In this document: one piece after another, positions 1 to 64,000 of the stretch
How positions within the stretch are numbered: position 1 is the first letter of the stretch
How the letters are laid out: every line of letters starts with the position of its first letter
Virus record (IMG/VR): IMGVR_UViG_3300039208_000521
Source: a virus
Reading direction: 5' to 3' (one strand)
Length of the DNA: 64,000 nt
The notes under the pieces: generated by a model
Seen by the model: the letters and a program-made list of their open reading frames with translations, nothing else
The model's database searches: none
Told to the model about the DNA's origin: nothing
Translations under genes and position numbers: made by a program

Positions 1-234
1 GATCAAGTGGGCGCTGTACTTTTGATTCCGGGATTGGCAACAGCCGAGATACAGGTGCGGTTCTCCGATGACCCGATCGCATCGGATAATTTTGGTCCTT
101 GGGAAACGATCGACACGCAGTTTATCGAGGCTCTTAGCTGGCAATTCCGTTTGGTGCAGACGTCGACACAACCGACGGTCAACATCAGGACAACCCAGGC
201 CCGTATCCGCTTGCGGACGGCCTCTTTCACTTAG
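1..234 (+). CDS. C-terminal end of a tail tip/host-specificity protein (5' truncated)
   Basis: Frame is open from base 1; WQFRLVQTSTQPTVNIR resembles C-termini of phage central tail fibre proteins; followed by tail genes. Confidence 0.5.
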   Translation, partial: DQVGAVLLIPGLATAEIQVRFSDDPIASDNFGPWETIDTQFIEALSWQFRLVQTSTQPTVNIRTTQARIRLRTASFT

Positions 235-244
235 GTAAAGAACC

Positions 245-1204
245 ATGGCCCTACCTACAGTCGGTAATGACTATGATCTGGACGCAGGCTTAGCGGGGCT
301 GAATTTCCGGCTAGAGCTGAACGCGATCATCGAAGCCTTGAATTCGATGAACTCGGCGGTCGGTCTTCCTCCGATTACCTTTCCGTTCATGTTGCGCGGC
401 GCTTTGGACACCTCGCCCAATGAGATCCAGATCAGGAACCCGAGCGACAACGCCTTTTTGAAACTTGCCGAGATTACCGATAGCGCGATCACCATGTTCT
501 CGAATGGTGCGGCTGTCCCTTCTCTCGGCACGGAGCAGACCTTCACGGCCAATCAAAACGTCGATCGCTCGGGTGCGGCTGGCGTGTTCACGGTTGGTTC
601 CGATCTATCAGCCGGCGTTTCTGGTCGTCTCGACTTTCGGGCCCACAATTCAGTTGGAGCGAATGTCTCCGGTGTCCAGCTAGCCTGCACCGTTGAAAAC
701 AATGCCCAAGGAGCCGAAGACTTCTTCCTTGATGTCCAAGTGGTCCGAGGGGGTAGCACGCAGACGGTTGCAAGGCTCGGCAGCATCGCGGACTTCACGC
801 AAAGTGGGGGGCAAACGCTCAATGCTACGGTATTACAACAAGCCGGAATTACTCTTGCTCAGATCGTTAGGGAAGCGGCCGGCCGTTTTCAGAATCAGGC
901 TGATTTCAGCGTGGATATTGCTAGCTTTACGCAAGACCAAGAGGGCAGCATGTTCCGCTTTAACGGAAGCTCAAACGTCACGGTCAGACTGAACAAGCTG
1001 GCAAGAAACACCATCATCGGTTTTCAGAACGAGAGCCCAGCCGATGCGACAATCACCTTTGCGGCTGCCGTGGTCGATCCGGTCACCGATTTCCAGACAT
1101 CACGTCTCACACTGCCGAACGTCAATGGAGAGAGCCCCACTTGCTTCGTTCATTGGTACCTGTCCGATGGTCGCCGGGTGAATATCCTTGGAGATAATGT
1201 CTAA
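245..1204 (+). CDS. tail fibre / receptor-binding protein
   Basis: 319 aa; N-terminus (LNFRLELNAIIEALNSMNS...PPITFPFM...QIRN) resembles the conserved anchor of phage tail fibres. Confidence 0.6.
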   Translation: MALPTVGNDYDLDAGLAGLNFRLELNAIIEALNSMNSAVGLPPITFPFMLRGALDTSPNEIQIRNPSDNAFLKLAEITDSAITMFSNGAAVPSLGTEQTFTANQNVDRSGAAGVFTVGSDLSAGVSGRLDFRAHNSVGANVSGVQLACTVENNAQGAEDFFLDVQVVRGGSTQTVARLGSIADFTQSGGQTLNATVLQQAGITLAQIVREAAGRFQNQADFSVDIASFTQDQEGSMFRFNGSSNVTVRLNKLARNTIIGFQNESPADATITFAAAVVDPVTDFQTSRLTLPNVNGESPTCFVHWYLSDGRRVNILGDNV

Positions 1205-2055
1205 TGTCCGGCCTTATCGGCATGATGGCAGCTGTTACCGAGCAATCTCAGTCTGGTCCTCAATCCGGTACGCCTTTGGATTATGCGGGAGATTTACGTC
1301 TGTTCTTGGACGCCGAAAACGATGTGTTCGAGGATTCAGCCGGTTTGGACCCGGCCGAAGATACCGATGACATTCTAAGATGGGATGATCAAGACACATC
1401 AGCCGCGTTCACCATCCCAGGTGGTGGGGCTGCCCCTGTCTTTCGGTCGAACGCACAGAACAGCCGACCAGGCGTCGATTTCAGTGAGGATCCAGACACC
1501 AATGGTTCATTGGCTCAGAAGTTGGCGGCAGCTGCGAGTGTGGTCGATAACCACTTTGCTTCCGGCGCTGCTACGATTGCATTTGCTTGCCGCTGGGACA
1601 AAGCGACGGATAGTCGGTTCAATACGAGAAGCACCATCGCCTCGAAAGGTTACGATCTATCAGGTGGCTGGAAACTGGACATCGATCAGTTTGGGACGCT
1701 CCGTTTTCAACAACGCCGGAGCGATAACACCACATGGCTCATTCAGGCTCCAGGCTTTTACGCTCCGAACGATGTGGTATTAGGGACTCTTACCTATGAC
1801 GGCGGGAACACGTCCGGCTCGGGATCATTCCGGCTGTATGATGGGGTCGAGTTCGTGACGACGGGCAGTGTCACCACAGGGACGGCAAGCGGTCTTGGCA
1901 CGGACACCGATGATCAGTTGGTGATCGGCAATATCCGAGATCCGAACAATGCCGATGTGAATGCTCCCTTTGAGGGAACAGTGCTCTCTCTTTGGTTCAC
2001 GAGACCCGGAACCAGTATCTTCGATGAAGGCTATATGGCGAGGTGGATACCCTAA
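1204..2055 (+). CDS. virion protein with concanavalin A/LamG-like lectin domain
   Basis: 283 aa; LRLFLDAEND, TIASKG...GGWKL, LVIGN...PFEGTV pattern typical of LamG folds. Confidence 0.6.
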   Translation: MSGLIGMMAAVTEQSQSGPQSGTPLDYAGDLRLFLDAENDVFEDSAGLDPAEDTDDILRWDDQDTSAAFTIPGGGAAPVFRSNAQNSRPGVDFSEDPDTNGSLAQKLAAAASVVDNHFASGAATIAFACRWDKATDSRFNTRSTIASKGYDLSGGWKLDIDQFGTLRFQQRRSDNTTWLIQAPGFYAPNDVVLGTLTYDGGNTSGSGSFRLYDGVEFVTTGSVTTGTASGLGTDTDDQLVIGNIRDPNNADVNAPFEGTVLSLWFTRPGTSIFDEGYMARWIP

Positions 2056-3662
2056 CCACCAAACCTCGGCTCTTGGACCGCAACAGTGCCGACTTGATCG
2101 AAGAAACTATCTCCGGGTGACACGCGCTTCAAATCTTCCGGGCTCTGTCGAACGACCCTCTGCCGGAAAGCATTCCTGAACACACTCTCCAAGGTGATGG
2201 TGATCGTGCTCTCTCGATCATTATCGTTCAGGCTCATATTAGTGATGAACCCGGAGAAGATGGTCTCGACTGCTTCGATTGAATCGTCGTCACCTCGGTT
2301 GCCAAGAATGATAGTGGCTCGTCTGTTTCGATAATTCTCAGTGAGAGCGATGCTTCGAAGCTCTTCGCTCTGTCCGTTCATTTCAATAGAAGCGTTCGAA
2401 ATGTTTGTGTCTAAGCTGTTTCGAATTGTGATACCGGAAGTTACTCCGGCTAAAGCCTGGTAAGTTTTCTGAGCAAATTCTCCTTCTACATTTCGCGTCC
2501 ATATATTGACCTCGCCAGATGCGAAGAAAAGATCAACCAGGAATACCGGTCGTTGTGCATTTGCAAAGCTGTCTTCGATTGGTGTTGCCGGAACAATTGG
2601 CACAGGCAGGGCAGCATTCGCCGTGCCCCCTGAGACAGCATCACCGGTCGCTCTCGCCCCGCCAAACTCAGACGCATTGGCCGTGCCGCCGGCTGTTGCA
2701 TCGCCCCGAGCGGAAGCAAGGACATTGGTTTGACCGTTCGCCGTGCCACTGGACACCGAAGGCGCGTTGGTCGAGGCCAAGATGAAGATGCGGAGATCGG
2801 CCGTTGAGCCCGAGACACTATCCGAGGAGCCGGATAGTCGAATTTCATGGTCGAGATTAGCTTGGGAACCGGAGACCGAGTCACTGGATCCGGCAAGCAA
2901 CTTGCCGACCTCAAGGTCAGCCGTTGAACCTGATACAGAGTCGATGGACCCCGAGAGCTCAACGGCTGCCAATGGGCGAAGAGAGGCCGCAATGTGGGCA
3001 TTGGCTCTGAAATTGGCGTCGCCTGCGGTAAGGGTAAGATCCGCTGTGACACTTGTTCCGGTGTTCGGTGTCACGCCACCAATGGAGTAGTCAACGCCGC
3101 CGGATCCGGTCTCTTCGCTGACAAGTTCAGCTAGTGGCGAGGCATAGGTGACCCCGCCCGGAGCTCCGGGAATATCGATACCGATCGCCGAGATAACGGC
3201 ACCGTCGGCGACCGTGGTTAGAGTTATATCGATGTTGGAGTTGACGTTTGCCGTCGTATCGAAAACCGAGGTGCCGTTGCTGGCCACCGTTGGCGATGCT
3301 TGATCGACCCCATCATAGCAGGTGGCAAGGATACGGAATGACCCAGCCGAAACACCGCCGGCCCCGCTCGGCAAGGTAAAGGCTGACCCGACAGCTAGAT
3401 CAAGCTCGTCTTCATCCAGAATCCAGAGCGACATAACCGGGGCGATGAACCCGGCTGTATCAAACCCAAGCTCTTCCACGACCTTGGTCATGGCGCGACC
3501 GCCATAACTCAAAGCCGGGATGGTGTCGGCTGCTTCGCCTTGTCCTCCTGCAACAGCAACCAACATACGGCTGCCAGCGCCCGCACTTACCGTGAAGCTG
3601 CCGAGTACTGTCGTGCTTGTGGTGCCGGTATCGGCCCAAGCGTTGAGGATAGAGACAGCCAT
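2052..3662 (-). CDS. tail protein: N-terminal beta domain, three 20-aa Ser/Gly repeats, C-terminal lambda gpL-like tail hub domain
   Basis: C-terminus RPVFLVDLFFASGEV...IFSGFITNMSL...ITITLES...QSPEDLKRVSPGDSFFDQV resembles siphophage minor tail/hub proteins; repeats shared with 56375-57532. Confidence 0.6.
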   Translation of the reverse strand: MAVSILNAWADTGTTSTTVLGSFTVSAGAGSRMLVAVAGGQGEAADTIPALSYGGRAMTKVVEELGFDTAGFIAPVMSLWILDEDELDLAVGSAFTLPSGAGGVSAGSFRILATCYDGVDQASPTVASNGTSVFDTTANVNSNIDITLTTVADGAVISAIGIDIPGAPGGVTYASPLAELVSEETGSGGVDYSIGGVTPNTGTSVTADLTLTAGDANFRANAHIAASLRPLAAVELSGSIDSVSGSTADLEVGKLLAGSSDSVSGSQANLDHEIRLSGSSDSVSGSTADLRIFILASTNAPSVSSGTANGQTNVLASARGDATAGGTANASEFGGARATGDAVSGGTANAALPVPIVPATPIEDSFANAQRPVFLVDLFFASGEVNIWTRNVEGEFAQKTYQALAGVTSGITIRNSLDTNISNASIEMNGQSEELRSIALTENYRNRRATIILGNRGDDDSIEAVETIFSGFITNMSLNDNDRESTITITLESVFRNAFRQRVVRQSPEDLKRVSPGDSFFDQVGTVAVQEPRFGG

Positions 3663-3668
3663 AGGCTG

Positions 3669-4115
3669 TTAGTCCAACGTCAGTTCAAGTTCCCCGGCGT
3701 TGAAGCTCAATGCTTCGCCGTCGTTGATCGTTCTGGTTGCCGTTAGAGCTAGAATGAATAGAAGATTGCCACCACTTGCAGCATCGAAGAAGCCGATATG
3801 GGTGACATCTCCATGGTTGCCGCCGCTTGCGGCTGCGAATGTCACGGCTGACGAGTTCTCGATCAAGGAAGGATCGGCGTCGGTCGCGATGGTGAACCCA
3901 TTGCCGGTGCCCCCAGGCAGAGGAAAGCGGGCATAGCCATTACCAACTGGCTCCGTGAACCCTGCCCCGGTCTCAGCCGGCGCCGAGACACCGATATGAT
4001 AGCCAATGTGTGTAGGGATATTGCCGGTTAGGGCACTGTAGTTCGGGGACTGAGGTGTTGCTCCCCCGATCCAGGAGTTCAGCACACGGCGTGCTGCGAA
4101 ATTCGTGAAGGACAT
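3669..4115 (-). CDS. small virion/tail protein, paralog of 57901-58321
   Basis: TEPVGNGYAR...VTFAAASGGNHGDVTHIGFFDAASGGN...FNAGELELTLD aligns by eye with 57901-58321. Confidence 0.7.
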   Translation of the reverse strand: MSFTNFAARRVLNSWIGGATPQSPNYSALTGNIPTHIGYHIGVSAPAETGAGFTEPVGNGYARFPLPGGTGNGFTIATDADPSLIENSSAVTFAAASGGNHGDVTHIGFFDAASGGNLLFILALTATRTINDGEALSFNAGELELTLD

Positions 4116-4172
4116 ATCAGGCCCCGCGTTAAAGACATCGAGACCTTTTTACAACAAGAAGACGGGGTTGAG

Positions 4173-4682
4173 CTAGGTCTTTGCTGGTATGCTGTTTTGA
4201 TTAAGAAAGGTTCGAAGATTTTCGGCGTCTTCCTGAACATTAATTGGTGACGGTGGTTTGTTGTCTTGTTCGTATCCCGCCAAGGCCTCTAAGACGGCAG
4301 TTTTCTTCTTCGGTCTGTTGTCGATTAACATGCCTGCTTTAGAGGCATCCATGAGAATGGCGCAACATGCCATGACGTGACCAAGATGGTGGACACCACT
4401 GTCCGGGGCGATCTCCTCGCCCGCCATCCATGCCATGAGATGACGACGGGCAGCCGCAATGTAGGTCAAAGCCTCTACCGGATTCTCATGCCAATTAAAG
4501 GCACCATATTTATCCGCTCCATTTTTATGCGCCTTTGCCCACTCAATCTCAGCAATCGCAGGTAGAAGATGGAGCGGAACCTTAGCGTCCCCATAAATCT
4601 GTTTGGGACTGGTCGGCATTTCGTAATATTTTTGACGATCTTCTGGAGAAAGTTCAGGAAAATCTCGGCGGGGCGTGGTCAT
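4173..4682 (-). CDS. dATP/dGTP diphosphohydrolase-domain protein (DUF5664-like)
   Basis: K..LHLLP...GADKYGAFNW...YIAAARRHL.AW..GE..APDSGVHHLGHVMACCAIL matches the family signature. Confidence 0.8.
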   Translation of the reverse strand: MTTPRRDFPELSPEDRQKYYEMPTSPKQIYGDAKVPLHLLPAIAEIEWAKAHKNGADKYGAFNWHENPVEALTYIAAARRHLMAWMAGEEIAPDSGVHHLGHVMACCAILMDASKAGMLIDNRPKKKTAVLEALAGYEQDNKPPSPINVQEDAENLRTFLNQNSIPAKT

Positions 4683-4903
4683 GCTGCCGTCTTAGCCTTC
4701 GGTGCTGTCTTGTTCCGTTTCTTCTCGGAGTCGATCAACTCTTGCATATTTTTAAAGCCGAGAGCTTCGAGCAATTTTCTTTCGGCTGTCATCCGAATAG
4801 TTCGGCCGTCTTCAGTTGCCAGCCTATCGATATAGGCATGAAGAGGGAGCTCAATCCAGATTTGTTTGGTTCCCTTGGTCGCGTTCGATCTAGCCATTAA
4901 CAA
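4679..4903 (-). CDS. small DNA-binding protein (ribbon-helix-helix-like)
   Basis: 74 aa, basic; QIWIELPLHAYIDRLATEDGRTI pattern; overlaps both neighbours. Confidence 0.45.
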   Translation of the reverse strand: MLMARSNATKGTKQIWIELPLHAYIDRLATEDGRTIRMTAERKLLEALGFKNMQELIDSEKKRNKTAPKAKTAA

Positions 4904-6485
4904 AGCCCCTTAATGCTCCGAGAAGAGCCTGCGCTAGGTCTTCTCTATTTCTAAGTGCTCGGATCATGTCCTTATCGACACCGGAACAAATGATGTCGTA
5001 ATAGGTGATCACATCCACAGTGGCACCCCATCTATGTGCCCTATCTTCTGCTTGACTTCTCGTTAGCAGTGAATAGGTGTTCTCGAAAAATACCACGTTT
5101 TGACACGGGTTTGTAGGGGTTCCTATTAAAGTATGCCCAAATTTTAACACCGAAGATGATGCAATAAAGGGCTGCATGCAAGCATCCGAGTTAAATCGAG
5201 CCTTATTCCGGTCCAATTGCCCTGGATCCATCTTCGTTTTCGAGAGAGCAAAGGGTGCTTCCGGGAAGGTTTCCATCAACATCTGAAGGGTTTCATCGAA
5301 GTGGGCGAAGACGATCGTCTTGCCCGTCGAGTTCCTAATGAAGTCTTCCAAGAGCTCCAGCTTAGCGGGCTTGCCTTTACCAATTCGAATGGCTTTCCGT
5401 TCTTCGTTGTAGAGAAAACCGGAAGCTATTTGCTGGAGCTTCATTGATTTATGAAGACCTTGGTCAATTTCGACCAAATGCCCTTCAACCTCGGCATAGA
5501 GTTCATTTGCCATGGTCCGATAGGCCTTGGCTTGGGCTTCGGTCATCTTGCAAATGAGCGTAGAGGTCTTCTTCTCCGGCAGCCCCGGCGCCCATGTCTT
5601 CTTGTCCGCGAAGAAGGTTCGAGGCTTCATGATTTCTACGAGTTGGGGAATGTTCCTCTGTCCAACGACCTTTCGAGACTGGAAACCCCCCATGGAACAG
5701 AACTTATTGCGGAAGGCGAGGAACTTACCGACCGGCGCCCCGATGCCCTTGAGCTGAGCCCATAGATTATGCGGCCCCATGGGGTTCGGTTTGCCTGCGA
5801 GCATGCGACAGGTGACGGCGATCGTCGACATATCAACGCCGGCCTGTGATTGGTTTGATGAGTGGTTCATCAAGCCGGTGCTCTCATCAAAAGCTAGGTA
5901 GGGTCTTCCCCGGCGCATCCAATCAAACAAAGACTTGCCGCCTCGCTCCCGCCAAATGGCGTCATAGTTGATGATGATCACTTGGCCTTTGGTCTTGCTC
6001 GGCATCCGTTTCATATCGGGCCAAACATGGATGTCGAAGGGGTAATCCTCATCGATCATCTCTTGGTGCCAGGTCGACTTCATCGAGTTGACCGTGACCA
6101 CGACCATGCAATCATTGTAGCCGGCCTCATACATGTTCCAGAAGTCGGCGAGCGTCGTCTTGGTCTTACCGAGCCCCTGCTCCAGGAAGAAGCCAAAGCC
6201 GAATCTAGGATGAGCCCCTAAAGGCGGGGTATTGCACCGGAATAACGTGTAAGCTTGAACACCGTAAGGCGTGGACTTCAATCGCCAATTAACAGTTTCA
6301 ATCGCCTTGTTGCCGAGCTCCATTGCTTGTTCAACGGTCAACGCATCAGCAAAAACCTTGTCATCGAACGCCGGCTGTAAGTGCTCTCGTTTAAAGGTCT
6401 CCTTGTCCTCTTGGGTTATTGCTCGGGAACCTGCGTTGCCTTCTTTAAGCCAGTCCGGGGCGACAGTTACGGCTGTTTTGTTCAT
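4890..6485 (-). CDS. SNF2-like (SF2) helicase
   Basis: Walker A EQGLGKT, Walker B AFDES, motif VI QAEDRAHRWG. Confidence 0.9.
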   Translation of the reverse strand: MNKTAVTVAPDWLKEGNAGSRAITQEDKETFKREHLQPAFDDKVFADALTVEQAMELGNKAIETVNWRLKSTPYGVQAYTLFRCNTPPLGAHPRFGFGFFLEQGLGKTKTTLADFWNMYEAGYNDCMVVVTVNSMKSTWHQEMIDEDYPFDIHVWPDMKRMPSKTKGQVIIINYDAIWRERGGKSLFDWMRRGRPYLAFDESTGLMNHSSNQSQAGVDMSTIAVTCRMLAGKPNPMGPHNLWAQLKGIGAPVGKFLAFRNKFCSMGGFQSRKVVGQRNIPQLVEIMKPRTFFADKKTWAPGLPEKKTSTLICKMTEAQAKAYRTMANELYAEVEGHLVEIDQGLHKSMKLQQIASGFLYNEERKAIRIGKGKPAKLELLEDFIRNSTGKTIVFAHFDETLQMLMETFPEAPFALSKTKMDPGQLDRNKARFNSDACMQPFIASSSVLKFGHTLIGTPTNPCQNVVFFENTYSLLTRSQAEDRAHRWGATVDVITYYDIICSGVDKDMIRALRNREDLAQALLGALRGFVNG

Positions 6486-6778
6486 TCTTTCCTGTCCTTA
6501 TAGTAGTCAGGTTTTCCCCCTTGAAGAACGTCTCCAGAAAAACGGTAGTCTCCTCCTGCCATTCTGTGTTCAACAATAGATGCTAGCATTATATCTCGGC
6601 TTTCTCTGTCTCTGTTCAGTGAAGACAAAGAATATCCAGTTTTGTTGGCCACAATGACAATTAAATCTTCATCACTGCCGACAGAATCTTTATGCTGATT
6701 TATTATCTCAGAGGCTATTTTTATTAACCTGTCTATTTCTTGTTCTCGATTCATCCTTCTCGCTCCTGATGTGCCCAA
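6482..6778 (-). CDS. hypothetical protein (AT-rich insert)
   Basis: 98-aa ORF overlapping both neighbours; visibly lower GC. Confidence 0.5.
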   Translation of the reverse strand: MGTSGARRMNREQEIDRLIKIASEIINQHKDSVGSDEDLIVIVANKTGYSLSSLNRDRESRDIMLASIVEHRMAGGDYRFSGDVLQGGKPDYYKDRKE

Positions 6779-7239
6779 GGAACCTGATCATTGTTCATGA
6801 GGACAATCCGATTGACGATCAATTCAGCCGGCCAATTGGCACCACGAACCTTCACGATGTGGGCCGGGTGCTTGTTGTCGTCCAACCATGCCCGCATAAC
6901 TTGAGTATGCTGAAGATGAGGATGGCAAAGGAACAAGCCGTGAATATCGTGCCCTTGGGTCTTTCGTCGGTAACCGATGATCTTCGCACAGGTTCCCCCG
7001 GCGTCCAGCTCATCACGCATAAAGGCCCATTGCGGCCGGGTGAGAGAGACCTTTTCCGTTCGGAAGTTGGTCTCAACCGTCATCCATTTGCATTCGGCCC
7101 AAATCCCAGCCGGTTTGGTTCGAACATAGATATCAACGACGCCGGTCTTCTCGCGATGGCTCGCCTTGAAGGCATGCATGCCTCGGTTCTTGAGAGCGTC
7201 GACCAATTCGGATTGGAAGGCGGTTTCACTCGTCGCCAT
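6751..7239 (-). CDS. PD-(D/E)XK nuclease (Holliday junction resolvase/VRR-NUC-like)
   Basis: SETAFQ...GVVDIY...WAECK...LTRPQWAF motif. Confidence 0.75.
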   Translation of the reverse strand: MATSETAFQSELVDALKNRGMHAFKASHREKTGVVDIYVRTKPAGIWAECKWMTVETNFRTEKVSLTRPQWAFMRDELDAGGTCAKIIGYRRKTQGHDIHGLFLCHPHLQHTQVMRAWLDDNKHPAHIVKVRGANWPAELIVNRIVLMNNDQVPWAHQEREG

Positions 7240-7450
7240 AGACTAGATCCATGATGTTTAAAATTACAACCCGATCGGCATGCTCTTTTACGCCAAGAGC
7301 TTTGGCGATAAGTCTTTTTTGATTGTTCACCCACCCTAGGGTTGCGGGTTTATCAGAAAGCGTTGTGCTATTTCCCGTGATCTGTTCGAGACCACCCGGC
7401 AATCCGGGTCCGGCGTAATGGTAGGCAATAAGTTTACGGTAGGGCTTCAT
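7226..7450 (-). CDS. hypothetical protein
   Basis: 74-aa ORF coupled to neighbours. Confidence 0.5.
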   Translation of the reverse strand: MKPYRKLIAYHYAGPGLPGGLEQITGNSTTLSDKPATLGWVNNQKRLIAKALGVKEHADRVVILNIMDLVYGDE

Positions 7451-8007
7451 CCTACGATCTCTATGTATCGCTGCATGAACATATCGTAGACATGCTCTAT
7501 CGGCCGGATGAAAAGCAAATCACCAAAGGGCTCAACGATATCCAGATCCCCCCAACTGTCGCCATGCTTGGGCATCAAATCCCGACGTTCGGTCGCCAGC
7601 ATTCGGCGATCAATCTCCTTGATAACCGCGGGTTTCGGCATGATCAGCCGGAACTTGCCGGCGATGACTTGTTCAATTCTGGTTTCCAGTTCCCGGAAGC
7701 TGGGAATCATATCCTTTAGTTGTGTATGGACATCGGGAAGATAAGCTTCGGTCGCATCATGCAAGAGAGCCCAAAGACGGGTTTGTGGTTCGTTATGGTT
7801 CGGGTAGCAATGAACCAAGGCGTCATGGACATTAATGCTGTGTTGAGCAACCGAATAGATGTCTTGGACCCGGCCTAGGTGCTGCCCGTTGAACCGTGCT
7901 TTCCGACAAAGCGCCGTGGCGATGTCTTCGATGTCGATGGATCGAATGTCAGGATACCTGAAGTCTAGTCGTTTGCCTGTGTAAGTCAGCATCCAGGGTT
8001 CAATCAT
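7447..8007 (-). CDS. HD-domain 5'-deoxynucleotidase (YfbR-like)
   Basis: IEDIATAL...RFNG...YSVAQHS...LLHDATEAYLPD...D.RMLATERRDL. Confidence 0.85.
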   Translation of the reverse strand: MIEPWMLTYTGKRLDFRYPDIRSIDIEDIATALCRKARFNGQHLGRVQDIYSVAQHSINVHDALVHCYPNHNEPQTRLWALLHDATEAYLPDVHTQLKDMIPSFRELETRIEQVIAGKFRLIMPKPAVIKEIDRRMLATERRDLMPKHGDSWGDLDIVEPFGDLLFIRPIEHVYDMFMQRYIEIVG

Positions 8008-8161
8008 TTTTCTTCCTTTTTAAATACCAACCAAATAACAATTGTCCCTTCTCCCCCATCAATAGGAATAGATGTGACAAATTCCCAGCCAGCATTGATG
8101 TGGTGATCCAGTTCTTGTGCGGCCTCTGTTGTTGAATGAACCTTTTCAACTGTGTGAATAA

Positions 8162-10036
8162 TCATGCTGCCGCTGCCAATACTTCTGGAGAATAGGAAGC
8201 TTCCGCCCAATTAGTCCCGAAACCCTCGTCCAGTTCCATGTTAGTGCGAAGCTTGAAACCATGCTGTTCCTTGGTGAAGGTCTTACAGATCTGTGTGATT
8301 TCAGCCGAGGCCTTCTCCCGGTGTGCCGGGTCCAAAAAGTTCACCAAGGCGTCATGCACGGAGATGCCAAACTCTCCGTAACCAGTCGATCGAAGATAGT
8401 CATCGGTCTCGATCATCTTCATCTTGATGATGTCGGCATTGCCGCCTTGGCAAATGGCGTTCATGCCCTTGTAGCCATCCTTCCGGCGTTCGCGGAACCG
8501 ACGTCGTCTGCCGAGCAATGTCATCACATAGCCCCGCTCCAAAACCAATTCTTGAACACGGTCGGACATGGTCTCGGCTTCCGGGAACTCTTGGAAATAG
8601 CACCACTTATGGGCCTTGGCGTCCCCTACCGAGCACCGGAGTTTCTTAGCCAAATTCTTCACGCCGAGGCCATAGACGAGAGAGAAGTTCAGCTCTTTGC
8701 CCTTGTCTCGTTCGACGTTGAGAATATCCCCGACGATCTTATGGACGTCTGACCCCGGCTGGTTGATCCTTTCGATAAGGATTTTTGACTTCGAATAATG
8801 AGCGAATAATCTGTACTCACATTGTTCGTAGTCTTTTTCCTCCAGGATTCTGCCCTCGGGCGGGACGAACACACGCCGGAAGATTGGCCCTAGTTTCTTG
8901 TCTCGTTTGGTCACTTGCTGGAGGTTCGGATCCGAACAACTGAGCCGACCGGTCACCGTGCCGTAGTCGTCGGAAGCCAGTTGCCAAAAGTTCGGATGGA
9001 TCAGGCCGTTATGAACGTGGCGTTCCTTCAGGGGAATGATGAAGCTGTCCTCAAGGTGGCCGATCTTCCGAACGTCGTTGATCAATTCACCCTCGGGAAA
9101 TCCGGCTAGATAGTCTTTGTTGAAGCTCAGCTGACCGTTCGGGAAACGGCTCGAAGGTTTGGTTCGCTCAGGCACAGGAATGATGTCACTGTTCCACATC
9201 TCCAGGATCTTGGCTTCCCTCTCGGTCTTGGAGAGGCTCGGTGGAAGTTCGTCCGACTTCCCCTTAGTAGCGATCGACGCAATGTAGGGGCCAACTTCGG
9301 AAGGTGCTTTTGGATTGATCCCGCCAATCTTGTCGACGGCTTCCTTGCGCATGACCTTGACGCGAGAATGAAGCCGGTCGAGTTCGTCCTCTTGGATCGG
9401 GAAGCCTCGAAGCCGGGAACGATGAAGCACCGGTATCAGACCGCATTCGATATTCCAGACACGCCGAAGCTCTTGTTTGTCCAGCTCCTTTTGTTGCCAG
9501 TCCCAGAGCTGGAGTGTTGAGGTTCCATCGCCCTCGGCATACTCAACAGCCATAGGGTCTTCGCCCGACAGCTTATAGAAATTGGCCATCTGTTCACGGG
9601 TAGCCTTGCCGCCGAAACGCTCGGCCAGATACTCATACATTTGTTCGGCTTTTTTCGCCTGAACCTTAGCCCGAGCGCAGCATGCTTCGAGATTGTATTT
9701 CTTATTGTTTTCATCGATCAGGGGATCATTGAGCCCGGTGTCTTCGATCGCTCCGTTGATGGTGATACCGTCTTTGTGACTCATCCAGAGATCAAAAGCG
9801 GCGTTGTGCATCACAACTCGAAGATCTGATCGACAAAGAGTCCGGCGGATGAAATCAATAACCGGTCCCGGCTCCAGGTTACCCCCGCCTTCATGCCGGA
9901 TTGGATAATACTTGCTCTCTTCGGGGCGCATGCCCCAGGTGATGACGTAGCCGATGGGATAATCTTTATGGATGTCGAGACCCGTGGTCTCCGTGTCGTA
10001 GGCGATGGTGTTGACCGTGCTGAGATCCGGAAACAT
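8162..10036 (-). CDS. polA: family A DNA polymerase with 3'-5' exonuclease domain
   Basis: Exo I YDTETTG; TVTGRLSCSDPNLQQ; motif A DYEQCEYRLFAH; motif B KELNFSLVYG; motif C VHDA. Confidence 0.95.
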   Translation of the reverse strand: MFPDLSTVNTIAYDTETTGLDIHKDYPIGYVITWGMRPEESKYYPIRHEGGGNLEPGPVIDFIRRTLCRSDLRVVMHNAAFDLWMSHKDGITINGAIEDTGLNDPLIDENNKKYNLEACCARAKVQAKKAEQMYEYLAERFGGKATREQMANFYKLSGEDPMAVEYAEGDGTSTLQLWDWQQKELDKQELRRVWNIECGLIPVLHRSRLRGFPIQEDELDRLHSRVKVMRKEAVDKIGGINPKAPSEVGPYIASIATKGKSDELPPSLSKTEREAKILEMWNSDIIPVPERTKPSSRFPNGQLSFNKDYLAGFPEGELINDVRKIGHLEDSFIIPLKERHVHNGLIHPNFWQLASDDYGTVTGRLSCSDPNLQQVTKRDKKLGPIFRRVFVPPEGRILEEKDYEQCEYRLFAHYSKSKILIERINQPGSDVHKIVGDILNVERDKGKELNFSLVYGLGVKNLAKKLRCSVGDAKAHKWCYFQEFPEAETMSDRVQELVLERGYVMTLLGRRRRFRERRKDGYKGMNAICQGGNADIIKMKMIETDDYLRSTGYGEFGISVHDALVNFLDPAHREKASAEITQICKTFTKEQHGFKLRTNMELDEGFGTNWAEASYSPEVLAAAA

Positions 10037-10122
10037 TGACCTATCCGTGTGGGTTGAACCAGTGTTTTCTTAGGTCTTCAAGAAGGTCGGCATATGCTGT
10101 GTCGCTATCTTCTTTTCCTTCC

Positions 10123-10359
10123 TTACTCGCCCCTAAAACCGTTTACGAATGACCGGGTGATGGTTCCGAATTCATAGGCTTCTTTGTTCCAATCAAGACC
10201 CCCAACCACCCAATAGACCAAGGAGAAAAACACCACGATCCCGGCAATCCATCCAATTGTTTTGAACATCGCATCAAAGAACTCGTCTAAGACGATCCGC
10301 CACCATTTTTTATTCGTCGACATAATTGACCCACTCCATGCCGTATCGCTCCCGTCCAA
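10123..10359 (-). CDS. small membrane protein
   Basis: One long hydrophobic segment. Confidence 0.5.
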   Translation of the reverse strand: MDGSDTAWSGSIMSTNKKWWRIVLDEFFDAMFKTIGWIAGIVVFFSLVYWVVGGLDWNKEAYEFGTITRSFVNGFRGE

Positions 10360-10643
10360 TCCGCCGGATAATGTTCATCATGCGCCCGGACATGAACATC
10401 AAAACACCTTCTTCGCCGTAGCGATCATCCATGTCCTTGATGAAATTGGCCTCGAACCCAAACGGGATCACATCAGGGTCGTTCTCTCGATGGTAGAAGA
10501 GATCCAGAAGAAAGGTCTCTTGATTAAGCAGCAACATTAAACGGCCTACGCGTTGTTGGGATGTAGTGGTGCTCGGCTGCCTTCCACCCAAGGAAGAAAC
10601 AGAGACCGAGCACCAACAACAAAAGGATCAAGTCCCGTAGCAA

Positions 10644-11549
10644 TCAGTACTCGTCAGGCTCATCCCGGTTGCCGGATGACGCCGACTTCCCGGTGTTCTG
10701 ATCCTCGACGCCGGATTCCTCATCGTGCAAGGTGACATCGACGTCCTTGAACATCTCGTAGACCGCCTTGTTCTGCTCGTAAGCTTCCTTGGTAGGAACC
10801 AGGCCGGCACGGCTGAATTTCCAGAGGAACTTCTTGTTGTTCGGCCCCTCATCCGACCAGACCGTGGTGACGTTGAAGACCTGCGCAAAAGCGTCGTACT
10901 TGCACTGCTTGATCAAAGCGTTCAAATGCTTCGCCGCTCCGATCGCCGAGCGCTGGAGCTGGATCATAAAGGGACCGAACTCCGGGTGTGTTGGCGAGAC
11001 GCAGATGTAACGGTACTGGAGATCGGCAGCCGGTCGGGAGTTGCCATCATCAGGGTCGTAAGTGCCCCAATTGGTCAAGCCGGACTCGGCAATGCTGCCC
11101 TTGGTGTCCCAGACAACCGATTTCGTGGCCTTGTTGATCTTGACCTCGAACTTGGTGTTGGAAGGTACCCAAACCTTACCGTCTTGCCGAGCGAGAATTC
11201 CACCGCCGTCATCGACATCGCGGAACAAGGTGTGTTGCTTCGGCAGGCAGATAACCGGGGTGACCTGAAAAAGTTCAGCCGGGATCTCATGTCCTTTGTC
11301 GTTACGACCAGGATTGGTCCTGACCTGCTTTTCGAGGATCGTATGGAGCAGGTTACCGGCCTGCCAACCATTGTCCTGAAGACCAGGCGTTGTTCCCTGA
11401 AGCAACTTCAGCCAAGGAAGCTGCATGTCCTCTTGGCCGATCTCCTCGGCGCCTGCGCCGCCTTCTTCCAAGAAGTCAGGCGCTTCCATGACTGCCGTCA
11501 CAGGCTCCTCTTCAACAATCGCTAACTCTTGCTTCTTACGTGCCATCAT
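10644..11549 (-). CDS. putative ssDNA-binding/annealing protein
   Basis: EEIGQEDMQLPWLKLLQ motif, acidic C-terminal tail ending DEY, located in the polymerase operon. Confidence 0.55.
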   Translation of the reverse strand: MMARKKQELAIVEEEPVTAVMEAPDFLEEGGAGAEEIGQEDMQLPWLKLLQGTTPGLQDNGWQAGNLLHTILEKQVRTNPGRNDKGHEIPAELFQVTPVICLPKQHTLFRDVDDGGGILARQDGKVWVPSNTKFEVKINKATKSVVWDTKGSIAESGLTNWGTYDPDDGNSRPAADLQYRYICVSPTHPEFGPFMIQLQRSAIGAAKHLNALIKQCKYDAFAQVFNVTTVWSDEGPNNKKFLWKFSRAGLVPTKEAYEQNKAVYEMFKDVDVTLHDEESGVEDQNTGKSASSGNRDEPDEY

Positions 11550-12269
11550 CTAACCTTTCTTGGCGATTTTACGCCATGTCGTTGTGGTCTGGAGATAGGT
11601 GTTGAAAATATCATCCGGCAATGCCCTTCCCTCTTCCGCCAGATCCTTGGCGAGAGAAGACAAGGTTTGCGGGAAGATGTGTGGAACGACGATGTTCTCC
11701 AATCCATCGGTCGTTTCTTTGATCTCTTCGATGATATAAGCTGGATCAACTTGCTGCGTGGCATCATCAGCCAATTTGGACGCTAAATTTTTTCGCCCAC
11801 CAAGTTCTAGAGCGTCAATAGCTGCGTTGTAATCCCCCATTTCAAGGGCTTTGATCGCAGTTTGATCAGCTTGGAGGTACGCGATCGCCCGCTCCTTGTC
11901 CTCCTTGAGCACAGAGCATTTCGTGCGGACCTGGGTTCCGACTTGCCGGCCGAAATCTAAAAGGGCGATGTGCGGTTGTCCGCTGTCTTCGAGAAGGGCT
12001 GGATAGTCATGCTCAATAAGCCGAGTATAGACGGCCTTGAGCTCCTTCATTTCCTGCTCGATGCTGTCGGCATCTTCAACGAACAGTTCTCGAAAGAGAC
12101 AATAGCAACGGGCTAGAGCCGTGGCGTCGTCTTCTCGCTGACACCGTTCAATCTCAGCTTCGAGACCTCGTTTCAAGGATCGAATGCGCATCACCATCTG
12201 TTGATGAAGAGCGCGGGCGCCGTCTGCGAATGGGGGGATTTCTTTTTTGTCGTCAGTCTGTTCTGACAT
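11550..12269 (-). CDS. conserved phage protein preceding the SSB-like gene
   Basis: C-terminal FPQTLSSLAKDLAEEGRALPDDIF pattern recalled from phage replication operons; has its own promoter and leader. Confidence 0.5.
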   Translation of the reverse strand: MSEQTDDKKEIPPFADGARALHQQMVMRIRSLKRGLEAEIERCQREDDATALARCYCLFRELFVEDADSIEQEMKELKAVYTRLIEHDYPALLEDSGQPHIALLDFGRQVGTQVRTKCSVLKEDKERAIAYLQADQTAIKALEMGDYNAAIDALELGGRKNLASKLADDATQQVDPAYIIEEIKETTDGLENIVVPHIFPQTLSSLAKDLAEEGRALPDDIFNTYLQTTTTWRKIAKKG

Positions 12270-12347
12270 TGTGCAGCCTGTCTCCGTGATTGGTTATTGG
12301 ACAGGCGAAACGTACTAATCCTATTGAACTCTGTCAAGTCCTATCTT

Positions 12348-12785
12348 TTAACAGAATGAATAAGACCAAAGATTGGGGCGAACCCCTTCGGGCGCATCGT
12401 CCCACATGTCCAAGTGAAGATACCGGCTGGCATGCTCATCGGTCTGATGAACACCCATACCGATCACGTCGAGATGATGAGCCACCTTCTGTAGCTCATG
12501 GGCATGGGGCCCGTAAACCTTCACGTCGACGGCCTCGGCACTGACATGGGAACCCGTCGTCCGACCTCCGGGTAAAATCTGTTGGTGCTGCGGTGTCCGG
12601 TAGCCGGAAGAAATAATCATCGGCCGGTTGTAACAAAGCCGAACCGCCAGAAGCCAGTTCATGAACGCTGGAACGATAACTAAGGAACCATCCCGGCTAT
12701 CCGCCAGCTCATTGGGCAAGAACCAAGGCGCCCAATGCCAATCATTTTCAGGCACATCAGACCAATGAGCATAGGCTACAATCAA
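12348..12785 (-). CDS. peptidase M15A-family endolysin
   Basis: ISSGYRT..H, SHVSAEAVD, YLHLD zinc-peptidase motifs. Confidence 0.85.
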   Translation of the reverse strand: MIVAYAHWSDVPENDWHWAPWFLPNELADSRDGSLVIVPAFMNWLLAVRLCYNRPMIISSGYRTPQHQQILPGGRTTGSHVSAEAVDVKVYGPHAHELQKVAHHLDVIGMGVHQTDEHASRYLHLDMWDDAPEGVRPNLWSYSFC

Positions 12786-12979
12786 ATCGGTTGCTCCTGG
12801 GTTTTCATTCTCTGCCGTTCGGTCCAGTCTTTCTCTTTTTCTTTCAGGCTCTCAGCATTGTTGTTGAACCGAGCCACCAATTCATCGTCAGTGATCTTAC
12901 CTTGACGCCATAGCTCGATCAGTTCGGCACCGACAGCTGCAATTTGAACGACAGCCATAGCCGTGGTTGCAATAGTCAC
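12782..12979 (-). CDS. lysis-cassette accessory protein
   Basis: 65 aa with hydrophobic N-terminus, 4-nt overlaps. Confidence 0.45.
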   Translation of the reverse strand: MTIATTAMAVVQIAAVGAELIELWRQGKITDDELVARFNNNAESLKEKEKDWTERQRMKTQEQPI

Positions 12980-13293
12980 CTCGCTTCTCCCCGCTCGGCT
13001 AGGATCACAGCTAAGAGCGCTGCTTCCAGCGTGCCGAGATCAACACCCGAGGCAGCCGTGAAATCACTCGTGCAAACCGGGTTCAAGATCGGCAACGCCG
13101 TATTGATCGCCTGAACCTCGGCGTCTGTTGCAATGCCGAAGTCGTCGCGGTCATTGATCTTGCTGAAGATGGAGTTCCATCCCTCACAGACGATCAGTAA
13201 ACGCTGACCCGGAGAGATGGGTTCACCCCCACCAAGACCATAGGAACAAGCAGCAATGCCAAGAAGGAGGAACGCGGTGAAGATGTGTCTCAT
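12976..13293 (-). CDS. lipoprotein, possible o-spanin
   Basis: Signal peptide with lipobox IAAC. Confidence 0.6.
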   Translation of the reverse strand: MRHIFTAFLLLGIAACSYGLGGGEPISPGQRLLIVCEGWNSIFSKINDRDDFGIATDAEVQAINTALPILNPVCTSDFTAASGVDLGTLEAALLAVILAERGEAR

Positions 13294-13718
13294 CGGTGCC
13301 TCTGCAAGAGTTCAAGCTGCCGGCTAAGCGCTGACTCATCTTTTTCGAGTTGCATGAGAAGGGCTCGGGTATCTTGACTGCCCTCGCCACTGTCGATCCG
13401 AGACCGGACATCTAGGATCTGGCGGTTAACGTCTCGGTGCTCTTGACCTATGCGATCGATGCGCTCTTGTTTATCGGCCGCTAAGAGCTGGTCAAGCTGC
13501 CTCTTCAGCTCTTTTATGTTGTCATTGGTCCCGGTGATTTCTTCCTCAATCGGGACGATCCGAGCTTCAAGCTCCTCGACCGTGACGTAAGGAAGCCAAC
13601 CACTTATCGCTGAAACCGCTGCAACCGTAATGACCACAGCACCCATGATGGCACTCCATCTATGGAGCATTTTCCAGGCATAAGGATGCGCTTCTACTGT
13701 AGAATTGTCCACCGACAT
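13290..13718 (-). CDS. membrane-anchored coiled-coil protein, possible i-spanin
   Basis: One TM segment followed by a long heptad-rich region. Confidence 0.5.
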   Translation of the reverse strand: MSVDNSTVEAHPYAWKMLHRWSAIMGAVVITVAAVSAISGWLPYVTVEELEARIVPIEEEITGTNDNIKELKRQLDQLLAADKQERIDRIGQEHRDVNRQILDVRSRIDSGEGSQDTRALLMQLEKDESALSRQLELLQRHR

Positions 13719-13727
13719 TGCACGACC

Positions 13728-13952
13728 CTACTCCTCGATAGGTTTGTTTCGAGGTGCAAAGTACACCGTGACCCATCCGACCAGGGCACCGCCGCCCGCG
13801 ACCAGGAGGACGTTCAAGGCCTCTCTTAGGCTCGTGACTTGGTCCGGCGCAAGCTCGGTACCGGACAGAATGGACATGAGTATGGGGATGAGTGCGACCA
13901 GAAAGCCCGAGACCGCCCCACCGATCCCCTTGCTTTGAGTTTCCCGTTGCAT
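13728..13952 (-). CDS. putative holin
   Basis: 74 aa, two TM segments, charged C-terminus, first gene of the lysis cassette. Confidence 0.6.
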   Translation of the reverse strand: MQRETQSKGIGGAVSGFLVALIPILMSILSGTELAPDQVTSLREALNVLLVAGGGALVGWVTVYFAPRNKPIEE

Positions 13953-14336
13953 GACATTTCCCGGAATGTTCGTGTGTTAGAACCGTTAACGGAATGAGCG
14001 GCTAGTGCTGCGGTGTCACTTGCGGGTCTGTCTTTTGCGACTTCAAGGCATTGCAGCACCAACCACACAGACCATACGTGTTATCCCCTACACAAGAAAA
14101 TAAAAAATCAACCGGATGACCCAGAGGATGACATACAGTCCCACTGCCGTGAGCAATAGCCCCCACATACATCCCCTGGGCACCTCTAAGCCGTCATCGT
14201 GCATTGGAGAACACGTCCGGTATTTCACATGAATTACTTGGGTGTTGTCAAGCTGTTGTAATGGCGGCAAAATTTCCGCATACGCGTGCAAAGTGAAGAT
14301 CCGTTTTCAAATAGGGATCATTATTGTATACTAGAC

Positions 14337-14380
14337 TTGAAATTTCTTCTTGACATCAACCCCTATTAAGTCCTATCAAG
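14337..14380 (+). promoter_or_regulatory. sigma70-type phage promoter
   Basis: TTGAAATTTCTTC-TTGACA(14350-14355) with CCTAT-N5-CCTAT in the spacer. Confidence 0.65.
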
Positions 14381-14393
14381 GTCTCAAGAACAA

Positions 14394-14711
14394 ATGCACG
14401 GAGACGGATTGATGGAACTCTTAACCTTATTCCTCGGCGGCGGGCTGGTATGGATCGTTATATGGGTCCTTTATGTCCTGCTACAGACCATACTCTACGC
14501 TTTTTTAACATGCACCACGGGTTTTTCCGGTTTGTATATCGGATCCTGTGTCGACAGTTTCGACGTGTTTTACGTCGGCGACATCACCATGACATTCAGC
14601 GGCCTTGTTGCCTTCGGTTTGTTGGTTGCGACCTTTCAATTCGGCAGCCGATTTTTCCGTGAGGCGTCGGAAGCCTTTCCTCGGATCGTTAGGCCCTTTG
14701 GTGCTCGTTGA
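14394..14711 (+). CDS. stand-alone membrane protein (moron-like)
   Basis: Two hydrophobic segments; only + strand gene in a - strand region; own promoter and CACGGAGAC leader (start probably 14412). Confidence 0.6.
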   Translation: MHGDGLMELLTLFLGGGLVWIVIWVLYVLLQTILYAFLTCTTGFSGLYIGSCVDSFDVFYVGDITMTFSGLVAFGLLVATFQFGSRFFREASEAFPRIVRPFGAR

Positions 14712-15029
14712 TCATTGCATATGGCTGCCGGTCGTCGCACCCCCACAACTCGGACAATAAGGACTGTCCGACGACAGGTCCGCAAGACAGTAAGGGCAAG
14801 CATAGCCAGAGCCCGTAAGCCCGAGATACTCGGCGTACCCCATGATCGGTGCGTCTTCCGGGCCGTATTGAGCTTCGGGCATATTGTCGTTCATCATACC
14901 TTCGCCAGCCATCGATCCACCACCGTTCATCATTTGCCCTTGCTGTTCGGCAAGCGTCTCGGCGTCGGTCGCTGTCCCGTTCAGATGTCGGTAGATTCCC
15001 GTGGTCGGGAGGTAGTCCAATATACTCAT
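14712..15029 (-). CDS. acidic low-complexity protein with C-terminal zinc ribbon
   Basis: CPYC...CPSC; Met/Gly-rich. Confidence 0.55.
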   Translation of the reverse strand: MSILDYLPTTGIYRHLNGTATDAETLAEQQGQMMNGGGSMAGEGMMNDNMPEAQYGPEDAPIMGYAEYLGLTGSGYACPYCLADLSSDSPYCPSCGGATTGSHMQ

Positions 15030-15397
15030 AGGATTTTCAGCCCTTTAAGTATGATAAGTATACCAACCCCTATCATACCGTAGACAAGAAGCATACCCGG
15101 ACTAATTGAGCTAGCTGCCGAGTGCAGGGCTGTCTCATGGGCGAGGTTCATGGCTTTCATGGCCATCTCATGCGAACGCTCGGCACTCTTCTCAGCCGAC
15201 ACCAAGGCCTTGTCGATCGCCCAACTGACCAGGCTGAAGAACATGAAACAGATCAGGAGAACGGTCCCGCAAATCCAGCCCCAAGGTCTTTCGTTCTTGA
15301 CGATGACAACCTGCCTGGACTCCGGCTCCATGCGCGTGATGTCAGACTGAAATGTCTGCGGTCCTTGGGTAAGGCGTGCGAGTTCTTGTGAATTCAT
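15026..15397 (-). CDS. membrane protein
   Basis: Two hydrophobic segments; start MNSQEL overlaps the upstream stop. Confidence 0.55.
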   Translation of the reverse strand: MNSQELARLTQGPQTFQSDITRMEPESRQVVIVKNERPWGWICGTVLLICFMFFSLVSWAIDKALVSAEKSAERSHEMAMKAMNLAHETALHSAASSISPGMLLVYGMIGVGILIILKGLKIL

Positions 15398-15573
15398 TTC
15401 TTTTCCACGATGTCTAAGCCGTGAACACAAAGAAGTTTGTAAAGGAAATTCAAATCAACAAAGCCTTCAGAATTAATAGTTAATTCAATGTCTATTTGAT
15501 CTAGTTTCTTTTCAAACGGTTTCCTTCTGTCTAAGGATTTTTTCTTTTTGTGTCGATCTACGAAGCTATTCAT
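15394..15573 (-). CDS. hypothetical basic protein (AT-rich insert)
   Basis: 59 aa (MNSFVDRHKKKK...), ATGA overlaps at both ends. Confidence 0.45.
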   Translation of the reverse strand: MNSFVDRHKKKKSLDRRKPFEKKLDQIDIELTINSEGFVDLNFLYKLLCVHGLDIVEKK

Positions 15574-15965
15574 TTCTTGTCTTTCTGGTCGGCAGCCATT
15601 GCAAACACCCGGCCGCATGTTGAAAAGAATGCGAGGCCGAACAACGCGGCTGTCATAAGCTGGTCATTGTCTGTCGGTTGAAACTTCTCGCCTTCCGCCA
15701 GCATAATAAGAACGCCGATGAACATCGCCCCGGCTATGCTTGCCGTGATCGGTTCGGCCTTGAAGAAGGTCACCGTTCCATGGATCAACCACACGCCCGA
15801 GCAAAGAATGACCACGACCAAGGCATAGGACAGGTATACCCATTCATTGTTCGGATCCCCAACCCACGAGATAAAACCCCCGTTGAACGGGTTCGCATAC
15901 ATGAAGGGTGCTATGCCTCGGAAACTGGCAACGCCCGCTATTTGAAAGGGGCCGGTAGCCATCAA
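15570..15965 (-). CDS. multi-pass membrane protein
   Basis: Three to four hydrophobic segments; coupled to the ATPase gene. Confidence 0.6.
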   Translation of the reverse strand: MMATGPFQIAGVASFRGIAPFMYANPFNGGFISWVGDPNNEWVYLSYALVVVILCSGVWLIHGTVTFFKAEPITASIAGAMFIGVLIMLAEGEKFQPTDNDQLMTAALFGLAFFSTCGRVFAMAADQKDKK

Positions 15966-17359
15966 TTCATACTCACATCTTCAATGACTGTTTCTCCGGG
16001 CATCTCGACCCGGTTCCTTTTCCGTCTCTGCACATAACCAGCGCCGAAACGATGGGCCATGTTTGCCCGCAACTTGAACAGGTTCCTCTCGTCCGGCTTC
16101 CCGAATTTTTTGAACGGGTTCTCCGGTGTTTTGACAATGATCGCCTTTTCCATATCCGATCCGCACTTAACATAAAGCCGGAAATTCGGAAGCGTTTTGA
16201 TCTCATCGTAGGTTCGATCGAGCTCCGGGGAGATATGCGAGACGCCCTTACCGACCATGGTTCCGCATACCTTCGTCGCGGTGCAGGTGAGGACAGCATC
16301 CCCCATCTCGGTCCCAATATGGCCGAACCTCGTGGTCGCAAGGTTAATCGAGAGACCGAACTTTCTATTCTCATCCAGCATACGGGCGAGAAGAGCACAA
16401 TTCCCTTTGTTCAAAGAATTCTGAAACTCATCTTCATAGAGCCGGATCGGAACACCCTTACCCCGGACACGTTCCTGCACCACGCGATTGACCACGGTCT
16501 TAACGAACTTGCCGATCAACCGGCAGCCGTTCTCGCCTAGGTGTTTCTTCCTTGTGGCGACCAGGATAACCGAGCCCGCTTCAATGACTTTAGCGAGGCT
16601 CATCGTCGGCTCTTTATTGATGAACAGCTTTGCAAGGATCGGATCGTTCAGGAACCCATGCACCCGCATGCGGACATATTTCACCGTCTCTCGGAAGCCG
16701 GCCGGACGTTTCTGTGTTCCGATGACATCCTCAACGAAGAACCGATACACATCGTCCTCGGGGTCCATGCCGAGTCCATCCATGAACTCAACCGGTGACT
16801 TAAGTAGCTCCATCAGATCACGAAGCGTTCGGTTCTCGACATGCATGAGAACCTGTGCGCAATAGCCGAACAGCGTCATCATCGGCGCCGTTAGTTCCTG
16901 GTCGATCAACCCCGCACAGACATCCTTGAATGAATTAATCATATAGGACGCCGCGAGATCTCCTTTCCGCTGCTCACCGGTTTCGAACAGCGATAGTCTC
17001 GGCATGCTGTCCGGGTCGCCGGGATCAATAAGAAAGACGTTCGGCTGGTCGTGAACGTTCGTGAATTTAAGGAATTCATCGATACCATCGACCGGGTCGA
17101 TGTAGATGAGCGTTAGTTTCTCATCGAGGGCACGCGGTAACTCCTCGGCCATCAGCCCATAAAGAAAACTCGACTTACCGCAACCGGAACGACCAACACA
17201 TAAGAGATGCTGGTTCCGTACCTCATCACTCATCCGGCCGACAGGCGATCGCCAATACTCGAACTTATCCATCAACCATTCTTTAACGAAGTCGTCGATG
17301 GTTCGTTTGCCGCGCTTCAGTTCCCAGCCAGCCTTACATATGTCAGTGAATGTGCTCAT
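15962..17359 (-). CDS. VirD4/TraD/HerA-like P-loop ATPase (DNA translocase/coupling protein)
   Basis: Walker A GRSGCGKS, Walker B LYEDEFQN, ENRKFGLSINLAT motif. Confidence 0.85.
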   Translation of the reverse strand: MSTFTDICKAGWELKRGKRTIDDFVKEWLMDKFEYWRSPVGRMSDEVRNQHLLCVGRSGCGKSSFLYGLMAEELPRALDEKLTLIYIDPVDGIDEFLKFTNVHDQPNVFLIDPGDPDSMPRLSLFETGEQRKGDLAASYMINSFKDVCAGLIDQELTAPMMTLFGYCAQVLMHVENRTLRDLMELLKSPVEFMDGLGMDPEDDVYRFFVEDVIGTQKRPAGFRETVKYVRMRVHGFLNDPILAKLFINKEPTMSLAKVIEAGSVILVATRKKHLGENGCRLIGKFVKTVVNRVVQERVRGKGVPIRLYEDEFQNSLNKGNCALLARMLDENRKFGLSINLATTRFGHIGTEMGDAVLTCTATKVCGTMVGKGVSHISPELDRTYDEIKTLPNFRLYVKCGSDMEKAIIVKTPENPFKKFGKPDERNLFKLRANMAHRFGAGYVQRRKRNRVEMPGETVIEDVSMN

Positions 17360-17375
17360 GTGTCAGTGAATGTGC

Positions 17376-17612
17376 TTATGTGTCCTTTATGTGCTTTGCA
17401 AATCCGCCGGGGCCAAGCATCCCGTCGTGATATTTAAACCCATGTAGATCGTAGTTATCCTTCACCGCTTGTTGGTCCAATGCATGTTCCTTGACCGCTT
17501 TTCCAACGTCCGGTTCCCATCCATCGGGTCGTCCGGGATGGTACGCCTGCGATGACAGCATTCCTCCTTGGTGTAGTTCCTGGAAAATACTCTCACCGTC
17601 GTCCAGCATCAT
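17376..17612 (-). CDS. small acidic protein (ML-motif family)
   Basis: Starts MMLDD, overlapping the relaxase stop; GML twice. Confidence 0.5.
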   Translation of the reverse strand: MMLDDGESIFQELHQGGMLSSQAYHPGRPDGWEPDVGKAVKEHALDQQAVKDNYDLHGFKYHDGMLGPGGFAKHIKDT

Positions 17613-18565
17613 TGACCGATACTCCAACGATCACCGTTGACCTTTCGCCAGATGCCATCAAACGCCCTTTCTTTAACATCAGAAAGCGTCGCAATTCTGA
17701 ACGCAGGAGCAACAGGTTTATCCTTCACCCATGAACTCACTAATTTCATGCGATCTTCGGAACGCCTTTCATCCGCCCCATCAAGGATCACATAAAGAAG
17801 GACAGGTTTTCCCCAATTAAAACGACGGGTTTGCTGCACGAAAAGGGCGCTGTAATTGATGAACTTTTTCAGGATGATTTGCGGGGCTCTATTCGTCCTT
17901 TCCAACTCTATATAGAATGTGAAATCCAGACCCAATTTTTTCGCTCGCGTGTGTGCGATTAAATCAGCCCGTAATTCATTGTCCGTATTATAGAGTTCCG
18001 TGGTCGCGACCCGGTGCTTCCCTTCTATCTCTGTCGTAACGAAGTCGGGAACCGTGTCCAGGATCTCGTAGCTCGGTGACCGGCGCGCAGCCATCGATAA
18101 TCCGAGGATGATATCCACAATGCCGAGGTGATGGGGCATCTGAGAATGATTCAATACCTTCCCCCTCCAGCTACGGGTTAGGAGATACGTGGGGTCCACT
18201 ACAACCCTATCGAGTATACACCTCTCTGCTCCCGCTGTCGTTAGGGAATAGATCGGTTTCGATCCACCGGAGAACACGGAGTCCGGCTTAGTCTGTCTGC
18301 CGGACCATACGAACCAGGAGACCAGCCGGCGTTCCCGTAGAGCGGAGAGATAGCGCTGCACATTCCGCTCGGATTGGCTCATGTAGGTCATGAGTGTCTC
18401 GACCGAAGCAAAGCGGAGAACGGCAAGGGCCTCAAGAGTCTGCCGTAAACGTGGCGTGACCGTATCGGGCAAGCGCTCGGAAGCCGGAAGCTTGCCAAAA
18501 CGACGTCCTGATAACTGTCGGTCGAGGTGTCGATCCGCTCGACAAAATAATTCCTGAATATCCAC
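17609..18565 (-). CDS. replication-relaxation (Replic_Relax-like) protein
   Basis: N-terminal wHTH (LAVLRFASVETL...RYLSALRERRLV), YSLTTAG, HHLGIVDI, AD...FYIELERT, PVLLYV; adjacent to the VirD4-like ATPase. Confidence 0.8.
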   Translation of the reverse strand: MDIQELFCRADRHLDRQLSGRRFGKLPASERLPDTVTPRLRQTLEALAVLRFASVETLMTYMSQSERNVQRYLSALRERRLVSWFVWSGRQTKPDSVFSGGSKPIYSLTTAGAERCILDRVVVDPTYLLTRSWRGKVLNHSQMPHHLGIVDIILGLSMAARRSPSYEILDTVPDFVTTEIEGKHRVATTELYNTDNELRADLIAHTRAKKLGLDFTFYIELERTNRAPQIILKKFINYSALFVQQTRRFNWGKPVLLYVILDGADERRSEDRMKLVSSWVKDKPVAPAFRIATLSDVKERAFDGIWRKVNGDRWSIGQ

Positions 18566-18644
18566 TCATTTGTCTCCAAAAGGTTTGCCGGCTGTCCTTT
18601 TATCTTCGATACAAAGCTTTTTCCGGCTCCCAGACCCTCGGTTT

Positions 18645-18899
18645 TTACGCCGTTGAGAGCATGCTATCTCCGTCCCTTTTAAAGAGTTCCGCTGCCCTGC
18701 ACTTCGTGCATACCTCCGGGTAGGTGCCGGTAGCGAGTAGACCCTTGCGCCCGCATTGCGCACAGCTCTCGACCAAGGGTGTGTAGCTATGGTCCTCGGG
18801 CTCCGGGTACGGGAAATCCTCGGTCGGTCCCTGCACTGGTTCCGGGGGATCATTCAGCATTTCGAGGAGAGCCCACACCATCAGTTCACCCGTTCCCAT
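18645..18899 (-). CDS. small zinc-ribbon protein with SML motif
   Basis: CAQC...CTKC; ends DSMLSTA. Confidence 0.55.
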   Translation of the reverse strand: MGTGELMVWALLEMLNDPPEPVQGPTEDFPYPEPEDHSYTPLVESCAQCGRKGLLATGTYPEVCTKCRAAELFKRDGDSMLSTA

Positions 18900-19111
18900 T
18901 CATCCTGGAAACAATCGTCAGCCGGACATATATGTTTCACTTCGTTCGGTTTCGTATCGAACCCCGGCCGCTCCTCCGTTAGGTCAAGCATGTCCCGTGT
19001 CCGGCATTCGTGCCCGCATGATCTACAGCGCCAAAGGAACTTGGACCGGAAATCTTTTTCGGGGTGATCGACCAAATGATCGGGATAGGAGATCATTCCG
19101 ATGGGTTTCAA
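18881..19111 (-). CDS. small Cys-rich protein
   Basis: CRSC and CPADDC; overlaps neighbours. Confidence 0.55.
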   Translation of the reverse strand: MKPIGMISYPDHLVDHPEKDFRSKFLWRCRSCGHECRTRDMLDLTEERPGFDTKPNEVKHICPADDCFQDEWERVN

Positions 19112-19368
19112 CTCAACATGCTCCCGCTGCTTTTCTCGGTGATATGCGGCGTGATGTTATCGTTACTGACCCAGTCGGGCTTGTGTGCCATCCAGTTGTC
19201 AACGTCGTCATATTTATCCTGCAACATGCTCCTGGTTCCCGACGAAAGGTCGCTCTCACTTATTCCTTTCTCGCTTAGGATGCTATCGACCTGATCTTTA
19301 ACTTTCTTCGTTACCGGGTGCATAACGTCTCCTAATTCACGGCGTTCTTCGACTGACAATCCGAACAT
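19108..19368 (-). CDS. small acidic SML-motif protein
   Basis: RSMLQD and terminal GSMLS. Confidence 0.55.
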   Translation of the reverse strand: MFGLSVEERRELGDVMHPVTKKVKDQVDSILSEKGISESDLSSGTRSMLQDKYDDVDNWMAHKPDWVSNDNITPHITEKSSGSMLS

Positions 19369-19532
19369 TCATAACCGTCGACATGGTTGCCGGTAGCCGG
19401 GGGCTTATTCTCCCCGCACGAAGTGCAGCCGTTATCCTCGTCATCATCCAGCATGAATTCCGGGGGTATTTCATCCCGAGCCATGCGTTCCGGTTCAGCA
19501 TCACTGAATGTCCGGTCACTGAGCATACTCAT
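19332..19532 (-). CDS. small zinc-ribbon SML-motif protein
   Basis: Starts MSMLSD; CTSC...CSDC. Confidence 0.55.
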   Translation of the reverse strand: MSMLSDRTFSDAEPERMARDEIPPEFMLDDDEDNGCTSCGENKPPATGNHVDGYECSDCQSKNAVN

Positions 19533-19819
19533 TGCTCTTCACTCCCGGCTGTTGGCCATGTGCTGTAGTCCTTATCGAAGTTGATCTCCCTTGTTTCATC
19601 AGCCCAATCCTTCACGGAAGCAGCACCATCAAGCATGCTTGAACTAACAGCCGATGCCCCGCCCATGAGAGCGCCGCCGGCCAACATCGATGTACCGACC
19701 ACTGTGTTCGCTGCTTCACCTGTGTATTCAATGCCGTCTTCAATCCCACCAAAGATGTGGTTTGCTGTTCGGGTATAGGGTCCGGGTGTCTTCCGGCCCC
19801 AGAGGTGATGCTTCTTCAT
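19529..19819 (-). CDS. small SML-motif protein
   Basis: TSMLAG and SSMLDG. Confidence 0.55.
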   Translation of the reverse strand: MKKHHLWGRKTPGPYTRTANHIFGGIEDGIEYTGEAANTVVGTSMLAGGALMGGASAVSSSMLDGAASVKDWADETREINFDKDYSTWPTAGSEEQ

Positions 19820-19971
19820 TCAAATGTGCGCGCACATCGCAATCGAATGGAGAATGGTCCCTATAAGGATGACGAACTCTCCGATTGCTCGAAGCCAAGA
19901 CGGCTGCTTGTTGAGCCAACGTTTGAACCGGCCGTCTTTCTTTTGCCAATGCCGATCTGATTTCTTGAGTG

Positions 19972-20451
19972 TCATCTCAACCCCAATTTTTTCTGTCGCC
20001 AACGAAGGACCCAAACCACGGGATGCAAACCCCATTGCCGATAGGCTCGCCAGTTATGCCCCGGCTTGTCTCTTTTCTTGATGTTGCATTCAGAACAGAG
20101 GATCTGAGTGTTCCAATAGAAATATTGAAGCCACCGATAATGCTTCCGAGGGTAAACATGATCGGTATGACGGTGCTTTCCCTCGCAGATATCTCCGCAC
20201 CGTTCGCACCGGCATTGACCCTTAGGAAGTCCATAGCGTTTTCGGTTCTCTTCCCGTCGAAACTCTCGGATCTTTTCCCAGCGCTTGTTCCCCCAATACC
20301 AACTCGGCTTGGCTTTCTTTTTCCTCTTGAACGAAAACCAAGATGATTTACGCCGACGACCCCTTTTCTTTTTCGGCCTGCGCAACTGAATGACGATGTG
20401 AACCGCCAGCGCAGCGAAGATAATGAGTAAGAGGCCATCAGCGTTCATCAA
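19972..20451 (-). CDS. HNH endonuclease with N-terminal hydrophobic anchor
   Basis: CERCG...HTDHVYP...NTQILCSECNIKK. Confidence 0.8.
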   Translation of the reverse strand: MMNADGLLLIIFAALAVHIVIQLRRPKKKRGRRRKSSWFSFKRKKKAKPSWYWGNKRWEKIREFRREENRKRYGLPKGQCRCERCGDICEGKHRHTDHVYPRKHYRWLQYFYWNTQILCSECNIKKRDKPGHNWRAYRQWGLHPVVWVLRWRQKKLGLR

Positions 20452-20688
20452 TCATTGTGGATCGGCGTCGGGGCTGTCCTTGAGCCAACCCTTATCCGTC
20501 AATGTCTGCTCGACATATTCCGCCGTCTTGACGCTGGTATCGAAGATATCTTTCAAGTGGGTGAATGTCGGGCTGGAACCCTTCTCCTTGTTAATGAGTT
20601 CCTTGAAGATGTGCGTCGCCAGATGTGCGGACGGTGTCGTGGTGCGTTTGCATTTCGGGCAATTCAGATCTTTTTGTGTGGTGCTCAT
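20452..20688 (-). CDS. LexA-like winged-helix DNA-binding protein
   Basis: SSPTFTHLKDIFDTSVKTAEYVEQTLTDKGWL resembles the LexA DNA-binding domain; N-terminal CPKC. Confidence 0.55.
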   Translation of the reverse strand: MSTTQKDLNCPKCKRTTTPSAHLATHIFKELINKEKGSSPTFTHLKDIFDTSVKTAEYVEQTLTDKGWLKDSPDADPQ

Positions 20689-21053
20689 ACCCGAACTCCC
20701 GCCGTCAGGCTTTCATAGAGTTCCGGCGTAATGTGCTGTTCCCGGCCGGCCTTCTGGCAAGTGATCGAGACAATGTTGCCGTCACCATCGTAGCTATAGG
20801 ATTTGGGGACGTAGCCGGCCTGCTCCAGCCGGAGCCCCATTTCGCCCGCGCGCTTGATGGTTTGGATGGATACCGTGTTAACTTTATCTTTCGCTGGCGT
20901 TCTCGCCATTGCATATACCTCTTTGTTGAAGGGTACGGTGTACCGAGTCGGCTCATCAGTTAAAGCCGGAACATCCGTGAGCGAAATCAGACCTTGAAAT
21001 TCACCAAGAGATTTAAGGCTTCGAATGAACCCCAAAAATTTCCATTCGCGCAC
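20685..21053 (-). CDS. hypothetical protein
   Basis: GTG start with ACGGTAGACAGAC leader downstream of a promoter. Confidence 0.6.
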   Translation of the reverse strand: MREWKFLGFIRSLKSLGEFQGLISLTDVPALTDEPTRYTVPFNKEVYAMARTPAKDKVNTVSIQTIKRAGEMGLRLEQAGYVPKSYSYDGDGNIVSITCQKAGREQHITPELYESLTAGVRV

Positions 21054-21111
21054 GTCTGTCTACCGTCTTTTATAGTTGCACCAAAACAGGGTTTACCGTT
21101 TGTCGTATTTG

Positions 21112-21200
21112 ATCCTATTAAATCCTATGTTTTTCGTCAAGGATAAACTTCAAGTTATGCAGGCAAAAAGAATCCCCGGAATCCGAGGACACCGGGGACA
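21112..21200 (-). promoter_or_regulatory. intrinsic terminator followed by phage promoter
   Basis: CCCCGG...CCGGGG hairpin plus T-run, then TTGAAGTTTATCC-TTGACG-N17-TAGGAT. Confidence 0.7.
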
Positions 21201-21354
21201 GTCTAAGCGGAGACAACGGGAAACTGATTAACGGCTTTGCATTTTCATCATGAATTGCGCGTTGATGCTGCGCTGCCGGTTTCGGATATTGATGACACTT
21301 CGCATCGTTCGAAGTTGAGTATCGGCCGCTTTGATGATCAAGGTGTTCAACTTA

Positions 21355-21747
21355 TCAGCTGTCACCGAGGCCGGGGCAGCCATCGCCGCGCTGCCAAAGA
21401 GGAACAGAAGCAGGCCAACAATCAACGCCGTTTGGCATGTTCGGCTGTTCAACGCCCGAAGCACCAAAAGCTCTTTTGACCGCTCCGAACGACTCGACTT
21501 GCCGGTCGATATACCCATTGATCACGCCCTCTGGATGTGTCCAGCGATCGGCTTCAAACCAATCAAAACGCTTCGAGACTTCAGCCGTTCGCTTGTTGCT
21601 GTCGGTATGGCGAGCCTCGATGAGGAAACCGGTCGCCGTGAACTTGATCTCAACAATAACGCCGTGATTTTCGTGAATAGCCCGTTGGCGAGACGCGGCA
21701 AACCTCAAGGCCTGGAACAAATCATTCGTTACGATCTTATTTGTCAT
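21355..21747 (-). CDS. hypothetical protein
   Basis: Start MTNKIV overlaps the upstream stop (ATGA). Confidence 0.45.
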   Translation of the reverse strand: MTNKIVTNDLFQALRFAASRQRAIHENHGVIVEIKFTATGFLIEARHTDSNKRTAEVSKRFDWFEADRWTHPEGVINGYIDRQVESFGAVKRAFGASGVEQPNMPNGVDCWPASVPLWQRGDGCPGLGDS

Positions 21748-22055
21748 TTCTCCTCCTTCGGCCGCAAACGCACGAATGCAAAGCCGTCTATGAAGATCCC
21801 TACGACGATACAATCAATATTTTCCGACAAACCATCTCCCGGATTATCGGTGAACGACATCCGAGCTCCGAGCCTCATTCCCCCCGCTGCCAATTGATGC
21901 ATGATCAGCGTGGGTATTCCCCGACGTTGCTCCTCATCTCCATAAGTTTCAAGCTGTTGTGGGTATTGAGCAGTCTTTAGGCCCATATCGTCCAGCATAT
22001 CTTTCAATGCTGCGCCGGCTTTCTGCCAGTTAGGGTCGTGGTCTTCGTTAGCCAT
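21744..22055 (-). CDS. hypothetical protein
   Basis: Start MANEDHD; coupled to neighbours. Confidence 0.55.
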   Translation of the reverse strand: MANEDHDPNWQKAGAALKDMLDDMGLKTAQYPQQLETYGDEEQRRGIPTLIMHQLAAGGMRLGARMSFTDNPGDGLSENIDCIVVGIFIDGFAFVRLRPKEEK

Positions 22056-22257
22056 TTTTGCCGCCGTTGATAGCTCCCCGAATACCGGGGGTCTTTTTAA
22101 TGACATGATTAAGTCCGGCTTGAGCACTGGCTGAGCCTACTACCATCATCAACACAAAGTCGCCAAGTATGGCGAGAAAAGCGATCAGGTACCAGGCGCC
22201 GCCCCATTCATATTGGTTGATCAGAATGCAGGCGATCATGAAACCGATGATATGCAT
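22048..22257 (-). CDS. small membrane protein
   Basis: Two hydrophobic segments. Confidence 0.55.
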   Translation of the reverse strand: MHIIGFMIACILINQYEWGGAWYLIAFLAILGDFVLMMVVGSASAQAGLNHVIKKTPGIRGAINGGKNG

Positions 22258-22464
22258 TCAACGAACCCCTAAGATACGAAGGATTGGGTGCTTGTACTTT
22301 TTGAGGCAAACGCCCGTCAAGAACGAGGCGATGGCAATCACGATGATGTCGAGGAAAGGATGCTGAATGTAAGAGAGCGCCGATGCTTTTGACATATCCA
22401 TAACGGATAAGATCGCCAGAAGAATAACGATGATCCACGCACGCTGTAACGTTGGTCCTGTCAT
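22258..22464 (-). CDS. small membrane protein
   Basis: Two hydrophobic segments; CACGGAGACAGACA-ATG leader. Confidence 0.6.
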   Translation of the reverse strand: MTGPTLQRAWIIVILLAILSVMDMSKASALSYIQHPFLDIIVIAIASFLTGVCLKKYKHPILRILGVR

Positions 22465-22559
22465 TGTCTGTCTCCGTGGTGAATGTCGGCTTTGCCGATC
22501 TGTTTGGAGGAGAGGCTAGGGCGCTCTATGACAACCCTTGCCTCTCACTCACAATAAGA

Positions 22560-22650
22560 ACCCTATTAAATCCTATTTTATTCGTCAAGGAGAAATTTCG
22601 TTTTTTAGGGCAAAAAGAAAACCCGGCGCAATCGCCACCGGGCTCTCTGC
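22560..22650 (-). promoter_or_regulatory. terminator plus phage promoter
   Basis: CCCGGTGGCGATTGCGCCGGG hairpin plus T-run, then GAAATTTCTCC-TTGACG-N17-TAGGGT. Confidence 0.7.
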
Positions 22651-22763
22651 ATTGCTCCCTCGGTTTCCCGAGTCATCCGGCATTGCCGGGATAGTGATAC
22701 AAGTACCTTGCTGTTAATAAGCACCAATGGCACCGAAACAACCCTATCACATCGATTAGGAAT

Positions 22764-22880
22764 AAAAAAGAGCCGGGGAACGGATCCCCGGCCTTGAAGT
22801 CGATGCCTCTTAGGCATTTCACGGATAACAGACAGACGACAATGCTCCTCCGAACCTTGCCACCCGCAAGTAACGCCTAA
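22764..22880 (-). ncRNA. candidate trans-acting antisense sRNA
   Basis: TTGACA at 22909-22904 upstream; 8-bp terminator hairpin (22772-22792) with T-run downstream; no sense ORF; complementary to 14015-14049 and to early-gene leaders. Confidence 0.55.
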
Positions 22881-22928
22881 GAAATATAGGGGATCATAGG
22901 ATTTGTCAAGTTCGTCAATCCCTTGTGT

Positions 22929-23193
22929 CTATTCCGGCGCTGAGTCCACGATATATAGTTTAGGGCAAAGACTTTCCCTAATATCTTCAAGAAGTTCTCG
23001 ATAGCCGGTAGCCGATGTGAATTCCGGTGACCGACCCACAATCATACAATAAGCCTCGCAAAAAGCATCTTCGGCCGCGTCCCGTTCGTTGATCAGTTGG
23101 AGTTCGGCGCGTTCATGTTCATTTCTCTCTCTTATACGTTCATTTGATATGCGTCTCACGGGATCTGATATAAGCAGATTCTCAAGGTCATTC
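22929..23193 (-). CDS. hypothetical coiled-coil protein
   Basis: Likely start MNDLENL within the track ORF 22929-23270. Confidence 0.5.
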
Positions 23194-23377
23194 ATCCGAA
23201 CGCTCCCGAAATAAGACCAAGCCCCCCAAAAACCAGGAAACACAAGACCATGCCGAGCACGACGAGCCACAACAAGTCCGACCGTTTACCCATTGAACGC
23301 CGCTCCGAATTGAGAAGCCATGAAAATGCCAACACCAACCGCCATGCAACCGGCGACAAAGATAAAACCGGCGGCGA

Positions 23378-23620
23378 TCAGAATATGCTTCCCTGCGGTT
23401 GGGTCGGGATGGGGCCGGCTGAGAGGAGATAGCAGTTATTTGGTCCATCTGACTGACCTTCGATTGTGATGCTGGAGATCTCTTCCGACAAATGCTCTAG
23501 CATGATTTCACAGCGTCGAATAAGGTTCCAATTATCGATACGAATGATCGCCCGATGCGGGTTTTCGTCGTCCCTTGGAATTCCTTTGGGTACATATTCA
23601 ACCCGAACAATGTACATCAT
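23378..23620 (-). CDS. hypothetical protein
   Basis: 80-aa ORF coupled to its neighbour. Confidence 0.5.
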   Translation of the reverse strand: MMYIVRVEYVPKGIPRDDENPHRAIIRIDNWNLIRRCEIMLEHLSEEISSITIEGQSDGPNNCYLLSAGPIPTQPQGSIF

Positions 23621-23928
23621 GCCACGTTATCCTCGGCAATTTCGCGAGCAAGATGAATGATAATTTGATCTTGATCTGACTCAGCATATTCAATATTGCC
23701 GACCTTTTGATATTTGAGACGAGCAAAGGCATGCTCTGACTGAATGTGCCAACCGTCATTGACCATATCTTGAAGAACCTGGGTAAATTGAGCCATGTCA
23801 GCACATTCTGAAAGTCTCAGGTAGCAATGCTCAATTCTAGGGTAGGGGTTACCAAACTGATCCTTATGCATTTTCAATCCTCTTGGTTGCGAAAGCTCGG
23901 CCCTCTTTGATTTCATGGGGTCCGGCAT
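23617..23928 (-). CDS. hypothetical protein
   Basis: 103-aa ORF. Confidence 0.45.
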   Translation of the reverse strand: MPDPMKSKRAELSQPRGLKMHKDQFGNPYPRIEHCYLRLSECADMAQFTQVLQDMVNDGWHIQSEHAFARLKYQKVGNIEYAESDQDQIIIHLAREIAEDNVA

Positions 23929-24433
23929 TCATTCGAAAATGGTCATCTATCTCACAGGTGTCCGTGTCGCCGTGGCACCGAACCTTGTAGACATCACAAC
24001 ATTTCATCTCATCCCGGAACAACTCGACACTGTCGACCCGTTTGTTGCAGATAGCGCAAATGATCACCGGACACCGGGGATCGTCATTACGGACATGGGC
24101 GAAAGGGTTCACGTTATTCATATAGGGGTCCACGGGGATATCATCTTGAATAACCATATCAGCGCCAATTCCACAAAGCTCTTCAGCCCTAAGTGGTTCG
24201 GCTTTCCGCAACTGTTCCAAAGATCTCCAAGCATCTTTGAATGATCGATAGTGCCCGGTAGCCAGAAGCCTGCGGGCAACATTGGCGCGTTTCTTGTCGA
24301 TCACTTTGTATCGATTGTAGTCCTCCAAATCTTGAATGAGTTTCTTTTGCCAAGGCTGCAAGGCGAATGAGGCTCCTAGGGATGAGACGAACTCGCCTAG
24401 GCCCCATTTCTCAATAACCTTCGGTCTATCCAT
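23864..24433 (-). CDS. hypothetical protein with terminase-like short motifs and Cys-rich C-terminus
   Basis: Start MDRPKV overlaps the helicase stop; FALQPWQ and GADMVIQDD motifs. Confidence 0.5.
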   Translation of the reverse strand: MDRPKVIEKWGLGEFVSSLGASFALQPWQKKLIQDLEDYNRYKVIDKKRANVARRLLATGHYRSFKDAWRSLEQLRKAEPLRAEELCGIGADMVIQDDIPVDPYMNNVNPFAHVRNDDPRCPVIICAICNKRVDSVELFRDEMKCCDVYKVRCHGDTDTCEIDDHFRMNAGPHEIKEGRAFATKRIENA

Positions 24434-25967
24434 GCGGACATCCGATGATTGAGGTGAAGAGCTGGATATCTTCTTTTCCTCGGGTTGCTGCCGTGTAGTT
24501 CCATCGTTTGACTTCGTCGATGAGCTCATGATTGCCTCTGTCTTGCTTGTAGATTTGCCGGACCTGGACAGCCACTTTCGGCCATTCAGAGCCTTGCGAT
24601 TTATGGGCCGTGATTGCGTAGGCAAAATCCAGTGTCATACTGGAGCCGACTTTTCTAAATGCTCTTTTTCGGCCTTGATTCATTTCCCAGAATGGCAGGG
24701 TGCGAACCATCCACACTCTTTGGTTCGGATCTCCGTCGACGATTACAGGCATGAGGTAGGCGTCGCTATCGTCAAGCTTAACCGGGGAACCATGCGTTTC
24801 GAGGATCATATTTTTCTGAATGGTCCGGTACATGGTGACCAATTCCAGGCGACCTTTCGGGCCATTTAACCTTCCACGTCGCCCTGTATAAACTGCGCCC
24901 GATCGTCCTTGGCTTGCCTCATATTGACCGGTTAGTCGCGCCTCGTTCTTTATAAAATAGTCTCGGTTCCTGTCGTCAATGTTGACGGTCCTTTCGGCCC
25001 TCGTTTGCGTGACCGTGATCAAGGGCTCTTTCTCTTGAGGCTCCATGCCGTGCAAGCCAAGGGTCCGACGACATTCTTCATTCATCCAGGCTACCCCGTT
25101 GTTGGTGTAGGTGATGAATTGATATCCTTCGACACAGAATGCCCGGAACTCAGCAACATCTATCGGTTTATTGAACCGATCCGGGATCTTGCCGGCATCC
25201 AGCTCATAAATGATATCCAGGAGGTAACTGTTGCCACTGACCCGGTGAATGGTGCTCAAGGTCACCTCATCGTCGCAGCCGAGATATTTGCAAGTATCGA
25301 CAGAATTAACCGGCGGCAATTGTCCTGGGTCTCCAACATAGATCACGGAGTCGAACATGCCATGCAGCTCGTCAGCCGAATCCAAAGGACACATCGAGAG
25401 TTCATCCACGACAATCACCGTCTTACGGTCAATGCCTTCCTTTTTCAGTTCCTCCTCGGTCTTGAGCACGGTACCCGATACCCGGTCGCCGCGGCCCTTT
25501 TTGATCATATCAATGATAAAATATCTTCGTGAATTGGTTCGTTTGCGCCGATCTTCCGGGTCATGAGAATCGTCAAACACACCCACATCATCCAATATCT
25601 TGGATATTTTATTCGGATCGTCTGTCCTCAAAATCTTATCTGCCTGGTCCGTTGAAAACGTGAAATCACCCACACGAATCACAATGCCGGTCTTATAGAG
25701 CAACCGGTTGATCGTCCGGCAATGCTGTTTGGGGTAACCGACCTCGCCCATCCGGTTCACGGCTTTATTGGTATAAGCGCAACAGATCACCTTGTAGCCG
25801 GCATCCAGTAGCCTATGGACCAGCGCCAAGCCCGTCGTGGTTTTGCCGGTTCCGGCTTTACCGAGCAGCTTAAAGGCGCCACCGCCGTTGCGCACCATAT
25901 GAAGGGCGCGGTCGACGGCTTCTTCCTGGACCGGATCAAGGATTAATGTGTTCAGGAGGTCAGACAT
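24426..25967 (-). CDS. SF1B helicase (RecD/Dda-like)
   Basis: GKAGTGKT, VVDELSM, YVGDPGQLPPV, AYAITAHKSQGSEW. Confidence 0.9.
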   Translation of the reverse strand: MSDLLNTLILDPVQEEAVDRALHMVRNGGGAFKLLGKAGTGKTTTGLALVHRLLDAGYKVICCAYTNKAVNRMGEVGYPKQHCRTINRLLYKTGIVIRVGDFTFSTDQADKILRTDDPNKISKILDDVGVFDDSHDPEDRRKRTNSRRYFIIDMIKKGRGDRVSGTVLKTEEELKKEGIDRKTVIVVDELSMCPLDSADELHGMFDSVIYVGDPGQLPPVNSVDTCKYLGCDDEVTLSTIHRVSGNSYLLDIIYELDAGKIPDRFNKPIDVAEFRAFCVEGYQFITYTNNGVAWMNEECRRTLGLHGMEPQEKEPLITVTQTRAERTVNIDDRNRDYFIKNEARLTGQYEASQGRSGAVYTGRRGRLNGPKGRLELVTMYRTIQKNMILETHGSPVKLDDSDAYLMPVIVDGDPNQRVWMVRTLPFWEMNQGRKRAFRKVGSSMTLDFAYAITAHKSQGSEWPKVAVQVRQIYKQDRGNHELIDEVKRWNYTAATRGKEDIQLFTSIIGCPHG

Positions 25968-26257
25968 AGAATTCCACTTCTCCGGCACGCATCATCTCGT
26001 CGTACACTTTGATGGTTTGATAGTTCTTGGCGACAAAGCTATGTGGATGTGCCCCGCACCAAATTTCAAAAGCCGTCGTGCCCCAAGGGAACGGACATTT
26101 CTTCAAGAAACTCTTTGATATGAACGTGACTTCAACACCTATATCGGCGATGAAAGCGCCCTCCGGCGCCGTATTTCGCCAAAGTCTGTCTTTAGCTTGA
26201 AACTCTAAAAGCGGTTGTTCGGCTCGGGTCATGAGCTCGCTGTATTGCTCTCTATTT

Positions 26258-26650
26258 TCAGTCATTTTTCGCCAATTTCTGATTATTGGCATAGGCCCTC
26301 ATCAAACCCTCATGGCTCTGTACCCGGTCACCGGGGACAAACTCCATGCGATAGCCGTCGGGGTAATGTTTTTGGAAACCTTCATGCCGATCCGGCCTTG
26401 AGCCTTCTAAACACCCGAGATCATGGGGCATGTAGCCCTCAGCGCTACACGCGTGACCGCCAAGTGGGGTTCCATCTTCCGCCAATAGCTGTCCGTTGAA
26501 CCAACCAGGACATCCGCCGTTATTGAACCCATAAATTACCGGCAATTCATCAACAGGCTTATCATGGGGATTGTAAACAGCGAGTTGTTGACTGCCCCAT
26601 TTCAAAAGATGCTGTACCTCGTAAAGTCTAGCCGCTGCTTCGGTTGTCAT
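26258..26650 (-). CDS. hypothetical protein
   Basis: Start MTTEAAA within the track ORF. Confidence 0.55.
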   Translation of the reverse strand: MTTEAAARLYEVQHLLKWGSQQLAVYNPHDKPVDELPVIYGFNNGGCPGWFNGQLLAEDGTPLGGHACSAEGYMPHDLGCLEGSRPDRHEGFQKHYPDGYRMEFVPGDRVQSHEGLMRAYANNQKLAKND

Positions 26651-26922
26651 CAGTAAAACTCCTCTATTTCTGATTGAAGGTGGCCGAATATCGACGTCTC
26701 TTGCCAACTGTAGTGTTTGTGCAAATCAGTCAAAAAATCTTCCCGAACCTCGGCACAAGGCATACAGGTTTTGAAACTGGCGCCGCGACCATCCCACACC
26801 CCTGATGAGTATTGGTAGACCTCGCCCTTGACGATAGGTGCTGGACATTCGCAGCAATGATGCTGTTTTCGGGCTGTTCGAAGCTCAACCCGGAAAGCGT
26901 CCGGGGCGTCAGTCATCATCAC
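26650..26922 (-). CDS. Cys-rich phage protein
   Basis: ARKQHHCCEC...CMPC. Confidence 0.6.
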   Translation of the reverse strand: MMMTDAPDAFRVELRTARKQHHCCECPAPIVKGEVYQYSSGVWDGRGASFKTCMPCAEVREDFLTDLHKHYSWQETSIFGHLQSEIEEFY

Positions 26923-27012
26923 TCACCCTATGCAAAACGGGGCAGGCAGACATTTGACTAACGTCAAGATATATTGCCACCTTGGGGCAAAGTGCCCACA
27001 TGAGAGTCGATT

Positions 27013-27685
27013 TCATGATATAAACCCCCAAATACCTGAAAGAACGTCCAATGTGCCTTCTTTATAATTAATTTTTGTTTCTCTTCCCCATTCAGAACAA
27101 TGGAACACGATGACTTTTTCTATGTCCGGGTTGTCCTTCTGTTTTAGTTCATGAAGAACAATTTTCTTCATTTCGTGCCTATCTTGAGCATCAATATGGC
27201 GACCCATAATACGGGGTCTACCTTCCTTGACTTCGTACCTGATCAAATAGGTAGAAGGACGTCGCCCGCTGAAACCCCTATCACTGTTCATCGCCTGACT
27301 ACCCTCTGTTCACCAACGACATCCCCGCAATCATAAACATCGACGATGCCCCGATTGGCGTCATAGCTGTCGTGATAGATGCAATGCTCTTCAACCAGGC
27401 TTCGATGCATGATCGCGCCTAGGCCACAAACAACCAGGGTCATGGCGCATATCACTACGATGATCCGGTCTCTGGTCATCGGTAGAACTCACACCAACTG
27501 ATTACGAGGAAAGCCAACCGGCTTTTCTTGGGCGCTGATATGGAAACCAATGTACGCTCAAGATTATGAAGATCCGGGCTATTTCGCATGATCTCTTCGG
27601 CTTCTTCCCGACTGTCGACACGAATAACCTCAACCCATTCTTTTTCCATCGTGGTCGGATGCAAGGTGTAAATTTCAAGATACAT
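27013..27685 (-). other. three small early genes (27013-27291, 27288-27479, 27476-27685)
   Basis: Translationally coupled ORFs downstream of the promoter at 27.74 kb with an ACACGGAGACGACA-ATG leader. Confidence 0.6.
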
Positions 27686-27714
27686 TGTCGTCTCCGTGTC
27701 TTTTGTTATTCCCT

Positions 27715-27815
27715 ATCCTATTAAGGTGTGTAGGGTGTGTCAAGGATAAAGTTCAATAGGTAAAGCCAAAAGAAAACCCGGCCGATTCGCGGGGGAGTTT
27801 TCGGCCGGGTTTTCA
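27715..27815 (-). promoter_or_regulatory. terminator plus phage promoter
   Basis: AAAACCCGGCCGA...TCGGCCGGGTTTT hairpin, then TTGAACTTTATCC-TTGACA-N17-TAGGAT. Confidence 0.75.
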
Positions 27816-27940
27816 CTTCGGGAATTCGGCTGTCAAACCGAGGGGTGTCATACAGGGTAAAAGCGGTTGGATCGTCCAACCTGGGTTTATGAAAACCGGT
27901 CCTTGGAAACCGGGGGGGCAATCCAGCAACCACACTGGAT
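27770..27940 (-). ncRNA. candidate structured small RNA
   Basis: Between TTGACA (27977-27972) and the 27.8-kb terminator; hairpins ATCCAG/CTGGAT, CCGGT/ACCGG and GGTTGGA/TCCAACC. Confidence 0.4.
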
Positions 27941-28231
27941 ACACCTATAACCCTATGCTTCCCTATTTAAATGTCAATACGAATTTTTGGCGGTAAACCT
28001 AAGAAAAAAGCGACCGCACAACGCTAGCCGCTCTTCTCAAGCTGATTATGGAGCACAACAAAATTGATTATCTGGGTCGGCAATTCTCCTCAAAGGCAGC
28101 CCGGAAACCGAAGAACTCGGCACATCCGATCTAAATGAAAACAGGGGCATAGGAGCCGGGAAACCCTCAACGACCATTCGGCTCAAAGATCTCCATTTCC
28201 CCGGCTTGCGGCCCCACGGATGAGCCGAACC

Positions 28232-29290
28232 TCAATTGATCTGAAAGAGACAATCCCCTGCTTTGGCGGAATAGGAGATGCACTCACCGACACCGAGTAT
28301 CCTTATCGGCTTTTGGAATGCATCAACCGGAAAAGTCCAGGCTAACTTTTCTTCTTCCGTGGTGACCAGAGAGATGATCGGATCAGGGGTCTGTTCAGTC
28401 ACCCTTCCCGTAAACAGGTCAATGTCCTCGTGGGCGACGATGCTGCCGTCTTCCAGCCGCACCTTGATCTCATGCCGGCTGATTTCCTTTCCATCAAGGC
28501 CGAAGACAACCCAAATGCTGTAGGCGTTCTTCTCTTGCTCTTTCGCCTCAAAAGCACGGCCGATGTCGTTCTTGATCTCTTGGGCTTGCCACTGAACAGC
28601 CTCTTCAAGGGCTTCCTTGGCCTCGGCCGCAAGGTCAGTCATCGGACCTTCCCCGCCTTCAAGCTCGGACTCCATTTTCAGGTGACCTTGCACCGCTTCC
28701 AGGGCCATACCGAGCCGGATAACGATGTCACGAGCGCTCTTGGGCATTTAAAATTTCCTGTGGTGATGGTCGCGAGGTGGTGAGGCCGGGTTCTCGGGGC
28801 TGCCTGGAGCTCCGGGCGATATCGTTCCTGATCTCTTGTGCCTGCCCTTGCTCGGCGAACTTAATCTCATCTTCAATATCCGCTCGGACAGCCGATTCAC
28901 GGTCAAAGCCTTCTTTTATCTCTTCAAGCAACAGCCGCATAACGACATCGTTTGCCATAATAGGTCTCATTATCTCGTTCCCTTGAAGTGATGATGGTCG
29001 CGGGGCGGCGATGCCGGATTTTCCGGGCTGCCTGGAGCTCCAGGCGGGATGTCGTTCTTTATATTATCTTGAGACTCGTGCATGCCCGCCTTGATAATCT
29101 CATCCCGAGCTACGTCCATCGCCTCATTGTACCGATTAAAGCCCTTGACGCCACAATACTGCAAACACCGATATTCAAGTTGGTCGCGGCGTAGTTGTCG
29201 GTACTCGGAAACCGGAATTCTAATGTGACCTTCGTCATGATTACCGTTCGGCATCTTAAACTCTCCGTCGTTCTGTTGGCGTGTACTCAA
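28232..29290 (-). other. three related genes sharing a KNDI/RNDI motif (28232-28747, 28728-28970, 28970-29290)
   Basis: QAQEIKNDIGR, QAQEIRNDIAR and NIKNDIPP; DNA repeat GGAGCTCCAGGCAGCCC in two of them. Confidence 0.6.
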
Positions 29291-30011
29291 TTTCCGGTTT
29301 CGGGGCCGTGTTCAGATAGATCCCGCACAAGATAGCGAGAATGAACGAAAGCAGGGCAATCACGAGATCAATCGGCAACTGATAGGTGAACAATGATGCC
29401 ACGCCGAGGATGACTGCTCCGTACTGCATAAGAAGAACGATAAAACTGTTGATGTCCCAACCCATAGGTCAGACCCTCCATGTTATGGGCACTTCGCCCG
29501 TTTCCCTTGTAATAAGTGTCCTGATCTCAGTCTCTTTGGCTTTACCGACCTCGGTCCAAACCGGATGGCCCCATTCGTCTCGGCGTGTCTTTAGCCGGCG
29601 TCTGACTGTCCCATGCCGATCGACCGAGAACCGGGCGCCGTTAACCTGTAGCCGGTGGCCTAGGTAAAAGGACCAGACTCTTAAAATGGGATCGGGTCTT
29701 CGATCACTTTTCCGCCGTGCTTTGCGCAATGTTCCGACTCCTCAGTCATTTGTCGTCTTCAGAGATCAATACGACGTCCTCATCAGCCAAACCCATGACG
29801 TGCGCGTCTTGCTCATTGCATCCGATGCCGCCGACCAGATTGGCGATGCCATCCTTTAAACGCTCGTATGGTGTTTCTCGCGTGTCAGCGGCGAAGAAGA
29901 ATTTTTGGCCGGGTTGGAGTTCTGTGAGTTTCATCGCAAATGCCATTTACCAGCCACCGCATGAATGTCTTTGGTAACAGGCTTCTTCTCGATGTCGCTA
30001 AGCTTGGTCAT
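29256..30011 (-). other. small early genes (29256-29465 membrane, 29469-29729, 29746-29934, 29931-30011)
   Basis: Downstream of the promoter at 30.06 kb with an ACACGGGGACGACAA-ATG leader; the 26-aa ORF was read by hand. Confidence 0.55.
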
Positions 30012-30039
30012 TTGTCGTCCCCGTGTGATTTGTTATCTG

Positions 30040-30145
30040 AATCCTATCAAACCCTGTTCAGGTGTCAAGGATAAATTTCAATAATTTTTGAACAAAAAGA
30101 AGCCCGGAAGAGCGTCGCTTCAGCTTCCGGGCTTCTTCTCGTCGC
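30040..30145 (-). promoter_or_regulatory. terminator plus phage promoter
   Basis: AAGCCCGGAAG...CTTCCGGGCTT hairpin plus T-run, then TTGAAATTTATCC-TTGACA-N16-TAGGAT. Confidence 0.75.
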
Positions 30146-30521
30146 CTCAAACGGCCAAGTCGGGGGCGAACATCACTTGTCCAACTTTCCGAGGAGAAAA
30201 GTCCAGAGCAGCATAGCACCCTATTCACAATTTTCAAGCGCCCAGCATGCGGCCCAAAGGAGGGCGCCGACGATGAATGCCGTAACTAGGAAGACGGTTA
30301 TCATGCCTCATCCCCATAGAGAAACGCTCGCGCTTCGGCCGTTAGTCGGGTGCCGGTCTTGCCGTCGTCCTCGAACATCACGATACAATCACCCGGCTCC
30401 AAGAGAACTGCCTCAGCCCCGGCCGGCACACGAACCTGAACTTTCCCTTTGATGATCTGTCCGACCATATATTGCAGCCGGCTTGGTTTATGAATGATCT
30501 GGTCGTTCACCCTCATTCTCA

Positions 30522-32828
30522 TTAGAACTCATCCATTTCGTCTGTCCGCTCCATGCTGCCGTGCATGTCGTCATCTTCAATCGGGGTGCCGTCGATCACG
30601 GCGTCTTGATACCGCTCATTCAAGGCTTCTCTTGCTTCTTCAAGCTCCGGCAACAAAATTGCCCTATACCGATCATATCGACCACCAATCTGCTTTGTTG
30701 CCTGCTTTGGATCGATACCCGAACATTTCCACAACATGGCATGAAACGCAGGCGAGGGTATGCCTCTTTCGCCTTTATGCTGGTCCCTAAACGCCGCTTC
30801 AAGGGCCGTCTTTCCGATACTGGTCGGCCAAACCGCTTTCCCGTTTTTCGGCCTGACTTGGTCCATATGATCTTCCGGCACCTGAATGCGGCCGGCGTCG
30901 ATGCATTTGGCCCACCATTGCGCAACTGGATCCATACTCATCAAGATCTGTTTGCGACCAGCTGCCGACTGATAGCAGGACCGGAGCAAATCAACGCTAT
31001 ATTCATAATGCATGAGATAATCTAAGAGCTTGCCTGGTCCATCCCCATCAATCTCTTCGTAGATGGCCCTAAAGTGCTCCAACTTCTCCTCATCAGTCAT
31101 GTGATCCGTTGGATTAACCACATCAACCACGGTGTAACGTTGGTCATCGGCATCCCGGTTCAACACATGGATCTTGTTCGATGCCAAGACGACCCGGAGA
31201 TAATTTCGGCCGGATTTCGCATGACCCCACTTATGGTCCATGAAAAAATCTTTATCGGTGATCAAGGTCTTAAGGACATTGGCGGCTACCGTGCTTGAGG
31301 CAAAATCCGCCTCATTTGCAAACATCAAAAGCGCATACTGCAAATTTGAATTATATCGGTTGGTGATCTGTCCAGCCCCATTCATCTCGCGAACGTGGCG
31401 CATGCCAATAACGCATTTCATCATCTCGACAAGGGTGTTCTTACCCGACCGCTGACCCGACCTTAACATCACGGCTGTCCCCGGCTTTTGCATCGGGTTC
31501 TGCACAATGTCGGCAAGCCACGCCATCAACCAGTGCATCATCTCCTCATTATAGTCGCAAATGAACCGCTCCATGTGACCGAGCCATTTATCGATTGATC
31601 CCTTTGAGTTCGGTTTTGCCTGCCAACCTCGCCACAAGTTCAGCTTGCCGTCGACGACTTCGGCTTCCCCCGGCATGAAATCCGTCTTTCGGTATGTCCT
31701 TCTATCCGGGTGTTCAAACCAATATTTCGATTTCGGCACGAAGATATCTTTCTTCCCGGCCGGTAGCTTGATCCGGTCATTGCAGGTCAGCATGTGAAAT
31801 TCTTGGGGTGGCATGGTTTCGAAATCTGGAAGAGAAAGATCATTGACCACATCAAAGTCGATCACGCATACCTTGCCGAAATAGACGGCTACCGCGTATC
31901 GAGCGTTGAAATCCTCAAAGACAGCCGCTCTGGCATCCATAAAGAGTTTTCGGAATTCATAGACCAGACGAGGATAAGCCGTGATCTCAGCAAGCCTTGG
32001 ACCGCCGGCTATGCGTTGTTTGCCCTCTGCCCTTTTATAGGTGTCACGAACGGCGCGAATGACTTTCTTTCGGTCATCACCCTCATCCACATAAGAGAGA
32101 AAGCAATTCATCCAGTGAACAGCCTCGTCTTCTGTCCACTTGGCCAAATAGAACATGCCGGCATAAGCCATCGATAGATCGTGCTTGCAACCGTCGAACC
32201 AACCATGCTTTGCCGCCATGACCGTGAATGCAATTTTTCGGACAGCTCGGCGTAGTTCATAACTGTCGACGGCAGCCGGTAGCTTAGTTGGTACCTTGCC
32301 GTCTTTCCATTCGATTAACTCGCCTGATGTGTGAATTGTTCCCGGCATAACGGTTTGACCGCCATCAGCCCGGTATTCAATGATGCAAGAACGCTCTTTA
32401 GGATTTTCTTCACAAGACGGTATCTTTTCCGTGTCCATATAACCTTTGGCTTTTGGATCAATGGCACGCTGTTTTTGGGTTGTATCGGTCGAATCTGAGA
32501 TCACAAATACGTGATGTGAGCATTTTTTGCCTTTTCTACCAAAAATCCATCCTCCGTGTGGCAGATGGGACACAGCTAGGTTTGCGATATCAGGGTGGTC
32601 TAGATCTATGTCGACGAGTTTATAGCGCTCAGATAGAACGACACCGACACCTAGGTCTTCATTTTTCCAACGATTATAATCACTTGAGTATGAAGGATCG
32701 GAAAATCCTTCTTCGTCCGTAACTTTAGTATTTCGCTTTATAGGTAAGGGCATTAGCCCTAGGTTTTTGAGCAGGTCGACCGTTTTAAGGACTTCTGGCG
32801 AAGATTTAGAGGCCTTTGAGGTCATCAT
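30522..32828 (-). CDS. bifunctional primase-polymerase / helicase (Prim-Pol plus DUF5906/D5-like ATPase)
   Basis: N-terminal LVDIDLD...HHVF...IEYRADGGQTVMPG; C-terminal SGQRSGKNT, MFANEAD, LIT...N..RVVLASN. Confidence 0.9.
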   Translation of the reverse strand: MMTSKASKSSPEVLKTVDLLKNLGLMPLPIKRNTKVTDEEGFSDPSYSSDYNRWKNEDLGVGVVLSERYKLVDIDLDHPDIANLAVSHLPHGGWIFGRKGKKCSHHVFVISDSTDTTQKQRAIDPKAKGYMDTEKIPSCEENPKERSCIIEYRADGGQTVMPGTIHTSGELIEWKDGKVPTKLPAAVDSYELRRAVRKIAFTVMAAKHGWFDGCKHDLSMAYAGMFYLAKWTEDEAVHWMNCFLSYVDEGDDRKKVIRAVRDTYKRAEGKQRIAGGPRLAEITAYPRLVYEFRKLFMDARAAVFEDFNARYAVAVYFGKVCVIDFDVVNDLSLPDFETMPPQEFHMLTCNDRIKLPAGKKDIFVPKSKYWFEHPDRRTYRKTDFMPGEAEVVDGKLNLWRGWQAKPNSKGSIDKWLGHMERFICDYNEEMMHWLMAWLADIVQNPMQKPGTAVMLRSGQRSGKNTLVEMMKCVIGMRHVREMNGAGQITNRYNSNLQYALLMFANEADFASSTVAANVLKTLITDKDFFMDHKWGHAKSGRNYLRVVLASNKIHVLNRDADDQRYTVVDVVNPTDHMTDEEKLEHFRAIYEEIDGDGPGKLLDYLMHYEYSVDLLRSCYQSAAGRKQILMSMDPVAQWWAKCIDAGRIQVPEDHMDQVRPKNGKAVWPTSIGKTALEAAFRDQHKGERGIPSPAFHAMLWKCSGIDPKQATKQIGGRYDRYRAILLPELEEAREALNERYQDAVIDGTPIEDDDMHGSMERTDEMDEF

Positions 32829-32899
32829 CTGTCATCCGTTTATTGCGTGTTGGAGGGCCGTTTTAGGGCCCTGTTTTTGTCAAGTCAAGATGGCCGGAT

Positions 32900-33330
32900 T
32901 CGGGGTCTCGGTAGCCGGTAGCCGGGTGTGTACACACCCAAAAAGGGGGGTGTATAGGCCCTAAAAGAGGTGTGTAGGTGTGTATTTTAGCCCAAAATCC
33001 CTATCTTGTCTAATAGGATTGTGTCTTACGCTAATGAGACCTATAGGATGTGTCAAGGAGAAAGTTACCGATACACAATGGGGAGTGTGTACGAATACAC
33101 AATAGGGGATGTTCACCATAACCCTTAGTACCGGCTTGATAAAACAAGCGTACACACCGAACACAGTGGGGGGTTAAAGTCTTTTATAGAGGAATTTGTG
33201 ATTTAGAAACCAGCCGGACACATCAATTTTAAGATATAAAAGATACCTACATATTGTATGTGTTCGGTGTGTATGGGGTTTGACAAGGATAATATTTGAT
33301 AGTCGATTTTTGGGTCAAATGATAAATTTA
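32900..33330. repeat. palindromes and GTGTGTA iteron-like repeats, candidate replication origin
   Basis: 16-bp palindrome GGGTGTGTACACACCC (32924-32939); 15-bp inverted repeat at 33151-33165 and 33259-33273; several GTGTGTA copies. Confidence 0.6.
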
Positions 33331-33501
33331 CCCTTGACAAAATCAGTCGAAATTCAGCCGGGGTTGACAGGTATTTTTTTCTGGTCTAAAACCGAGACGA
33401 TCGCTTTTCCCATCACCACACCGTTTCGACCTGTACCGGCGGAGCGGATTTTTTATGTCTTAATTTTGGTGTTAGGAATTTGGTCATAGAAAAGGTCGGC
33501 G

Positions 33502-33918
33502 ATGCGCCAACATCCCGACCACGATCGACAGAACGAGGAAATGCCGATGAATGTGATCCTTCCTAGAAACATTGATTCCGTCAAGGCACTTATCGGACAG
33601 TTTATCGATAAGTGGGGTTATTGTATTAAGTGGACAGGAGAAACAAATAAAAAGGGTATGCCTATCGTATACCTGGGAAAAGACCATGGAGTTTGGATCG
33701 TAAAAGATGCTTTGTGGTCATGTGAAAATGGCTCAATACCTAGAAGATATAAAGTTGTTTCTCGATGTGGTAAGAAAAAGTGCGTTAGATTGGATCACTT
33801 AGATTTAGTTGATTTTAAGGGTAATGTTGTTGATCCCGATCAAGCCAGGAACAAATACAAAAGAAAGGATGTTTTGACTTATCGATCATCTAGAGTGTCT
33901 AGTTTGTTTGGTCCTTAA
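33502..33918 (+). CDS. HNH homing-endonuclease-like protein, possibly degenerate
   Basis: CIKWTG...LW...G.IP...VVSRCG...CVRLDHL; the usual catalytic His position appears substituted; AT-rich. Confidence 0.55.
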   Translation: MRQHPDHDRQNEEMPMNVILPRNIDSVKALIGQFIDKWGYCIKWTGETNKKGMPIVYLGKDHGVWIVKDALWSCENGSIPRRYKVVSRCGKKKCVRLDHLDLVDFKGNVVDPDQARNKYKRKDVLTYRSSRVSSLFGP

Positions 33919-33924
33919 ATGACG

Positions 33925-36590
33925 AAACCCCGGACAATGCCGGGGCCCTAGATACGGTGTCACCTCCTTTGTTTGGCTAAGCTTGCCCTTATGGGTTTGC
34001 CATTCATTGTCACTTCGATTTCTGGGTCTAGGTCGTCTCCTTCTTCTATCTTTTGTTCAAGCCATTCGATTTGCAGTGTCGTTCTCCTGGTCCATAGGCG
34101 CCACATATGGAGAATTATGCCGAATAATGTGAAGAGAACGATTGCTCCTAGGAGGTTGACGGTATGTGCTTCCATTATCGTGGTGTCCATACGTAGATGT
34201 GTAGGTGATCGTTTGGGCTTGAGCTTGGTCTGTACGTTGTAGGCTTAATACGAATGCCCCTCATTTCATCCCGCATTCTCACCCATTGTGTTGCTCTTGA
34301 TACTTCGGATGGTTGTGCGTCTTTAGGAAGTGCCCATGCCGCATATGAATTGCCGTTTTCACATTCACCCCATCCCGACATGAAAGTATCACGAGCTAAA
34401 ACCATTTTGGTGTGGGTTATTTTTTGTTCGTCTGTTCTGTCGTCTTTGATTCGAATTGCCATTTGTCTGTTCCCGTGTCTTGGTTTTTCTTTATGTATTA
34501 ATCATACTTACTCTATATTTTATGTCAAGGATAAATTTCAACAAAAATTACCTATAATACATAAAATTTTATCTTGTATCATTTTGAGACTCATTTTGAG
34601 AATAAAAAGAAATCCCGGACAATGCCGAGGCCAATCTAACGGGAAAGGGTGTGTGGATTACGTTTTAGCTACGTCAAAAGTCATTACGACACATGAGTCT
34701 GTTTTCCATCCATATCCGACTAGGTCATGATATCGAACAAAGTCACGGCTGAATTCATCTGAGGTAAGGAACCTAAAATGTCCGTGATGCTCTTCCATGT
34801 CCTCAATGAACCTGTCTAGGATAGCTTCGTCATCGTCGTTTAGTGACGTTCTGTCGTCGTATGCGAAGAATGTTAGGAGATGTTCTGGTAGAAGGTAGCA
34901 CGCCATTTCCATAGGTCACACTCCAAAAAGAGACGAGATGACAGACCACAAACTCTTTGAGCCGCAGACGAGATCACATTCACGCCGAACTACCTCAATG
35001 ACCCTATTGGAATGCTTGGGCTTGTTCATGATCCGGTCTAAGTTGTTTGCTAGTTCTGTCATCTGTCTAGTTCCGTGTTGTCTTTTGCTTATTCCCTTAT
35101 ATTAAGGACTGGGTTGTGTATGTCAAGGATAAATTTCAACAATTATCATATTCTTCTGAATTAGCTGCTTCCCACACAAGATAAATGTGTGCAATGTCCA
35201 TATCACTGAAATCTGTTTCACTATCAAAATACACATTCTCACAAGTTTCTTGTTTTTCTTTATCCGTTGCTGGCCTGTTTTTGTATTTACCGTTTTCATC
35301 AAGAGCAACAATCCTGAACTCAACGCCTATATGGTCAAGGATGTAACGGCATGCGTCTTCGCAGTCTCCTGTGGTTGTGCAGTCATGAAGATCTTCTTCG
35401 AATTCCGTTCCTTGGATGGATTGGCCATCAATCGTGCAAACAGATGCTCTTGGTTCATGTGGGCATATTTCTATGATTAGTTGTGCTGATGACATTTTCT
35501 TAGCTCCTTACCTCGATCACAAGACCCTTGATCTCAAAGATAACCGATCCATTGACGCCATTTGTTTTCTTGCTTGCCAGAGCCGATAGGTAGCTCATCA
35601 GGAAGGAGAGTTTCTTTTCTGCCAGTTCCCTTGCGTTGATGGTCATTTGTCTATTCCCGTGTTGTCGTTTTATTTATTGTAATTGAAAAATATCCATAGA
35701 TCATCTGACACAGTTTCGTAGGATTTTACTATTCCAACTTTATATAGATTGTAGGCATATTCTTTTGATTTATTCAGTTTAATTTTGATCGTTTCTGATA
35801 GGGTTGCCATCTGTCTGTCTCCGTGTTGTCTTTCTATTTGTACACACCGTACACATCCCCTATCATAATGTAAAGGATAAATTTCAACAAAATGATCAAT
35901 ATTCTATGTGTGTTCTGTTTTGTTTTAAAATCGTTGAAAGCACGAATCAGAAAACCGGCCTTTCAGCCGGTTCCCTAATTCCGATTGTTGACTTGGGGGT
36001 TGGGGCCTTAGGCCCCTTTCCCTTGTGCGTATTTGAAAACCTCGGTCAGTGACGGTGAGTGAAATCTGGTTACGCCGTTCTTGTCTGCTGCATATGCCCA
36101 AAAAATCGTCTCTGTGGAAATCATGTAGATGTCTAGGTCGTTTACGGTTGCTATCGGCCTGTTGGTCATCTGATTATTTCCTTGTTTTGAGGTTATGTCT
36201 TTTTATAGTCGTTCTTGGATTATATGTAAAGGATAAATTTCAACAAAATGATCAATATTCTATGTGTGTTCTGTTTTGTGTCAGTACGTGTCAGTAGGTG
36301 TTCACTTTATGTTCTTAATTCCCTAAAGCACCAATCAGAAAACCGGCCTTTCAGCCGGTTCCCGAACTCTGATTATTGGTTTCCTTATCGTGTGATCGCT
36401 CTCCATAGAATGTGGTTCATTGTAATTTGTTGAACTGCCATTTTCGTGCTGTAGGTGATGTTTCCGTTGTTCCTGCAAAGTGCGAACCAAGCGATCAATC
36501 GGCTATTCATTTTCTGTCTCCGTGTTCTGTTGGTATACACACAGTACACATCCCCTATCATAGTGTAAAGGATAAATTTCAACAAATATG
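33925..36590 (-). repeat. array of promoter-microgene-terminator cassettes
   Basis: Five copies of TTGAAATTTATCC-TT(G/T)ACA; exact 56-bp (35868-35923 = 36224-36279) and 31-bp (35945-35975 = 36333-36363) repeats; ORFs 33960-34190, 34175-34462, 34658-34912, 34916-35062, 35136-35495, 35500-35646, 35670-35810, 36008-36169, 36385-36510. Confidence 0.85.
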
Positions 36591-37650
36591 AATTTATCTA
36601 TATGGGTATGACGTTAGTTATTCTTGAAAGCACGAATCAGTATTAAGTGTTTTCATACACTTAGTTTTTTAAAAAGGTTGTTCTGCGGCCGAAAAATTTT
36701 CACCCTGTCAATATATAAAATTTGGAAAAATGTCGAATTTTTTCCTTGACAGTCTACCGGCCCCTCTAAGGCCCTTCCCTGTAAACCGGCTTCCTATCCA
36801 CGGTGCCTGGTTACCGGTGTCCTATGGTCAGATACGGGCTTTCTAGGTACGGTTTCCGGTAACCAAGTCCATGCAACATGTATTTAGGGGGTTATATGTA
36901 CATAGTGTGTATTCCCACACTAGCAGTATCTAGGATATCGACCTAATTGTAAAGGATAATATTCAAGAATATAAGCCTAGATACTAATATCCTAAGTACC
37001 TGATTTATAAGGACACCTTCCTACAAAGTTCGATAACGTGCATTATGACAAATACCCTGTGACTATTTACCTATTCTGGCCAGTAAAAATATTGATATTC
37101 CTACATTTTTATTTTAGGAATATTGTCCAGGTGAAATTTCTCCTTGACACCTATTGCGCCAAGCGCCATACTGCTAGTGTGGGAATGCGTACCAATGGTT
37201 GCCGGGAACCGGTTACCGAATTAGGGCCCCAAGTTGCCTGTAGTAATGAATAATAATCCCTACCCCATTATTGGGGGGTCTATTTAGAATGTTCTATCCC
37301 CCCTGAAATAATACGCCCTATACGTAAATTAAGCATGGCTGGTTACTGATATATGGGGTGGGGTATACTATGGGTATAGTATGTATAATACATATATCAT
37401 TATACTAATGTATTATATGTATATTATGTTGAATATTATACTTGACATATGATAGGAGATGATAGGATAATGCATAGAGATAAAGGAGATGAATGATGTA
37501 AGTCGGTAACCCGCTATGGATAAGGTTATACCCACCTTCCAACTTTTAATTCACGGGTCCTAAATTAAATGAACGTCCGGGCTAGCCGCATAGAGAAAAT
37601 TTTCGGGGGAATCAGGATTCGAAAAATTTTCTACGCGCGTACACGATTGG
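36590..37650. other. AT-rich non-coding divergence point between leftward and rightward transcription
   Basis: No credible ORF; very AT-rich tract at 37381-37440; + strand TTGACA at 37144 and 37442; repeated GGTTACC/GGTAACC. Confidence 0.65.
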
Positions 37651-37658
37651 AGTTTTGA

Positions 37659-40258
37659 ATGTCTAAAACACAAATAAGCCTGAAACGGGCTAACGAACTC
37701 AGTTTGAAGATAATCGATCTTCTGGATTCTGAAGACTCGGATCAGGAAACTGGTTTCTACGCTCTTTGCCTTACGAGCATCATCGTAGGTCGAGTGATCA
37801 ACGGTGACGATGATCCTAGGGCCAAGCCTTCGGAGATCCAAGCTGTCATTAACCTCGTCCAGCAACCGGAAATTTCCTGATGAAAGACATCCCCAACGCA
37901 GAAGCCGTAGCCAAGAGCATCGCTGACATCTCCCTTACTCGGGGTTGGTTGATCGATCTCCTGAACGCTTTGAGCATTGAGTTGTTAGATCAGGACATGT
38001 CGACCCGGATAAATTTCGTGAATGCCGTGAAGTCGGAGCTCACTGAAGAAACAAAAGGGTTCTTATGGGTTCTGGGGCAGAGAGACTAATGGGCATACCT
38101 CCTCAATGGAAAGTCGTCGTCAAAGGTGGGCCAAATCGAAGGGGCTGGGAAATTTCCGTGGTCAAGCTGACTAACACTCACGGTCAACGGTCCTACGGTT
38201 GGTTTGGCGATGAAAAGATCATGATCGGTTCGTCCGGCGGTCCTTGTGACGACATGGTCTCCGAGTTCGTTTGGAATAAGCTCGTAGGGCTAGCTGAAGA
38301 GGTATCGGACAGAATGAATTGGGGTCAGCAAGACTGCATACCGAGGAAAGATTGATGGAAATCCCTGAAGGTTATGAATTCTCTGTCTGGGTCAAGAACG
38401 AGGCAGCCCTTGAATTGACGTGCTGGGCCGAAATACAGGCAGCCGAGCACAATGAAGCCGGCTTCCGGCTAGGGACTGTCGGCAACCCAAACCTTGTGTT
38501 CATCGGACAACCAGCCGGTTTGATCATCACCACGCTAGGGGAGCCGGACGTTTCGTTCTTCTTTCCTTGGTCATCAATCCACCACACCAAGATGTGGGAA
38601 GCCGGAAACAATGACTAACCTCAAATGCCCACTAGGTTCCTGCGAGCCAAACACCCGCTTCCGAATTAAGGACGACAGCACCGGAGACATTTTCACCGTC
38701 TGCCGGTTCAACGGCCCCATTGCGCACCTTATCGACAGCCGATGGATCCCGGTCCTCGATGTCGAGAAAGGCGAAGTGCAAATCCTAATGAGTTCAACAA
38801 TCGTCATTGTTGAGGAATAGGATGCCCGACTAATGGACAACTTAAAGTTAAGTTTCTTAACTCCATTTCGCCTTCGTATTATGTGGTATCTCGATCAAAA
38901 AGGACCTACGCATCGAGGACTAATTGCGCAAGATTTATCTCCTCCTGATTCAAGCATGGCGCGGGGTTGTTACGCTAAAGGGAACGGGGCTCGTTTAGTC
39001 GGGGCGTGGACGGCTCCTCTGGTTAAACACGGTCTTATTAAAGTGATTGAGGACGGTAACGGTTTTTACCGTGAACACGCTTTGACGGACAAAGGACGTA
39101 AAATTCTTAGGGGTCTGTGTGACTAATGGGCAACCAATTAACGATTGAAAGCCTCCAAGTCCTGGAAGCCATATACGAGCATCAGAAACGCAGGCTGGAA
39201 CGCCGATGACTAAATCCATCTCTTTGTCCGAGGGCTTGCCGGTGAAAGGGAAAGATCATGAGTGACGACGTTAAAATGGTCGACGCGCTGACGATTAGCG
39301 AGGATGAGGCAAAACGCCGCTTTGGCGTCAAAATGAATGCTTTCATGAAAGACGTTGCCAAGGCCCAAAAGAAACACAAAATCGAGGCTTTTGCTCTTTG
39401 GATGTACCACAACGGCGTTATGCGTCAGTGCAGTATGGGCACCGATGAGATAGGCCGTTGGATTGCCTCTCAGGTCGCCTTGATGATGGCGGACCAGACT
39501 CAGGCCATCCTGGAAGATGCCGTCCGTAAGGTGCGAGGGAAGAAGCCGCAGTGACCAAGAAACATAAGCTAGAAAGCCCATGACCGATCTGACCATAACT
39601 CGCGAAGCGACCGGCTTCCGAGTCACATCCTCCATTACCCTCTTCGTCAAACCCAATCTGCCGGAAACCATCTACGTGCAAAAGGACGGCATTGACACAA
39701 TCGATCGTTTCAGCCGGTCGGAGCTGGAACTGTTTTTGGATAGGACCAAGCGATGATGCTTTATCAGATGTCGCCCGCAAATGTCGCCAAATCAATTTCC
39801 GACGACAGTGCCAATCGAGCCTGGTTCGCCGAGGTCTTGGTGTTCTGTGAGAAAGAATTCCGGGAGAAGGAAAAATCCCTTCGAGAAGCTGAACTCGCCC
39901 AAATCAACGGCTGGCTGACCCCTGCAACACGGGATTTCTTGAACTTTCTCATCAGCCGAGAAACCAAATGATTGATCTTCTATTCGCCAAACACAGTACA
40001 ATCCCGCCAGACACCACTTTCGGGCTCTCGGAAACCGAGCTCAGAACAAAACTAGCCGAATTGGCCGACGAAGGCTTTTTCCGGGTTTTGGTGTGTAGGT
40101 GGGGTGTTCAACTCGCAGTGCAGCATCAAGGCCGTTACGGCACCCTGGATTTAGCAGACGAGATTTTAGACAACGCCGAAAACCCGAACGACTTTGTCCT
40201 TTTGAATTTTGAGTACCTCATCAAGAAATACATCAACCCGGAAACGAGACAAAAATGA
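37659..40258 (+). other. run of small rightward early genes of unknown function
   Basis: Coupled ORFs 37659-37880, 37880-38089, 38065-38355, 38355-38618, 38611-38820, 38833-39126 (wHTH-like), 39258-39554, 39580-39756, 39753-39971, 39968-40258. Confidence 0.65.
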
Positions 40259-40581
40259 CCGACAGCCGAGCATATTCGGAAGTTAACCCAGTTGTCGGAA
40301 GGACAATCAAGGCAAATCTTGCAACGCTCAAGATGTCGTTGACCGCCATAGCCCATCATTTAGGTACAAGTCCTTCAAATCTTAGGTATGTATTAGACGG
40401 CGACCGGTGTCTGAGTCCTGAATTAGCTGCGAGATTGCATTGGAAGTTTGATTTGGACACACAACAACTTTTGATCGATCAAGTTTTATTTTCTTACAAG
40501 AGAGCCTTAACTAAGGCGCCGAAAAATATTGGCGGTAAATGGGACAGACGAAAAGAGAAAAAAGGATACTTTGACAGATGA
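40255..40581 (+). CDS. XRE/HigA-like helix-turn-helix regulator
   Basis: MSLTAIAHHLGTSPSNLRYVLDGDRCLSPELAARL. Confidence 0.75.
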   Translation: MTDSRAYSEVNPVVGRTIKANLATLKMSLTAIAHHLGTSPSNLRYVLDGDRCLSPELAARLHWKFDLDTQQLLIDQVLFSYKRALTKAPKNIGGKWDRRKEKKGYFDR

Positions 40582-41120
40582 CCAAACCGCAAATCCCCTC
40601 GCTCTATGACTTCGTCCGGGATAATTGGCACCGGGTCTCCAATGAGACGTTTTCCGAAGACCGAGGCTCCTACGCCCTTTGCTCGGAAATCAGTCGCGCC
40701 CTAGCCGAACCCAACCCAGCCGGGTATTTCCGCCATAGGCGCTGCGGTAAGACCATCATCGGCTCTGTTCTCCTTCCGATTTGGGTTTGGATGAGGGATC
40801 CGGCAGCCGATATTCTGATCGTCCAGCCGGATAAATATTGGCGGAATATCCGCACTCGAACTTTCATCAGGGTCGCCCGTGAAATGGGCATCCCGGTTTC
40901 CGGCGTCCTACTCTCATCCCAAGAGAACCCCTTGGGCGGTAGCCGAGTAACCACGGATCCTTATGTGTTCTTGGGCTATGAAGCCGATGTGCTGGTCTTC
41001 GATGACGCTTTTATCAGAACCGGCGACAGTCCGATGACCCGTGCCGCCGCTCGCGAGGCGCGAGAGCATTGGCCTTGCAAGCTAAAGCCGAATGGAACCC
41101 TGATCGAGTTGGTGAGCTGA
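40578..41120 (+). CDS. truncated terminase-like ATPase domain
   Basis: RRCGKT Walker A, ADVLVFDD Walker B, colinear with the N-terminal 210 aa of TerL; no nuclease domain. Confidence 0.65.
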   Translation: MTKPQIPSLYDFVRDNWHRVSNETFSEDRGSYALCSEISRALAEPNPAGYFRHRRCGKTIIGSVLLPIWVWMRDPAADILIVQPDKYWRNIRTRTFIRVAREMGIPVSGVLLSSQENPLGGSRVTTDPYVFLGYEADVLVFDDAFIRTGDSPMTRAAAREAREHWPCKLKPNGTLIELVS

Positions 41121-41136
41121 CGCCGGAGCATAGGCG

Positions 41137-41421
41137 ATGACAGAATTCGACGAAACCTGCTACATCGCGGTCAAAGCCCTGGAGCCCCATGCTTATGGCG
41201 TCCCGATTGTGGGGTTCCTGCAAGCTTCTCTCGGAAGAGAGCCGAACATAGGCTTGATGTACGCCGCCTTGGATCGTTTGGAGAAAGGGGGCTACCTGAC
41301 GTCCGAGCTCAAAGACCGCGGCGACCCAAAACGAAGCGGCGAGCCTTGTCGGTATTTCCAGACCACGGGAAAGCATCTGCCGGAAAGGAGGGCATCTTTT
41401 GTCAAGCATGCTTGGGCATAA
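41137..41421 (+). CDS. PadR-family winged-helix regulator
   Basis: AYGVPI...IGLMYAALDRLEKGGYLTS...RYFQTT. Confidence 0.8.
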   Translation: MTEFDETCYIAVKALEPHAYGVPIVGFLQASLGREPNIGLMYAALDRLEKGGYLTSELKDRGDPKRSGEPCRYFQTTGKHLPERRASFVKHAWA

Positions 41422-41743
41422 TGGCGGGCCGTCCATGTTGGACACCTATCCGTCCGACGCCAAGCTCCTTCAATATAAAAGTCCGGGGCAAGCCTTCGAT
41501 GCGTATAGCCGACCCAAAGACGGTGAGACCTTCATCAACCGCAAAACGCGTGATCACATCAACGATCATATGGAGCGGCGGGGGCTTTCTAATACGGCTT
41601 GGGAAGGTGGCTATGACGACATACCCTCAGACGGCCATACGATCACAGCTGAAAGTTGGGACTTGCCGGATAAGGCGGAACGGGACAGACTTAAACAGAA
41701 GATGATAGAAGAGAATAGCATGTTGGAGGATCAGACACCGTGA
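41399..41743 (+). CDS. acidic SML-motif protein
   Basis: Three SML copies. Confidence 0.6.
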   Translation: MSSMLGHNGGPSMLDTYPSDAKLLQYKSPGQAFDAYSRPKDGETFINRKTRDHINDHMERRGLSNTAWEGGYDDIPSDGHTITAESWDLPDKAERDRLKQKMIEENSMLEDQTP

Positions 41744-41940
41744 CACCTGATAACCAGGAAACAGCCTCGAATTCCATGCTGGACGAGAAGATTGGTTCCT
41801 CGATGCTGGATGTGGCGTCCGAGGAGCAAAGAGAGCAAATGCTCCAAGAAGCCCGGAACACGATCGAGGATGATCGACGGAATGCCGACTATGGCGGGCC
41901 GAAGTTCGTGAACCCCTTTATCGAGCACATGAAATCGTGA
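41740..41940 (+). CDS. acidic SML-motif protein
   Basis: Two SML copies plus QML; GTG start coupled to the upstream gene. Confidence 0.6.
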   Translation: MTPDNQETASNSMLDEKIGSSMLDVASEEQREQMLQEARNTIEDDRRNADYGGPKFVNPFIEHMKS

Positions 41941-42104
41941 GCGACGATATTTATATCATTGACGACCCTTATGAGGAGCCCGAAAACCCCTTCCCGCCGG
42001 ATTCCAAACTCGGGAAGATCTACCGCCGTGAAGCCGACCGCGAGATCAAGGAAACCGTTCTTCGGTGGTTTCGGAAAATGCTGCCCGAAAGGTTTTCGAA
42101 ATGA
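41937..42104 (+). CDS. 55-aa protein resembling the terminase Walker B segment
   Basis: Hand-translated MSDDIYIIDDPYEE...ETVLRWFRKMLPERFSK; GTGA/ATGA overlaps on both sides. Confidence 0.55.
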   Translation: MSDDIYIIDDPYEEPENPFPPDSKLGKIYRREADREIKETVLRWFRKMLPERFSK

Positions 42105-42481
42105 GCATGCTCTCCGAAGGTCCCTCGGGTGTTTTCAAGAATTTTGTCTATGAGAATTTTACCGGTGACATGGATCACCCCGACTATTGGAAGAATCACC
42201 CGTCTGATCAAAAACGCGCCCTTGTCTCCAAGATGAATGACGCGCACTCAGACCCGGTCGACGCAGCCGAGGGCGGGCTCACGGAAAGCATGCTTGCCGG
42301 TCAAGATCCTGATGATCCACGCTGGAAGAAGATGCGCGAGCTCTCACAAGACTACCGGAAAATTCCTGTACGCGCGCGTAACGACTTTGAGACCGAAGAA
42401 GAATGGGAAGCCCACAACCAAGCAAAGGATGCCGATATCGATCAAGCCGATAAAAAGGCCTATGCCAAGGCGTTTGGCTAG
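42101..42481 (+). CDS. acidic SML-motif protein
   Basis: Starts MSMLSE; TESMLA internally. Confidence 0.6.
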   Translation: MSMLSEGPSGVFKNFVYENFTGDMDHPDYWKNHPSDQKRALVSKMNDAHSDPVDAAEGGLTESMLAGQDPDDPRWKKMRELSQDYRKIPVRARNDFETEEEWEAHNQAKDADIDQADKKAYAKAFG

Positions 42482-42520
42482 AAATTTATCCTTGACAGCT
42501 TTCCTATTCTCTCCTATACC
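42481..42520 (+). promoter_or_regulatory. phage promoter
   Basis: GAAATTTATCC-TTGACA-N17-TATACC with CCTAT-N5-CCTAT; ACACGGAGAGACAGAT-ATG leader at 42596. Confidence 0.75.
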
Positions 42521-42595
42521 AAAGACATAAGCGGTTGTTTCCGAGGCACCGGTGTCCTGGAAACAACCGCTAAAAACAAACACGGAGAGACAGAT

Positions 42596-45388
42596 ATGAC
42601 GCCGACATGGTTCTTCATGATTTTTGCTGTTCTGCATTTTAGTGGTGACCAAGCCCACGGTTATGCAGTTGTGCCGACGATGGATCGCTGCGCCGAGAAG
42701 GGATTTGAAATTCAACTAGGCCTCGCCAAGCAAGGGATAGCCATGAGGTTTAAATGCACGGTCACCGATCCCCGGAAGCCGGTCATCGTTGTCCTGCCAA
42801 TCCAGCCGAAGGGAAAAGCGATATGAGCGCACGTATCACAGTTTATGCAGAGCTTAACGCCAACGACGTTGCTTCGGCATTCGAAGATCTTGATTTTGAT
42901 GATCAACTAGAAGTTCTTAAGCGCATCGGTCAGCATTTCAAAACACTCGATCATATTGAAGAAGTCGTTTGGCATGCGGCAGCCGACGACTTTGTTCCGA
43001 TCGAGGGTCTGTATGCCATCGCTAAAGAGTTGAAAGCGAAAGTCGACAGAGATCGGGAACAAGAGATATGAAACGCTTTCAAGTTCAAACCAAGGGCCGG
43101 GATGTCATCTGGCATGATGTCATCGGCAAGGCCTTTAAGGACGCAACAGCCGAGCAACGGGCGATTTTGTTGAATTGCCTCGTGAATTTTGCGGGGGTGA
43201 CGAATCCGAACCCCGCTTCACTCGCCAATTCCATTCAGCCTTATCTCAATGACAACGTGATTGAGTTGATGCGCGAAATCGTCAGGAGCAGAGACGAGAT
43301 ATGACTAAGAAATACTGGCTAAAAAGCCCGGAAAGAGAAGGTGTTGTGATGACCGAAACGGCAACATATGGCGTCATCGCCCGAGGAATGAGCTTTGTTC
43401 CTTTTGACCCTCCTCACTTCACGGATTCTCCTCACGTCAACCGGATGAGTTGGGGGATTTCCAGGTTTCAAATTACCTAAGAAGGTGCCCCTATTCCGAG
43501 CCACAGGATCGGGCAGCCGGTAAAAATGTTGATCGGTTGCAGGGCCTATTCGGCCGTGATCATGGAGATCCAGACGGAATGTTCTTGGTCGCATGCCGAG
43601 GTGATCGGGGAATTCGGTCATCGGTATATTCAAGGCGAGAGATCGACACAAATCGAAGTCTTGATCCTGGAAAAGGATTGGCCGAGCGACAGTTACGCCG
43701 ACATTGAATTCAAGTGGGAAAACAAAGATGTCTGAAGCCAGAGCGGGCGATTGGGTTCCTGGAAGCCGGTTACAAGGCATTCAACACACCGGGCGCTACC
43801 AACCCCCATGAACCGGGTTCGGACTTAGCTGAAGCTTGGGAACAAGGGCTGCGTTACGCGCTACAAGATCACGACGCCCGACAGACCTTTAATCCTTTGG
43901 GATAATCTTCGATGGCAAAGCATGACGGACAACAGATTCAACAAGCGATCAACATTCGCCAGTCTTTGAAGGCCCAAGCACGATATGCGGGAGGAAGAGG
44001 CGAAGAAGTCCATATAACGACAGAACTCTTTGAGAACGGTCTCCGAGCTCTAGCCGCCTTGGAAAGTGTCGGTCGAACCCTAGAAAGCCTTGATGCTGAG
44101 GTTCGAGACCTAAAAGGCCAGGTCAAAGGATACAAGGACGCGATTTCGTCAATGCGCCTGAATGTACATGCCGAACAGGTTAACGTGACCAAGGTCATTC
44201 ACGTCGACGATGAAGAGGACTATGGCATATGACCCTAATTGAGTTCCTCCAAACCCTTCCAGCCGAGTGGCCGGTTTATGTGGCGCTTCTTTGCGCCGTT
44301 GCGATCGTCACCTCGGTCTCGGTGTTCATCATCCGAGTTTGGGTGACCCACTCCCCAAAGCTCCGGGAACTAATCCGAGAAGAACAGATCGAAGTGCTTG
44401 GTGATGAGGGGCATCGAAGGAAATGAATGATTTCAAAAATTGGTATAGGCGTATGCCGAAGCCACATCATTACGAATACATGCTCAAGCACAGTCTGTCA
44501 TTTCGTATCATTATGATCTCTATTTTTGTTCTGGGGTTTGTCCTCGGTTACCTTACTAAAATGGGTTTGTCCTCATGACCATAAAGCCGGAAGACCTAAA
44601 AAAGCATCATCTGGATAATATAATTGTTCGTCACGCCAATAAGTTGGGAAATCCTCGCTCCTGGGATCAGTATGACGAAGATTTCAATACACTGCTGAAA
44701 TTCGCCCGAAAAGTGGTCGTCAATATCGGTTTGGACATAAGTGCGTCTACGACGACATATTTTGAAGCTAATGAGCCGGAATCCGGCCTTCCTGATCTGG
44801 ATGAGCTGGCCTCATGTTTCGAGCTCCAAATCGGCCAAGCCCTGGACGTGGTTGTTGGCTACTACGTCCCAGCCGAAACCTACATCAAAGTCGCGACGAT
44901 CGACGACGGTCTTTGTCCTGAATGCTTTGGTATGGGGGATATTGAGGGGGAAGAGTGCCCTCGTTGTGTTGATGCGGGTGAGGCTCAGATGTGGAAAGAG
45001 AGCGATTTCAAAAAAGTCTGTAAGGACATGGGCTATGAGCCAAAAACCGGTGATCGAGCTTCTTAAGGGTAACAGTTTGGGTCTGGACCTTAGAAAAGAG
45101 CTTCGAGAAATCGAGAGAGAAATTTATGAGGCATTTTTCGTGCCCAGGAGATTATTGATGCCAAGAACCGTTGTTATCAGAACTTGCATTCTCGCCAACA
45201 CCGCCCCCGGAGAGCGCGTCCGGTTCCCGGCGACCAATGTCGTACTGCGCCGTTGCCAGGATCCCTTGCTCAGCATTGTCCCCCTTAACCCGGACTATCC
45301 TTACTCCATTCCCTGTGTGGACGAGAATGATTGGAAGATCACGCTCGTTAAAGAAACCGCTCAAGTCGAGGTGATTGAAGAACAATGA
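42596..45388 (+). other. run of small early/middle genes of unknown function
   Basis: Coupled ORFs including 42596-42826, 42823-43071, 43068-43304, 43526-43735, 43912-44232, 44229-44426, 44575-45066. Confidence 0.6.
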
Positions 45389-45957
45389 AAACCTGTCCCT
45401 TTTGCGATTCAGATAATCTCCATTGGGCTGATGAGGTGTTGCCCGATCTTCATCGACTTCCTCCGTCAGTCGAAAAAGGGACGGAACGACGGTTTGCTAT
45501 GTATTGTCTTGAGTGCGGCGCCCGAGGACCGGTTGTTGATATCGGGGACGATAGTGGTCAAGGCGGCAACGCCAACCCCATACGCCGAGCCAAAGAACTT
45601 TGGAACAAGCGGCCGAAACTGATCCCGATTGTCGACCAAGAACATGGAACCTTGTTTGGCTATCTGCCGGAAAAGATATTCGGCGGACAAGTTCAGCAAA
45701 ACATGACGCGTTTTTTGTTGCCTCTGTTTCCTCCCTTATCTGATTCAGTGTCGGAATTTCTTTCTTCCCGCGACCCTCACGCGGATCGATTTGACGTGAT
45801 CGAATGTATTTGGATTGAATCACGGACCGGCGGCTATAAACAACGCCCCGATGCCTATCGAGGCTTCAAAGTCGCGGTAAAAAATCCAGACGCTTTGTTC
45901 CGGTACCCGGATTTCAAGACTTGGACCGAAGTTCACGGAGAACCTCATGTTGGATAA
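45385..45957 (+). CDS. Lar (restriction alleviation)-like zinc-finger protein with C-terminal extension
   Basis: KTCPFCDS...YCLECGARGP...AKELWNKRP. Confidence 0.65.
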   Translation: MKTCPFCDSDNLHWADEVLPDLHRLPPSVEKGTERRFAMYCLECGARGPVVDIGDDSGQGGNANPIRRAKELWNKRPKLIPIVDQEHGTLFGYLPEKIFGGQVQQNMTRFLLPLFPPLSDSVSEFLSSRDPHADRFDVIECIWIESRTGGYKQRPDAYRGFKVAVKNPDALFRYPDFKTWTEVHGEPHVG

Positions 45958-46722
45958 TTCAGACATTCGACCAGCCGAGAAGTCGATCCGGCTTTTTAAG
46001 CACCTATCCGATGTTCTCGCGATGCATCGGCATCAAGCGCCGATGGCCCATCTCAGCCAAGAACAGCAAATTGCTATCCGGGAGACGGTCGGCGAATTCC
46101 TGTTGCTGATGCAAGCCAAGGAAGTGTTTGAGATCATGTCCGGTGCGAGCACCTTAGCCGAACATATTCACGAAATCTTGGACGAGGTTCCCGAGCCCAT
46201 TCCGCCGAGCAAGGATCATGTTGAACTCGTTATAGGTAAACGTGATGGCACCGAGACGGAAGGCTGAGACCTACGAGGGCAAGGTTCACCCGAGATGTGG
46301 GACGTCGACCCGGTATAAGGCCACAGGCCGTTGTGTTCGCTGCGAGCGTCTATCCGGCCGCATCAATAAGGCGAACCAAAGAAAGCGGGATCGAGGGGAG
46401 CCTGTCGATACAGGGTGTGCGTCCGGCGTAACGCGGATTGAAAAACCAAGCCGGAAGAAGTGGCCGGTTCACACGATTGAGCACGGTGAGCGGGTCTATG
46501 TCGACCCGATGGTGTATCTCGATTTAGCAGATGAGGGAAAATATGAGTGAGAGCAGTGACGGAGATGGTTTTGGTTGGGCCTGGTTGATCTGTGCCCTGA
46601 TCCTCTTGGCGTTGGTGTTCTTCCCTGTGGTCGATCAACCCTATCCCCTGACGCCGGACGAGCCAACCGGCACCGAGGATTATCTCCGGGATTATGATCT
46701 TCGTATGAAGGATATGGGATGA
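45947..46722 (+). other. three small genes (45947-46267, 46242-46550 Cys-rich, 46543-46722 membrane)
   Basis: Coupled ORFs. Confidence 0.5.
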
Positions 46723-46907
46723 AAAAGGGGCCTCGTTTCCGAGACCCTTAATGTGATGACCTCTCCCGGCGGAACCCAGAAGGGGTAGGCACGTCAACTG
46801 ACAATCACTAACACCTTAATAAACCCGAAAAATTTGTCAAACGTAGAAAATTATCCTTGACAAAATTTATCCTTTACACGACGATCGGAGCGAAAGGAGA
46901 AGACTGA

Positions 46908-47342
46908 ATGAAGGTCAAGAGAACGTTTAGCCAAATCCAGCCCAAGAGTTGGATTTTTCACAAAGAACAAAAGCTCTGGGTTGATGAGAATGGTGTCGCC
47001 TGGAATGAGGAGGGCGACAAGAAGATACGTGTGGCCAAGGGCGCCGAGGTTGACCTTTTGGTCGAAAACCCTTCGGACACGTTCATTGCGAACGAGCAAG
47101 GGATTTCGCGCCAAGCGATCAATGAGCGTCGTTCTGAAGGCTGGTCTCAAGAGGAGATCGAAGCCGGCAAGCGTGGCCGACCGCGTCCGAAGAACTACCG
47201 GACACCGATCGCTGAGTATCTCGGCAAGTCAGTCAAAGAGGCAGCCGCAGAACAAGGTGTGACCGGGGCTGAGATCTACCGCCGGTACCACAAAGCGATG
47301 AAGACCAAGGAACGCCAAGCCGAGCTCGCCAAACAACAGTAA
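46908..47342 (+). CDS. basic protein with HTH-like repeats
   Basis: GISRQAINERRSEGWS and SVKEAAAEQGVTGAEIYRRY; preceded by tandem TTATCCTT(G/T)ACA motifs at 46850-46878. Confidence 0.55.
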   Translation: MKVKRTFSQIQPKSWIFHKEQKLWVDENGVAWNEEGDKKIRVAKGAEVDLLVENPSDTFIANEQGISRQAINERRSEGWSQEEIEAGKRGRPRPKNYRTPIAEYLGKSVKEAAAEQGVTGAEIYRRYHKAMKTKERQAELAKQQ

Positions 47343-47362
47343 TTAACGGAGACAGATGATCG

Positions 47363-47914
47363 ATGTGGGAAAACCCCAGAACTACTTCAGCAGAACGGCC
47401 GACGAATAAGGAAGCCGAAGAAGCCCTAATTGCCGAAGGGCAAATTTCCCCGGAAGACATTAAGAATATGCAGGCGGCGCTCGACCATGTCGGCAATATC
47501 GCCAACAACAGTGGCCCAGGTCAATTGGAACGGATGGGCCTGGACCAGGCTAAGCTGAATCTCGTGCATATGCATGCCGGCAACGCGTTCAATTTTCTCT
47601 ATGAGATGAAGAAGGCTCGTCAAGAGCTCCAAGACGCCAAGGAAGAGCATGGTCGGGTCTTGGAAGCGGTTCGAACGGATCTTTTAGAACGTATCGCTCA
47701 AGCTCAGAAAGAAGCCGTCGACGCCAATGCGGTGAACGTCAAGCTCCAAGAAGAAATCAATCAACTCAAGCTGACGCTTGCGACCCAAGTCGGCATAGGT
47801 AACGGCCTTCAACTTGGCATGCATGCCTTGGGTAAGGGTATCACTGAAGGCATGATCCCGCCTCAATCAACTGGCCTGTCACTCAATCAATTGATAGGGG
47901 GCGGCAAAAAATGA
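47363..47914 (+). CDS. coiled-coil protein
   Basis: 183 aa, heptad-rich. Confidence 0.55.
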   Translation: MWENPRTTSAERPTNKEAEEALIAEGQISPEDIKNMQAALDHVGNIANNSGPGQLERMGLDQAKLNLVHMHAGNAFNFLYEMKKARQELQDAKEEHGRVLEAVRTDLLERIAQAQKEAVDANAVNVKLQEEINQLKLTLATQVGIGNGLQLGMHALGKGITEGMIPPQSTGLSLNQLIGGGKK

Positions 47915-48801
47915 TGACTGTTGCTCAGTTGATTTCCAAGATTAACCAAAATTGCCCGCCGGGATGTCAGGACAAGGTTGTGGTGTCCGACGATATTTGT
48001 GGGACGGTCGGTCCTTTGGTGAATGTCCGCTATCGCCATGAGAGCGGCAAGATGATTTTGGATCTCGTCTATGGAGGCGACGAGAAATGAAGAATGCCGA
48101 TTTGATCGATGCCCTTAGCCAATATGGGCCTGATACTGAAGTCGGTGTTGTACGTTCGGGCCTTAATTTCACACCAATGCTCAGTGTTGGTGTCCGAACC
48201 CAGAACCCCGACGACCCGTTGAAGGTCGACCGGTTCAATGGTGAGACTAAGGAAGGCAGTTCGGTGATCGAGTTGACTTTTATGTCAACTTTGGAAGCCT
48301 CTCGAAGTGTCAGGAAAAAGCAATGAAGCCTCTCGATAAAGCAACTGTTTTAGGGATGCTGGATAAGGTTTCTGATGACGAGCCGGTGTTTCTCCTTCGT
48401 GCGCAAGATGAATATTCTTTTCAGGCTTTGGTAGCTTGGTTGGCGGGATTTCCCACGATTGACATCGGCCGGAATACGAAAATTCTCAATCCATGGAGAT
48501 CTTGGCAAAATCAAAACAAGACTAAGGCTCCAGATTGAAAGCCCTTCGCCACAGCCTTCACTTGCTTGTGATCGGGATAATCGGTTTCACCCTGTACGGG
48601 ATATATGAATTTCAGTTCGAAGCCGGGATCATATACAGTATGGTACTGTTCTTGGTGATTTTGAACTATCTGACCGATTATCCCATTTGGTCTAAACCGA
48701 AGTGGCTCAACTTTAAGAAGAAAAAGAAACTCACAAAAGTCGATTCCTTGATGGAACATACGGTGAATTCTGACGACTGGTTAGACGAAAAATACAGGTG
48801 A
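47911..48801 (+). other. four small genes (47911-48090, 48087-48326, 48323-48538, 48535-48801 membrane)
   Basis: Coupled ORFs; 48323 has the phage-common EPVFLLRAQD motif. Confidence 0.55.
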
Positions 48802-49040
48802 GGATATGCACAAAATATGGGACAAATACCCAAAAGACCATCTGATCGTGCAAATCAAAGAGGCGACGCCGGACACTTGGCAGCCTTTGCCCAGGCCTTC
48901 TCATGAGATCTTGAAACAGCATAACACCTTGCCACGCCGTAGATTTAGTGCGATATCCGGGTCAAGGATAATTTTCGCTGGTGTATTAGTTTTAGCTCTC
49001 GGGCTAAGCTTCGGCGCTGGCATGGCCACACAAATTAACT

Positions 49041-49997
49041 TTGGACCGGAAGAAGCGTATGGACGAGAATCAATTGAGAAAGGTGTTGGGAGCGGCATCG
49101 GGGGCTTGGGAAGCTGGTACGGCGAACTTGATTCACGGAGTAGCGCGTGCCTCCGTCGAGGCCTTCAAGGAGACCTTGCCGAGCGAAGAGCCCGACATCC
49201 CGTCTCCGACCCCGCTACCCACGCCTACATCCTTCAGGGTTTTTGACCAGATGCGCTACGCCGGGAAACCCCCGGCTGCCGAGCTAGGAGCAAGGAAAGC
49301 CAAGATCCTCTACCAAGGCGCCTTTGATATTGATGACGACGGCAAGCTTCCGCCGGAACGCCACATCAAGCAGCTAGCCCGCAATAACCCTGATGATGTC
49401 ATTGTTCTCGACATCGAGCACCCGGCTTGGCTGAACAAGAATGACTGGTCATTCACTGGAATTGGCGTCAATCGCTACGAGACGATTACCCGTTGGTGGG
49501 GCCTCTACGCCGCCGCATCACAGCTCTTCGGTCTCTATGGTGTGACGACGGCGCGCAACGTCCTTGATGCCGTGGCTGGACCAGGACAACGCCGTTGGGA
49601 TTGGTGGCAGGGTGTCAATAACCAGGCCGCGAAGATTGTCCCTAATGTGCCGGCCCTCTTCCCGTCTGGCTATTTATTTTATGATGACGCCGAGAAAAAC
49701 GATCGGTACCTCAAACATAACGTTGCCGAGGCAAGGCGCACCGGTGGTGATCGGCCGGTCTATGTTTATGTCTGGCCACAGGGCCATAGCTCGGCGATTG
49801 ACGGTAGCATTAAGAACCAGCCTATTCCCCCGAAGCTTTGGAGAGCATGTCTTGAGTCAGTCGCAAAGTACGCGGACGGATGTGTCATTTGGACAAAGTC
49901 GTCACAGACCAAACGCCTGCCTTGGTCAAGTGTCGCAGGCGCCGGTAAAAACACATGGTGGACTGAAACCGAAAGGTTCATTCGGTCAATTGCCTGA
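49041..49997 (+). CDS. glycoside hydrolase, GH56 hyaluronidase-like TIM barrel
   Basis: PT-rich linker, then VIVLDIE, FGLYG, LFPSGY, RPVYVY, GCVIW in the order seen in GH56 enzymes. Confidence 0.6.
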   Translation: MDRKKRMDENQLRKVLGAASGAWEAGTANLIHGVARASVEAFKETLPSEEPDIPSPTPLPTPTSFRVFDQMRYAGKPPAAELGARKAKILYQGAFDIDDDGKLPPERHIKQLARNNPDDVIVLDIEHPAWLNKNDWSFTGIGVNRYETITRWWGLYAAASQLFGLYGVTTARNVLDAVAGPGQRRWDWWQGVNNQAAKIVPNVPALFPSGYLFYDDAEKNDRYLKHNVAEARRTGGDRPVYVYVWPQGHSSAIDGSIKNQPIPPKLWRACLESVAKYADGCVIWTKSSQTKRLPWSSVAGAGKNTWWTETERFIRSIA

Positions 49998-50408
49998 TAT
50001 CGGCTTGGACTCCAGCGATGCATTCGTTTTGACCATTATATGCACCGTTGGTTTCGTATGCGGCGTTAAGGTTCTTCAGGCGGCGTTCTTTTGATCTGTT
50101 AACCTCTTGAAATTCAATTGATTAGATCTACACATTATCTGGGTATTATACGCCCGGATAGTGTGAGATCGCATGCCTTGTTGCCATTTCTTCAACTGTA
50201 ACGAGACTGAAGGCGTCCATCCCTATCATATCGTGCATGATCTCTATGTAATGCTGTGTCCCGGCCATGCCAGCCTTGCTTTAAGCGCGAGAAAATCTAC
50301 AGTAGCATTGATCGAGTTTCTCGTGGCTTTGAAAGGCAATGACCCGGAATACCGTCAAGCCATGCGGAACTTTGTCATTGCGGAGACTATGCGGGTTATT
50401 GATGGGCG

Positions 50409-50966
50409 ATGAGTGAAGAAGCAGCCGATATTGCGTATCTCTGGGACTCAGACGCCAATGACTTGGTTGGACTTGACGCTGTTAAGCGAGCCGAGTTCCT
50501 AGGCTTTGTCGAAGAGTTGGGGATGGTAGAGCCGGCCGGCGCCATGGTCGGGCTAACTATCGCTGATATCCAGAACGCTATGGAGGGCGATAGTCGGCTT
50601 CAGACGGATATTCTTTTGGCGGTCGGTCGCTATAAAGCGAACTTCCTACGCCGGATGAATCATCTCGCCTTCGAGGGGTCCGAGAAAATGGTGGTTGGCG
50701 GCAAAGATCGCAATATTCCGATCGGTGTGGATGTTATCCCAAACGACGCCGCCTTGAAGCTCTTGGCGCAGATGAAGTTCGGCGATGACTTGGCAATCGT
50801 CACTCGGCAGCGCATTGAAGCTGAAATGAAGCCCTCGGGCTCTGATCAAGTTCAAGCCGATTTCTCGCAGCTTACAGGCGATGAGCGCAAAGATATGGCT
50901 CGTTTGATGAAGAAGGCACAGAAACAGAAGAAGTTGATGAAGGAGGTAAAACCAGATGGCGAATGA
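50409..50966 (+). CDS. probable terminase small subunit
   Basis: Position upstream of TerL; HLAFEG...NDAALKLLAQMK...DFSQL pattern. Confidence 0.6.
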   Translation: MSEEAADIAYLWDSDANDLVGLDAVKRAEFLGFVEELGMVEPAGAMVGLTIADIQNAMEGDSRLQTDILLAVGRYKANFLRRMNHLAFEGSEKMVVGGKDRNIPIGVDVIPNDAALKLLAQMKFGDDLAIVTRQRIEAEMKPSGSDQVQADFSQLTGDERKDMARLMKKAQKQKKLMKEVKPDGE

Positions 50967-51162
50967 TAGGCACCAACAGTTTGTGACTAAATACTTTCAG
51001 TACGGTCACTTGCCGGATCATCTTCAGGGGACATCACGGATGTTTCATGAAGTGGCTGTCCAGTTGCTGGATATGTATGCTTATGACGACGCCGAGTTGA
51101 TGGTTGCTTTTCGTAAGCTCCTGGAAGCCAAGGACTGTGCTGTTCGGGCGGCGTTGCCGTAA
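50956..51162 (+). CDS. conserved small phage helical-hairpin protein
   Basis: FQYGHLPDHLQ...FRKLLEAKDCAVRAAL. Confidence 0.65.
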   Translation: MANDRHQQFVTKYFQYGHLPDHLQGTSRMFHEVAVQLLDMYAYDDAELMVAFRKLLEAKDCAVRAALP

Positions 51163-51175
51163 GGCATGTAGAGAA

Positions 51176-51457
51176 ATGAGCAGCCGCGTTATCGGAGCCT
51201 TAATCGGTATTTGGTCATATTTGCAAAGATACCGAAATGAGCTGTGTGTCGAAGGACAGACTAAGAATGTTCTACGGTATGCATTTAAAAGAGCTTGGTT
51301 AAATGTTCTAAGAAGAAATAAAGATGATCTTCACCCAGATCATAGAGAACAACTAGAGAGACAAAATAGTGCAAGAGAAGTGTACCAAAAAGAAACAGTA
51401 ACTTATTCGGGAGAAACTATTCATCCGCCCACTATAAGCCATGGCCCTAAAGAGTGA
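51176..51457 (+). CDS. hypothetical protein (AT-rich insert)
   Basis: Start MSSRVIG within the track ORF. Confidence 0.45.
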   Translation: MSSRVIGALIGIWSYLQRYRNELCVEGQTKNVLRYAFKRAWLNVLRRNKDDLHPDHREQLERQNSAREVYQKETVTYSGETIHPPTISHGPKE

Positions 51458-52995
51458 AACGCCGAGCCCCTCTTAACATCGACAAGGCTCTCTGTGAGCT
51501 GGAGCTCCGCTCCTTCGTCAATCAGATGTGGCCTGTTTTGGAGCCGGGGCGAACCTTCACTAACGGTATGCCAGTCGATGCTGTTTGTGAGCACTTGGAG
51601 GCGGTTGCTGAAGGCCAGATAAAACGTCTGGTCATCAACATCCCGCCGGGTTGCACCAAGTCGATGCTGACCAATGTGTTTTGGCCGTGTTGGATATGGG
51701 GGCCCCGGCGAAGACCTTCTGCACGGTTCTTGTCAATCGCCTACAACGCCGGTTTGACGGTGAGAGACAACCGCAGATCTAGAACCCTATTGGAGTCACA
51801 TGAATATAAACAACTTTGGCCCCATGTTAGTCTCAATCCTCACGAACAAAACGTACAGAAGTTTTCAAATCTACAACAAGGCTTCCGAATGGCGTCGTCC
51901 ACAGGCGGGCGAGTCATGGGTGAGCGCGCCGATATTGTTATTATTGATGACCCAAATGACACGGCCAAGGTCGAATCAGAACAAGCGATCGAGAGCGCTC
52001 TCCAATTTTTCACAGAAGTGCTCCCCACGCGCATTAATGATCCCAAAGAAAGCTGCATGGTCGTCATTATGCAAAGGGTCCACTCGCGGGATATTTCCGG
52101 TTTCATCCTTAGCCAAGAGCTTGGTTGGGATCACCTTTGCCTTCCCATGTGGTACGAGAAGGATAGGCATTGTGTCACGTCGATAGGGTTTGAAGACTGG
52201 CGCCGAGAAGAAGGGGAACTCTTATGGCCGGAACGGTTCGATGAGACATCTCTCGCACGGGATGTCAAAATCATGCGCGCCTGGGGCGGCGACTTCGCTA
52301 TCGCTGGACAAATGCAACAGCGTCCAGTTGGTCGTGAAGGCGGCATGTTCAAGAAGAAATACTTTGAAATTGTCGACGTTGTCCCGCCTGGGGGCCGTAT
52401 CGTTAGGGGTTGGGATCTTGCCGCTACGTCGAAAGCTCAAAATCCTAGAGCGGCGTTTACGACCGGTGTTAAGGCGAAAATTGTCGGTGGGGTCTTATAC
52501 ATTCTTGATGTGGTACGAACCCGAAAAGAACCGGCCCAGGTCGAGGAATTCGTTTACCAGTGCGCTTTAGCTGATGGCCGGAAAGTTACGCAAGACATAC
52601 CTCAAGATCCGGGCCAATCAGGCAAAACACAAAAAGTCGCGTATGGAAAAAGGCTCGAAGGCTTCGACGTCCGCTTCAGCCCGGAAACCGGCGACAAGAC
52701 CAACAGAGCCATTCCCTTGTCAGCAAAGGGAGAACTTGGTCTAATAAAACTCGCTCGCGGGATGTGGAATGAAGACTTTTTGTCTGAAATCACTATGTTT
52801 CCACGGGGAGATTACAAGGATCAGGTCGATGCTCTTAGCCGTTGCTATGGGCGCTTGCTTGTGCAACCTGTCCCCAAAGTACCAGCCAAACCGATATTGG
52901 TGACAGCTCATGGCGACACTGCTAGCCCCTCGCAAGGATCCTTCCGACCGCCGGTTGGTGAATCAACACGGGGTGCCGATACCCCAGCGAATTAG
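51454..52995 (+). CDS. terL: terminase large subunit
   Basis: NIPPGCTKS Walker A, IVIIDDP Walker B, MQRVH, GWDLA nuclease motif, DQVDA. Confidence 0.95.
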   Translation: MKRRAPLNIDKALCELELRSFVNQMWPVLEPGRTFTNGMPVDAVCEHLEAVAEGQIKRLVINIPPGCTKSMLTNVFWPCWIWGPRRRPSARFLSIAYNAGLTVRDNRRSRTLLESHEYKQLWPHVSLNPHEQNVQKFSNLQQGFRMASSTGGRVMGERADIVIIDDPNDTAKVESEQAIESALQFFTEVLPTRINDPKESCMVVIMQRVHSRDISGFILSQELGWDHLCLPMWYEKDRHCVTSIGFEDWRREEGELLWPERFDETSLARDVKIMRAWGGDFAIAGQMQQRPVGREGGMFKKKYFEIVDVVPPGGRIVRGWDLAATSKAQNPRAAFTTGVKAKIVGGVLYILDVVRTRKEPAQVEEFVYQCALADGRKVTQDIPQDPGQSGKTQKVAYGKRLEGFDVRFSPETGDKTNRAIPLSAKGELGLIKLARGMWNEDFLSEITMFPRGDYKDQVDALSRCYGRLLVQPVPKVPAKPILVTAHGDTASPSQGSFRPPVGESTRGADTPAN

Positions 52996-54547
52996 AGAGA
53001 CCAATGTTGCTCGGACCCGAGGCGGTGCTGGGTTTTCGGTTCATGGCGGTTATCTCGATGAGAAAGAGACGTCTGGCTCTCTTACCGGCCGGGAACGCTT
53101 CCGCACTTATTCTCAAATCCTTGCCGATACGACCATCGTCGCTTCCGGTGTCCGGTACTTCTTGAACCTTGCCGCCAAGACACCTTGGAAGGCGAGGCCG
53201 GCGAACGATACCCCTGAAGCCAAGGAAATGGCTGAGTTCGTCGAGAAGATGTTTAAGGAGATGAAGACCCCGATGCACCGGGTCGTTCGTCAAGCAGCGA
53301 TGCACCGCATGTACGGCTTCGCCACCATGGAGTGGACAGCCGAAAGGATGGACGATGAACGAGGAAGTTACCGGGTCTCGCACATCGAGAACCGCCCGCA
53401 ATGGACGATCGAGCAGTGGGACACAGATTTCTCAGGCCGAGTTCTTGGCGTTATCCAGTGGCCTATCCAACAACCTAGTCTCCGAATCTATCTTCCTAGA
53501 AACAAACTCGTCTACCTCTGTGATAACTCATTCACGGATGATCCGAGAGGTTTGGGCATTCTTCGACACGTCGTCCGTCCGGTCAAACAACTTAGAGACT
53601 ACGAGCGCTTAGAGCATATCGGCTTCGCGACCGATATGAAGGGTATTCCGGTTGCCAAGGCCCCGCTTGCGGAAATTCAGGCCGCACAGGACAATGGCGA
53701 TCTTGAAGAGGCAGACGCCTTGGAGATCACCAAACCTCTCCGGGACTTCATCACCAATCATATCCGGGGCACGGACACCGGTATCCTCTTAGATAGTTCT
53801 GTTTACGCCGGGAGTGGTGAAGATGAGACCCCAATCAAAGCCGAAAAGTTCTCGATTGAGCTCTTGTCCGGTGGCTCCTATGGCCACAAGGAAATTGCTG
53901 AAGCCATTGAGCGTATCAACCGGGAGATCGCCCGAGTTCTGGGAGTCGAACAATTACTCTTGGGCGCGGATAGTGCCGGTTCTCTCGCCCTCTCGCGTGA
54001 TAAAAGCCAAGCGTTTTTCATGGTGGTTAACGCAGCGCTGAGCGAAATCAAGTCCGCCCTTATCGCTGATATCCTCATGCCGATATGGGCGCTGAATAAT
54101 TTCGACCCGGAGCTGATGCCCCAACTTGACTTTGAGAGCGTTGAGTTCAAAGACCCTGAACAGATCTCGAAAGTCATCAAAGACCTTGCGACGTCCGGTG
54201 TTCCGATTGAAACCGAAGATCCCCTTGTCACGGAGTTGCTGGCGGTTGTCGGTCTGTCGCCGCTTGATCTTGCGTTGCGTGACGAGAAGATGGAAATCCG
54301 TATCCAAATGGCTCGTCTCGGTCTTGATGAGAATGGTCTTCCGCTTCCAGGCGGCAATCCTTTCATGCAGCAAGCCGGTCCTAGCGGGGGCTCTTCTAGT
54401 GAGTCTAGTCCTGGTCAACTCTCAGGTAATCTTGCTGGCGTTGATCCTGGGGGTAGCGCTGATGACGCTCTTCGCGCCTTGCAAGGAAGACGAGCGGCTA
54501 GAAGCAATCAAGCGCGCCCTCAAAGACCAACCAATGTCCCGAGGTAA
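52910..54547 (+). CDS. portal protein (DUF935/Mu gp29-like)
   Basis: Follows TerL; DDPRGLGILR, INREIARVLG motifs; 545 aa. Confidence 0.85.
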   Translation: MATLLAPRKDPSDRRLVNQHGVPIPQRIRETNVARTRGGAGFSVHGGYLDEKETSGSLTGRERFRTYSQILADTTIVASGVRYFLNLAAKTPWKARPANDTPEAKEMAEFVEKMFKEMKTPMHRVVRQAAMHRMYGFATMEWTAERMDDERGSYRVSHIENRPQWTIEQWDTDFSGRVLGVIQWPIQQPSLRIYLPRNKLVYLCDNSFTDDPRGLGILRHVVRPVKQLRDYERLEHIGFATDMKGIPVAKAPLAEIQAAQDNGDLEEADALEITKPLRDFITNHIRGTDTGILLDSSVYAGSGEDETPIKAEKFSIELLSGGSYGHKEIAEAIERINREIARVLGVEQLLLGADSAGSLALSRDKSQAFFMVVNAALSEIKSALIADILMPIWALNNFDPELMPQLDFESVEFKDPEQISKVIKDLATSGVPIETEDPLVTELLAVVGLSPLDLALRDEKMEIRIQMARLGLDENGLPLPGGNPFMQQAGPSGGSSSESSPGQLSGNLAGVDPGGSADDALRALQGRRAARSNQARPQRPTNVPR

Positions 54548-54552
54548 GACCG

Positions 54553-55095
54553 ATGGCCCTAACTAGCCCTGTTGTTGTCGGAAGCGTTAACATACAGGGG
54601 AACGATTACCCCATATTCGGAACGCAGGACCGGGCGACCGAGTACCATACCGGCGCGCTCTCCGGGGCGACGTTCACGGGTGCTGACTTCACGGTTCAAC
54701 AGCAAGCCTTGGCGACCGCGTACCGGCAACTGGATCGCCAGAATTGGCGTGATGGTTTCCCTGTTCAGGCCGATCTTACCGTGCCCTTGGATATCGAGTT
54801 CGCCAGCTATGAGCTTGCGGCTGTTTTGATCGCTGATCCCACGACGTTCAATCAACGGAACACGGGCTCTAATCAAAAGCGCCTTCGAGCCGGATCCGTT
54901 GAAATCGAGTTCTTCAGCCGAACAGACCGGAGCACGGGTATTGGTGGCGCTGGCATCTTCCCACCCCAAGTCCTTGACCTGATCAAGCAATATCTGGCAT
55001 CTCAGGTTTCAATTATCACACCTACGGTCGGGGGAACCGCGAACCAGTCGAATGTTCTGGATGTCGATCAGTTCGGGATAACAGAACCCCTTTAA
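54553..55095 (+). CDS. head-tail adaptor (DnaT-like family)
   Basis: QALATAYRQLD...ASYELA...RLRAGSVEIEF...FP.VLDLIKQYL. Confidence 0.7.
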   Translation: MALTSPVVVGSVNIQGNDYPIFGTQDRATEYHTGALSGATFTGADFTVQQQALATAYRQLDRQNWRDGFPVQADLTVPLDIEFASYELAAVLIADPTTFNQRNTGSNQKRLRAGSVEIEFFSRTDRSTGIGGAGIFPPQVLDLIKQYLASQVSIITPTVGGTANQSNVLDVDQFGITEPL

Positions 55096-55107
55096 GGCGA
55101 TGCGACG

Positions 55108-56370
55108 ATGGCAACGGTCTTTGTTGATAGTAACGCTACCGGAGCAAATGACGGGACGTCGTTCGCTGATGCCTTTACGTCTCTAACATCCTATACGCCG
55201 GTTGCAGGCGACGTTGTCTGTATTGCCAGTAATCATGTCGACACGACGGCAACGAATTTCGGTCCTGATGCAAATACAGCCGGGGTTGTTACTTATATAA
55301 GTGTCAATAGTGGCACAGAAGTATTTGAGACGGGTGCGGATTTTTCTGCAAACGTTAATATGAATTTTGATAATGCTCATCTCTATGGGTTGACATTAGC
55401 TGCCAATGCTAATCGGGACTTTGATGTTTCGAATGATCGGCATGCTTACTTCTATCGATGCACGCTCTCCATGGACCGGTTCGTCATTACCGGCAAAGTG
55501 CTGTTGGAAGATTGCACCACGACAGTTCGAAACGCTCAGGCTCTCTTCACCCAAAGCGATTTGTTCGAGGTTCGGGGCGGATCTATCACGGCCACGGCTA
55601 CCGGTGCGGGGTCGGCTCTTGGCCAAGTCAATGATGGTGAGATGCTCTTGAATGGTGTCGATCTAAGTGCGGTCGACAATGAGAGTCTCGTGATAACCAC
55701 CAACCTTGCTAGGCGCGTTCGGTTCAAATGCTATGGGTGTGAGCTCCCGGTTGGGATCGACATCCGGCAAGCCGGTGACGGCAATTTAGAGACCCTGGTC
55801 GTAAACAGCACCGATGGAACGTTGACCGATCCCACGCTGACCTATTCCTATGAAGATGATAACGGCCGGTGTGTTCATGACACAGCTGTGACCCGCACCG
55901 ACGGTGCGAGTGATGGCACGACGTCTTACACGATGCGGTTGACGGCCCTCGCTAACCAGACCTTGAAGTCGGTGAAGCCCGCTATTCATGGGTTCGAGCC
56001 GATCAGTGTGTTCGTCCCTGCGACCGCGACCGAAGTCACGCTCTTCGTGGCTCATAATGGTGTCGGCAGTGGGGCAGCCGGTGCCCTTCAAAATGATGAG
56101 TGCTGGATTTCCTATCTCGGTCCCTCGCAAGCGGCGACCGCGACAGCTGCCCTTCAATACCTAACCAGTAAAGCCGAGTTCGGCGTTACCCCAACCGATC
56201 TTCCGACTGACGCATCGGTCTGGTCCGGCACCGGTGTCGGTACCGTTCAACGGATTGATCTTGCCATCGACCCAACTGAAGACGGTTACGCCCAAATCTT
56301 CGTCTATCTGGCAACGGGGGCTGTTGCTGACGTCGTCATGCACTTCGACCCAAAACTAGATGTGACCTAG
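55108..56370 (+). CDS. virion structural protein
   Basis: ATVFVDSNATGANDGTSFADAF N-terminal motif; beta-rich. Confidence 0.6.
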   Translation: MATVFVDSNATGANDGTSFADAFTSLTSYTPVAGDVVCIASNHVDTTATNFGPDANTAGVVTYISVNSGTEVFETGADFSANVNMNFDNAHLYGLTLAANANRDFDVSNDRHAYFYRCTLSMDRFVITGKVLLEDCTTTVRNAQALFTQSDLFEVRGGSITATATGAGSALGQVNDGEMLLNGVDLSAVDNESLVITTNLARRVRFKCYGCELPVGIDIRQAGDGNLETLVVNSTDGTLTDPTLTYSYEDDNGRCVHDTAVTRTDGASDGTTSYTMRLTALANQTLKSVKPAIHGFEPISVFVPATATEVTLFVAHNGVGSGAAGALQNDECWISYLGPSQAATATAALQYLTSKAEFGVTPTDLPTDASVWSGTGVGTVQRIDLAIDPTEDGYAQIFVYLATGAVADVVMHFDPKLDVT

Positions 56371-56374
56371 GGCC

Positions 56375-57532
56375 ATGACGCGTGAAGCCTTCAGTTTTGG
56401 CGGACTCGTCAATGAAACAGGTGAACGGCAGTCATTTTCGTTTGGTGGTCTCCTTAATGAGACGATTGTTCAGGACACCGGCTTATCGGGATCCAGTGAC
56501 TCTATCTCGGGGTCACAAGCCGACCTTACTCGTGGTCTAAATCTATCGGGTTCGGCTGCTTCGGTATCGAGCTCACAGGCTAATCTCTCACAGACGATCA
56601 ATCTTTCGGGCTCGGCGGACAGTGTTTCCGGTTCCCAGGCTGAGCTTGCATCAGGAATCAATCTTTCCGGCTCAGCTGATAGTGTCTCTGGATCACAAGC
56701 CGATCTTACCCAAGGGATCAATCTTTCTGGCACCGCCGCCAGTCTGTCCGGTTCACAAGCGAACCTTGTCCTAGGCATTGATCTATCCGGCTCAGCTGAT
56801 GCTGTCTCCGGGTCGCAGGCTGACCTTGAGCATGAGATCCGGCTATCGGGTTCCATCGACAGCGTGTCCGCTCTTACGGGATCGCTCCAAGGTGCCGTTG
56901 ATCTTTCCGGTTCTAGTGACTCGGTCTCTGCTCTTACGGGCTCGCTCCAAGGCGACGTGCAGCTGTCCGGCTCTGCCGATAGTGTGTCCGGTTCCCAGGC
57001 CGATCTTGAGCACGAGATCCGGCTATCTGGTTCCGCTGACGCTGTTTCCGGGTCGCAAGCGAACCTTGATCGAACCATCGGTCTTTCGGGAACAGCCGCG
57101 TCTCTCTCCGGTTCCTTGGCAAATCTCACCCAAGGCATCAATCTCTCGGGCATTGCCGCCGCTGTCTCCGGGTCACAGGCGACCTTGCAAGGCGACATCA
57201 ATCTCTCTGGTTCAGCCGATAGTATTTCAGGGTCACAGGCCAATCTCCAGCGCGGTATTAATCTTTCTGGGCAAAGCAATTCTCTCTCCGGTTCCTTGGC
57301 TGATCTCCTTACCGGAAAGAATTTAAGCGGTGTCTCTGCGTCTCTCTCCGGTTCTCTTGCATCACTGTCCTTGCAGATTAACTTGCAAGGCTCTATTGAT
57401 TCACAGTCAGTCTTAAGTGGAACTCTGGAGGGGGTTGCACAGACTGTTGACGACTTCGAGGTTGCTTTTGACGCCGATCGGTTTGTTCCAGCCTTTGACC
57501 CGAATCAGTTCGTGGTCTCGTTTGAGGACTAG
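56375..57532 (+). CDS. virion protein with 16 tandem 20-aa repeats
   Basis: Repeat consensus INLSGSADSVSGSQA(D/N)LxxG, counted by hand. Confidence 0.8.
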   Translation: MTREAFSFGGLVNETGERQSFSFGGLLNETIVQDTGLSGSSDSISGSQADLTRGLNLSGSAASVSSSQANLSQTINLSGSADSVSGSQAELASGINLSGSADSVSGSQADLTQGINLSGTAASLSGSQANLVLGIDLSGSADAVSGSQADLEHEIRLSGSIDSVSALTGSLQGAVDLSGSSDSVSALTGSLQGDVQLSGSADSVSGSQADLEHEIRLSGSADAVSGSQANLDRTIGLSGTAASLSGSLANLTQGINLSGIAAAVSGSQATLQGDINLSGSADSISGSQANLQRGINLSGQSNSLSGSLADLLTGKNLSGVSASLSGSLASLSLQINLQGSIDSQSVLSGTLEGVAQTVDDFEVAFDADRFVPAFDPNQFVVSFED

Positions 57533-57534
57533 AC

Positions 57535-57891
57535 GTGGCTAACTTTTGCCCAACAGTACAGGACATTTGCCTAACCCGAGGCGATAGCCCTGTAATGTTC
57601 TTCACTGTTCGGGACACCGATAACGCGGTTGTGGACATCACGGGCTATACGTTCCGTATGACGGTGGACCCAAGTCCGTCTCCCGCAAATGCTGACAACA
57701 ATTTGTTTACGGTGGATGGTGTTGTTGTCGACGGTCCCAATGGTCGGGTAAGTCTTCAGCCGTCTACCTTAAATACAAACCAAACACCTCGGACGTATTT
57801 CTACGATATCCAAATGACTACAACCACACCATCCGTTCGAACGATCTTTGCCGGAAAGTTCGAGATTAGACAGGACATCACGAAGACTTAG
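57535..57891 (+). CDS. BppU-like virion protein
   Basis: RGDS...VDITGYTFRMTV...YFYDIQM...TIFAGKFEI. Confidence 0.6.
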   Translation: MANFCPTVQDICLTRGDSPVMFFTVRDTDNAVVDITGYTFRMTVDPSPSPANADNNLFTVDGVVVDGPNGRVSLQPSTLNTNQTPRTYFYDIQMTTTTPSVRTIFAGKFEIRQDITKT

Positions 57892-57900
57892 GAGGTATGT

Positions 57901-58321
57901 GATGAGCTTTACACAACGAACCGCTGCGGCACTGCTCAATTCTTTGCTCAGCAATACGTCAGATTTCGGGGCTTTGGCCTCGGCGCCTTCGATCCATGTC
58001 GGTCTGAGCACGTCAACACCGGCTGAAGATGGCACGAATGTCACTGAGCCTGTTGGTAATAACTATGCTCGCGTGGCTGTTCCGGGTCCGGCTAATTGGG
58101 ACGCGGCTACCGACGCCGATCCATCAGTCGCCGATAACACGAACGTCATCACCTTCCCCACACCATCTGGTTCTTGGGGCACGGTGACTCATTTCGTGAT
58201 CTTCGATGCGTTGACCCTAGGTAATGTGATCGCCTCGGGCGCCTTGACCACATCTCGGGCGATCAACAACGGCGATAGTGTGAACTTCCAAGCCGGTGAG
58301 CTGGATATCACACTCGACTGA
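57901..58321 (+). CDS. small virion/tail protein, paralog of 3669-4115
   Basis: VGLST..P.E...TEPVGNNYARV...ITFPTPSGSWGTVTHF.IFDA.T.GN. Confidence 0.75.
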
Positions 58322-58686
58322 TGGGCAATAATCTTTTTGGTGCCAATATCGCGGGGCAAATAGCTCGGGCTCTTGGTTCGAGCTTGCTTCCGGGCACCTT
58401 AACGAAGAAAACCCAGGGCACCCGCGACCCGAACAACCTTGCAGCCGGCCGTCAAGGCACGCCGACGACCCACACATTTCGCGGTATTCGTCAAGGAATG
58501 GATGCTCTTCGTAAGGATACAATTGTACCTGATGCCTCGGACTCAGTGCTTATCCTAGGAGACACTATCACACCAAGTGCAACTCCTGTTGTTGGTGATA
58601 GGATTACAATAGAAAGTATTAACTTTACTATTGTTTCAGTCGATAGGGACCCTGACGCAGCTGCCTATACCTGCCAAGTCAAATAA
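58321..58686 (+). CDS. head-closure/head-tail joining protein
   Basis: 121 aa; PVVGDRI...IVSVDRDP..A.YTCQV. Confidence 0.65.
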   Translation: MGNNLFGANIAGQIARALGSSLLPGTLTKKTQGTRDPNNLAAGRQGTPTTHTFRGIRQGMDALRKDTIVPDASDSVLILGDTITPSATPVVGDRITIESINFTIVSVDRDPDAAAYTCQVK

Positions 58687-58760
58687 AGCCTCTTAGTTGT
58701 TCAGTTGACTAGCGGTTTAAAGGTCTGTTAGATCTACGCTGATATCTACGGAGTTTTAGC

Positions 58761-59162
58761 GTGGAAGAGAAGCGCGCGTATACGGCGTTCACCAAGGTCG
58801 ATGATGAACTTGGTCTCGTGATGGGGTTTGCAATCGTCTGTACTATCGACGGTGAACCGTATTTCGACACTCAAGATGATCATATTCCTGAGGACTCAAT
58901 GCTCAAGGCCGCTACTGACTTCATGGTCAATAGTCGCAAAGCATTGGAGATGCATGCGGGGGATCAAATTGGAGACATTGTCTTTGCCTTTCCTTTGACC
59001 TCGGACATTGCCAAGGCTTTTGACCTTGAGACTAAGACCACAGGCCTAATGATCGCCATGAAACCGGACAGTGAAGAGACCTTGAACAAGTTCAAGTCAG
59101 GCGAGTTCACGGGATTTTCGATCGGTGGGTTCCGACTGGAAGACGAAAATGTCGACGCTTGA
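58761..59162 (+). CDS. XkdF-like prohead serine protease
   Basis: GFAIV...DTQDD...EMH...GEFTGFSIGG. Confidence 0.8.
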   Translation: MEEKRAYTAFTKVDDELGLVMGFAIVCTIDGEPYFDTQDDHIPEDSMLKAATDFMVNSRKALEMHAGDQIGDIVFAFPLTSDIAKAFDLETKTTGLMIAMKPDSEETLNKFKSGEFTGFSIGGFRLEDENVDA

Positions 59163-60420
59163 AAAAGAGTACGGAGCCGAGGGCGGCAAGAAAAAGATCA
59201 TGAGGGCCTTTCAGCTGAATGAGATTTCAGCCGTTGATTTTCCTGCCCAACGACCAGCCAAGAAACTGATCATCAAACGCCGGGATGGTGTCGCCAAGGG
59301 TTATGACGATCTGGTCGATGTGTTCACATCGTCAGATGATGGCCATCAACACGGTATTCGTGTTGGCACAGATTATGATGGAAAGACCCGTGTTGAGGTG
59401 ATGTATGCCACAGGCGAAGACGGTGAGTCTCATGATCATCAGATCATGCGGGGCGCGAATGGTGAGCTGATCATTTCAGAAAACGCCGGACACACTCACA
59501 CCATCGACGCCGATGTCATGCAGAATGCATTACTGAACATGATGATCGGTAAAGCCAAACCCGAAAAACCTGTCTCCGCTCGCATAGCTGAAATCGAGAA
59601 GCAGCTTGGCACGGGCGCATCAGTTGCGGCGATCTTGTCCGCACTACGAGATCCGGCTGAACCCGGAGATCCCGCCGATGATGTCGGCAAATCGTCAGAA
59701 GAGGATGTTGATATGTCTGACAAGAACGCCGGCAACCTGTCGGCTGAGCTGAAGAAGAGGGATGACGAGATTGCCCGCCTTGAGGCGGTCATTGATCTGA
59801 CCCCTGAATATCGTGCCCATTACGATGGTCTTACCGACACCAAGAAGTCGGCGTTCCTCGGTAAGGACGATGTCGGCAAGGCAGCCGAGCTCGAAGCCGT
59901 CGAGAAGGCGAACCCGGTCGTCTACACCGCCAAAGATGGGACCGAGTATCGAAAGAACGATGATCCTCGTCTTGTCGCTGCCATCCAGAAGATGGATGAA
60001 GAGCGCGAAGATATGGCCAAGTTCCGTGTCGAAGCGGAGCAGACTGCCTTCGAGAAAAAGGCAACAGATCTTCTTGGTCTTATTCCAGGCGAACAGATTG
60101 AGAAGGTCGCTCTTGTTCGTGCGGTCGCCAAGATCGATGACGATGAGACCCGAGGCAAGGTTGAGAAACTCCTTGAGGGTGCCAACAAGGTCTACAAGTT
60201 GGCGATGACTACGGTTGGCGTGACTGAGCCGGCAGCCGCCCTTACGCCGGACAATCCAGGCGTCAAACTTGCTGAGCTTGCCAAGGCGGAAAAGGAGAAA
60301 GATCCGGGTCTCCGTGACGACCAGGCCATGAACAAGGTGCTTGATACCGCTGAAGGTCAACGTCTCTATGGCGAGTATCAAAAGGACCGGAAGGCCGCTC
60401 AGCTTGCGGCCCGTAACTGA
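59149..60420 (+). CDS. capsid scaffolding protein with protease-like N-terminal strand
   Basis: LNEISAVDFPA at the N-terminus, His-rich hairpins, long charged helical C-terminus; precedes decoration and capsid genes. Confidence 0.7.
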   Translation: MSTLEKEYGAEGGKKKIMRAFQLNEISAVDFPAQRPAKKLIIKRRDGVAKGYDDLVDVFTSSDDGHQHGIRVGTDYDGKTRVEVMYATGEDGESHDHQIMRGANGELIISENAGHTHTIDADVMQNALLNMMIGKAKPEKPVSARIAEIEKQLGTGASVAAILSALRDPAEPGDPADDVGKSSEEDVDMSDKNAGNLSAELKKRDDEIARLEAVIDLTPEYRAHYDGLTDTKKSAFLGKDDVGKAAELEAVEKANPVVYTAKDGTEYRKNDDPRLVAAIQKMDEEREDMAKFRVEAEQTAFEKKATDLLGLIPGEQIEKVALVRAVAKIDDDETRGKVEKLLEGANKVYKLAMTTVGVTEPAAALTPDNPGVKLAELAKAEKEKDPGLRDDQAMNKVLDTAEGQRLYGEYQKDRKAAQLAARN

Positions 60421-60448
60421 TTAGCGGATGTCGAAAGGATAAAACGCT

Positions 60449-60880
60449 ATGGCTAGGAAACAGACTTTCGAGGCAGTCCGCACCGTTACTATGATTGCGG
60501 GCGAAGATCTAACAGGTGATCTTTATCGTGTGGTCACCATGAACACTGATGGTGAAGCCGTGCTCGCTACGGCTGCCGGCGACTATTGTCTCGGTGTCGT
60601 GGCAATGAACCCCAATCTCAGTCAAGGCAACACCGCTTCGAGCGAGAATAATCCGGTTCGGATTGCTTTGCTTGATGGCATTGTCACGATTGAGGCAGGA
60701 GGCGCCATTGCGGCGGGCGATTTGGTTCATGCGGCTGCAAACGGTCAGATCGTTTCGGCGGGGGCCAATATCGCCGCTTTAGCAGCCGGGGATTACGTCA
60801 TCGGTCAGGCTATGGAAGCGGCAAGTGCAGCCGGGGAACAGATCTCCGTCTTCGCTCGTCCGTTCCTGCACGCCGCTTAG
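60449..60880 (+). CDS. capsid decoration/cement protein (DUF2190-like)
   Basis: AGEDL...VEAGGAIAAGD.V.....GQ...VIG.AMEAA.AAGE.I. Confidence 0.75.
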   Translation: MARKQTFEAVRTVTMIAGEDLTGDLYRVVTMNTDGEAVLATAAGDYCLGVVAMNPNLSQGNTASSENNPVRIALLDGIVTIEAGGAIAAGDLVHAAANGQIVSAGANIAALAAGDYVIGQAMEAASAAGEQISVFARPFLHAA

Positions 60881-60900
60881 TCGCGATCATAGGGGTAAGA

Positions 60901-62040
60901 GTGGGTAAAATGAATATCGAGCAAATCTTCAAACAGAACGGGTTGGAAGGTCTTCTTACCAATCCCGTGATCGCCGAGGAAATCATGAAGGCGGGCTTTG
61001 GCTCTCCTTCGACGGGCGATGTCCATGTGGACGCTATTCTGACGAACATCAGTCTGGCGTTTATGCAGGATATGAGCAACTTCGTGGCACGCCGAGCGTT
61101 CCCTGAGGTGTCGGTCTCGAAGCAATCGGACGTGTATTTCACCTATCCACGGGGCGAGTTCAACCGGGATCAGATGGAAGAGCGGGCACCCGGCACAGAG
61201 TCGGCGGGCGCCAACTACAGGCTGGCCACACAAGGTTACCGGTGCAGGGTCTACGCTTTGCACAAAAACCTTGATGACCAGACCCGTTCGAACGTCGACA
61301 GCCCGCTTCAGCTTGATCGCGAGACGACGATGTTCTTGACGCTCAAGGCCATGCTCAATCAGGAGATCGATTGGGTCGGCCGTTACATGGGCGGAACAGG
61401 TCTCGGCTTCAGTGCCGCACCGGGCGGGACTTGGACATTTGCGGCTGATGGTGTTGCCGCCGGTGCCACGGCTCGGGCTTCTCTCGATTTCACTGATGGT
61501 GCGAACAACAACGTGCTCCAGTGGTCGGTTGATGGTTCCTCGCCTATCGAGAATATTCGTGATGCCAAGCGCGCCATGCTCCAGGAGACCGGCTTTGAGC
61601 CGAATGTCTTGGTGATGGGTCGAAGCGTTGCGGATATCTTGAAGGATCACCCAGACCTCATCGATCGCATTGACCGTGGCCAGACCTCGGGCGCTGCGCA
61701 GATGACCATGGAAGGCATCCGAGAGCTGTTCGAGCTTGACGAGATCTTGGTGTCTAATGCCATCCAGAACACAGGGAAGCTTGGCGCAGCCGCAAATCAT
61801 AGCTTCATCGCTGGCGACAATGCGCTCTTGCTCTATCGCCCGCCGGCTGCCGGTCTCATGACCCCGGCCGCTGGGTACACCTTCCTGTGGTCTGGGTTCG
61901 TCGGCGCCAACAATGGCGGTCTTCGTATCAAGAACTTCAGGATTGAGACGCACGAGAGCGATCGTATCGAGGCGCAGGTTGCCTACGACCACAACCGGGT
62001 CGCGGCCGATCTTGGTCTCTACTGGAACGACATCGTCTGA
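60901..62040 (+). CDS. major capsid protein (HK97 fold)
   Basis: 379 aa after decoration protein; VDAILTNISLAF, FPEVSV.KQSD.Y, PN.LVMG, AGYTF motifs. Confidence 0.9.
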   Translation: MGKMNIEQIFKQNGLEGLLTNPVIAEEIMKAGFGSPSTGDVHVDAILTNISLAFMQDMSNFVARRAFPEVSVSKQSDVYFTYPRGEFNRDQMEERAPGTESAGANYRLATQGYRCRVYALHKNLDDQTRSNVDSPLQLDRETTMFLTLKAMLNQEIDWVGRYMGGTGLGFSAAPGGTWTFAADGVAAGATARASLDFTDGANNNVLQWSVDGSSPIENIRDAKRAMLQETGFEPNVLVMGRSVADILKDHPDLIDRIDRGQTSGAAQMTMEGIRELFELDEILVSNAIQNTGKLGAAANHSFIAGDNALLLYRPPAAGLMTPAAGYTFLWSGFVGANNGGLRIKNFRIETHESDRIEAQVAYDHNRVAADLGLYWNDIV

Positions 62041-62131
62041 TTGTTACGAGAGGGCCGGGGCGTTTTGTGCCCCGGCGTACCCTAGTATGGTTCTACTAAC
62101 AACAAAGAGACGTGGTCGGTATCGTGACGGT

Positions 62132-62557
62132 ATGCGCCTTGTGATGGTGCGTAGTGTCAATGGTGCTTTGGCTGGTCAGATCTGTCCGGAAACCCGAAGC
62201 TGGCGAACCCGGCGCCGTTGGTACTACAACGGGTGGGCTGCCAAGCTTGATCAATTGCCGGAAACCGAGCGAGAAAAACTCGACCCGGATGTCCTTGCTT
62301 ATTTGGAGGGCGTCGATGAACAGAAACCGGAAGAAACTCCTTCAGTCCCAGAAACGACGTCATCCGCCGAAAATACATTCGTGGAACCTGACGTGGAAGA
62401 TGGCGCAGGTGCAACAGAGGAAACGGTGACGGCTGTCTCAGCTGAAGAGGGCGAAAAAGGTTGGTGGACGGTCACATTTGACGACGGTACCACGCAGAAG
62501 ATGCGCAAGAGTGCCGTTGAGGCCTTAGGCTTGCTGGAGGCTGATGAAGATGGCTAG
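62132..62557 (+). CDS. hypothetical acidic protein after the capsid gene
   Basis: Start uncertain; acidic C-terminal half. Confidence 0.45.
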   Translation: MRLVMVRSVNGALAGQICPETRSWRTRRRWYYNGWAAKLDQLPETEREKLDPDVLAYLEGVDEQKPEETPSVPETTSSAENTFVEPDVEDGAGATEETVTAVSAEEGEKGWWTVTFDDGTTQKMRKSAVEALGLLEADEDG

Positions 62558-62807
62558 ACGCTATGAAGGTCAAGTCATATCGGCTCTTCGAAGCCAGGTT
62601 ATAAACGCCGCTACAGGTGTCACTTTGGGTAGAGCTTGTGATGCCATTCACGCCAATGGCACAGGCACGGTTGTCGGAACCCTTGTCGGTGATACGTCGA
62701 CCGTAGCCATCAATGTCTTGGACGGGATGTATTATTCCTACCGGTTCCAGTCGTTTGACGCCACGAACGGAGTTGCTCTCGTAGCGCTCTTCAATAGATC
62801 GCCTTAG
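62544..62807 (+). CDS. small virion-associated protein
   Basis: 87 aa in the structural operon. Confidence 0.55.
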   Translation: MKMARRYEGQVISALRSQVINAATGVTLGRACDAIHANGTGTVVGTLVGDTSTVAINVLDGMYYSYRFQSFDATNGVALVALFNRSP

Positions 62808-62809
62808 CC

Positions 62810-63230
62810 ATGATCGCGCCTCTTGGTATTCGCTTAGCAGACGTAGGCGGGGCGACTTCAGGAGGCGGACAGCCTGGACCCCCGGCGCCCCCCGCCCCAG
62901 GAGCGGGCTTTCGGCGGTGTGTCGGCAACAAACAACCCGGCGTCTATCGACACGTCCACGATGAACTCTGTCATCATTGGCAGCCTAAACACTTTAACCC
63001 TTACTCTTGGAACGACGATACAGAATGGGTTCGGGATCATCTTGGTCCCGGAAACCTTTGTCATTTTGGATATCCACGCTCCCGAATTGCCGCAAGCCAA
63101 TGAGCTTTCAGCTTACACCGTGACCCAAGACGTTAGGGTTATTAATGCCGTGAATTTCGATAGCTATGTCATAGGTCCGACAAATGGTGGGCTGTCTTTG
63201 GTCCGCATCATCTCCACTCTAGCGCCCTAG
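62810..63230 (+). CDS. virion protein split by an apparent +1 frameshift near 62909-62917
   Basis: Gly/Pro-rich N-terminus in one frame continues as ...FGGVSATNNP... in the +1 frame. Confidence 0.5.
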
Positions 63231-63239
63231 GACTTAGCT

Positions 63240-64000
63240 ATGGTCGATATCCCCTTTGGCGGCACTTTGGTTCCTCTTATTGTTGGTACGCCTGTAGCTA
63301 AGATCGAGCATGTCTCGACGGAATCACTGCTTGATAGCGCGGTTCCGGTTGCGGATTCTGCTAGCGATCGTCTGGGGAATAGTACCTTTCTCCAGGGCTC
63401 TACGGAGATGGAATGTCGGCAGAACCTTCAGCTGCCGAGGATGGTTGGTCTCGGTGAGAATGTCCGGTTCAATGCTGTCGGCGAATTTTTCATCATTCAG
63501 GATCCGACGAACCCCGGACGGTTTGTCACCACACCATTTGAGACTGTCTTGGAAGGTGTCGGTGCCACGGTCATGGCCCGGACGGTGTTTCAGGCACCGG
63601 TCACCGAGGTCGTTCAAAGCGATGACAGTCAGACCCTTGGCAATTTCTTCACAATCACTGTTCCCGGTGTTCCTGGTACCGGCGGTGCTCTCGTCAGCTC
63701 CTACACCTTCCGGTTCGCCAATAGCCTGAATGCAGTCACGGGCTTAATTCGTCGGGGCTCATTGGCTTCTGATCCGGTTATCTATGAAGCCGATTTCGCG
63801 ATTGACGTTACCGCCGGACAGGACGCTGTCTTCACCTTCACTGATCGACGTTTTGGTTTCCTTGCGGGTACGACCTATCGAATTGAATTTACCAGTGTGA
63901 ATGGCACACCCCAGCTCCTCGGCAATTCCGGGGGTATTGCTTATTATGCTCGTACAGCGCAGGCGTTCGGCTTCACGCAACTCATGGACGCTTCGAATGT
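63240..64000 (+). CDS. virion structural protein (3' truncated by window end)
   Basis: ATG at 63240 (MVDIPFGGTLVPL...); frame appears open to the end of the window. Confidence 0.65.
   Translation, partial: MVDIPFGGTLVPLIVGTPVAKIEHVSTESLLDSAVPVADSASDRLGNSTFLQGSTEMECRQNLQLPRMVGLGENVRFNAVGEFFIIQDPTNPGRFVTTPFETVLEGVGATVMARTVFQAPVTEVVQSDDSQTLGNFFTITVPGVPGTGGALVSSYTFRFANSLNAVTGLIRRGSLASDPVIYEADFAIDVTAGQDAVFTFTDRRFGFLAGTTYRIEFTSVNGTPQLLGNSGGIAYYARTAQAFGFTQLMDASN

Follow-up and report, generated by a model that had tools for sequence, protein, structure and literature searches.

The timing of lysis sets burst size and phage fitness, and its known controls comprise late promoters, antiterminators, antiholins and the properties of holin alleles. 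The c4 RNA of phages P1 and P7 and the CI RNA of phage P4 pair through short, separated complementary blocks with another phage transcript, and the sequences of these blocks set specificity classes. Both RNAs derive from transcripts of immunity operons of temperate elements and act on those same operons, where they control antirepressor or replication genes; maturation by RNase P from a longer transcript, through a tRNA-like fold, marks the family. In the IstR-1/tisB system, a constitutive sRNA binds the mRNA for a small membrane-damaging protein at a site well 5' of the start codon and silences leaky transcripts until the mRNA rises, through a mechanism that involves a ribosome standby site and cleavage by RNase III. 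The CopA/CopT pair of plasmid R1 and the OxyS/fhlA pair use a hairpin-loop target and a multi-helix junction or multi-site complex, which solves the topological limit imposed by a closed loop; CopA, encoded in cis, has full complementarity to its target, and OxyS forms two loop-loop kisses. The c4 antisense RNA is summarised in a 2025 review, in which the sole lysis-linked phage RNA is PAK_P4as15, a cis-antisense RNA to the endolysin gene of Pseudomonas phage PAK_P4 that was proposed to delay lysis (PMC12197685).

We found no description in the literature of a trans-encoded sRNA acting on the leader of a lysis cassette. The locus examined here is a candidate for such a regulator. The minus-strand segment from 22909 to 22764 is, we believe, probably the gene of a trans-acting base-pairing sRNA, the partner of which would be a stem-held loop in the lysis mRNA, and pairing between the two RNAs would lower holin synthesis.

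Source phage and relatives

The DNA analyzed, referred to throughout as the window, is a 64-kb stretch from an uncultivated aquatic phage of ~75 kb, designated W. Nine metagenomic relatives with 42-63% protein identity were recovered (L001, L002, L003, L004, L005, L008, L009, L011, and L015), and both the sRNA gene and the leader stem-loop were syntenic in all nine, together with the same order of lysis-cassette genes. The gene order was also kept in two more relatives, P0014 and P0021, which contributed to the gene-order comparison only. The contig of a further relative, L016, ends without the sRNA side, and this phage was left out of the sRNA comparisons.

No close isolate phage was matched among 50,697 phage records searched with megablast and blastn, and the DNA polymerase of the nearest isolate was just 31% identical. 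Likewise, searches with proteins, a protein alignment, and DNA patterns encountered no relatives in IMG/VR, the JGI metagenomes, or the GTDB genomes; the promoter pattern matched three JGI sequences, which were rejected as unrelated. Matches to the window DNA in sequencing runs were limited to two, both of them DNA and both from a single aquatic-metagenome study, probably the source of the window. It was noted that the genome layout is of the virulent-phage type, with no repressor, antirepressor, or integrase among the scanned genes of the window. The window holds numerous other repeats, and ARAGORN detected no tRNA, tmRNA, or tRNA-like gene in it.

The candidate sRNA unit

The sRNA unit lies among replication genes as a separate promoter-to-terminator unit. 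Its promoter (22881-22909, minus strand) comprises a -35 element TTGACA at 22909-22904, a 17-nt spacer in which CCTAT is repeated twice, and a -10 element TATTTC at 22886-22881, from which a transcription start near 22875 is predicted. The pattern TTGACA-N3-CCTAT-N4-CCCTATATT has a single occurrence in the window and is found exactly in L001, L002, and L009, and the broader pattern TTGAC-N17-TA(T/G)(T/A)T was present at the syntenic place in all nine relatives. This promoter looks like a constitutive promoter with a consensus -35 element, which would fire from the start of infection.

The predicted transcript of ~105-112 nt would consist, from its 5' end, of block 1, hairpin 1, block 2, hairpin 2, block 3, an intrinsic terminator, and a U-tail. 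Both hairpin 1 (GGCAA...UUGUC; 22838-22861, minus strand) and hairpin 2 (AUGCCU-AAG-AGGCAU; 22803-22817, minus strand) formed in the cognate cofold. A differently sequenced hairpin occupies the first position in all of the relatives, and a hairpin of 4-7 bp and of other sequence occupies the second in every one. The terminator with its U-tail (GGCCGGGGAUCCGUUCCCCGGCU; 22764-22793, minus strand) was kept in all relatives; its hairpin at 22793-22771 contains nine pairs, seven of them G-C, and is followed by a T-run to 22764. RNAalifold applied to the raw MAFFT alignment recovered the terminator as the only stem because the 5' half of the sRNA is too divergent for sequence alignment, and hairpins 1 and 2 were read from per-sequence folds.

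Open reading frames found mechanically (22605-22817, 70 aa) cover part of the unit but continue across the terminator, and at the corresponding site gene calling gave nothing in any of the relatives. Judged from sequence, the unit has the general traits of a trans-encoded sRNA in all 10 phages, namely its own promoter, a Rho-independent terminator with a U-tail, and a non-coding character. The first-pass annotation of this DNA had described the TTGACA hexamer, the terminator hairpin with its T-run, the two intervening hairpins, and the lack of a sense ORF, and each of these was recovered here, the hairpins through cofolding.

No Rfam family matched the whole window at the gathering score, and none matched seven of the relatives at the same score. 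When the limit was relaxed to E<=10, the two loci returned only generic matches below threshold (mmgR, anti-hemB, and mir-3151). The C4 family (RF01695) gave no match at its gathering threshold in the window or in the seven relatives, and none at E<=10 in 22600-23100.

The lysis-cassette leader

The promoter of the lysis cassette (14222-14251, minus strand) comprises TTGACA at 14251-14246, an 18-nt spacer, and TGAAAT at 14227-14222, from which the leader RNA would start near 14215. The pattern TTGACA-N16-TGTG(A/G)AAT occurs once in the window and was encountered upstream of the leader in all 10 phages; both this promoter and that of the sRNA are conserved and have the same orientation as the lysis genes. 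Between the promoter and the leader stem lies a putative small ORF (14088-14204, minus strand) of 38 aa with an acidic N-terminus and one transmembrane segment, within which a weak terminator-like hairpin is found at 14124-14112. Similar small hydrophobic ORFs were noted in L001, L003, L005, and L016, and strong promoter-proximal terminators in L001, L002, L009, and L011. The spacer from the small ORF to the holin-like gene measures 135 nt and is untranslated and C/A-rich.

In the minimum free energy (MFE) fold, the leader stem-loop (14000-14064, minus strand) has a 12-bp closing stem (14064-14053/14011-14000), which in W closes the loop with GGUUGGUGCUGC/GCAGCACUAGCC, and a loop of 41 nt (14052-14012). 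Across lineages, the closing stem differs in sequence, covaries, and ranges from 7 to 19 bp, and the loop ranges from 36 to 49 nt; the distance from the loop to the start codon was 55-61 nt in all eight phages measured. The sRNA target within the loop (14015-14049, minus strand) precedes the ATG at 13952 by 63-97 nt. In the leader folds, the holin ribosome-binding site was not consistently sequestered in a way open to relief or reinforcement by the sRNA, and the target is not followed by an intrinsic terminator. The possibility of a conserved ORF across the stem-loop was considered on account of a conserved UAA in GUUAAC and of an ORF called in L008 and L015; it was rejected for W, in which the frame has a UGA inside the loop.

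The first gene after the leader (13728-13952, minus strand) encodes a protein of 74 aa with two transmembrane segments. This protein had no Pfam or PHROG match, and its nearest structural cluster in the Atlas was Holin_SPP1 (TM 0.74), which is a lead only. A GTA_holin_3TM gene is found at the same position in L008 and L015. By position and topology, with no family match in W, the product is called holin-like here. The remainder of the cassette (12348-13718, minus strand) comprises a spanin-like gene of 142 aa (13290-13718), two small ORFs, and a Peptidase_M15_3 endolysin (12348-12785).

The three pairing blocks

The three blocks of the sRNA, read on the minus strand, are GTTACTTGCGGGT at 22874-22862, GTCTGTCT at 22837-22830, and CGACTTCAAGGC at 22802-22791, and they recur in the same order on the plus strand at 14015-14049 with one T/C difference. 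Along the lysis mRNA from 5' to 3', their counterparts are therefore encountered as block 3' (14049-14038), block 2' (14033-14026), and block 1' (14027-14015). The 5'-terminal block 1 (GUUACUUGCGGGU; 22862-22874, minus strand) formed 13 bp, one of them G-U, with loop nucleotides 14015-14027 in the cofold. This block is lineage-specific, with sequences such as UGUCAUUC, GUCUUCCA, and GUGAUU, and it complements its own loop in seven of the nine pairs analyzed, with the tenth phage, L015, also pairing at the 5' end. Block 2 (GUCUGUCU; 22830-22837, minus strand) pairs with AGACAGAC at 14026-14033 and covaries with its target, as GGCUGUCU/AGACAGCC in L002, L003, L005, and L009, as GGCUGUGU/GCACAGCC in L011, and as GUCUCUGUGAC/GUCACAGAGAC in L008 and L015.

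Block 3 (CGACUUCAAGGC; 22791-22802, minus strand) is the most conserved segment and pairs with GCCUUGAAGUCG at 14038-14049. Compensatory changes in this block were identified in L001, L004, L008, L011, and L015, and one base pair has been deleted on both partners in L003 and L005. Explicit compensatory changes were recorded for each of the three blocks, and two target transitions in L009 are absorbed as G-U pairs. In most phages, the free sRNA has an MFE fold that leaves block 3 unpaired; since it is both exposed in the free RNA and the most conserved, it is probably the seed at which contact starts. The total complementarity amounts to ~27-33 bp and covers contiguous stretches of the loop, with only two blocks forming in the MFE complexes of L001 and L008 and a weak third block of 5 bp in L015. 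An unpaired A-rich GCAAAA lies in the target between helices 2 and 3, and this element and the U-tail are at most suggestive of dependence on an RNA chaperone (Hfq or ProQ).

Chance tests and covariation

Within the window alone, a spliced alignment of the two loci with a gap-open cost of -8 or -10 beat 200 of 200 dinucleotide shuffles (z ~4.5), and with laxer or stricter gap costs it no longer beat all of them. Naive seed-chaining reached the same score in 5.7% of shuffles and was considered too permissive a statistic; the "extra copies" that it returned at 48.1 kb and 60.6 kb were rejected as chance chains in coding sequence. On the window alone, the three-block match is moderately above chance, and it is because of the comparative evidence that the match stands far above chance.

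The predicted binding energy of the cognate pair in W was -26.6 kcal/mol, compared to -5.4 +/- 2.2 kcal/mol for shuffled loops. When 10 sRNAs were combined with 10 loops, the mean predicted ddG was -21.5 kcal/mol for cognate and -11.6 kcal/mol for non-cognate pairs, and none of 300,000 random re-pairings of the same sRNAs and loops equaled the true pairing. The sRNAs of W, L001, L004, and L008 were predicted to bind their own loops far better than those of any other lineage. Within the clade of L002, L009, L005, L011, and L003, the sRNAs were predicted to cross-react with each other's loops, and the specificity is therefore one between lineages and not between phages; the energy matrix contains at least four specificity groups. 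When both strands of the ~20-kb locus were searched for spliced Watson-Crick complements of the loop, the best one fell in the ~110-nt sRNA unit in seven of the 10 phages. A strand test recorded 18 G-U against 13 A-C mismatches, with -193.8 kcal/mol for the sense and -177.3 kcal/mol for the antisense RNAs. These counts do not settle the strand, and the RNA polarity therefore rests on the orientation of promoter and terminator.

The first-pass annotation had placed the ordered copy of the blocks, with its single mismatch, at 14015-14049 of the plus strand, upstream of the holin-like ATG and inside a stem-closed loop, and this placement holds. It had also named covariation between the two loci, the loss of one locus from relatives that keep the other, and equally strong pairing of shuffled controls as the points on which the proposal would turn. 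Compensatory pairing has been maintained across the ten phages, no relative with both regions on its contig has one locus without the other, and shuffled controls paired much more weakly (z from -3.2 to -9.8). The positions of hairpins 1 and 2, the terminator, and the leader closing stem have been kept as their sequences changed. Partial complementarity to a distant target has been preserved by compensatory evolution, as is typical of a trans-encoded sRNA, and the predicted RNA-RNA partnership between the sRNA and the lysis leader is well supported by these comparisons.

Proposed mechanism and alternatives

Both RNAs would be transcribed from conserved sigma-70-like promoters. In the lysis mRNA, a long stem between the small membrane-peptide ORF and the holin-like gene would hold open the partner, a loop of ~40 nt. 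The three blocks would pair inside this loop, with hairpins 1 and 2 of the sRNA protruding as junction arms, and these arms would permit the pairing to exceed a single helical turn in a loop that is topologically closed. The target lies ~60-100 nt from the start codon, which is too distant for direct occlusion of the ribosome-binding site. Pairing may instead lower holin synthesis by, for example, blocking a ribosome standby or loading region or creating a substrate for RNase III or RNase E. Lysis proteins would then appear only once the output of lysis mRNA exceeds the sRNA pool, and the outcome would be a threshold or timer by which leaky early transcripts are silenced. Repression or thresholding of holin synthesis is the consequence of pairing that we favor.

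The same RNA pair could act with the opposite sign, with the sRNA activating the lysis genes by covering a rut region for the loading of Rho within the 135-nt spacer, directing a stabilising cut in the holin mRNA, or remodeling the leader, and serving as a trigger and not a brake. The position of the target far upstream of the ribosome-binding site, as with leader-binding activators, the long untranslated C/A-rich spacer, and the promoter-proximal terminators of the relatives, which suggest that transcription of the lysis genes is attenuated and may depend on positive inputs, are all consistent with activation. We nevertheless regard it as rather unlikely, given that the free leader does not consistently sequester the holin ribosome-binding site and that a promoter of constitutive appearance, firing from the start of infection, fits a brake better than a late trigger. 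A different emphasis is suggested by the center of the sRNA (22820-22844, minus strand), which overlaps block 2 and is antisense to a ribosome-binding leader shared by many early genes (CACGGAGACAGACAAUG), for example those starting at 22464 and 27685. Of the 11 best trans matches to this segment of the W sRNA (22844-22820) in the 64-kb window, both strands included, eight are translation-initiation regions, and the match is clear in W and weaker in the relatives. The sRNA might accordingly act mainly in shutting off early genes through the shared leader, with the lysis loop being a high-affinity mimic, a late sponge, or one more target. The motif CUGUCU-N1-5-CCGUG is kept in the sRNAs of most relatives, GUCUCUGUG of L008 is a gap-free complement (one G-U) of CACGGAGAC, and the loops of L001 and L008 hold the leader-like CACGG/CACAGAGAC. 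However, block 2 of L011 tracks its lysis loop while the early leader stays AGACAG, L002 and L005 have no early-gene leader among their 12 best matches, and in most phages the complement is broken by a bulge of 1-5 nt. The conserved block 3 and the lineage-specific block 1 are also without counterparts in the early leaders, and common ancestry could have left the motif in both places, all of which makes early-gene shut-off as the main role distinctly unlikely. We also considered a speculative and, on balance, unlikely combination in which one sRNA would be a master clock: its center would shut off the early genes that share the CACGGAGACAG leader, its outer blocks would silence the holin mRNA, the lysis-leader loop would titrate the sRNA as a high-affinity mimic of the early leader while late transcription rises, and the block classes would let co-infecting relatives of the same class delay each other's lysis. 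If this were true, early shut-off and the onset of lysis would be coupled through one RNA pool, and virulent phages would possess an RNA-based analogue of lysis inhibition or heteroimmunity.

The lineage-specific short blocks, several per sRNA, recall the heteroimmunity classes of C4, and the four or more specificity groups of the energy matrix point the same way, toward an immunity RNA of the P1 C4/P4 CI type that pairs with the nascent leader, causes premature termination, and confers lineage-specific immunity or exclusion among co-infecting relatives. This appears very improbable in light of the missing Rfam C4 match in the window and, at gathering score, in the seven relatives, the lack of an intrinsic terminator 3' of the target, a virulent-type layout in which no repressor, antirepressor, or integrase was found in the window, and a target 8.8 kb away in another operon. 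That there is no functional RNA pair at all, and that the matches arose by chance, are remnants of an inverted duplication at the DNA level, or serve as sites for protein binding or recombination, could be argued from the modest and scoring-dependent significance in the window alone, its richness in repeats, and a strand polarity left undecided by the G-U counts. Such an outcome is hardly credible when both loci have been kept in ten phages with sequences that changed yet remained complementary, the stems covary, and a conserved promoter and terminator bound the unit; relics of a duplication would decay independently at 42-63% protein identity.

Comparison with known systems

The comparative support for a pairing sRNA directed at the lysis leader is unusually strong for an uncultivated lineage. 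The predicted complex represents a testable RNA design, with three helices in one closed loop and the hairpins of the regulator as junction arms, and it would come in at least four natural orthogonal specificity classes. The sRNA would also constitute a new RNA family, absent from Rfam, that could be used for annotating phages in metagenomes.

A weak covariance-model match was to mmgR/alpha-r8 (RF00519, 'suhB'), at 24.9 bits and E 0.005 in cmscan and well below the gathering score of 41. It spans hairpin 2, the single-stranded stretch, and the terminator, a layout similar to that of alpha-proteobacterial trans-sRNAs; membership was rejected, as the match reflects a generic hairpin-plus-terminator shape. 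The first-pass annotation had likened the RNA to P1 C4 and P4 CI. The likeness stands as an idea, both being phage antisense RNAs that act in trans through several short blocks, and fails as a family assignment, with no Rfam C4 match at E<=10. Similar to c4 and CI, the candidate is a phage sRNA with two or more separated blocks, the sequences of which define classes. In contrast to them, it has its own promoter and terminator, belongs to a virulent-type genome, and has its target 8.8 kb away in a lysis leader; it is not encoded in a temperate element's immunity operon, ahead of an antirepressor or replication gene that it would control there. PAK_P4as15 is a cis-antisense RNA of ~550 nt, fully complementary by position and without comparative support, whereas the present candidate is trans-encoded, ~105 nt long, partly complementary, and co-varying with its target in ten phages.

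With CopA/CopT and OxyS/fhlA, the candidate pair shares a hairpin-loop target and a predicted multi-helix complex. Unlike CopA and OxyS, it would involve a linear RNA with a free 5' end that forms three helices within a single large loop, its two internal hairpins serving as junction arms. By analogy, we think that the present pair works like the type I toxin-antitoxin control of IstR-1/tisB. Its predicted target lies upstream of the gene for a small protein with two transmembrane segments, in a loop that is single-stranded and separated from the start codon by 55-61 nt. This arrangement is compatible with such control and not diagnostic of it, and the ribosome-binding site is not consistently structured. 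The pair differs from IstR-1/tisB in that a stem-closed loop would be contacted by three blocks and not by one continuous duplex, and in that a phage lysis cassette, and not a chromosomal toxin, would be regulated; a standby site and cleavage by RNase III are putative here.

Genomic context of the sRNA unit and the lysis cassette

The window belongs to an aquatic-metagenome phage genome of virulent type, about 75 kb in size. Its minus strand carries, in order, a primase (30522-32828), a Dda-like helicase (24426-25988), a candidate small-RNA gene (the sRNA unit, 22909-22764) and a Replic_Relax protein (17609-18565), followed downstream by the lysis cassette and a gene for a family-A DNA polymerase (8162-10036). 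The first product of the cassette (13728-13952), a 74-aa protein with two transmembrane segments, is a putative holin by position and topology; the other genes are one for a spanin-like protein, two small ORFs and one for an endolysin of the Peptidase_M15_3 type (12348-12785). No close isolate phage was found, the best DNA polymerase match being 31% identical, and the only hints of a host were that one relative is binned in a Geminicoccaceae MAG and that two others (L008 and L015) carry a GTA-type holin.

Several neighbouring features were noted. A 38-aa ORF (14088-14204, minus strand) with an acidic N-terminus, RG and one transmembrane segment separates the lysis promoter from the leader stem and may encode an antiholin or other lysis regulator; similar ORFs occur in L001, L003, L005 and L016, and L008 and L015 have a 69-aa ORF reading through the leader stem-loop. 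An early-promoter family of the form AAATTTATCC-TTGAC(A/G)-N17-TAGGAT, whose spacer carries ATAGG repeats and which often has a terminator immediately before it, has minus-strand members at 21112-21150, 22560-22598, 27715-27753, 30040-30078, 33028-33066 and 34500-34538. Its plus-strand member (14338-14380) serves an opposite-strand gene (14394-14711, plus strand) for a multi-pass membrane protein of about 100 aa, located between the minus-strand genes and the lysis promoter; all relatives have an opposite-strand gene of similar size in the same place. A 59-nt direct repeat pair with 85% identity (28760-28818 and 28988-29046) lies inside small genes; promoter-microgene cassettes at 35800-36600 are bounded by exact repeats of 56 nt and 51 nt.

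Three-block complementarity in the window

The sRNA promoter consists of TTGACA (22909-22904, minus strand), 17 nt and TATTTC, and is followed by about 112 nt without a credible ORF, which include a 9-bp G+C-rich terminator hairpin (22793-22771, minus strand) and a T-run at the 3′ end of the unit. Block 1 (GTTACTTGCGGGT, 22874-22862), block 2 (GTCTGTCT, 22837-22830) and block 3 (CGACTTCAAGGC, 22802-22791), all on the minus strand, are repeated in the same order on the plus strand at 14015-14049 with one T/C difference, so that any RNA made from the minus strand at 14 kb would be the complement of the candidate sRNA in these blocks. The first-pass annotation had described this unit and the ordered recurrence of its blocks, and both were found as described.

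Within the window alone, the spliced local alignment exceeded 200 of 200 dinucleotide shuffles at gap costs of -8 or -10 (z about 4.5), but not all shuffles at laxer or stricter costs, and the seed-chaining score was reached in 5.7% of shuffles. The window contains many other repeats, mostly of the early-promoter family; additional copies proposed by seed-chaining were spurious matches in coding sequence. Taken by itself, the window thus places the three-block match moderately above chance, a suggestive rather than secure finding.

The sRNA promoter also bears pentamer repeats of the early-promoter family in the reverse direction, as CCTAT-N4-CCCTAT, a hint that the two may share a DNA-binding regulator. 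Directly after the sRNA terminator, a second structured non-coding stretch (22610-22760, minus strand) has two small hairpins and a terminator of its own (22637-22624), and matches the Rfam family anti-hemB weakly, below threshold (16 bits). In the relatives, the sRNA is followed by an early promoter and by another structured leader (e.g. GGCTTTGACCTAGC in L001 and L004).

Conservation of both loci in related phages

Relatives were sought in ENA, Logan and NCBI-MAG contigs with the two proteins encoded between the sRNA and leader loci, whose homologues were 42-63% identical. Nine distinct relatives with both regions were recovered (L001, L002, L003, L004, L005, L008, L009, L011 and L015), and gene order was identical in all. 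Each has a promoter-to-terminator unit of 101-124 nt in the intergenic gap after the helicase module, with no called gene inside it in any of the nine. The sRNA promoter is conserved as TTGAC-N17-TA(T/G)(T/A)T and reads exactly TTGACA-N3-CCTAT-N4-CCCTATATT in four phages. Retention of one locus without the other, which had been named as evidence against the partnership, was not encountered among these nine.

A conserved lysis promoter, TTGACA-N16-TGTG(A/G)AAT, precedes the first lysis gene in every relative, and often a strong terminator close to the promoter, a small hydrophobic ORF or both come next. L001 (13960-13995), L002 (14512-14545), L009 (14170-14205) and L011 (10070-10105) each have a strong intrinsic terminator 40-70 nt past the promoter, and the window has a weak one (14100-14124, minus strand). 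This layout recalls lambda pR′-tR′ and would imply attenuation or antitermination of lysis transcription.

In the relatives, the leader stem (7-19 bp) is lineage-specific in sequence and closes a loop of 36-49 nt; the distance from loop to start codon was 55-61 nt in all eight phages measured. About 20-25 nt past the stem is a conserved (G/C)UAAC motif (13975-13990, minus strand, in the window; alignment columns 117-123), and a C/A-rich stretch extends to the holin ribosome-binding site (AACAUUCC(G/A)GGAG).

Predicted pairing architecture and co-variation

Cofolding of each sRNA with its own loop gave a recurring architecture, in which the 5′-terminal block 1, block 2 between the two hairpins and block 3 on the terminator side of hairpin 2 are base-paired to adjoining stretches of the loop, and both hairpins remain folded. 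The minimum-energy complexes of L001 and L008 use only blocks 2 and 3, and L015 has a weak 5-bp third block at the sRNA 5′ end.

Block sequences vary by lineage with complementarity kept. Block 1 is GUUACUUGCGGGU in the window phage, UGUCAUUC in L002, L009 and L011, GUCUUCCA in L003 and GUGAUU in L004. Block 2 (sRNA/loop) is GUCUGUCU/AGACAGAC in the window phage, GGCUGUCU/AGACAGCC in L002, L003, L005 and L009, GGCUGUGU/GCACAGCC in L011 and GUCUCUGUGAC/GUCACAGAGAC in L008 and L015. Block 3 is GACUUCAAGGC/GCCUUGAAGUC in the window phage and L002, GACUCUGAGGC/GCCUCGGAGUC in L011 and CCGAUUUCAAGGC/GCCUUGAGAUCGG in L001, and one pair is deleted on both sides in L003 and L005. Two target transitions in L009 are tolerated as G-U pairs. 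A strand test by G-U against A-C mismatches gave 18 against 13, and the polarity assigned to the RNAs follows the direction of promoter and terminator. Block 3 is the most conserved sRNA segment and, in most phages, is left single-stranded when the sRNA is folded alone; it is likely the seed of pairing.

Mean predicted binding energy was -21.5 kcal/mol for cognate pairs (sRNA and loop from the same phage) versus -11.6 kcal/mol for non-cognate pairs, and none of 300,000 random re-pairings of the ten sRNAs and ten loops reached the summed energy of the true pairing. Every cognate pair lay 3.2-9.8 sd below shuffled loops, contrary to the possibility, raised at first pass, that shuffled controls might pair equally well. 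When the loop's best Watson-Crick spliced complement was sought on both strands of the roughly 20-kb locus, it fell inside the sRNA unit of about 110 nt in seven of ten phages. The L009 and L011 units, located by promoter motif independently of complementarity, gave predicted cognate pairings of -27.0 and -22.5 kcal/mol. The sRNA-leader partnership is thus well supported, complementarity being kept across ten phages despite changed block sequences.

Proposed regulation of lysis and alternative roles

Both promoters resemble host sigma-70 promoters with consensus -35 boxes, and some transcription of the lysis cassette, if only leaky, is therefore likely long before lysis is due; the terminators close to the promoter in several relatives agree with this. 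A constitutive sRNA could bind the leader and silence lysis transcripts until the output of lysis mRNA outgrows the pool of sRNA, a threshold scheme known from type I toxin-antitoxin pairs such as IstR-1/tisB. Folding showed no consistent sequestration of the ribosome-binding site in the free leader, and the target is too distant from the start codon for direct occlusion; any effect would therefore have to depend on a standby or loading site, on cleavage by RNase III/E, or on Rho. We somewhat favor such repression or thresholding of the lysis genes, at a little better than even probability, and consider activation through anti-Rho or processing unlikely.

The sRNA may also have a second pairing face. 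Its center (22844-22820, minus strand) is complementary to the ribosome-binding leader common to many early genes (CACGGAGACAGACAAUG in the window phage), and of the 11 best trans matches found for it across the 64-kb window, eight were translation-initiation regions, such as those preceding the starts at 22464, 27685 and 12269 (minus strand). Early-gene control by the sRNA, or a sponge role for the loop, would fit the retention of CUGUCU-N1-5-CCGUG in most relatives' sRNAs, the gap-free complement of the early leader (one G-U) in the L008 sRNA and the resemblance of the L001 and L008 loops to that leader. However, the anti-leader motif is only partly retained in the relatives' sRNAs, block 2 of L011 tracks the lysis loop rather than the early leader, and in L002 and L005 no early leader was among the best matches of the sRNA center. 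Such a role is therefore a real but secondary possibility beside pairing with the lysis leader.

Relationship to known systems

No Rfam family matched at gathering score in the window or seven relatives, and the C4 model gave no match even at E<=10. Full-text literature searches turned up no phage sRNA that is encoded in trans and acts on lysis genes; the sole lysis-linked entry in a 2025 review is PAK_P4as15, a cis-antisense RNA opposite an endolysin gene (PMC12197685). From sequence comparison, the unit appears to be a new family of phage small RNA, with the loop presented in the lysis-cassette leader as its well-supported conserved partner. In kind it belongs to the already-known class of phage base-pairing sRNAs. 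Dividing the pairing into three helices, with two hairpins protruding between them, is a reasonable means of accommodating about 30 bp in a loop that is topologically closed. Other antisense systems that target loops, CopA/CopT among them, deal with this constraint through a helical junction.

Follow-up and report, generated by a model that had tools for sequence, protein, structure and literature searches.

Does a small RNA of an uncultured phage read the ribosome-binding leaders of the phage's own early genes, or is the sequence that suggests so an inverted relic of such a leader? The question is raised by a 464-nt gap separating two - strand genes, in which an inverted copy of the leader is found. 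On the + strand, 22820-22844 read CACGGATAACAGACAGACGACAATG; the - strand RNA would read CAUUGUCGUCUGUCUGUUAUCCGUG there, a sequence unique in the window (0 expected). The window is the whole stretch of DNA analysed here, 64 kb in length and part of a phage of approximately 77.5 kb. It holds genes for a family A DNA polymerase, a Prim-Pol/DUF5906 primase, an SF1 helicase, a terminase and a portal protein. A DNA search against the GenBank phages found no relative of the window, and the best match to its DNA polymerase is 31% identical. Between about 4 and 37 kb the genes lie on the - strand, further on they lie on the + strand; no gene for lysogeny was noticed.

The transcription unit and its relatives

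The following elements of a putative sRNA gene were identified in the gap, in the order of transcription.

22904-22909, - strand: -35 element TTGACA of the sRNA promoter, just past the stop codon (22929-22931) of the upstream 88-aa gene
22883-22888, - strand: -10 element TATATT, 15 nt from the -35 element
22764-22876, - strand: predicted sRNA of about 113 nt, its 5' end placed from the position of the -10 element and its 3' end from the U-run
22856-22870, - strand: hairpin 1, CUUGC-GGGUG-GCAAG, the form taken in cofolding when the seed is target-bound
22820-22844, - strand: seed or anti-leader CAUUGUCGUCUGUCUGUUAUCCGUG, complementary to SD, spacer and AUG of the leader family
22803-22817, - strand: hairpin 2, AUGCCU-AAG-AGGCAU, its stem pairing kept among relatives
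22793-22802, - strand: conserved single-stranded linker CGACUUCAAG, possibly a second pairing block or a protein-binding site
22764-22792, - strand: strong intrinsic terminator with a 9-bp G+C-rich stem, a loop and U6

The promoter spacer of 15 nt is suboptimal for sigma-70. An A-rich, promoter-like stretch on the + strand (22755-22770) was discarded, as it merely is the complement of the terminator U-run. The predicted fold of the sRNA has -46.4 kcal/mol (z -3.5). When the RNA is folded alone, a 12-bp stem with five G-U pairs is predicted to take up the CCGUG half of the seed, leaving this half a mean unpaired probability of 0.06, and CAUUG is located in the apical loop. Target binding therefore needs refolding; cofolding still predicts net gains, and the target-bound sRNA adopts the small hairpin 1 that is seen in relatives. 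Searching Rfam, no family reached the gathering threshold for the sRNA. Matches below it (RF00519 mmgR, SorX, anti-hemB, isrC) were set aside as a generic hairpin-plus-terminator likeness.

Related phages were reached via homologues of the helicase, which are 43–65% identical, and further sRNA units were found with an nhmmer profile built from the first four and later from seven copies. Homologues were detected in L002, L003, L006, L007, L128, L130, L131, L133 and L134, which together with the window makes ten distinct phages; L131, identical to L132, was counted once. Two contigs from other samples (SRR4039775 and JGI 3300038492) are the same phage, with an identical intergenic region. Pattern scans of IMG/VR, with CGAYTTCAAGGCCGG or with seed plus linker, gave chance matches in coding DNA only, helicase profile scans of IMG/VR and GTDB gave distant helicases only, without the sRNA, and single-protein helicase scans of IMG/VR and JGI metagenomes gave nothing useful.

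The position of the unit is the same in all ten phages: 3' of the helicase cluster and immediately 5' of an early promoter. A -35 element TTGAC(A/T/C/G) is found at the corresponding place throughout; the complete promoter reads TTGACN-N15-TATAT(T/A) in eight phages and TTGACT-N17-TAGTTT in L131 and L007. Common to all ten is also the plan of the RNA, with a short 5' tail, hairpin 1, a single-stranded seed, hairpin 2, the linker GACUUCAAGG and the terminator. At the position of hairpin 1, nine of the ten sequences form a 5' hairpin whose stem sequence differs in each, and it is weak in L133; the stem sequence of hairpin 2 varies among most phages, with the pairing retained. The most conserved single-stranded block of the family is the seed core CUGUCU(N)ACCGUG. 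In its longer form, (G)GCUGUCU-N-ACCGUG, it is the complement of CACGG-N-AGACAGC.

In a plain MAFFT alignment, which was not fitted to the structure, 85.9% of the specified pairs are formed across the ten phages and seven base pairs show compensatory double changes. In pairing, double changes and covariation score alike, all 500 shuffles stayed below the observed values, and sliding the pair partners lowers the pairing and covariation scores. The G-U pairs of the stems are compatible with the - strand only. Fold z-scores lie between -2.6 and -4.6 in six of the seven homologues tested, and in six relatives the unpaired probability of the seed is 0.43–0.80, compared with 0.06 in the window. Judged by this comparison, that is by a promoter, three hairpins with compensatory changes and a terminator in ten phages, the - strand sRNA gene is real.

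A second structured unit lies between the sRNA terminator and the next early promoter (22612-22763, - strand). It is about 135–150 nt long, has its own terminator and a predicted fold of -59.9 kcal/mol (z -4.75), and may be driven by an extended -10 element (TGATAGGGT). It is missing in the relatives, where the early promoter directly follows the sRNA. Another unit without ORF, from promoter to terminator, is found at 27768-27977 (- strand): TTGACA-N16-TAGGGT is followed by about 176 nt of highly structured RNA (-60.8 kcal/mol), the terminator of which is located just upstream of the early promoter at 27756. For this unit BLAST detected no conservation in the relatives.

The leader of promoter-proximal early genes and its predicted pairing with the seed

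The initial annotation had listed eleven gene starts with a shared leader, and the leader is indeed present at all eleven, on the strand given in each case. Ten of them have CACGG(A/G), followed by GACAGACA-like spacers up to the ATG; at start 21053 ACGGTAGACAGAC-GTG takes the place of this form, and at 42596 the leader is on the + strand. Further members, beyond that list, were found at 14397 (+), at 47345 (+) and in front of the primase gene (32839..32826, -). The number of early genes concerned, put at ten or more in the initial annotation, holds as well: at least 12 first genes behind sigma-70-type promoters carry CACGGRGACAGACA-ATG. At up to one mismatch, CACGGRGACRRM has 15 sites in the window, compared with 4.1 ± 2.1 in shuffled sequences, and 0 of 100 shuffles reached 15.

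The leader contains the SD (GGAG or GGGA). Most copies lie 3' of a conserved promoter, TTGAAATTTATCC-TTGACA-N17-TAGGAT, of which there are 15 copies at up to three mismatches (0.03 expected), with one more at about 22600. Genes internal to operons have ordinary, varied SD sites without the shared leader. Its spacing to the AUG is constant, while the stretch between it and the promoter varies in length between about 16 and about 75 nt; this suggests a signal in RNA or for translation and not a part of the promoter.

The 5' leader of the gene that follows the sRNA is unusually long, 75–130 nt, both in the window (22480-22555, -) and in L002, L003, L006 and L128. In these four relatives it contains a conserved arrangement GGGG...GGCTTTGACC...CCCC, which may be a cis-regulatory RNA structure.

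That a - strand RNA would be antisense to this leader is borne out by a complementarity far above background, in the window and in five relatives. The individual pairings proposed at the outset could be reproduced: 11 perfect bp with AGACGACAAUG (27685), 11 bp including one G-U with ACAGACAGAUG (35810), 9 bp with AGACAGACG and 8 bp with AACAGACA. The pairing with ACAGACAGAUG can be extended to 16 bp with three G-U. For the energetics, the full window RNA was cofolded with 60-nt translation-initiation regions and charged with the cost of opening both partners. Twelve leaders of the window gave a mean net binding of -14.9 kcal/mol, with nine of them at about -13 to -20, compared with -6.6 for 33 other translation-initiation regions (Mann-Whitney p 8e-5). 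Random sense windows, 200 in number, gave -5.8 ± 3.0 kcal/mol, and RNAs with a shuffled seed gave -7.1 ± 1.8; of the latter, 0 of 40 reached -14.9. Leader and primase starts also separate from other starts by cofolding in L002, L003, L007, L131 and L133, with p between 0.018 and 0.0006. The predicted general targets in the window are the following (net binding in kcal/mol).

22462-22478, - strand: leader and AUG of the 68-aa gene directly 3' of the sRNA gene (start 22464), CACGGAGACAGACAAUG; -20.1, the best in the window
35808-35825, - strand: leader and AUG, start 35810; 16 contiguous bp (three G-U), top sense-strand site in the window; -19.9
35060-35077, - strand: leader, start 35062; 14 bp (three G-U); -19.9
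34460-34477, - strand: leader, start 34462; -17.8
35644-35661, - strand: leader, start 35646; -17.6
42581-42598, + strand: leader, start 42596; -17.6
27683-27698, - strand: leader, start 27685; 11 perfect bp with AGACGACAAUG; -15.6
30009-30025, - strand: leader, start 30011; -12.9

Net binding is weak at three of the originally listed leaders, with -8.6 at 21053, -8.4 at 36510 and -3.7 kcal/mol at 12269. The initial annotation had called for a genome-wide target ranking. By contiguous pairing, the 35810 leader is the top sense-strand site of the window. An unrestricted duplex ranking was noisy and did not single out the leaders in relatives. With long query stretches, unrestricted RNAduplex ranking was swamped by G+C-rich coding sites; contiguous-pair scoring and cofolding were used instead.

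Outside the leaders, the only strong binding value at a gene start (-16.9 kcal/mol) belongs to a leader-like block, AGCGGACAGACGA, at 30538-30550 (-), within the 3' end of the primase ORF and just 5' of an overlapping 73-aa gene (start 30523).

Pairing of the general leader is limited to 9–12 bp, with a bulge, in most relatives. The most distant clade, L133 and L134, has changed on both sides. Its general leader, found as CACAGAGACGGA at 4285, 5811, 6973 and 12562 of L133 and at 566 of L134, went from CACGGAGAC to CACAGAGAC, and the seed became GUCUCUGUG, so that a G-to-A change in the leader is matched by C-to-U in the seed. The seeds of this clade read GGUCUCUGUGA or GGUCGUCUCUGUGA, the bulged nucleotide being lost.

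In L133 (19570-19592) and L134 (12529-12551), furthermore, the last part of a 69-aa gene contains a bipartite site, CCCUUGGAAG-UCACAGAGAC, 87 nt 5' of the holin gene. It is complementary to the sRNA linker (8–9 bp) and seed (10 bp) with hairpin 2 looped out, and a link of the sRNA to the lysis cassette is possible in this clade. A three-block match claimed earlier for the lysis-cassette leader of the window itself could not be reproduced, and no bipartite site was found in the window.

The primase leader

The clearest phage-by-phage covariation is with a leader that was absent from the initial target list. It belongs to the primase gene (Prim-Pol/DUF5906, 767–768 aa), which has its own promoter, TTGACT-N17-TAAAAC.

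32826-32839, - strand: predicted target, primase leader including the first AUG, ACGGAUGACAGAUG; 14 contiguous bp (three G-U), net -16.5 kcal/mol

Across the phages compared, the primase leader reads as follows.

Window: ACGGAUGACAGAUG
L002: ACGGUAGAUA (the form ACGGUAGA/G is common to L002, L003 and L007)
L003: ACGGUAGGCAA
L007: CGGUAGAUAGG
L131: ACGGUAAGAUGG (also given as ACGGUAAGA)
L133: CACGGAGACC

In each of these six phages the primase leader pairs contiguously with the phage's own seed, over 10–14 bp with one to three G-U. When all six seeds were combined with all six leaders, no other of the 720 permutations scored as well as the cognate assignment, whether by duplex energy or by contiguous length; about four independent states enter this test, since L002, L003 and L007 share one. 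The differences between the primase leaders also explain the extra nucleotides of the seeds, namely UA in the window and in L131, and A in most relatives. By cofolding, the primase ranks first among targets in L002 and L003, seventh in L007 and 17th in L131, and by contiguous pairing first or second in L003, L007, L131 and the window. From the seed match we predict primase leaders of approximately ACGGAUGACAGA in L006 and ACGGUACACAG in L130, and of ACGGUAGACAG in L128 and CACRGAGACGAC in L134.

The primase promoters form a class of their own, TTGACT or TTTACA, N17, TAAAAC or TAAATA (window 32850-32905, -; L002 about 1505-1560; L003, L007 and L131). A short inverted repeat GGGCC...GGCCC brackets the -10 element and may be an operator. 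In the sRNA, a 5' tail UGUCAUUCAG is conserved in three phages (L002 12483-12492, L130 2843-2853, L128 3059-3068), and that of L002 is complementary to the primase start region GAAUGACA. This match suggests a bipartite seed, with an SD block and an AUG block, around hairpin 1.

Proposed function and known regulators

Taken at the sequence level, the gene has in all ten phages the makeup of a trans-encoded base-pairing sRNA, an independent intergenic unit with its own promoter and intrinsic terminator. Its structure is conserved through compensatory changes, and seed and targets covary, for the primase leader as well as for the general leader. The conserved seed is accessible in the six relatives tested, but only 0.06 unpaired in the window, and is complementary to predicted targets 0.4–13 kb away. 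We consider it probable that this is a trans-acting phage sRNA aimed at the ribosome-binding leaders of the primase and of promoter-proximal early genes, whose translation it is expected to repress by pairing. The sRNA would accumulate from its own sigma-70-type promoter and end at the intrinsic terminator, with two short hairpins flanking a single-stranded seed. The seed would pair with the SD region (ACGGAG or ACGGUAG plus a CA-rich spacer), and in the window phage also with the AUG, of the primase mRNA and of promoter-proximal early mRNAs with the CACGGRGACAGACA leader. Since the pairing covers the 30S binding site, translational repression is expected, probably with faster mRNA decay, both being read from the position of the duplex. 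Expression of the primase and early genes would then be damped or shut off as the sRNA accumulates. Comparison supports a real gene, a conserved structure and a joint change of seed and leaders; expression, the direction and timing of the effect and any requirement for a chaperone we infer. By origin, the seed may be an inverted leader copy, in which case some of the likeness would be inherited and not selected. Going further, and with less than even confidence, one may see in this RNA a master switch at the post-transcriptional level: through one seed that coevolves with a private ribosome-binding tag, it would shut off the whole promoter-proximal early regulon together with the primase, and in some relatives a second block would also touch the lysis cassette.

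Several other readings have to be weighed against these. The sRNA could be a dedicated replication controller with the primase mRNA as its sole selected target, a trans-encoded analogue of the plasmid copy-control antisense RNAs, the complementarity of the other leaders being a by-product of the shared motif family. This would account for the phage-specific covariation with the primase leader and for the rank of the primase, first by cofolding in L002 and L003 and first or second by contiguous pairing in L003, L007, L131 and the window. It would also account for the extra seed nucleotide of the bulge-type clades, which fits the primase (GGUAGA) and not the general leader (GGAGA), and for the 5' end of the L002 sRNA (UGUCAUUC), which matches the primase start region, too. 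We nevertheless regard a restriction to the primase as unlikely. It is weakened by the window seed, which is extended by the blocks GACGACAAUG and ACAGACAG that fit general leaders (27685, 30011, 35810) but not the primase, and by the seed of the L133/L134 clade, which matches the general leader CACAGAGAC perfectly, but the primase only by way of a G-U. Moreover, general leaders bind at least as well as the primase in the window, L007, L131 and L133.

Even less probable, in our estimate, is a real sRNA that does not act by leader pairing, be it through protein binding, on host mRNAs, as a structured insulator or terminator module, or because the shared motif serves as a DNA operator that can be recognised in either orientation. 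As one might expect in these cases, conservation of the linker GACUUCAAGG and of the hairpins does not depend on the seed, and hairpin 2, the GACUU-A linker and the terminator weakly resemble an alphaproteobacterial sRNA scaffold, RF00519 (suhB/MmgR, alpha-r8 of Alphaproteobacteria). At 24.9 bits (E 0.002) this match stays below the gathering score of 41, its alignment deletes the CCUCCC block and it is missing in L002 and L007, and we rejected membership in that family. However, the lineage-specific covariation of seed and primase leader and the clade-specific covariation of seed and general leader are what RNA-RNA pairing predicts and what a single DNA- or RNA-binding protein would not give; the spacing of the leader is, moreover, fixed to the AUG and not to the promoter. 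Finally, the initial annotation had offered as its alternative an inverted relic of an early leader on the + strand, preceding a 12-codon ORF (22842-22880), without a functional - strand RNA. The + strand can indeed be read as a degenerate leader with ATG and 12 codons after it, but it has no early promoter upstream, and the roughly 17 nt between GGA and ATG are too many for an SD. Eight homologues lack the mini-ORF, in the ninth, L003, it is cut to ATG-TAG, and the conserved features, namely promoter, G-U-containing hairpins and U-tailed terminator, are those of the - strand. We consider the relic very improbable.

Host genes or one phage operon are the usual targets of the phage sRNAs known so far. 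The c4 RNA (immI region) is a structured RNA of about 77 nt that acts in trans on a phage mRNA, pairs around the ribosome-binding site and blocks translation; RNA and target co-vary between P1 and P7. It is processed from a precursor, controls one operon (icd/ant) and serves the immunity of a temperate phage-plasmid. This phage antisense RNA of P1/P7 (reviewed in PMC12197685) is the nearest known RNA. The sRNA described here is likewise phage-encoded and structured, is predicted to pair in trans around ribosome-binding sites and co-varies with its targets. In contrast to c4, it has its own promoter and terminator, and it is predicted to target a dozen transcription units separate from one another as well as the primase gene. 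The c4 type of immunity antisense RNA, cut from a longer operon transcript and with targets in the same operon upstream of an antirepressor gene, was not what we found, and Rfam gave no sequence likeness to c4. Plasmid replication control offers a further parallel: with CopA/repA of R1 and the Inc RNA of ColIb-P9, a gene for replication initiation has its ribosome-binding region covered by a small structured RNA. These RNAs are cis-encoded and fully complementary, whereas the sRNA gene here lies 10 kb from the primase gene and has a seed of 10–14 bp. A cis-antisense RNA of the lambda OOP or P22 sar type would lie opposite a gene or leader that it regulates; no conserved ORF or promoter is located on the + strand opposite the sRNA.

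The nearest functional analogues are proteins. RegB of T4 cuts GGAG SD sites, and many early and middle mRNAs are bound by RegA at their ribosome-binding sites, so that many early mRNAs are hit post-transcriptionally via a shared feature of translation initiation (PMC3014915). Here, unlike with RegB and RegA, one RNA would recognise the other by pairing, and what the mRNAs share as a tag is a longer private leader (CACGGRGACAGACA). VpdS of vibriophage VP882 and PreS of lambda are phage sRNAs that pair with several mRNAs and favour phage development, VpdS regulating phage mRNAs as well (PMC12197685). They are described mainly as regulators of host genes or as Hfq competitors, and neither as aimed at the shared leader of its own early regulon or at the primase. 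An sRNA seed that reads a private leader tag on a dozen early transcription units and the primase gene would differ from the known target sets of phage sRNAs. If true, virulent-type phages can time their programme by an RNA regulator where T4 uses RegA and RegB, and the switch of early regulon and primase would be the RNA counterpart of these proteins. The covariation of seed and leader across ten uncultured phages represents a ready set of natural compensatory mutants, and the tag-and-seed pair is short and portable enough to suit heterologous reporters without culturing the phage.

As to the host, the relative L130 is a contig (JBPCVP010000042.1) of the NCBI assembly GCA_051010415.1, binned in a MAG labelled Geminicoccaceae. 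Together with promoters resembling CTTGAC/CTATAT and the weak Rfam matches to alphaproteobacterial sRNAs, this hints at an alphaproteobacterial host.

Follow-up and report, generated by a model that had tools for sequence, protein, structure and literature searches.

A recurrent Ser-Met-Leu peptide on small accessory proteins of an aquatic siphophage lineage: a probable short docking motif

The tags that direct proteins to AAA+ proteases are very short peptides, and their hallmark is terminal placement. For ClpX, N-motif and C-motif classes, with ssrA-like tails, were reportedly laid out by Flynn et al. in 2003. Clamp-binding motifs are similarly short: the bacterial form is QL[SD]LF, and in phage T4 the C-terminal tails of gp43, gp33 and gp55 bind the gp45 clamp. 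Here we analyse a tripeptide, Ser-Met-Leu (SML), that recurs on small proteins encoded by a 64,000-nucleotide stretch of phage DNA (the window). A literature search returned no paper naming an SML motif. We consider it probable that these three residues, with a small or acidic one after them, form a short linear docking motif specific to this lineage, for a putative partner that the carrier proteins have in common.

The phage is uncultured, comes from an aquatic metagenome, and was found only in DNA runs of one aquatic study. It is a siphophage of the alphaproteobacterial type; among cultured phages, Roseobacter phage RDJL Phi 1 is the closest to it when major head proteins are compared (53% identity). 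Related contigs were reached through a TerL 90%-identity cluster and through homologues of the Replic_Relax protein. Some related contigs belong to Geminicoccaceae MAGs, and the alphaproteobacteria are the likely hosts. Two of them, relative A (ENA, 74.6 kb) and relative B (20 kb), have a TerL nearly identical to that of the window, while their accessory genes are only ~30–60% identical to those of the window or have been replaced.

Genes at the two SML loci are listed in Table 1. The first-pass annotation had reported seven SML copies in three genes of cluster 2, and all seven are in frame at the sites it gave; cluster 1 is likewise confirmed, with six copies in four minus-strand genes at 18645-19819. 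Cluster 2 is part of an operon of small genes that runs rightward from behind a strong promoter-like site at 37442-37471, and no convincing terminator was found before 42481. Its genes follow one another in the order TerL-ATPase-like, PadR-like, SML1, SML2, 55-aa gene, SML3. SML1 overlaps the end of the PadR-like gene and starts at a TTG codon 6 nt past GGAGGG (an alternative gene call starts it at Met13). Start-stop overlaps (GTGA, GTGA and ATGA, in order) join SML1, SML2, the 55-aa gene and SML3. Because the last of these overlaps the stop of the 55-aa gene, SML3 most likely starts at ATG 42101, which makes its product 126 aa rather than 138 and MSMLS its N-terminus.

Table 1. Features of the two SML loci (coordinates are those of the window)
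Feature	Position	Strand	Description
FtsK/EccC-like P-loop ATPase	15962..17359	-	Downstream of cluster 1; candidate partner
Replic_Relax family gene	17609..18565	-	Between cluster 1 and the FtsK/EccC-like ATPase
Cluster 1 gene, 84 aa (or 78)	18645..18899	-	Zinc ribbon; ends DSMLSTA-stop
Cluster 1 gene, 71 aa	19108..19323	-	Predicted helical hairpin; flexible tail GSMLS-stop; one SML in helix 2
Cluster 1 gene, 66 aa	19332..19532	-	Zinc ribbon; N-terminus MSMLSD
Cluster 1 gene, 96 aa	19529..19819	-	Gly-rich; two SML copies (TSMLAGG, SSSMLDG)
TerL-ATPase-like gene	40578..41120	+	Without nuclease; adjoins cluster 2
PadR-like regulator gene	41137..41421	+	Directly 5' of SML1, same operon
SML1 gene	41399..41743	+	114 aa, pI 4.96; SML at residues 3-5, 12-14 and 107-109
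SML1, SML copies	41405-41413, 41432-41440, 41717-41725	+	MSSMLG, PSMLD, NSMLE
SML2 gene	41740..41940	+	66 aa, pI 4.42; NSMLD and SSMLD, 9 residues apart
SML2, SML copies	41773-41781, 41800-41808	+	
55-aa gene	41937..42104	+	Between SML2 and SML3; no SML; translationally coupled on both sides
SML3 gene	42101..42481	+	126 aa; N-terminus MSMLS; SML at residues 2-4 and 63-65
SML3, SML copies	42104-42112, 42287-42295	+	MSMLS, ESMLA

Enrichment was evaluated by comparing the count of every tripeptide with the count expected from per-protein composition, in genes called by codon-usage score. SML was the top tripeptide in the 113 proteins of at most 150 aa, with 14 copies against 1.44 expected (p 5e-10); MLD, which overlaps it, ranked second. 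Over the whole window proteome (19,016 aa) there were 15 copies against 2.5 expected (p 8.5e-8) and SML ranked third, outranked by SGS and LSG, both of which come from one repeat protein. A chance origin of the excess is rejected by within-protein shuffles, none of 300 being as extreme for any tripeptide (lowest shuffle p 3.9e-7). The expectation of about 0.1 copies first put forward is post hoc, since it was computed from the carrier proteins alone, and the two unbiased expectations above replace it. The partial patterns xML, SxL and SMx were not enriched. The residue after SML was D, E, S, G, A or Q in 24 of 25 copies (13/14 in the window and 11/11 in relative A), so the peptide has the shortness of a linear motif, a fixed S-M-L with a restricted next position.

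The excess recurs in the two nearest relatives. In relative A, SML was again the top small-protein tripeptide (11 copies against 1.26 expected, p 1e-7; 0 of 300 shuffles as extreme), and in relative B it was also first (5 against 0.54). Some homologous carriers are common to the window and relative A, and these two enrichments are therefore not fully independent. New carriers also appear in relatives A and B, including zinc-ribbon proteins that start MSMLEPG or have two SML copies. Among the controls, namely four more distant relatives sampled on the replication arm only (L005, L007, L008 and L013) and RDJL Phi 1, there was no SML signal and the best tripeptide reached p ~1e-4; the 70 proteins of RDJL Phi 1 have no SML at all.

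Within homologous proteins the motif outlasts its surroundings. In a homologue of SML1 from relative A (L003:10001-10198, E 6e-8) SML is retained at the corresponding site, and one of SML3 (L003:12180-12455, E 5e-4) keeps the N-terminal SML and has SRL at the internal site; the homologues of SML1 and SML3 that keep the terminal SML are only 32–37% identical. SML is thus conserved in orthologues against a diverged background, and the reading of it as a selected motif, staked on its being kept in homologues from related phages, stands as far as the nearest relatives go. The family of the 71-aa protein extends the comparison. In seven of the eight members aligned, a linker that varies in length leads to a C-terminal S-[M/C/S]-L-[D/S/N]-stop (GSMLS, QSMLD twice, RSMLD, SSCLD, ESCLN and NSSLD), one member has no tail, and a further copy in L013 ends GSLDN. 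An AlphaFold model of the 71-aa protein is a helical hairpin with a mean pLDDT of 83, falling below 50 in the last five residues.

At homologous sites the more distant relatives have SVL, SCL, SIL, SLL or SSL. As examples, the homologue of the 96-aa gene in L013 has SVL at one site, and relatives of the 66-aa zinc ribbon have MSSLD and GSVLD in L008 and MSVLD in L013. These S-x-L variants suggest an older form of the motif: the ancestor appears to have been S-hydrophobic-L, and the window clade appears to have fixed Met and extended the motif to more proteins.

Outside this group of phages the proteins have few recognisable kin. No SML protein could be assigned to a family of Pfam, PHROGs or NCBIfam, the ESM Atlas had no usable feature match for SML1, and a PDB fold search with the 71-aa model returned no match. 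Homologue searches found few relatives: the search with SML3 retrieved itself alone, a profile of the 71-aa family retrieved six small relatives, and the 55-aa gene has a homologue of 90 aa in relative B. Scans of IMG/VR and JGI metagenomes with SML1, SML3, a TerL-like profile and TerL gave no matches, nor did a phage DNA search.

A repeated peptide may be the translation of a repeated nucleic acid word, such as a site for binding or modification. One candidate is the palindrome AGCATGCT, a possible coding sequence for SML. The window has 6 occurrences of it where ~1 is expected, and it accounts for 11 of the 24 SML sites of the window clusters and relative A; GCATGC is common in the window as in relative A, and rare in L005 and L008. 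The variety of Ser and Leu codons had been taken to mean that selection acts on the peptide. The copies do draw on both Ser codon families and on four Leu codons, but not evenly, as AGC serves in 8 of 13 copies against 19% of Ser codons genome-wide. In a larger set of 32 SML copies AGC accounts for 17, against ~20% of all Ser codons and 27% of those in Ser-Met pairs without a following Leu. This excess, which favours a DNA or RNA word, hints at a nucleotide-level component or at one of common descent. On the frame distribution we nevertheless reject the palindrome as the primary signal: 12 of its 15 genic copies lie in the sole frame that yields SML. More than half of the SML copies are non-palindromic, with TCC, TCG or AGT for Ser or TTG for Leu, and GCATGC itself occurs across all frames. 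These observations point to selection on the peptide in its reading frame and not on a DNA word, and we consider it very unlikely that SML is merely the translation of AGCATGCT or GCATGC.

Nor are hidden starts the explanation: Shine-Dalgarno pairing at the Met codons of SML is weak (energy -3.2, compared with -5.0 at real starts and -2.3 at other internal Met codons).

The copies favour protein ends. Among the 25 copies of the window and relative A, 18 lie in the first 14 or the last 8 residues of their protein, where 7.1 are expected (p 1e-5), in agreement with the terminal tendency that the first-pass annotation had noticed. In three proteins (SML1, SML2 and L003:12452-12739) two copies stand exactly 9 residues apart. 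The carriers are acidic, as had been stated, with pI values of 4.05–5.09. Their supposed disorder is weakly supported by low model confidence (pLDDT 0.54 for the Atlas model of SML1 and a mean pLDDT of 50.6 for SML3), values that come from shallow alignments. The terminal position of many copies and the low confidence of the 71-aa tail would fit accessible regions, yet some copies fall within predicted helices, where two S-x-L sites of the 71-aa family are also found; these helix-embedded copies may be structural.

The carriers are for the most part unrelated to one another. After masking of the motif, z stayed below 3 for 19 of 21 pairs of carriers. Weak residual similarity was left in two pairs: SML1 scored z 3.9 with the 71-aa protein, and the two zinc-ribbon proteins scored z 3.3 with each other. 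Together with the new carriers in relatives A and B, this shows the motif recurring in non-homologous proteins.

SML might however be had without any common partner, as a structural preference (a helix N-cap or an amphipathic turn), as a remnant of paralogue ancestry, or as both. The capping box has the pattern S-x-x-[DE], which S-M-L-D/E fits, and the helical S-x-L sites of the 71-aa model would suit it; the two weakly similar pairs would suit ancestry, as would the AGC excess if the copies descend from one. Against a capping role, helix capping is impossible for copies in the last four residues or before Gly- or Pro-rich sequence, S-x-L shows no enrichment with other middle residues, and so strong a terminal bias is unexpected for a capping box. 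Against ancestry, most carrier pairs have no similarity. We regard this explanation as unlikely.

The terminal positions also bear on a suggestion of the first-pass annotation, that SML is a protease cleavage or packaging signal. In its wider form the motif would be a cleavage site of a phage protease, a capsid-targeting site, or a decoy for a host defence protease that cuts after Leu. The next residue is limited to small or acidic ones, as in protease sites, and one SML lies in a protein weakly like head-maturation proteases. Copies at residues 2-4 or beside the stop leave nothing to cut, however, so a cleavage site fits poorly: a cut so near the start, or 1-3 residues before the stop, would free only a few residues. 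SML is absent from the major head protein, scaffold, portal and adaptor, there is none in the genes at 52910-54547, 60449-60880 and 60901-62040, and the carriers are encoded in operons of small accessory genes outside the head module. A cleavage or packaging signal is accordingly quite improbable.

Cluster 2 had further been described as interleaved with terminase fragments. Two neighbours do resemble TerL, the TerL-ATPase-like gene and the 55-aa gene, which is like the Walker B segment, but both matches are weak (pairwise E 0.002 each). The TerL-like family comprises three clusters in our homologue search and is confined there to the window phage, relatives A and B and one Logan fragment, which is the same clade as the SML enrichment. 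From this setting, and from the single SML of TerL itself (CTKSML, in the P-loop helix), it had been proposed that the SML proteins mimic the TerL Walker-A sequence TKSML; the locus would then be one of terminase mimicry. The proposal fails on the comparison of P-loops and on the absence of SML protein similarity to TerL. The paralogous ATPase fragment reads KTII in the alignment, with TII in place of SML, so SML is not kept even in this paralogue; between the SML proteins and TerL there is no similarity (z -0.8 to 1.0); and cluster 1 has no terminase context. Mimicry of TerL is thus extremely improbable.

The first-pass annotation had offered a multivalent short linear motif together with a list of functions. 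The motif is upheld by its enrichment, by replication in two relatives, by conservation at ~35% identity and by the frame test, while the listed functions are conjectural; one of them, a substrate tag for the VirD4-like ATPase, may apply. As a docking handle, SML would be displayed at either end, or on linkers, of at least seven accessory proteins from two operons that are small, acidic and unrelated, and one common partner would recognise the whole set. The pairs spaced 9 residues apart would allow bivalent binding to an oligomer. Terminal preference and tandem spacing together suggest an oligomeric machine that engages protein ends, and, since free termini are favoured, we consider a ring-shaped ATPase or protease the most likely partner. 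It could belong to the host, as an AAA+ protease for which SML is a degron, or be an ATPase of the phage. For the latter the candidates are the FtsK-like ATPase beside cluster 1 and the TerL-ATPase-like protein beside cluster 2.

In a special case of docking, SML would serve as a signal or adaptor tag whose reader is a relaxase-ATPase module of the phage itself, which would consist of Replic_Relax, the FtsK/EccC-like ATPase and two membrane proteins, by analogy with type IV and type VII substrates whose C-terminal tails dock on coupling ATPases. Cluster 1 is just upstream of this module and in the same orientation. The 71-aa gene is two small genes upstream of the Replic_Relax gene in the window, and in relatives A, L005 and L008 its family, with the S-x-L-D tail, is directly upstream; zinc-ribbon proteins with an N-terminal MS[MILV]LDY come after the membrane proteins. 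The ATPase is weakly like FtsK/EccC, although only in the P-loop. The ATPase is conserved in all relatives, including those without SML enrichment, and cluster 2 is 22 kb off on the other arm, both of which tell against the module as reader. A complex prediction for the FtsK-like ATPase with the 71-aa protein scored 0.02 (mark 0.32, single pair), a result that weighs on neither side. We hold a role of SML as a tag for this module to be rather doubtful.

A bolder version of docking, which we likewise offer as a long shot, would make SML a portable address label. One phage ring ATPase, either the FtsK-like motor beside the relaxase or the clade-specific terminase-ATPase paralogue, would grip some ten unrelated small effectors by their ends and handle them as a set, for example by export, co-transfer or timed destruction. 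The label would have been retuned together with its reader, from S-C/V/L-L to S-M-L, in one sublineage.

For most small early phage proteins no function can be recognised, and a selected common tag would group about ten of them into one set. The tag would also be an experimental handle, as a peptide bait for the partner. SML would extend the few short linear motifs that are documented in phage biology, and it shows a motif spreading to new proteins while its middle residue shifts between sublineages from C, V, I, L or S to M. Should it prove a degron or a motor-recognition signal, co-regulated phage effectors could be predicted from sequence alone.

In concept SML is like degrons, clamp-binding motifs and secretion tails; judged by sequence, it appears to match the definition of none of them. 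With AAA+ protease tags it has in common very short terminal peptides on unrelated proteins, which one ring machine would read. It differs from them in that S-M-L-[D/E/S/G/A] is not known to fit any described class and that SML also occurs internally and in tandem; by inspection, it matched neither the LAA-type nor the basic or hydrophobic N-motifs among the degron classes.

Sliding-clamp motifs offer the precedent of one short terminal motif that docks unrelated proteins on an oligomeric hub, which in T4 is encoded by the phage. SML, in contrast, has neither the Gln nor the terminal aromatic or hydrophobic pair, and an acidic residue comes next. None of the flanks of the 25 copies had Gln at position 1 with a hydrophobic residue after Leu, as QL[SD]LF or QLxLxL would have, and no clamp gene was seen in the window.

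The substrates of type VII secretion (the EsxB tail on EccC) and type IV secretion resemble the 71-aa protein, a hairpin with a flexible C-terminal tail encoded near an FtsK-like ATPase. The 71-aa family has a helical hairpin; the WXG turn and the C-terminal YxxxD/E signal of WXG100 substrates were not found in it. It differs from those substrates also in that there is no secretion apparatus and in that the likeness of the ATPase is limited to the P-loop. Finally, the capsid-targeting and prohead-protease sites of T4 are, like SML, a common short tag on unrelated small phage proteins. SML is unlike them in lying too near the protein ends for cleavage and on carriers encoded outside the structural module.

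The serine of the Ser-Met-Leu (SML) tripeptide is encoded by AGC in 17 of 32 copies, against about 20% genome-wide (window positions 41405, 42104, 42287, 19639 and 18665 are examples), and nearly half of the SML sites in the window clusters and in relative A, an SML-enriched related phage, form the palindrome AGCATGCT. The window contains 28 copies of the SphI-type site GCATGC, and 20 kb of relative A contain 18; L005 and L008, both loci of more distant relatives, have one and none, respectively. Differing restriction pressure across hosts may account for this uneven frequency.

The start of SML1, a 114-aa protein of the plus-strand SML cluster, differs between gene callers (41399-41440), and in the ESM Atlas the protein is recorded from Met13 onward, a residue that belongs to the second SML. 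Because GGAGGG lies 6 nt upstream, the sequence favors TTG 41399 as the probable start.

Motif-like variants occur in other small proteins (see table). Members of a zinc-ribbon family share the N-terminus M-S/G-[M/I/L/F]-[L/A]-D-[Y/W]-x-P, so that an S-x-L-D core is contained in a longer conserved N-terminal peptide. The 78-aa protein begins MMLDD and carries GMLSS and GMLGP internally; these variants are SML-like but lack the serine.

Features discussed in this part, with coordinates in the window or in the locus named
Feature	Location	Strand	Remark
Zinc-ribbon family, window member	window 14712-15029	-	downstream of two membrane proteins
Zinc-ribbon family	L006 13443-13978		downstream of two membrane proteins
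Zinc-ribbon family	L005 13017-13250		downstream of two membrane proteins
Zinc-ribbon family	L013 12919-13188		downstream of two membrane proteins
78-aa gene	window 17376-17612	-	between Replic_Relax and ATPase genes
180-aa gene	window 40578-41120		
55-aa gene	window 41937-42104		
90-aa homologue of 55-aa gene	relative B, L004 5888-6160		
TerL	window 51454-52995		
TerL with intein	relative B, L002 10001-12508		835 aa
385-aa protein gene	window 56375-57532	+	head module; tripeptides counted

Tripeptide counts in the 385-aa protein gave 22 SGS and 20 LSG; it is therefore an internal short-repeat protein. Both genes after the adaptor are fused in relative A, yielding one 876-aa protein rich in VSG and SGS. 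Across the whole L008 locus, a contig of low coverage (3.4x), RWP, GRW and WPE occur 10-12 times each, against about 0.4 expected, an excess that suggests a repeat.

Two small genes show weak likeness to the large terminase subunit (TerL): the 180-aa gene aligns with its P-loop region and the 55-aa gene with its Walker B segment (E 0.002 for each). The 55-aa gene is 40% identical to its homologue in relative B, a second SML-enriched phage. TerL itself has a codon usage atypical for the window and was missed by a codon-score gene caller. Of the three versions, only that of relative B contains an intein, which bears a LAGLIDADG domain; the same protein is encoded without it in the window and in relative A. 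The three phages are mosaic, their TerL being at least 90% identical throughout, unlike the early genes, among which neighboring accessory genes are about 30-60% identical or replaced.

Follow-up and report, generated by a model that had tools for sequence, protein, structure and literature searches.

A phage micro-gene family whose likeness to the large terminase subunit is confined to the Walker B strand and the next helix: a possible TerL-derived micro-protein mimic

What is encoded by a 55-residue open reading frame of a phage genome whose only recognizable feature recalls the Walker B segment of the large terminase subunit (TerL), and what could so small a protein do? The micro-ORF lies at 41937-42104 (+) of IMG/VR record IMGVR_UViG_3300039208_000521, of which a stretch of 64,000 nucleotides, called the window below, was analysed as a whole. 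It starts with GTG and fills the gap between two genes exactly, with 4-base overlaps at both ends: the start codon lies in a GTGA shared with the TGA stop of ORF 41740-41940, and the TGA of the micro-ORF lies in an ATGA shared with the ATG at 42101 of the downstream ORF. The predicted coupling on both sides is therefore confirmed from the sequence and its translation. When eleven long + strand genes of the window are used to train a codon-usage log-likelihood, the frame of the micro-ORF scores +0.30 bits per codon and the other two + frames -0.30 and -0.35, and this sign pattern, with the own frame best, is that of the neighbouring genes. The identical protein (P0002) is already a called gene on a 77.6-kb contig of IMG and among the Logan assemblies, so the description of the gene as unannotated holds for the ORF track on which the original prediction was based but not for the public gene callers, which list the exact protein. 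With its overlaps, its codon usage, these gene calls and a start position shared with the homologues described below, the micro-ORF looks like a genuine small gene.

The TerL of the window is encoded at 51454-52995 (+) and is identified by phrog_38 (E 4e-68) and Terminase_6C (E 5.6e-11). Family searches place a terS-like gene at 50409-50966 and a Mu-type portal at 52910-54547. The nearest cultured TerL, that of Shewanella phage S0112, is only 45% identical, and close uncultured relatives with TerLs 64-88% identical (P0008-P0022) are found on contigs of 74-77 kb. The segment resembled by the micro-ORF in alignments is TerL residues 159-194 (51928-52035, +), where the Walker B strand leads through a loop into a helix; in the TerL model, which has a low pLDDT of 58, a strand at 161-165 is followed by a short turn, a helix at 176-193 and a strand at 201-206. 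Several TerLs of the clade (P0009, P0016, P0086, P0114) are interrupted in the Walker A P-loop, after residue 69, by an intein of 250-356 residues that bears LAGLIDADG domains. A connection of the micro-gene with intein homing was considered and rejected, since these inteins interrupt Walker A and not Walker B.

The micro-protein can be divided into three parts. Residues 4-11, DIYIIDDP (41946-41969, +), form a Walker-B-like hydrophobic stretch ending in two aspartates and a proline and align with DIVIIDDP at TerL 160-167; IYIIDD and TerL IVIIDD both have the form of a hydrophobic strand with an acidic end, which is hhhhDD in this clade. Residues 17-31 (41985-42029, +) appear as a gap in the alignment, being a 15-residue insertion relative both to TerL and to the shortest homologue. 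Residues 32-53 (42030-42095, +) form a helix segment with VLRWF...LP.R, which matches the amphipathic TerL helix after Walker B and which a broad TerL HMM aligns to its profile positions 186-209 (consensus ealqwftevlptR). TerLs of the clade (PHROG 4758 and 38; Terminase_6N) have the same hhhhDDP strand and an LRWF/LQWF ... LP.R helix in the same order. Only about 35 of some 500 TerL residues are kept, with no Walker A, C-motif strand, lid or nuclease. No Walker A P-loop (G/PxxxxGK[ST]-like; PPGCTKS in the clade) is found in the 55 residues, the protein stops two residues past the helix motif, before any C-motif strand (IMQR) or RNaseH-like nuclease, and Pfam and PHROG searches give no Terminase_6C match. 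Lacking Walker A, the C-motif strand and the nuclease, the micro-protein cannot be an ATPase.

An AF2 model built from a two-member alignment predicts, at moderate confidence (pLDDT 73), coil for residues 1-23 and a single helix for residues 24-48; no Walker-B-like strand is predicted by AF2 in the isolated protein. Residues 24-31 of the insertion form the N-terminal part of the modelled helix, which the insertion would lengthen in the two members that carry it. From the models, the micro-protein corresponds to one TerL core strand, unable to form without a sheet partner, and the helix that follows it.

Taken alone, the window protein gives a likeness to TerL that is marginal. The parallel of DIYIIDDP with DIVIIDDP, noticed in the original prediction, is reproduced by BLASTP, in which the micro-ORF and the window TerL share 15/51 identities with one 15-residue gap at a pairwise E of 0.002 (TerL 160-195). 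The alignment with the TerL of a related locus, L044, is somewhat better (17/51 identities, E 2e-4). Neither the window ORF nor its closest homologue, P0004, has a Pfam or PHROG match at E<=10, PADLOC finds nothing for the window ORF, and a phmmer search of the window ORF against 1.84 billion representatives returns no TerL. Its score is equalled by 6 of 20,000 shuffles with the broad TerL HMM and by 156 of 20,000 with a close-clade HMM, and when 1146 small ORFs from the six frames of the window are ranked it comes second, behind an out-of-frame ORF. About one match of this quality is expected by chance in a scan of the whole window. P0004 alone is not TerL-like: 102 of 5000 shuffles reach its score, and no TerL is among its top BLAST matches. 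A comparison by hhalign with only these two members against TerL gives a probability of 8.6%, and the two-member profile (A1) finds no TerL in the PDB at E<=10, only spurious TPR and zinc-finger matches. An origin as a recent copy of the TerL gene of the window itself was rejected: there is no DNA similarity, and LRWF of the micro-protein fits other TerLs of the clade better than it fits LQFF of the window TerL, which argues that the gene is not a recent local copy.

The picture changes when the homologues are compared as a family. P0004, a 70-aa protein on a 957-bp Logan contig, is 59% identical to the window ORF (E 1.8e-10, HMMER/phmmer, 1.84 billion representatives) and has in common with P0002 the IIDDP strand, the conserved, proline-rich insertion (residues 17-31) and a VLRWF-x-KML helix. 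A third member came from 58 loci that had been fetched with a TerL alignment: a six-frame search with the profile of P0002 and P0004 found, at E 1e-5, a 45-aa protein (P0128) at L044:287-421 (+) on contig Ga0180433_10279671. This member is gene-called by IMG and ENA, is without the 15-residue insertion, and matches the window ORF at E 1e-5 and P0004 at E 1.5e-7 by BLASTP. The first bases of this member overlap the 3' end of a terS-like gene (L044:1-291) and its stop lies 11 nt before the ATG of terL (L044:436), whose product shares 51% identity with the TerL of the window over the part available. Conservation as a small protein, which the original prediction had named as a check, is borne out by these two homologues.

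In all three members I-x-I-x-DDP and LRWF are invariant, and the start codon lies 3-9 residues ahead of the IIDDP strand. The family can be defined (A3) as proteins of 45-70 aa with I-x-I-x-DDP-[YW]-x-E-x-E and a C-terminal helix LRWF-x-K-x-L, a description that includes the window ORF. The [YW]-x-E-x-E after DDP and the x-K-x-L after WF occur in all three micro-proteins and not in TerL, and such shared residues argue that the three form one family and are not three independent fragments. Two further HMMER matches, P0005 and P0006, were dropped from the family as low-complexity repeat proteins. No member beyond that of L044 was found in IMG/VR, metagenome contigs, GTDB genomes, INPHARED or six-frame HMM searches of the 58 TerL loci, and the micro-gene is missing from about 24 other TerL loci of the clade with upstream sequence. 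The family is thus rare and sporadic: 15 billion proteins and four contig collections yielded three members. Its LRWF motif, found also in other TerLs of the clade, points to an old, mobile family that would have moved between phages. The second-best PHROG of the L044 member is phrog_6189 (E 0.031), a 56-position family of unknown function that could be a counterpart in cultured phages.

At the family level the likeness to TerL is much clearer. By hhalign the three members match an alignment of 66 TerLs with a probability of 88% and E 3.1e-6, the alignment covering 36 columns at TerL 159-194, and an alignment of 116 TerLs with a probability of 86% and a score of 40.4; across the three-member comparisons E ranges over 3-5e-6. 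Column shuffles of the 116-TerL comparison have a mean score of 13.6 (sd 2.6, maximum 28.1), none of the 400 reaching 40.4, and a reversed-alignment control scores 15.2. The likeness has in this way passed the profile alignment by which the original prediction was to be judged. In 110 of 117 TerLs the best stretch for the family profile is the hhDDP/helix site, DDP is invariant in the three micro-proteins and in the 66 TerLs, and a near-identical helix is present in some TerLs (EEVLRWFSETLPTR). Between the L044 member and the Walker B segment of the neighbouring TerL there are 13/25 identities with a gap of only one residue (E 3e-5), and the best PHROG of this member among 38,880 is the TerL family phrog_4758 (positions 159-189, E 0.015). 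When the same member was compared by tblastn with 50,697 phage records, 36 of the 38 weak matches were identical to one another (query 7-36, 41.9% identity, E 6), and terminase large subunit is the annotation in about half of these rows. The spacing of strand and helix in the L044 member equals that of TerL, and the window and P0004 members add the 15-residue insertion. Resemblance to the Walker B segment of TerL is taken here as a real property of the family, one that leans on a single short member from a TerL locus, and the simplest account of it is descent from a TerL fragment. Judged by its sequence, the micro-protein is a putative derived fragment of TerL and is not counted as a member of the TerL family, since no curated profile is matched significantly, the best value being the E of 0.015 obtained with the L044 member.

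The surroundings of the micro-ORF in the window belong to a + strand block of small overlapping genes that begins after strong sigma-70-like promoter matches at about 37.1-37.5 kb. The strongest of these is an 11/12 consensus match at 37442-37471 (+), which heads the block, and no convincing terminator was found between it and the micro-ORF. Both genes flanking the micro-ORF do bear the SML motifs that had been noted in the original prediction. The upstream neighbour (41740-41940, +) encodes an acidic protein of 66 aa in which SML occurs twice and the downstream neighbour (42101-42481, +) a protein of 126 aa with MSML and ESML motifs, and neither has a match in Pfam, PHROG or PADLOC. SML occurs in the three genes around the micro-ORF (41399-42481, +), with varied codons for Ser (AGC/TCC/TCG) and Leu (TTG/CTG/CTC/CTT), and this variation indicates a motif at the protein level and not copies of the AGCATGCT palindrome. 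An ORF at L046:113-508 (+) on contig SDBV01288249.1, which lies upstream of a gene for a TerL sharing 56% identity with that of the window, has a repeated acidic segment with DDSML and may be related to the SML proteins of the window. Further along the block, the N-terminal part of a 190-aa protein (45385-45957, +) is similar to the zinc ribbon of Lar, a restriction-alleviation protein (PF14354, E 3.3e-5, not reaching the Pfam cut-off), which hints at an anti-defence flavour of the block.

Upstream, at 40578-41120 (+), lies a 180-aa ORF that is weakly TerL-ATPase-like (Terminase_6N E 0.071; phrog_38 E 0.031) through a Walker A region and an hhhhDDA sequence, and that matches the window TerL at its P-loop by BLASTP (E 0.002). 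Single-sequence scans for relatives of this ORF and of TerL found nothing. It is separated from the micro-ORF by 0.8 kb, which hold two SML genes and a gene for a PadR-like winged-helix regulator (41137-41421, +; PF03551, 27.4 bits, at the cut-off) that overlaps the first SML gene by 23 nt. The claim that the micro-ORF is a second terminase fragment close to a first one finds some backing in the Walker A likeness of the 180-aa ORF, but the two ORFs have no detectable similarity to each other. The broader suggestion of a dedicated terminase-mimicry locus stands only in part: the link to terminase is upheld by the synteny of L044, whereas the mimicry locus stays a proposal in view of the intervening PadR-like and SML genes, the dissimilarity of the 180-aa ORF, the lack of further colinear TerL pieces in the flanking DNA and the LRWF motif. 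Decay of a terL pseudogene as the source of the micro-ORF was likewise rejected, because no colinear TerL pieces were found in any + strand frame of 40400-43400, apart from the micro-ORF and the 180-aa ORF themselves.

The reading favoured here, to which a probability of about 0.5 is assigned, is that the family consists of TerL-derived micro-protein mimics that compete for whatever binds the Walker B strand and helix segment of TerL. A fragment of TerL would have given rise to the micro-protein family, which then would have moved between phages, and the isolated strand and helix would compete for a partner that docks on, or reads, this segment. The candidate partner may be TerL itself or a neighbouring subunit of the motor, or alternatively a host terminase sensor, for example Avs1-3 or Upx. 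That exactly the aspartates and the LRWF helix are retained in the three members argues for binding by way of the TerL-like face, and competition for a partner of the TerL segment would fit the retention of TerL-like elements in a protein in which catalysis is impossible. Competition would also fit the location of one member inside a terS-terL operon and of another 0.8 kb from a TerL-ATPase-like gene. The L044 homologue between a terS-like gene and terL supports a link to terminase biology, while the window member sits in an early-looking operon. In ASCE ATPases the Walker B strand lies in the core of the sheet of the folded protein, so that mimicry of the surface of folded TerL would not be straightforward. 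In published models of the TerL ring, the interface between subunits is close to the active-site cleft and to the helix after Walker B.

Among the alternatives, a small adaptor or regulator of TerS-TerL, that is, a terminase cofactor without mimicry whose TerL-like sequence only records its origin, is rather unlikely. It draws on the L044 member, which lies inside the packaging operon, overlapping the stop of the terS-like gene and preceding terL by 11 nt, and on the window itself, where two further small ORFs separate the terS-like gene from terL. A 68-aa ORF in this interval (50956-51162, +) contains YAYDDAELMVAFRKLLE, which is loosely like hhhDD ... FRK.L; it is missed by the family HMM at E<=20, and its resemblance to the micro-ORF is probably due to chance. 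Against a cofactor, the window gene is located 9.5 kb upstream of terL, in the sigma-70-headed block of small genes and beside the PadR-like and Lar-like genes, and the absence of the gene from about 24 other TerL loci of the clade argues that it is not a core component of packaging.

A narrower proposal is that the micro-protein serves as a peptide decoy or blocker of the host sensors that recognize the terminase ATPase (Avs1-3, through active-site residues, and Upx), which we regard as doubtful. The strand and helix would occupy or mis-assemble the sensor ahead of the synthesis of the real TerL or in the course of it, and the micro-protein together with the 180-aa ATPase-like protein would constitute an anti-sensor module. 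Avs3 reads 'immutable' active-site residues and bound ATP, and Avs2 binds the ATPase domain (PMC13601566, PMC11564622); Upx has been modelled to thread unfolded strands of the TerL ATPase through the sensor by beta-augmentation (PMC13601566).

That the gene might encode an ordinary small accessory phage protein unrelated to TerL, with hhhhDDP and an amphipathic helix arising by chance or convergence, is improbable. The single-sequence statistics would suit such a protein, with the pairwise E of 0.002 and no Pfam or PHROG match, the second rank among 1146 ORFs behind an out-of-frame one, the two-member hhalign probability of 8.6% and the top BLAST matches of P0004 free of TerL. They are opposed by the three-member profile, which none of the 400 shuffles comes near, by the alignment of all members at the same TerL site, by the one-residue gap with which the L044 member aligns to the neighbouring TerL, by a TerL family as the best PHROG of that member, and by its weak tblastn matches, which fall on TerL genes where annotated. 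The weakest explanation, a partial TerL duplication of which a neutral remnant keeps an open frame by accident, would account for so short, sporadic and rare a gene but is very improbable in view of the intact frame, start position and motifs kept in three phages with TerL identities of only about 50%, the non-TerL insertion conserved between P0002 and P0004, the tight gene packing on both sides in two genomes and the lack of other colinear TerL debris nearby.

The TerL-derived mimic proposed here has partial counterparts in known systems. Eukaryotic microProteins such as Id and LITTLE ZIPPER keep a single interaction element of a larger relative and bind in a competitive, non-productive manner, and the class is defined by a demonstrated dominant-negative interaction. 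The micro-protein is similar to them in size and in the single kept element, but here the element is part of an enzyme core and not a dimerisation domain, and the comparison drawn here is one of sequence relation to the parent. Among phage proteins, T4 vs.8 (PMC13601566) and Ksap2 of Stephanstirmvirinae (PMC11564622) are stand-alone TerL-ATPase-like proteins reported to activate Avs2. Like the micro-protein, vs.8, Ksap2 and the 180-aa ORF of the window are accessory, terminase-ATPase-derived or -like, and encoded away from the true terL. In contrast, vs.8 and Ksap2 are whole ATPase-core folds, vs.8 with both Walker A and Walker B, whereas the micro-protein comprises one strand and one helix in 45-70 residues and is unable to adopt an ATPase-core fold; with 55 aa, a coil and one helix in the AF2 model and no Walker A, the window protein is not of the T4 vs.8 type. 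A targeted literature search found no conserved 45-70-residue gene keeping only the Walker B strand and helix. Stand-alone terminase-ATPase paralogues were already known, and what would be new here is a gene reduced to the Walker B strand and helix.

Terminase is among the main molecular patterns by which bacteria recognize phages, and vs.8 and Ksap2 have only just been tied to this recognition. The product of a conserved gene reduced to the Walker B strand and its helix would be smaller than any terminase-derived protein yet described. If the micro-protein binds TerL, it would be a natural peptide regulator or inhibitor of the packaging motor; if it binds a sensor, it would represent a new kind of anti-defence decoy. 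With either partner, it would mark which 35 residues of TerL are functionally read. More generally, micro-ORFs under the usual annotation cut-offs can be recognizable derivatives of core phage genes.
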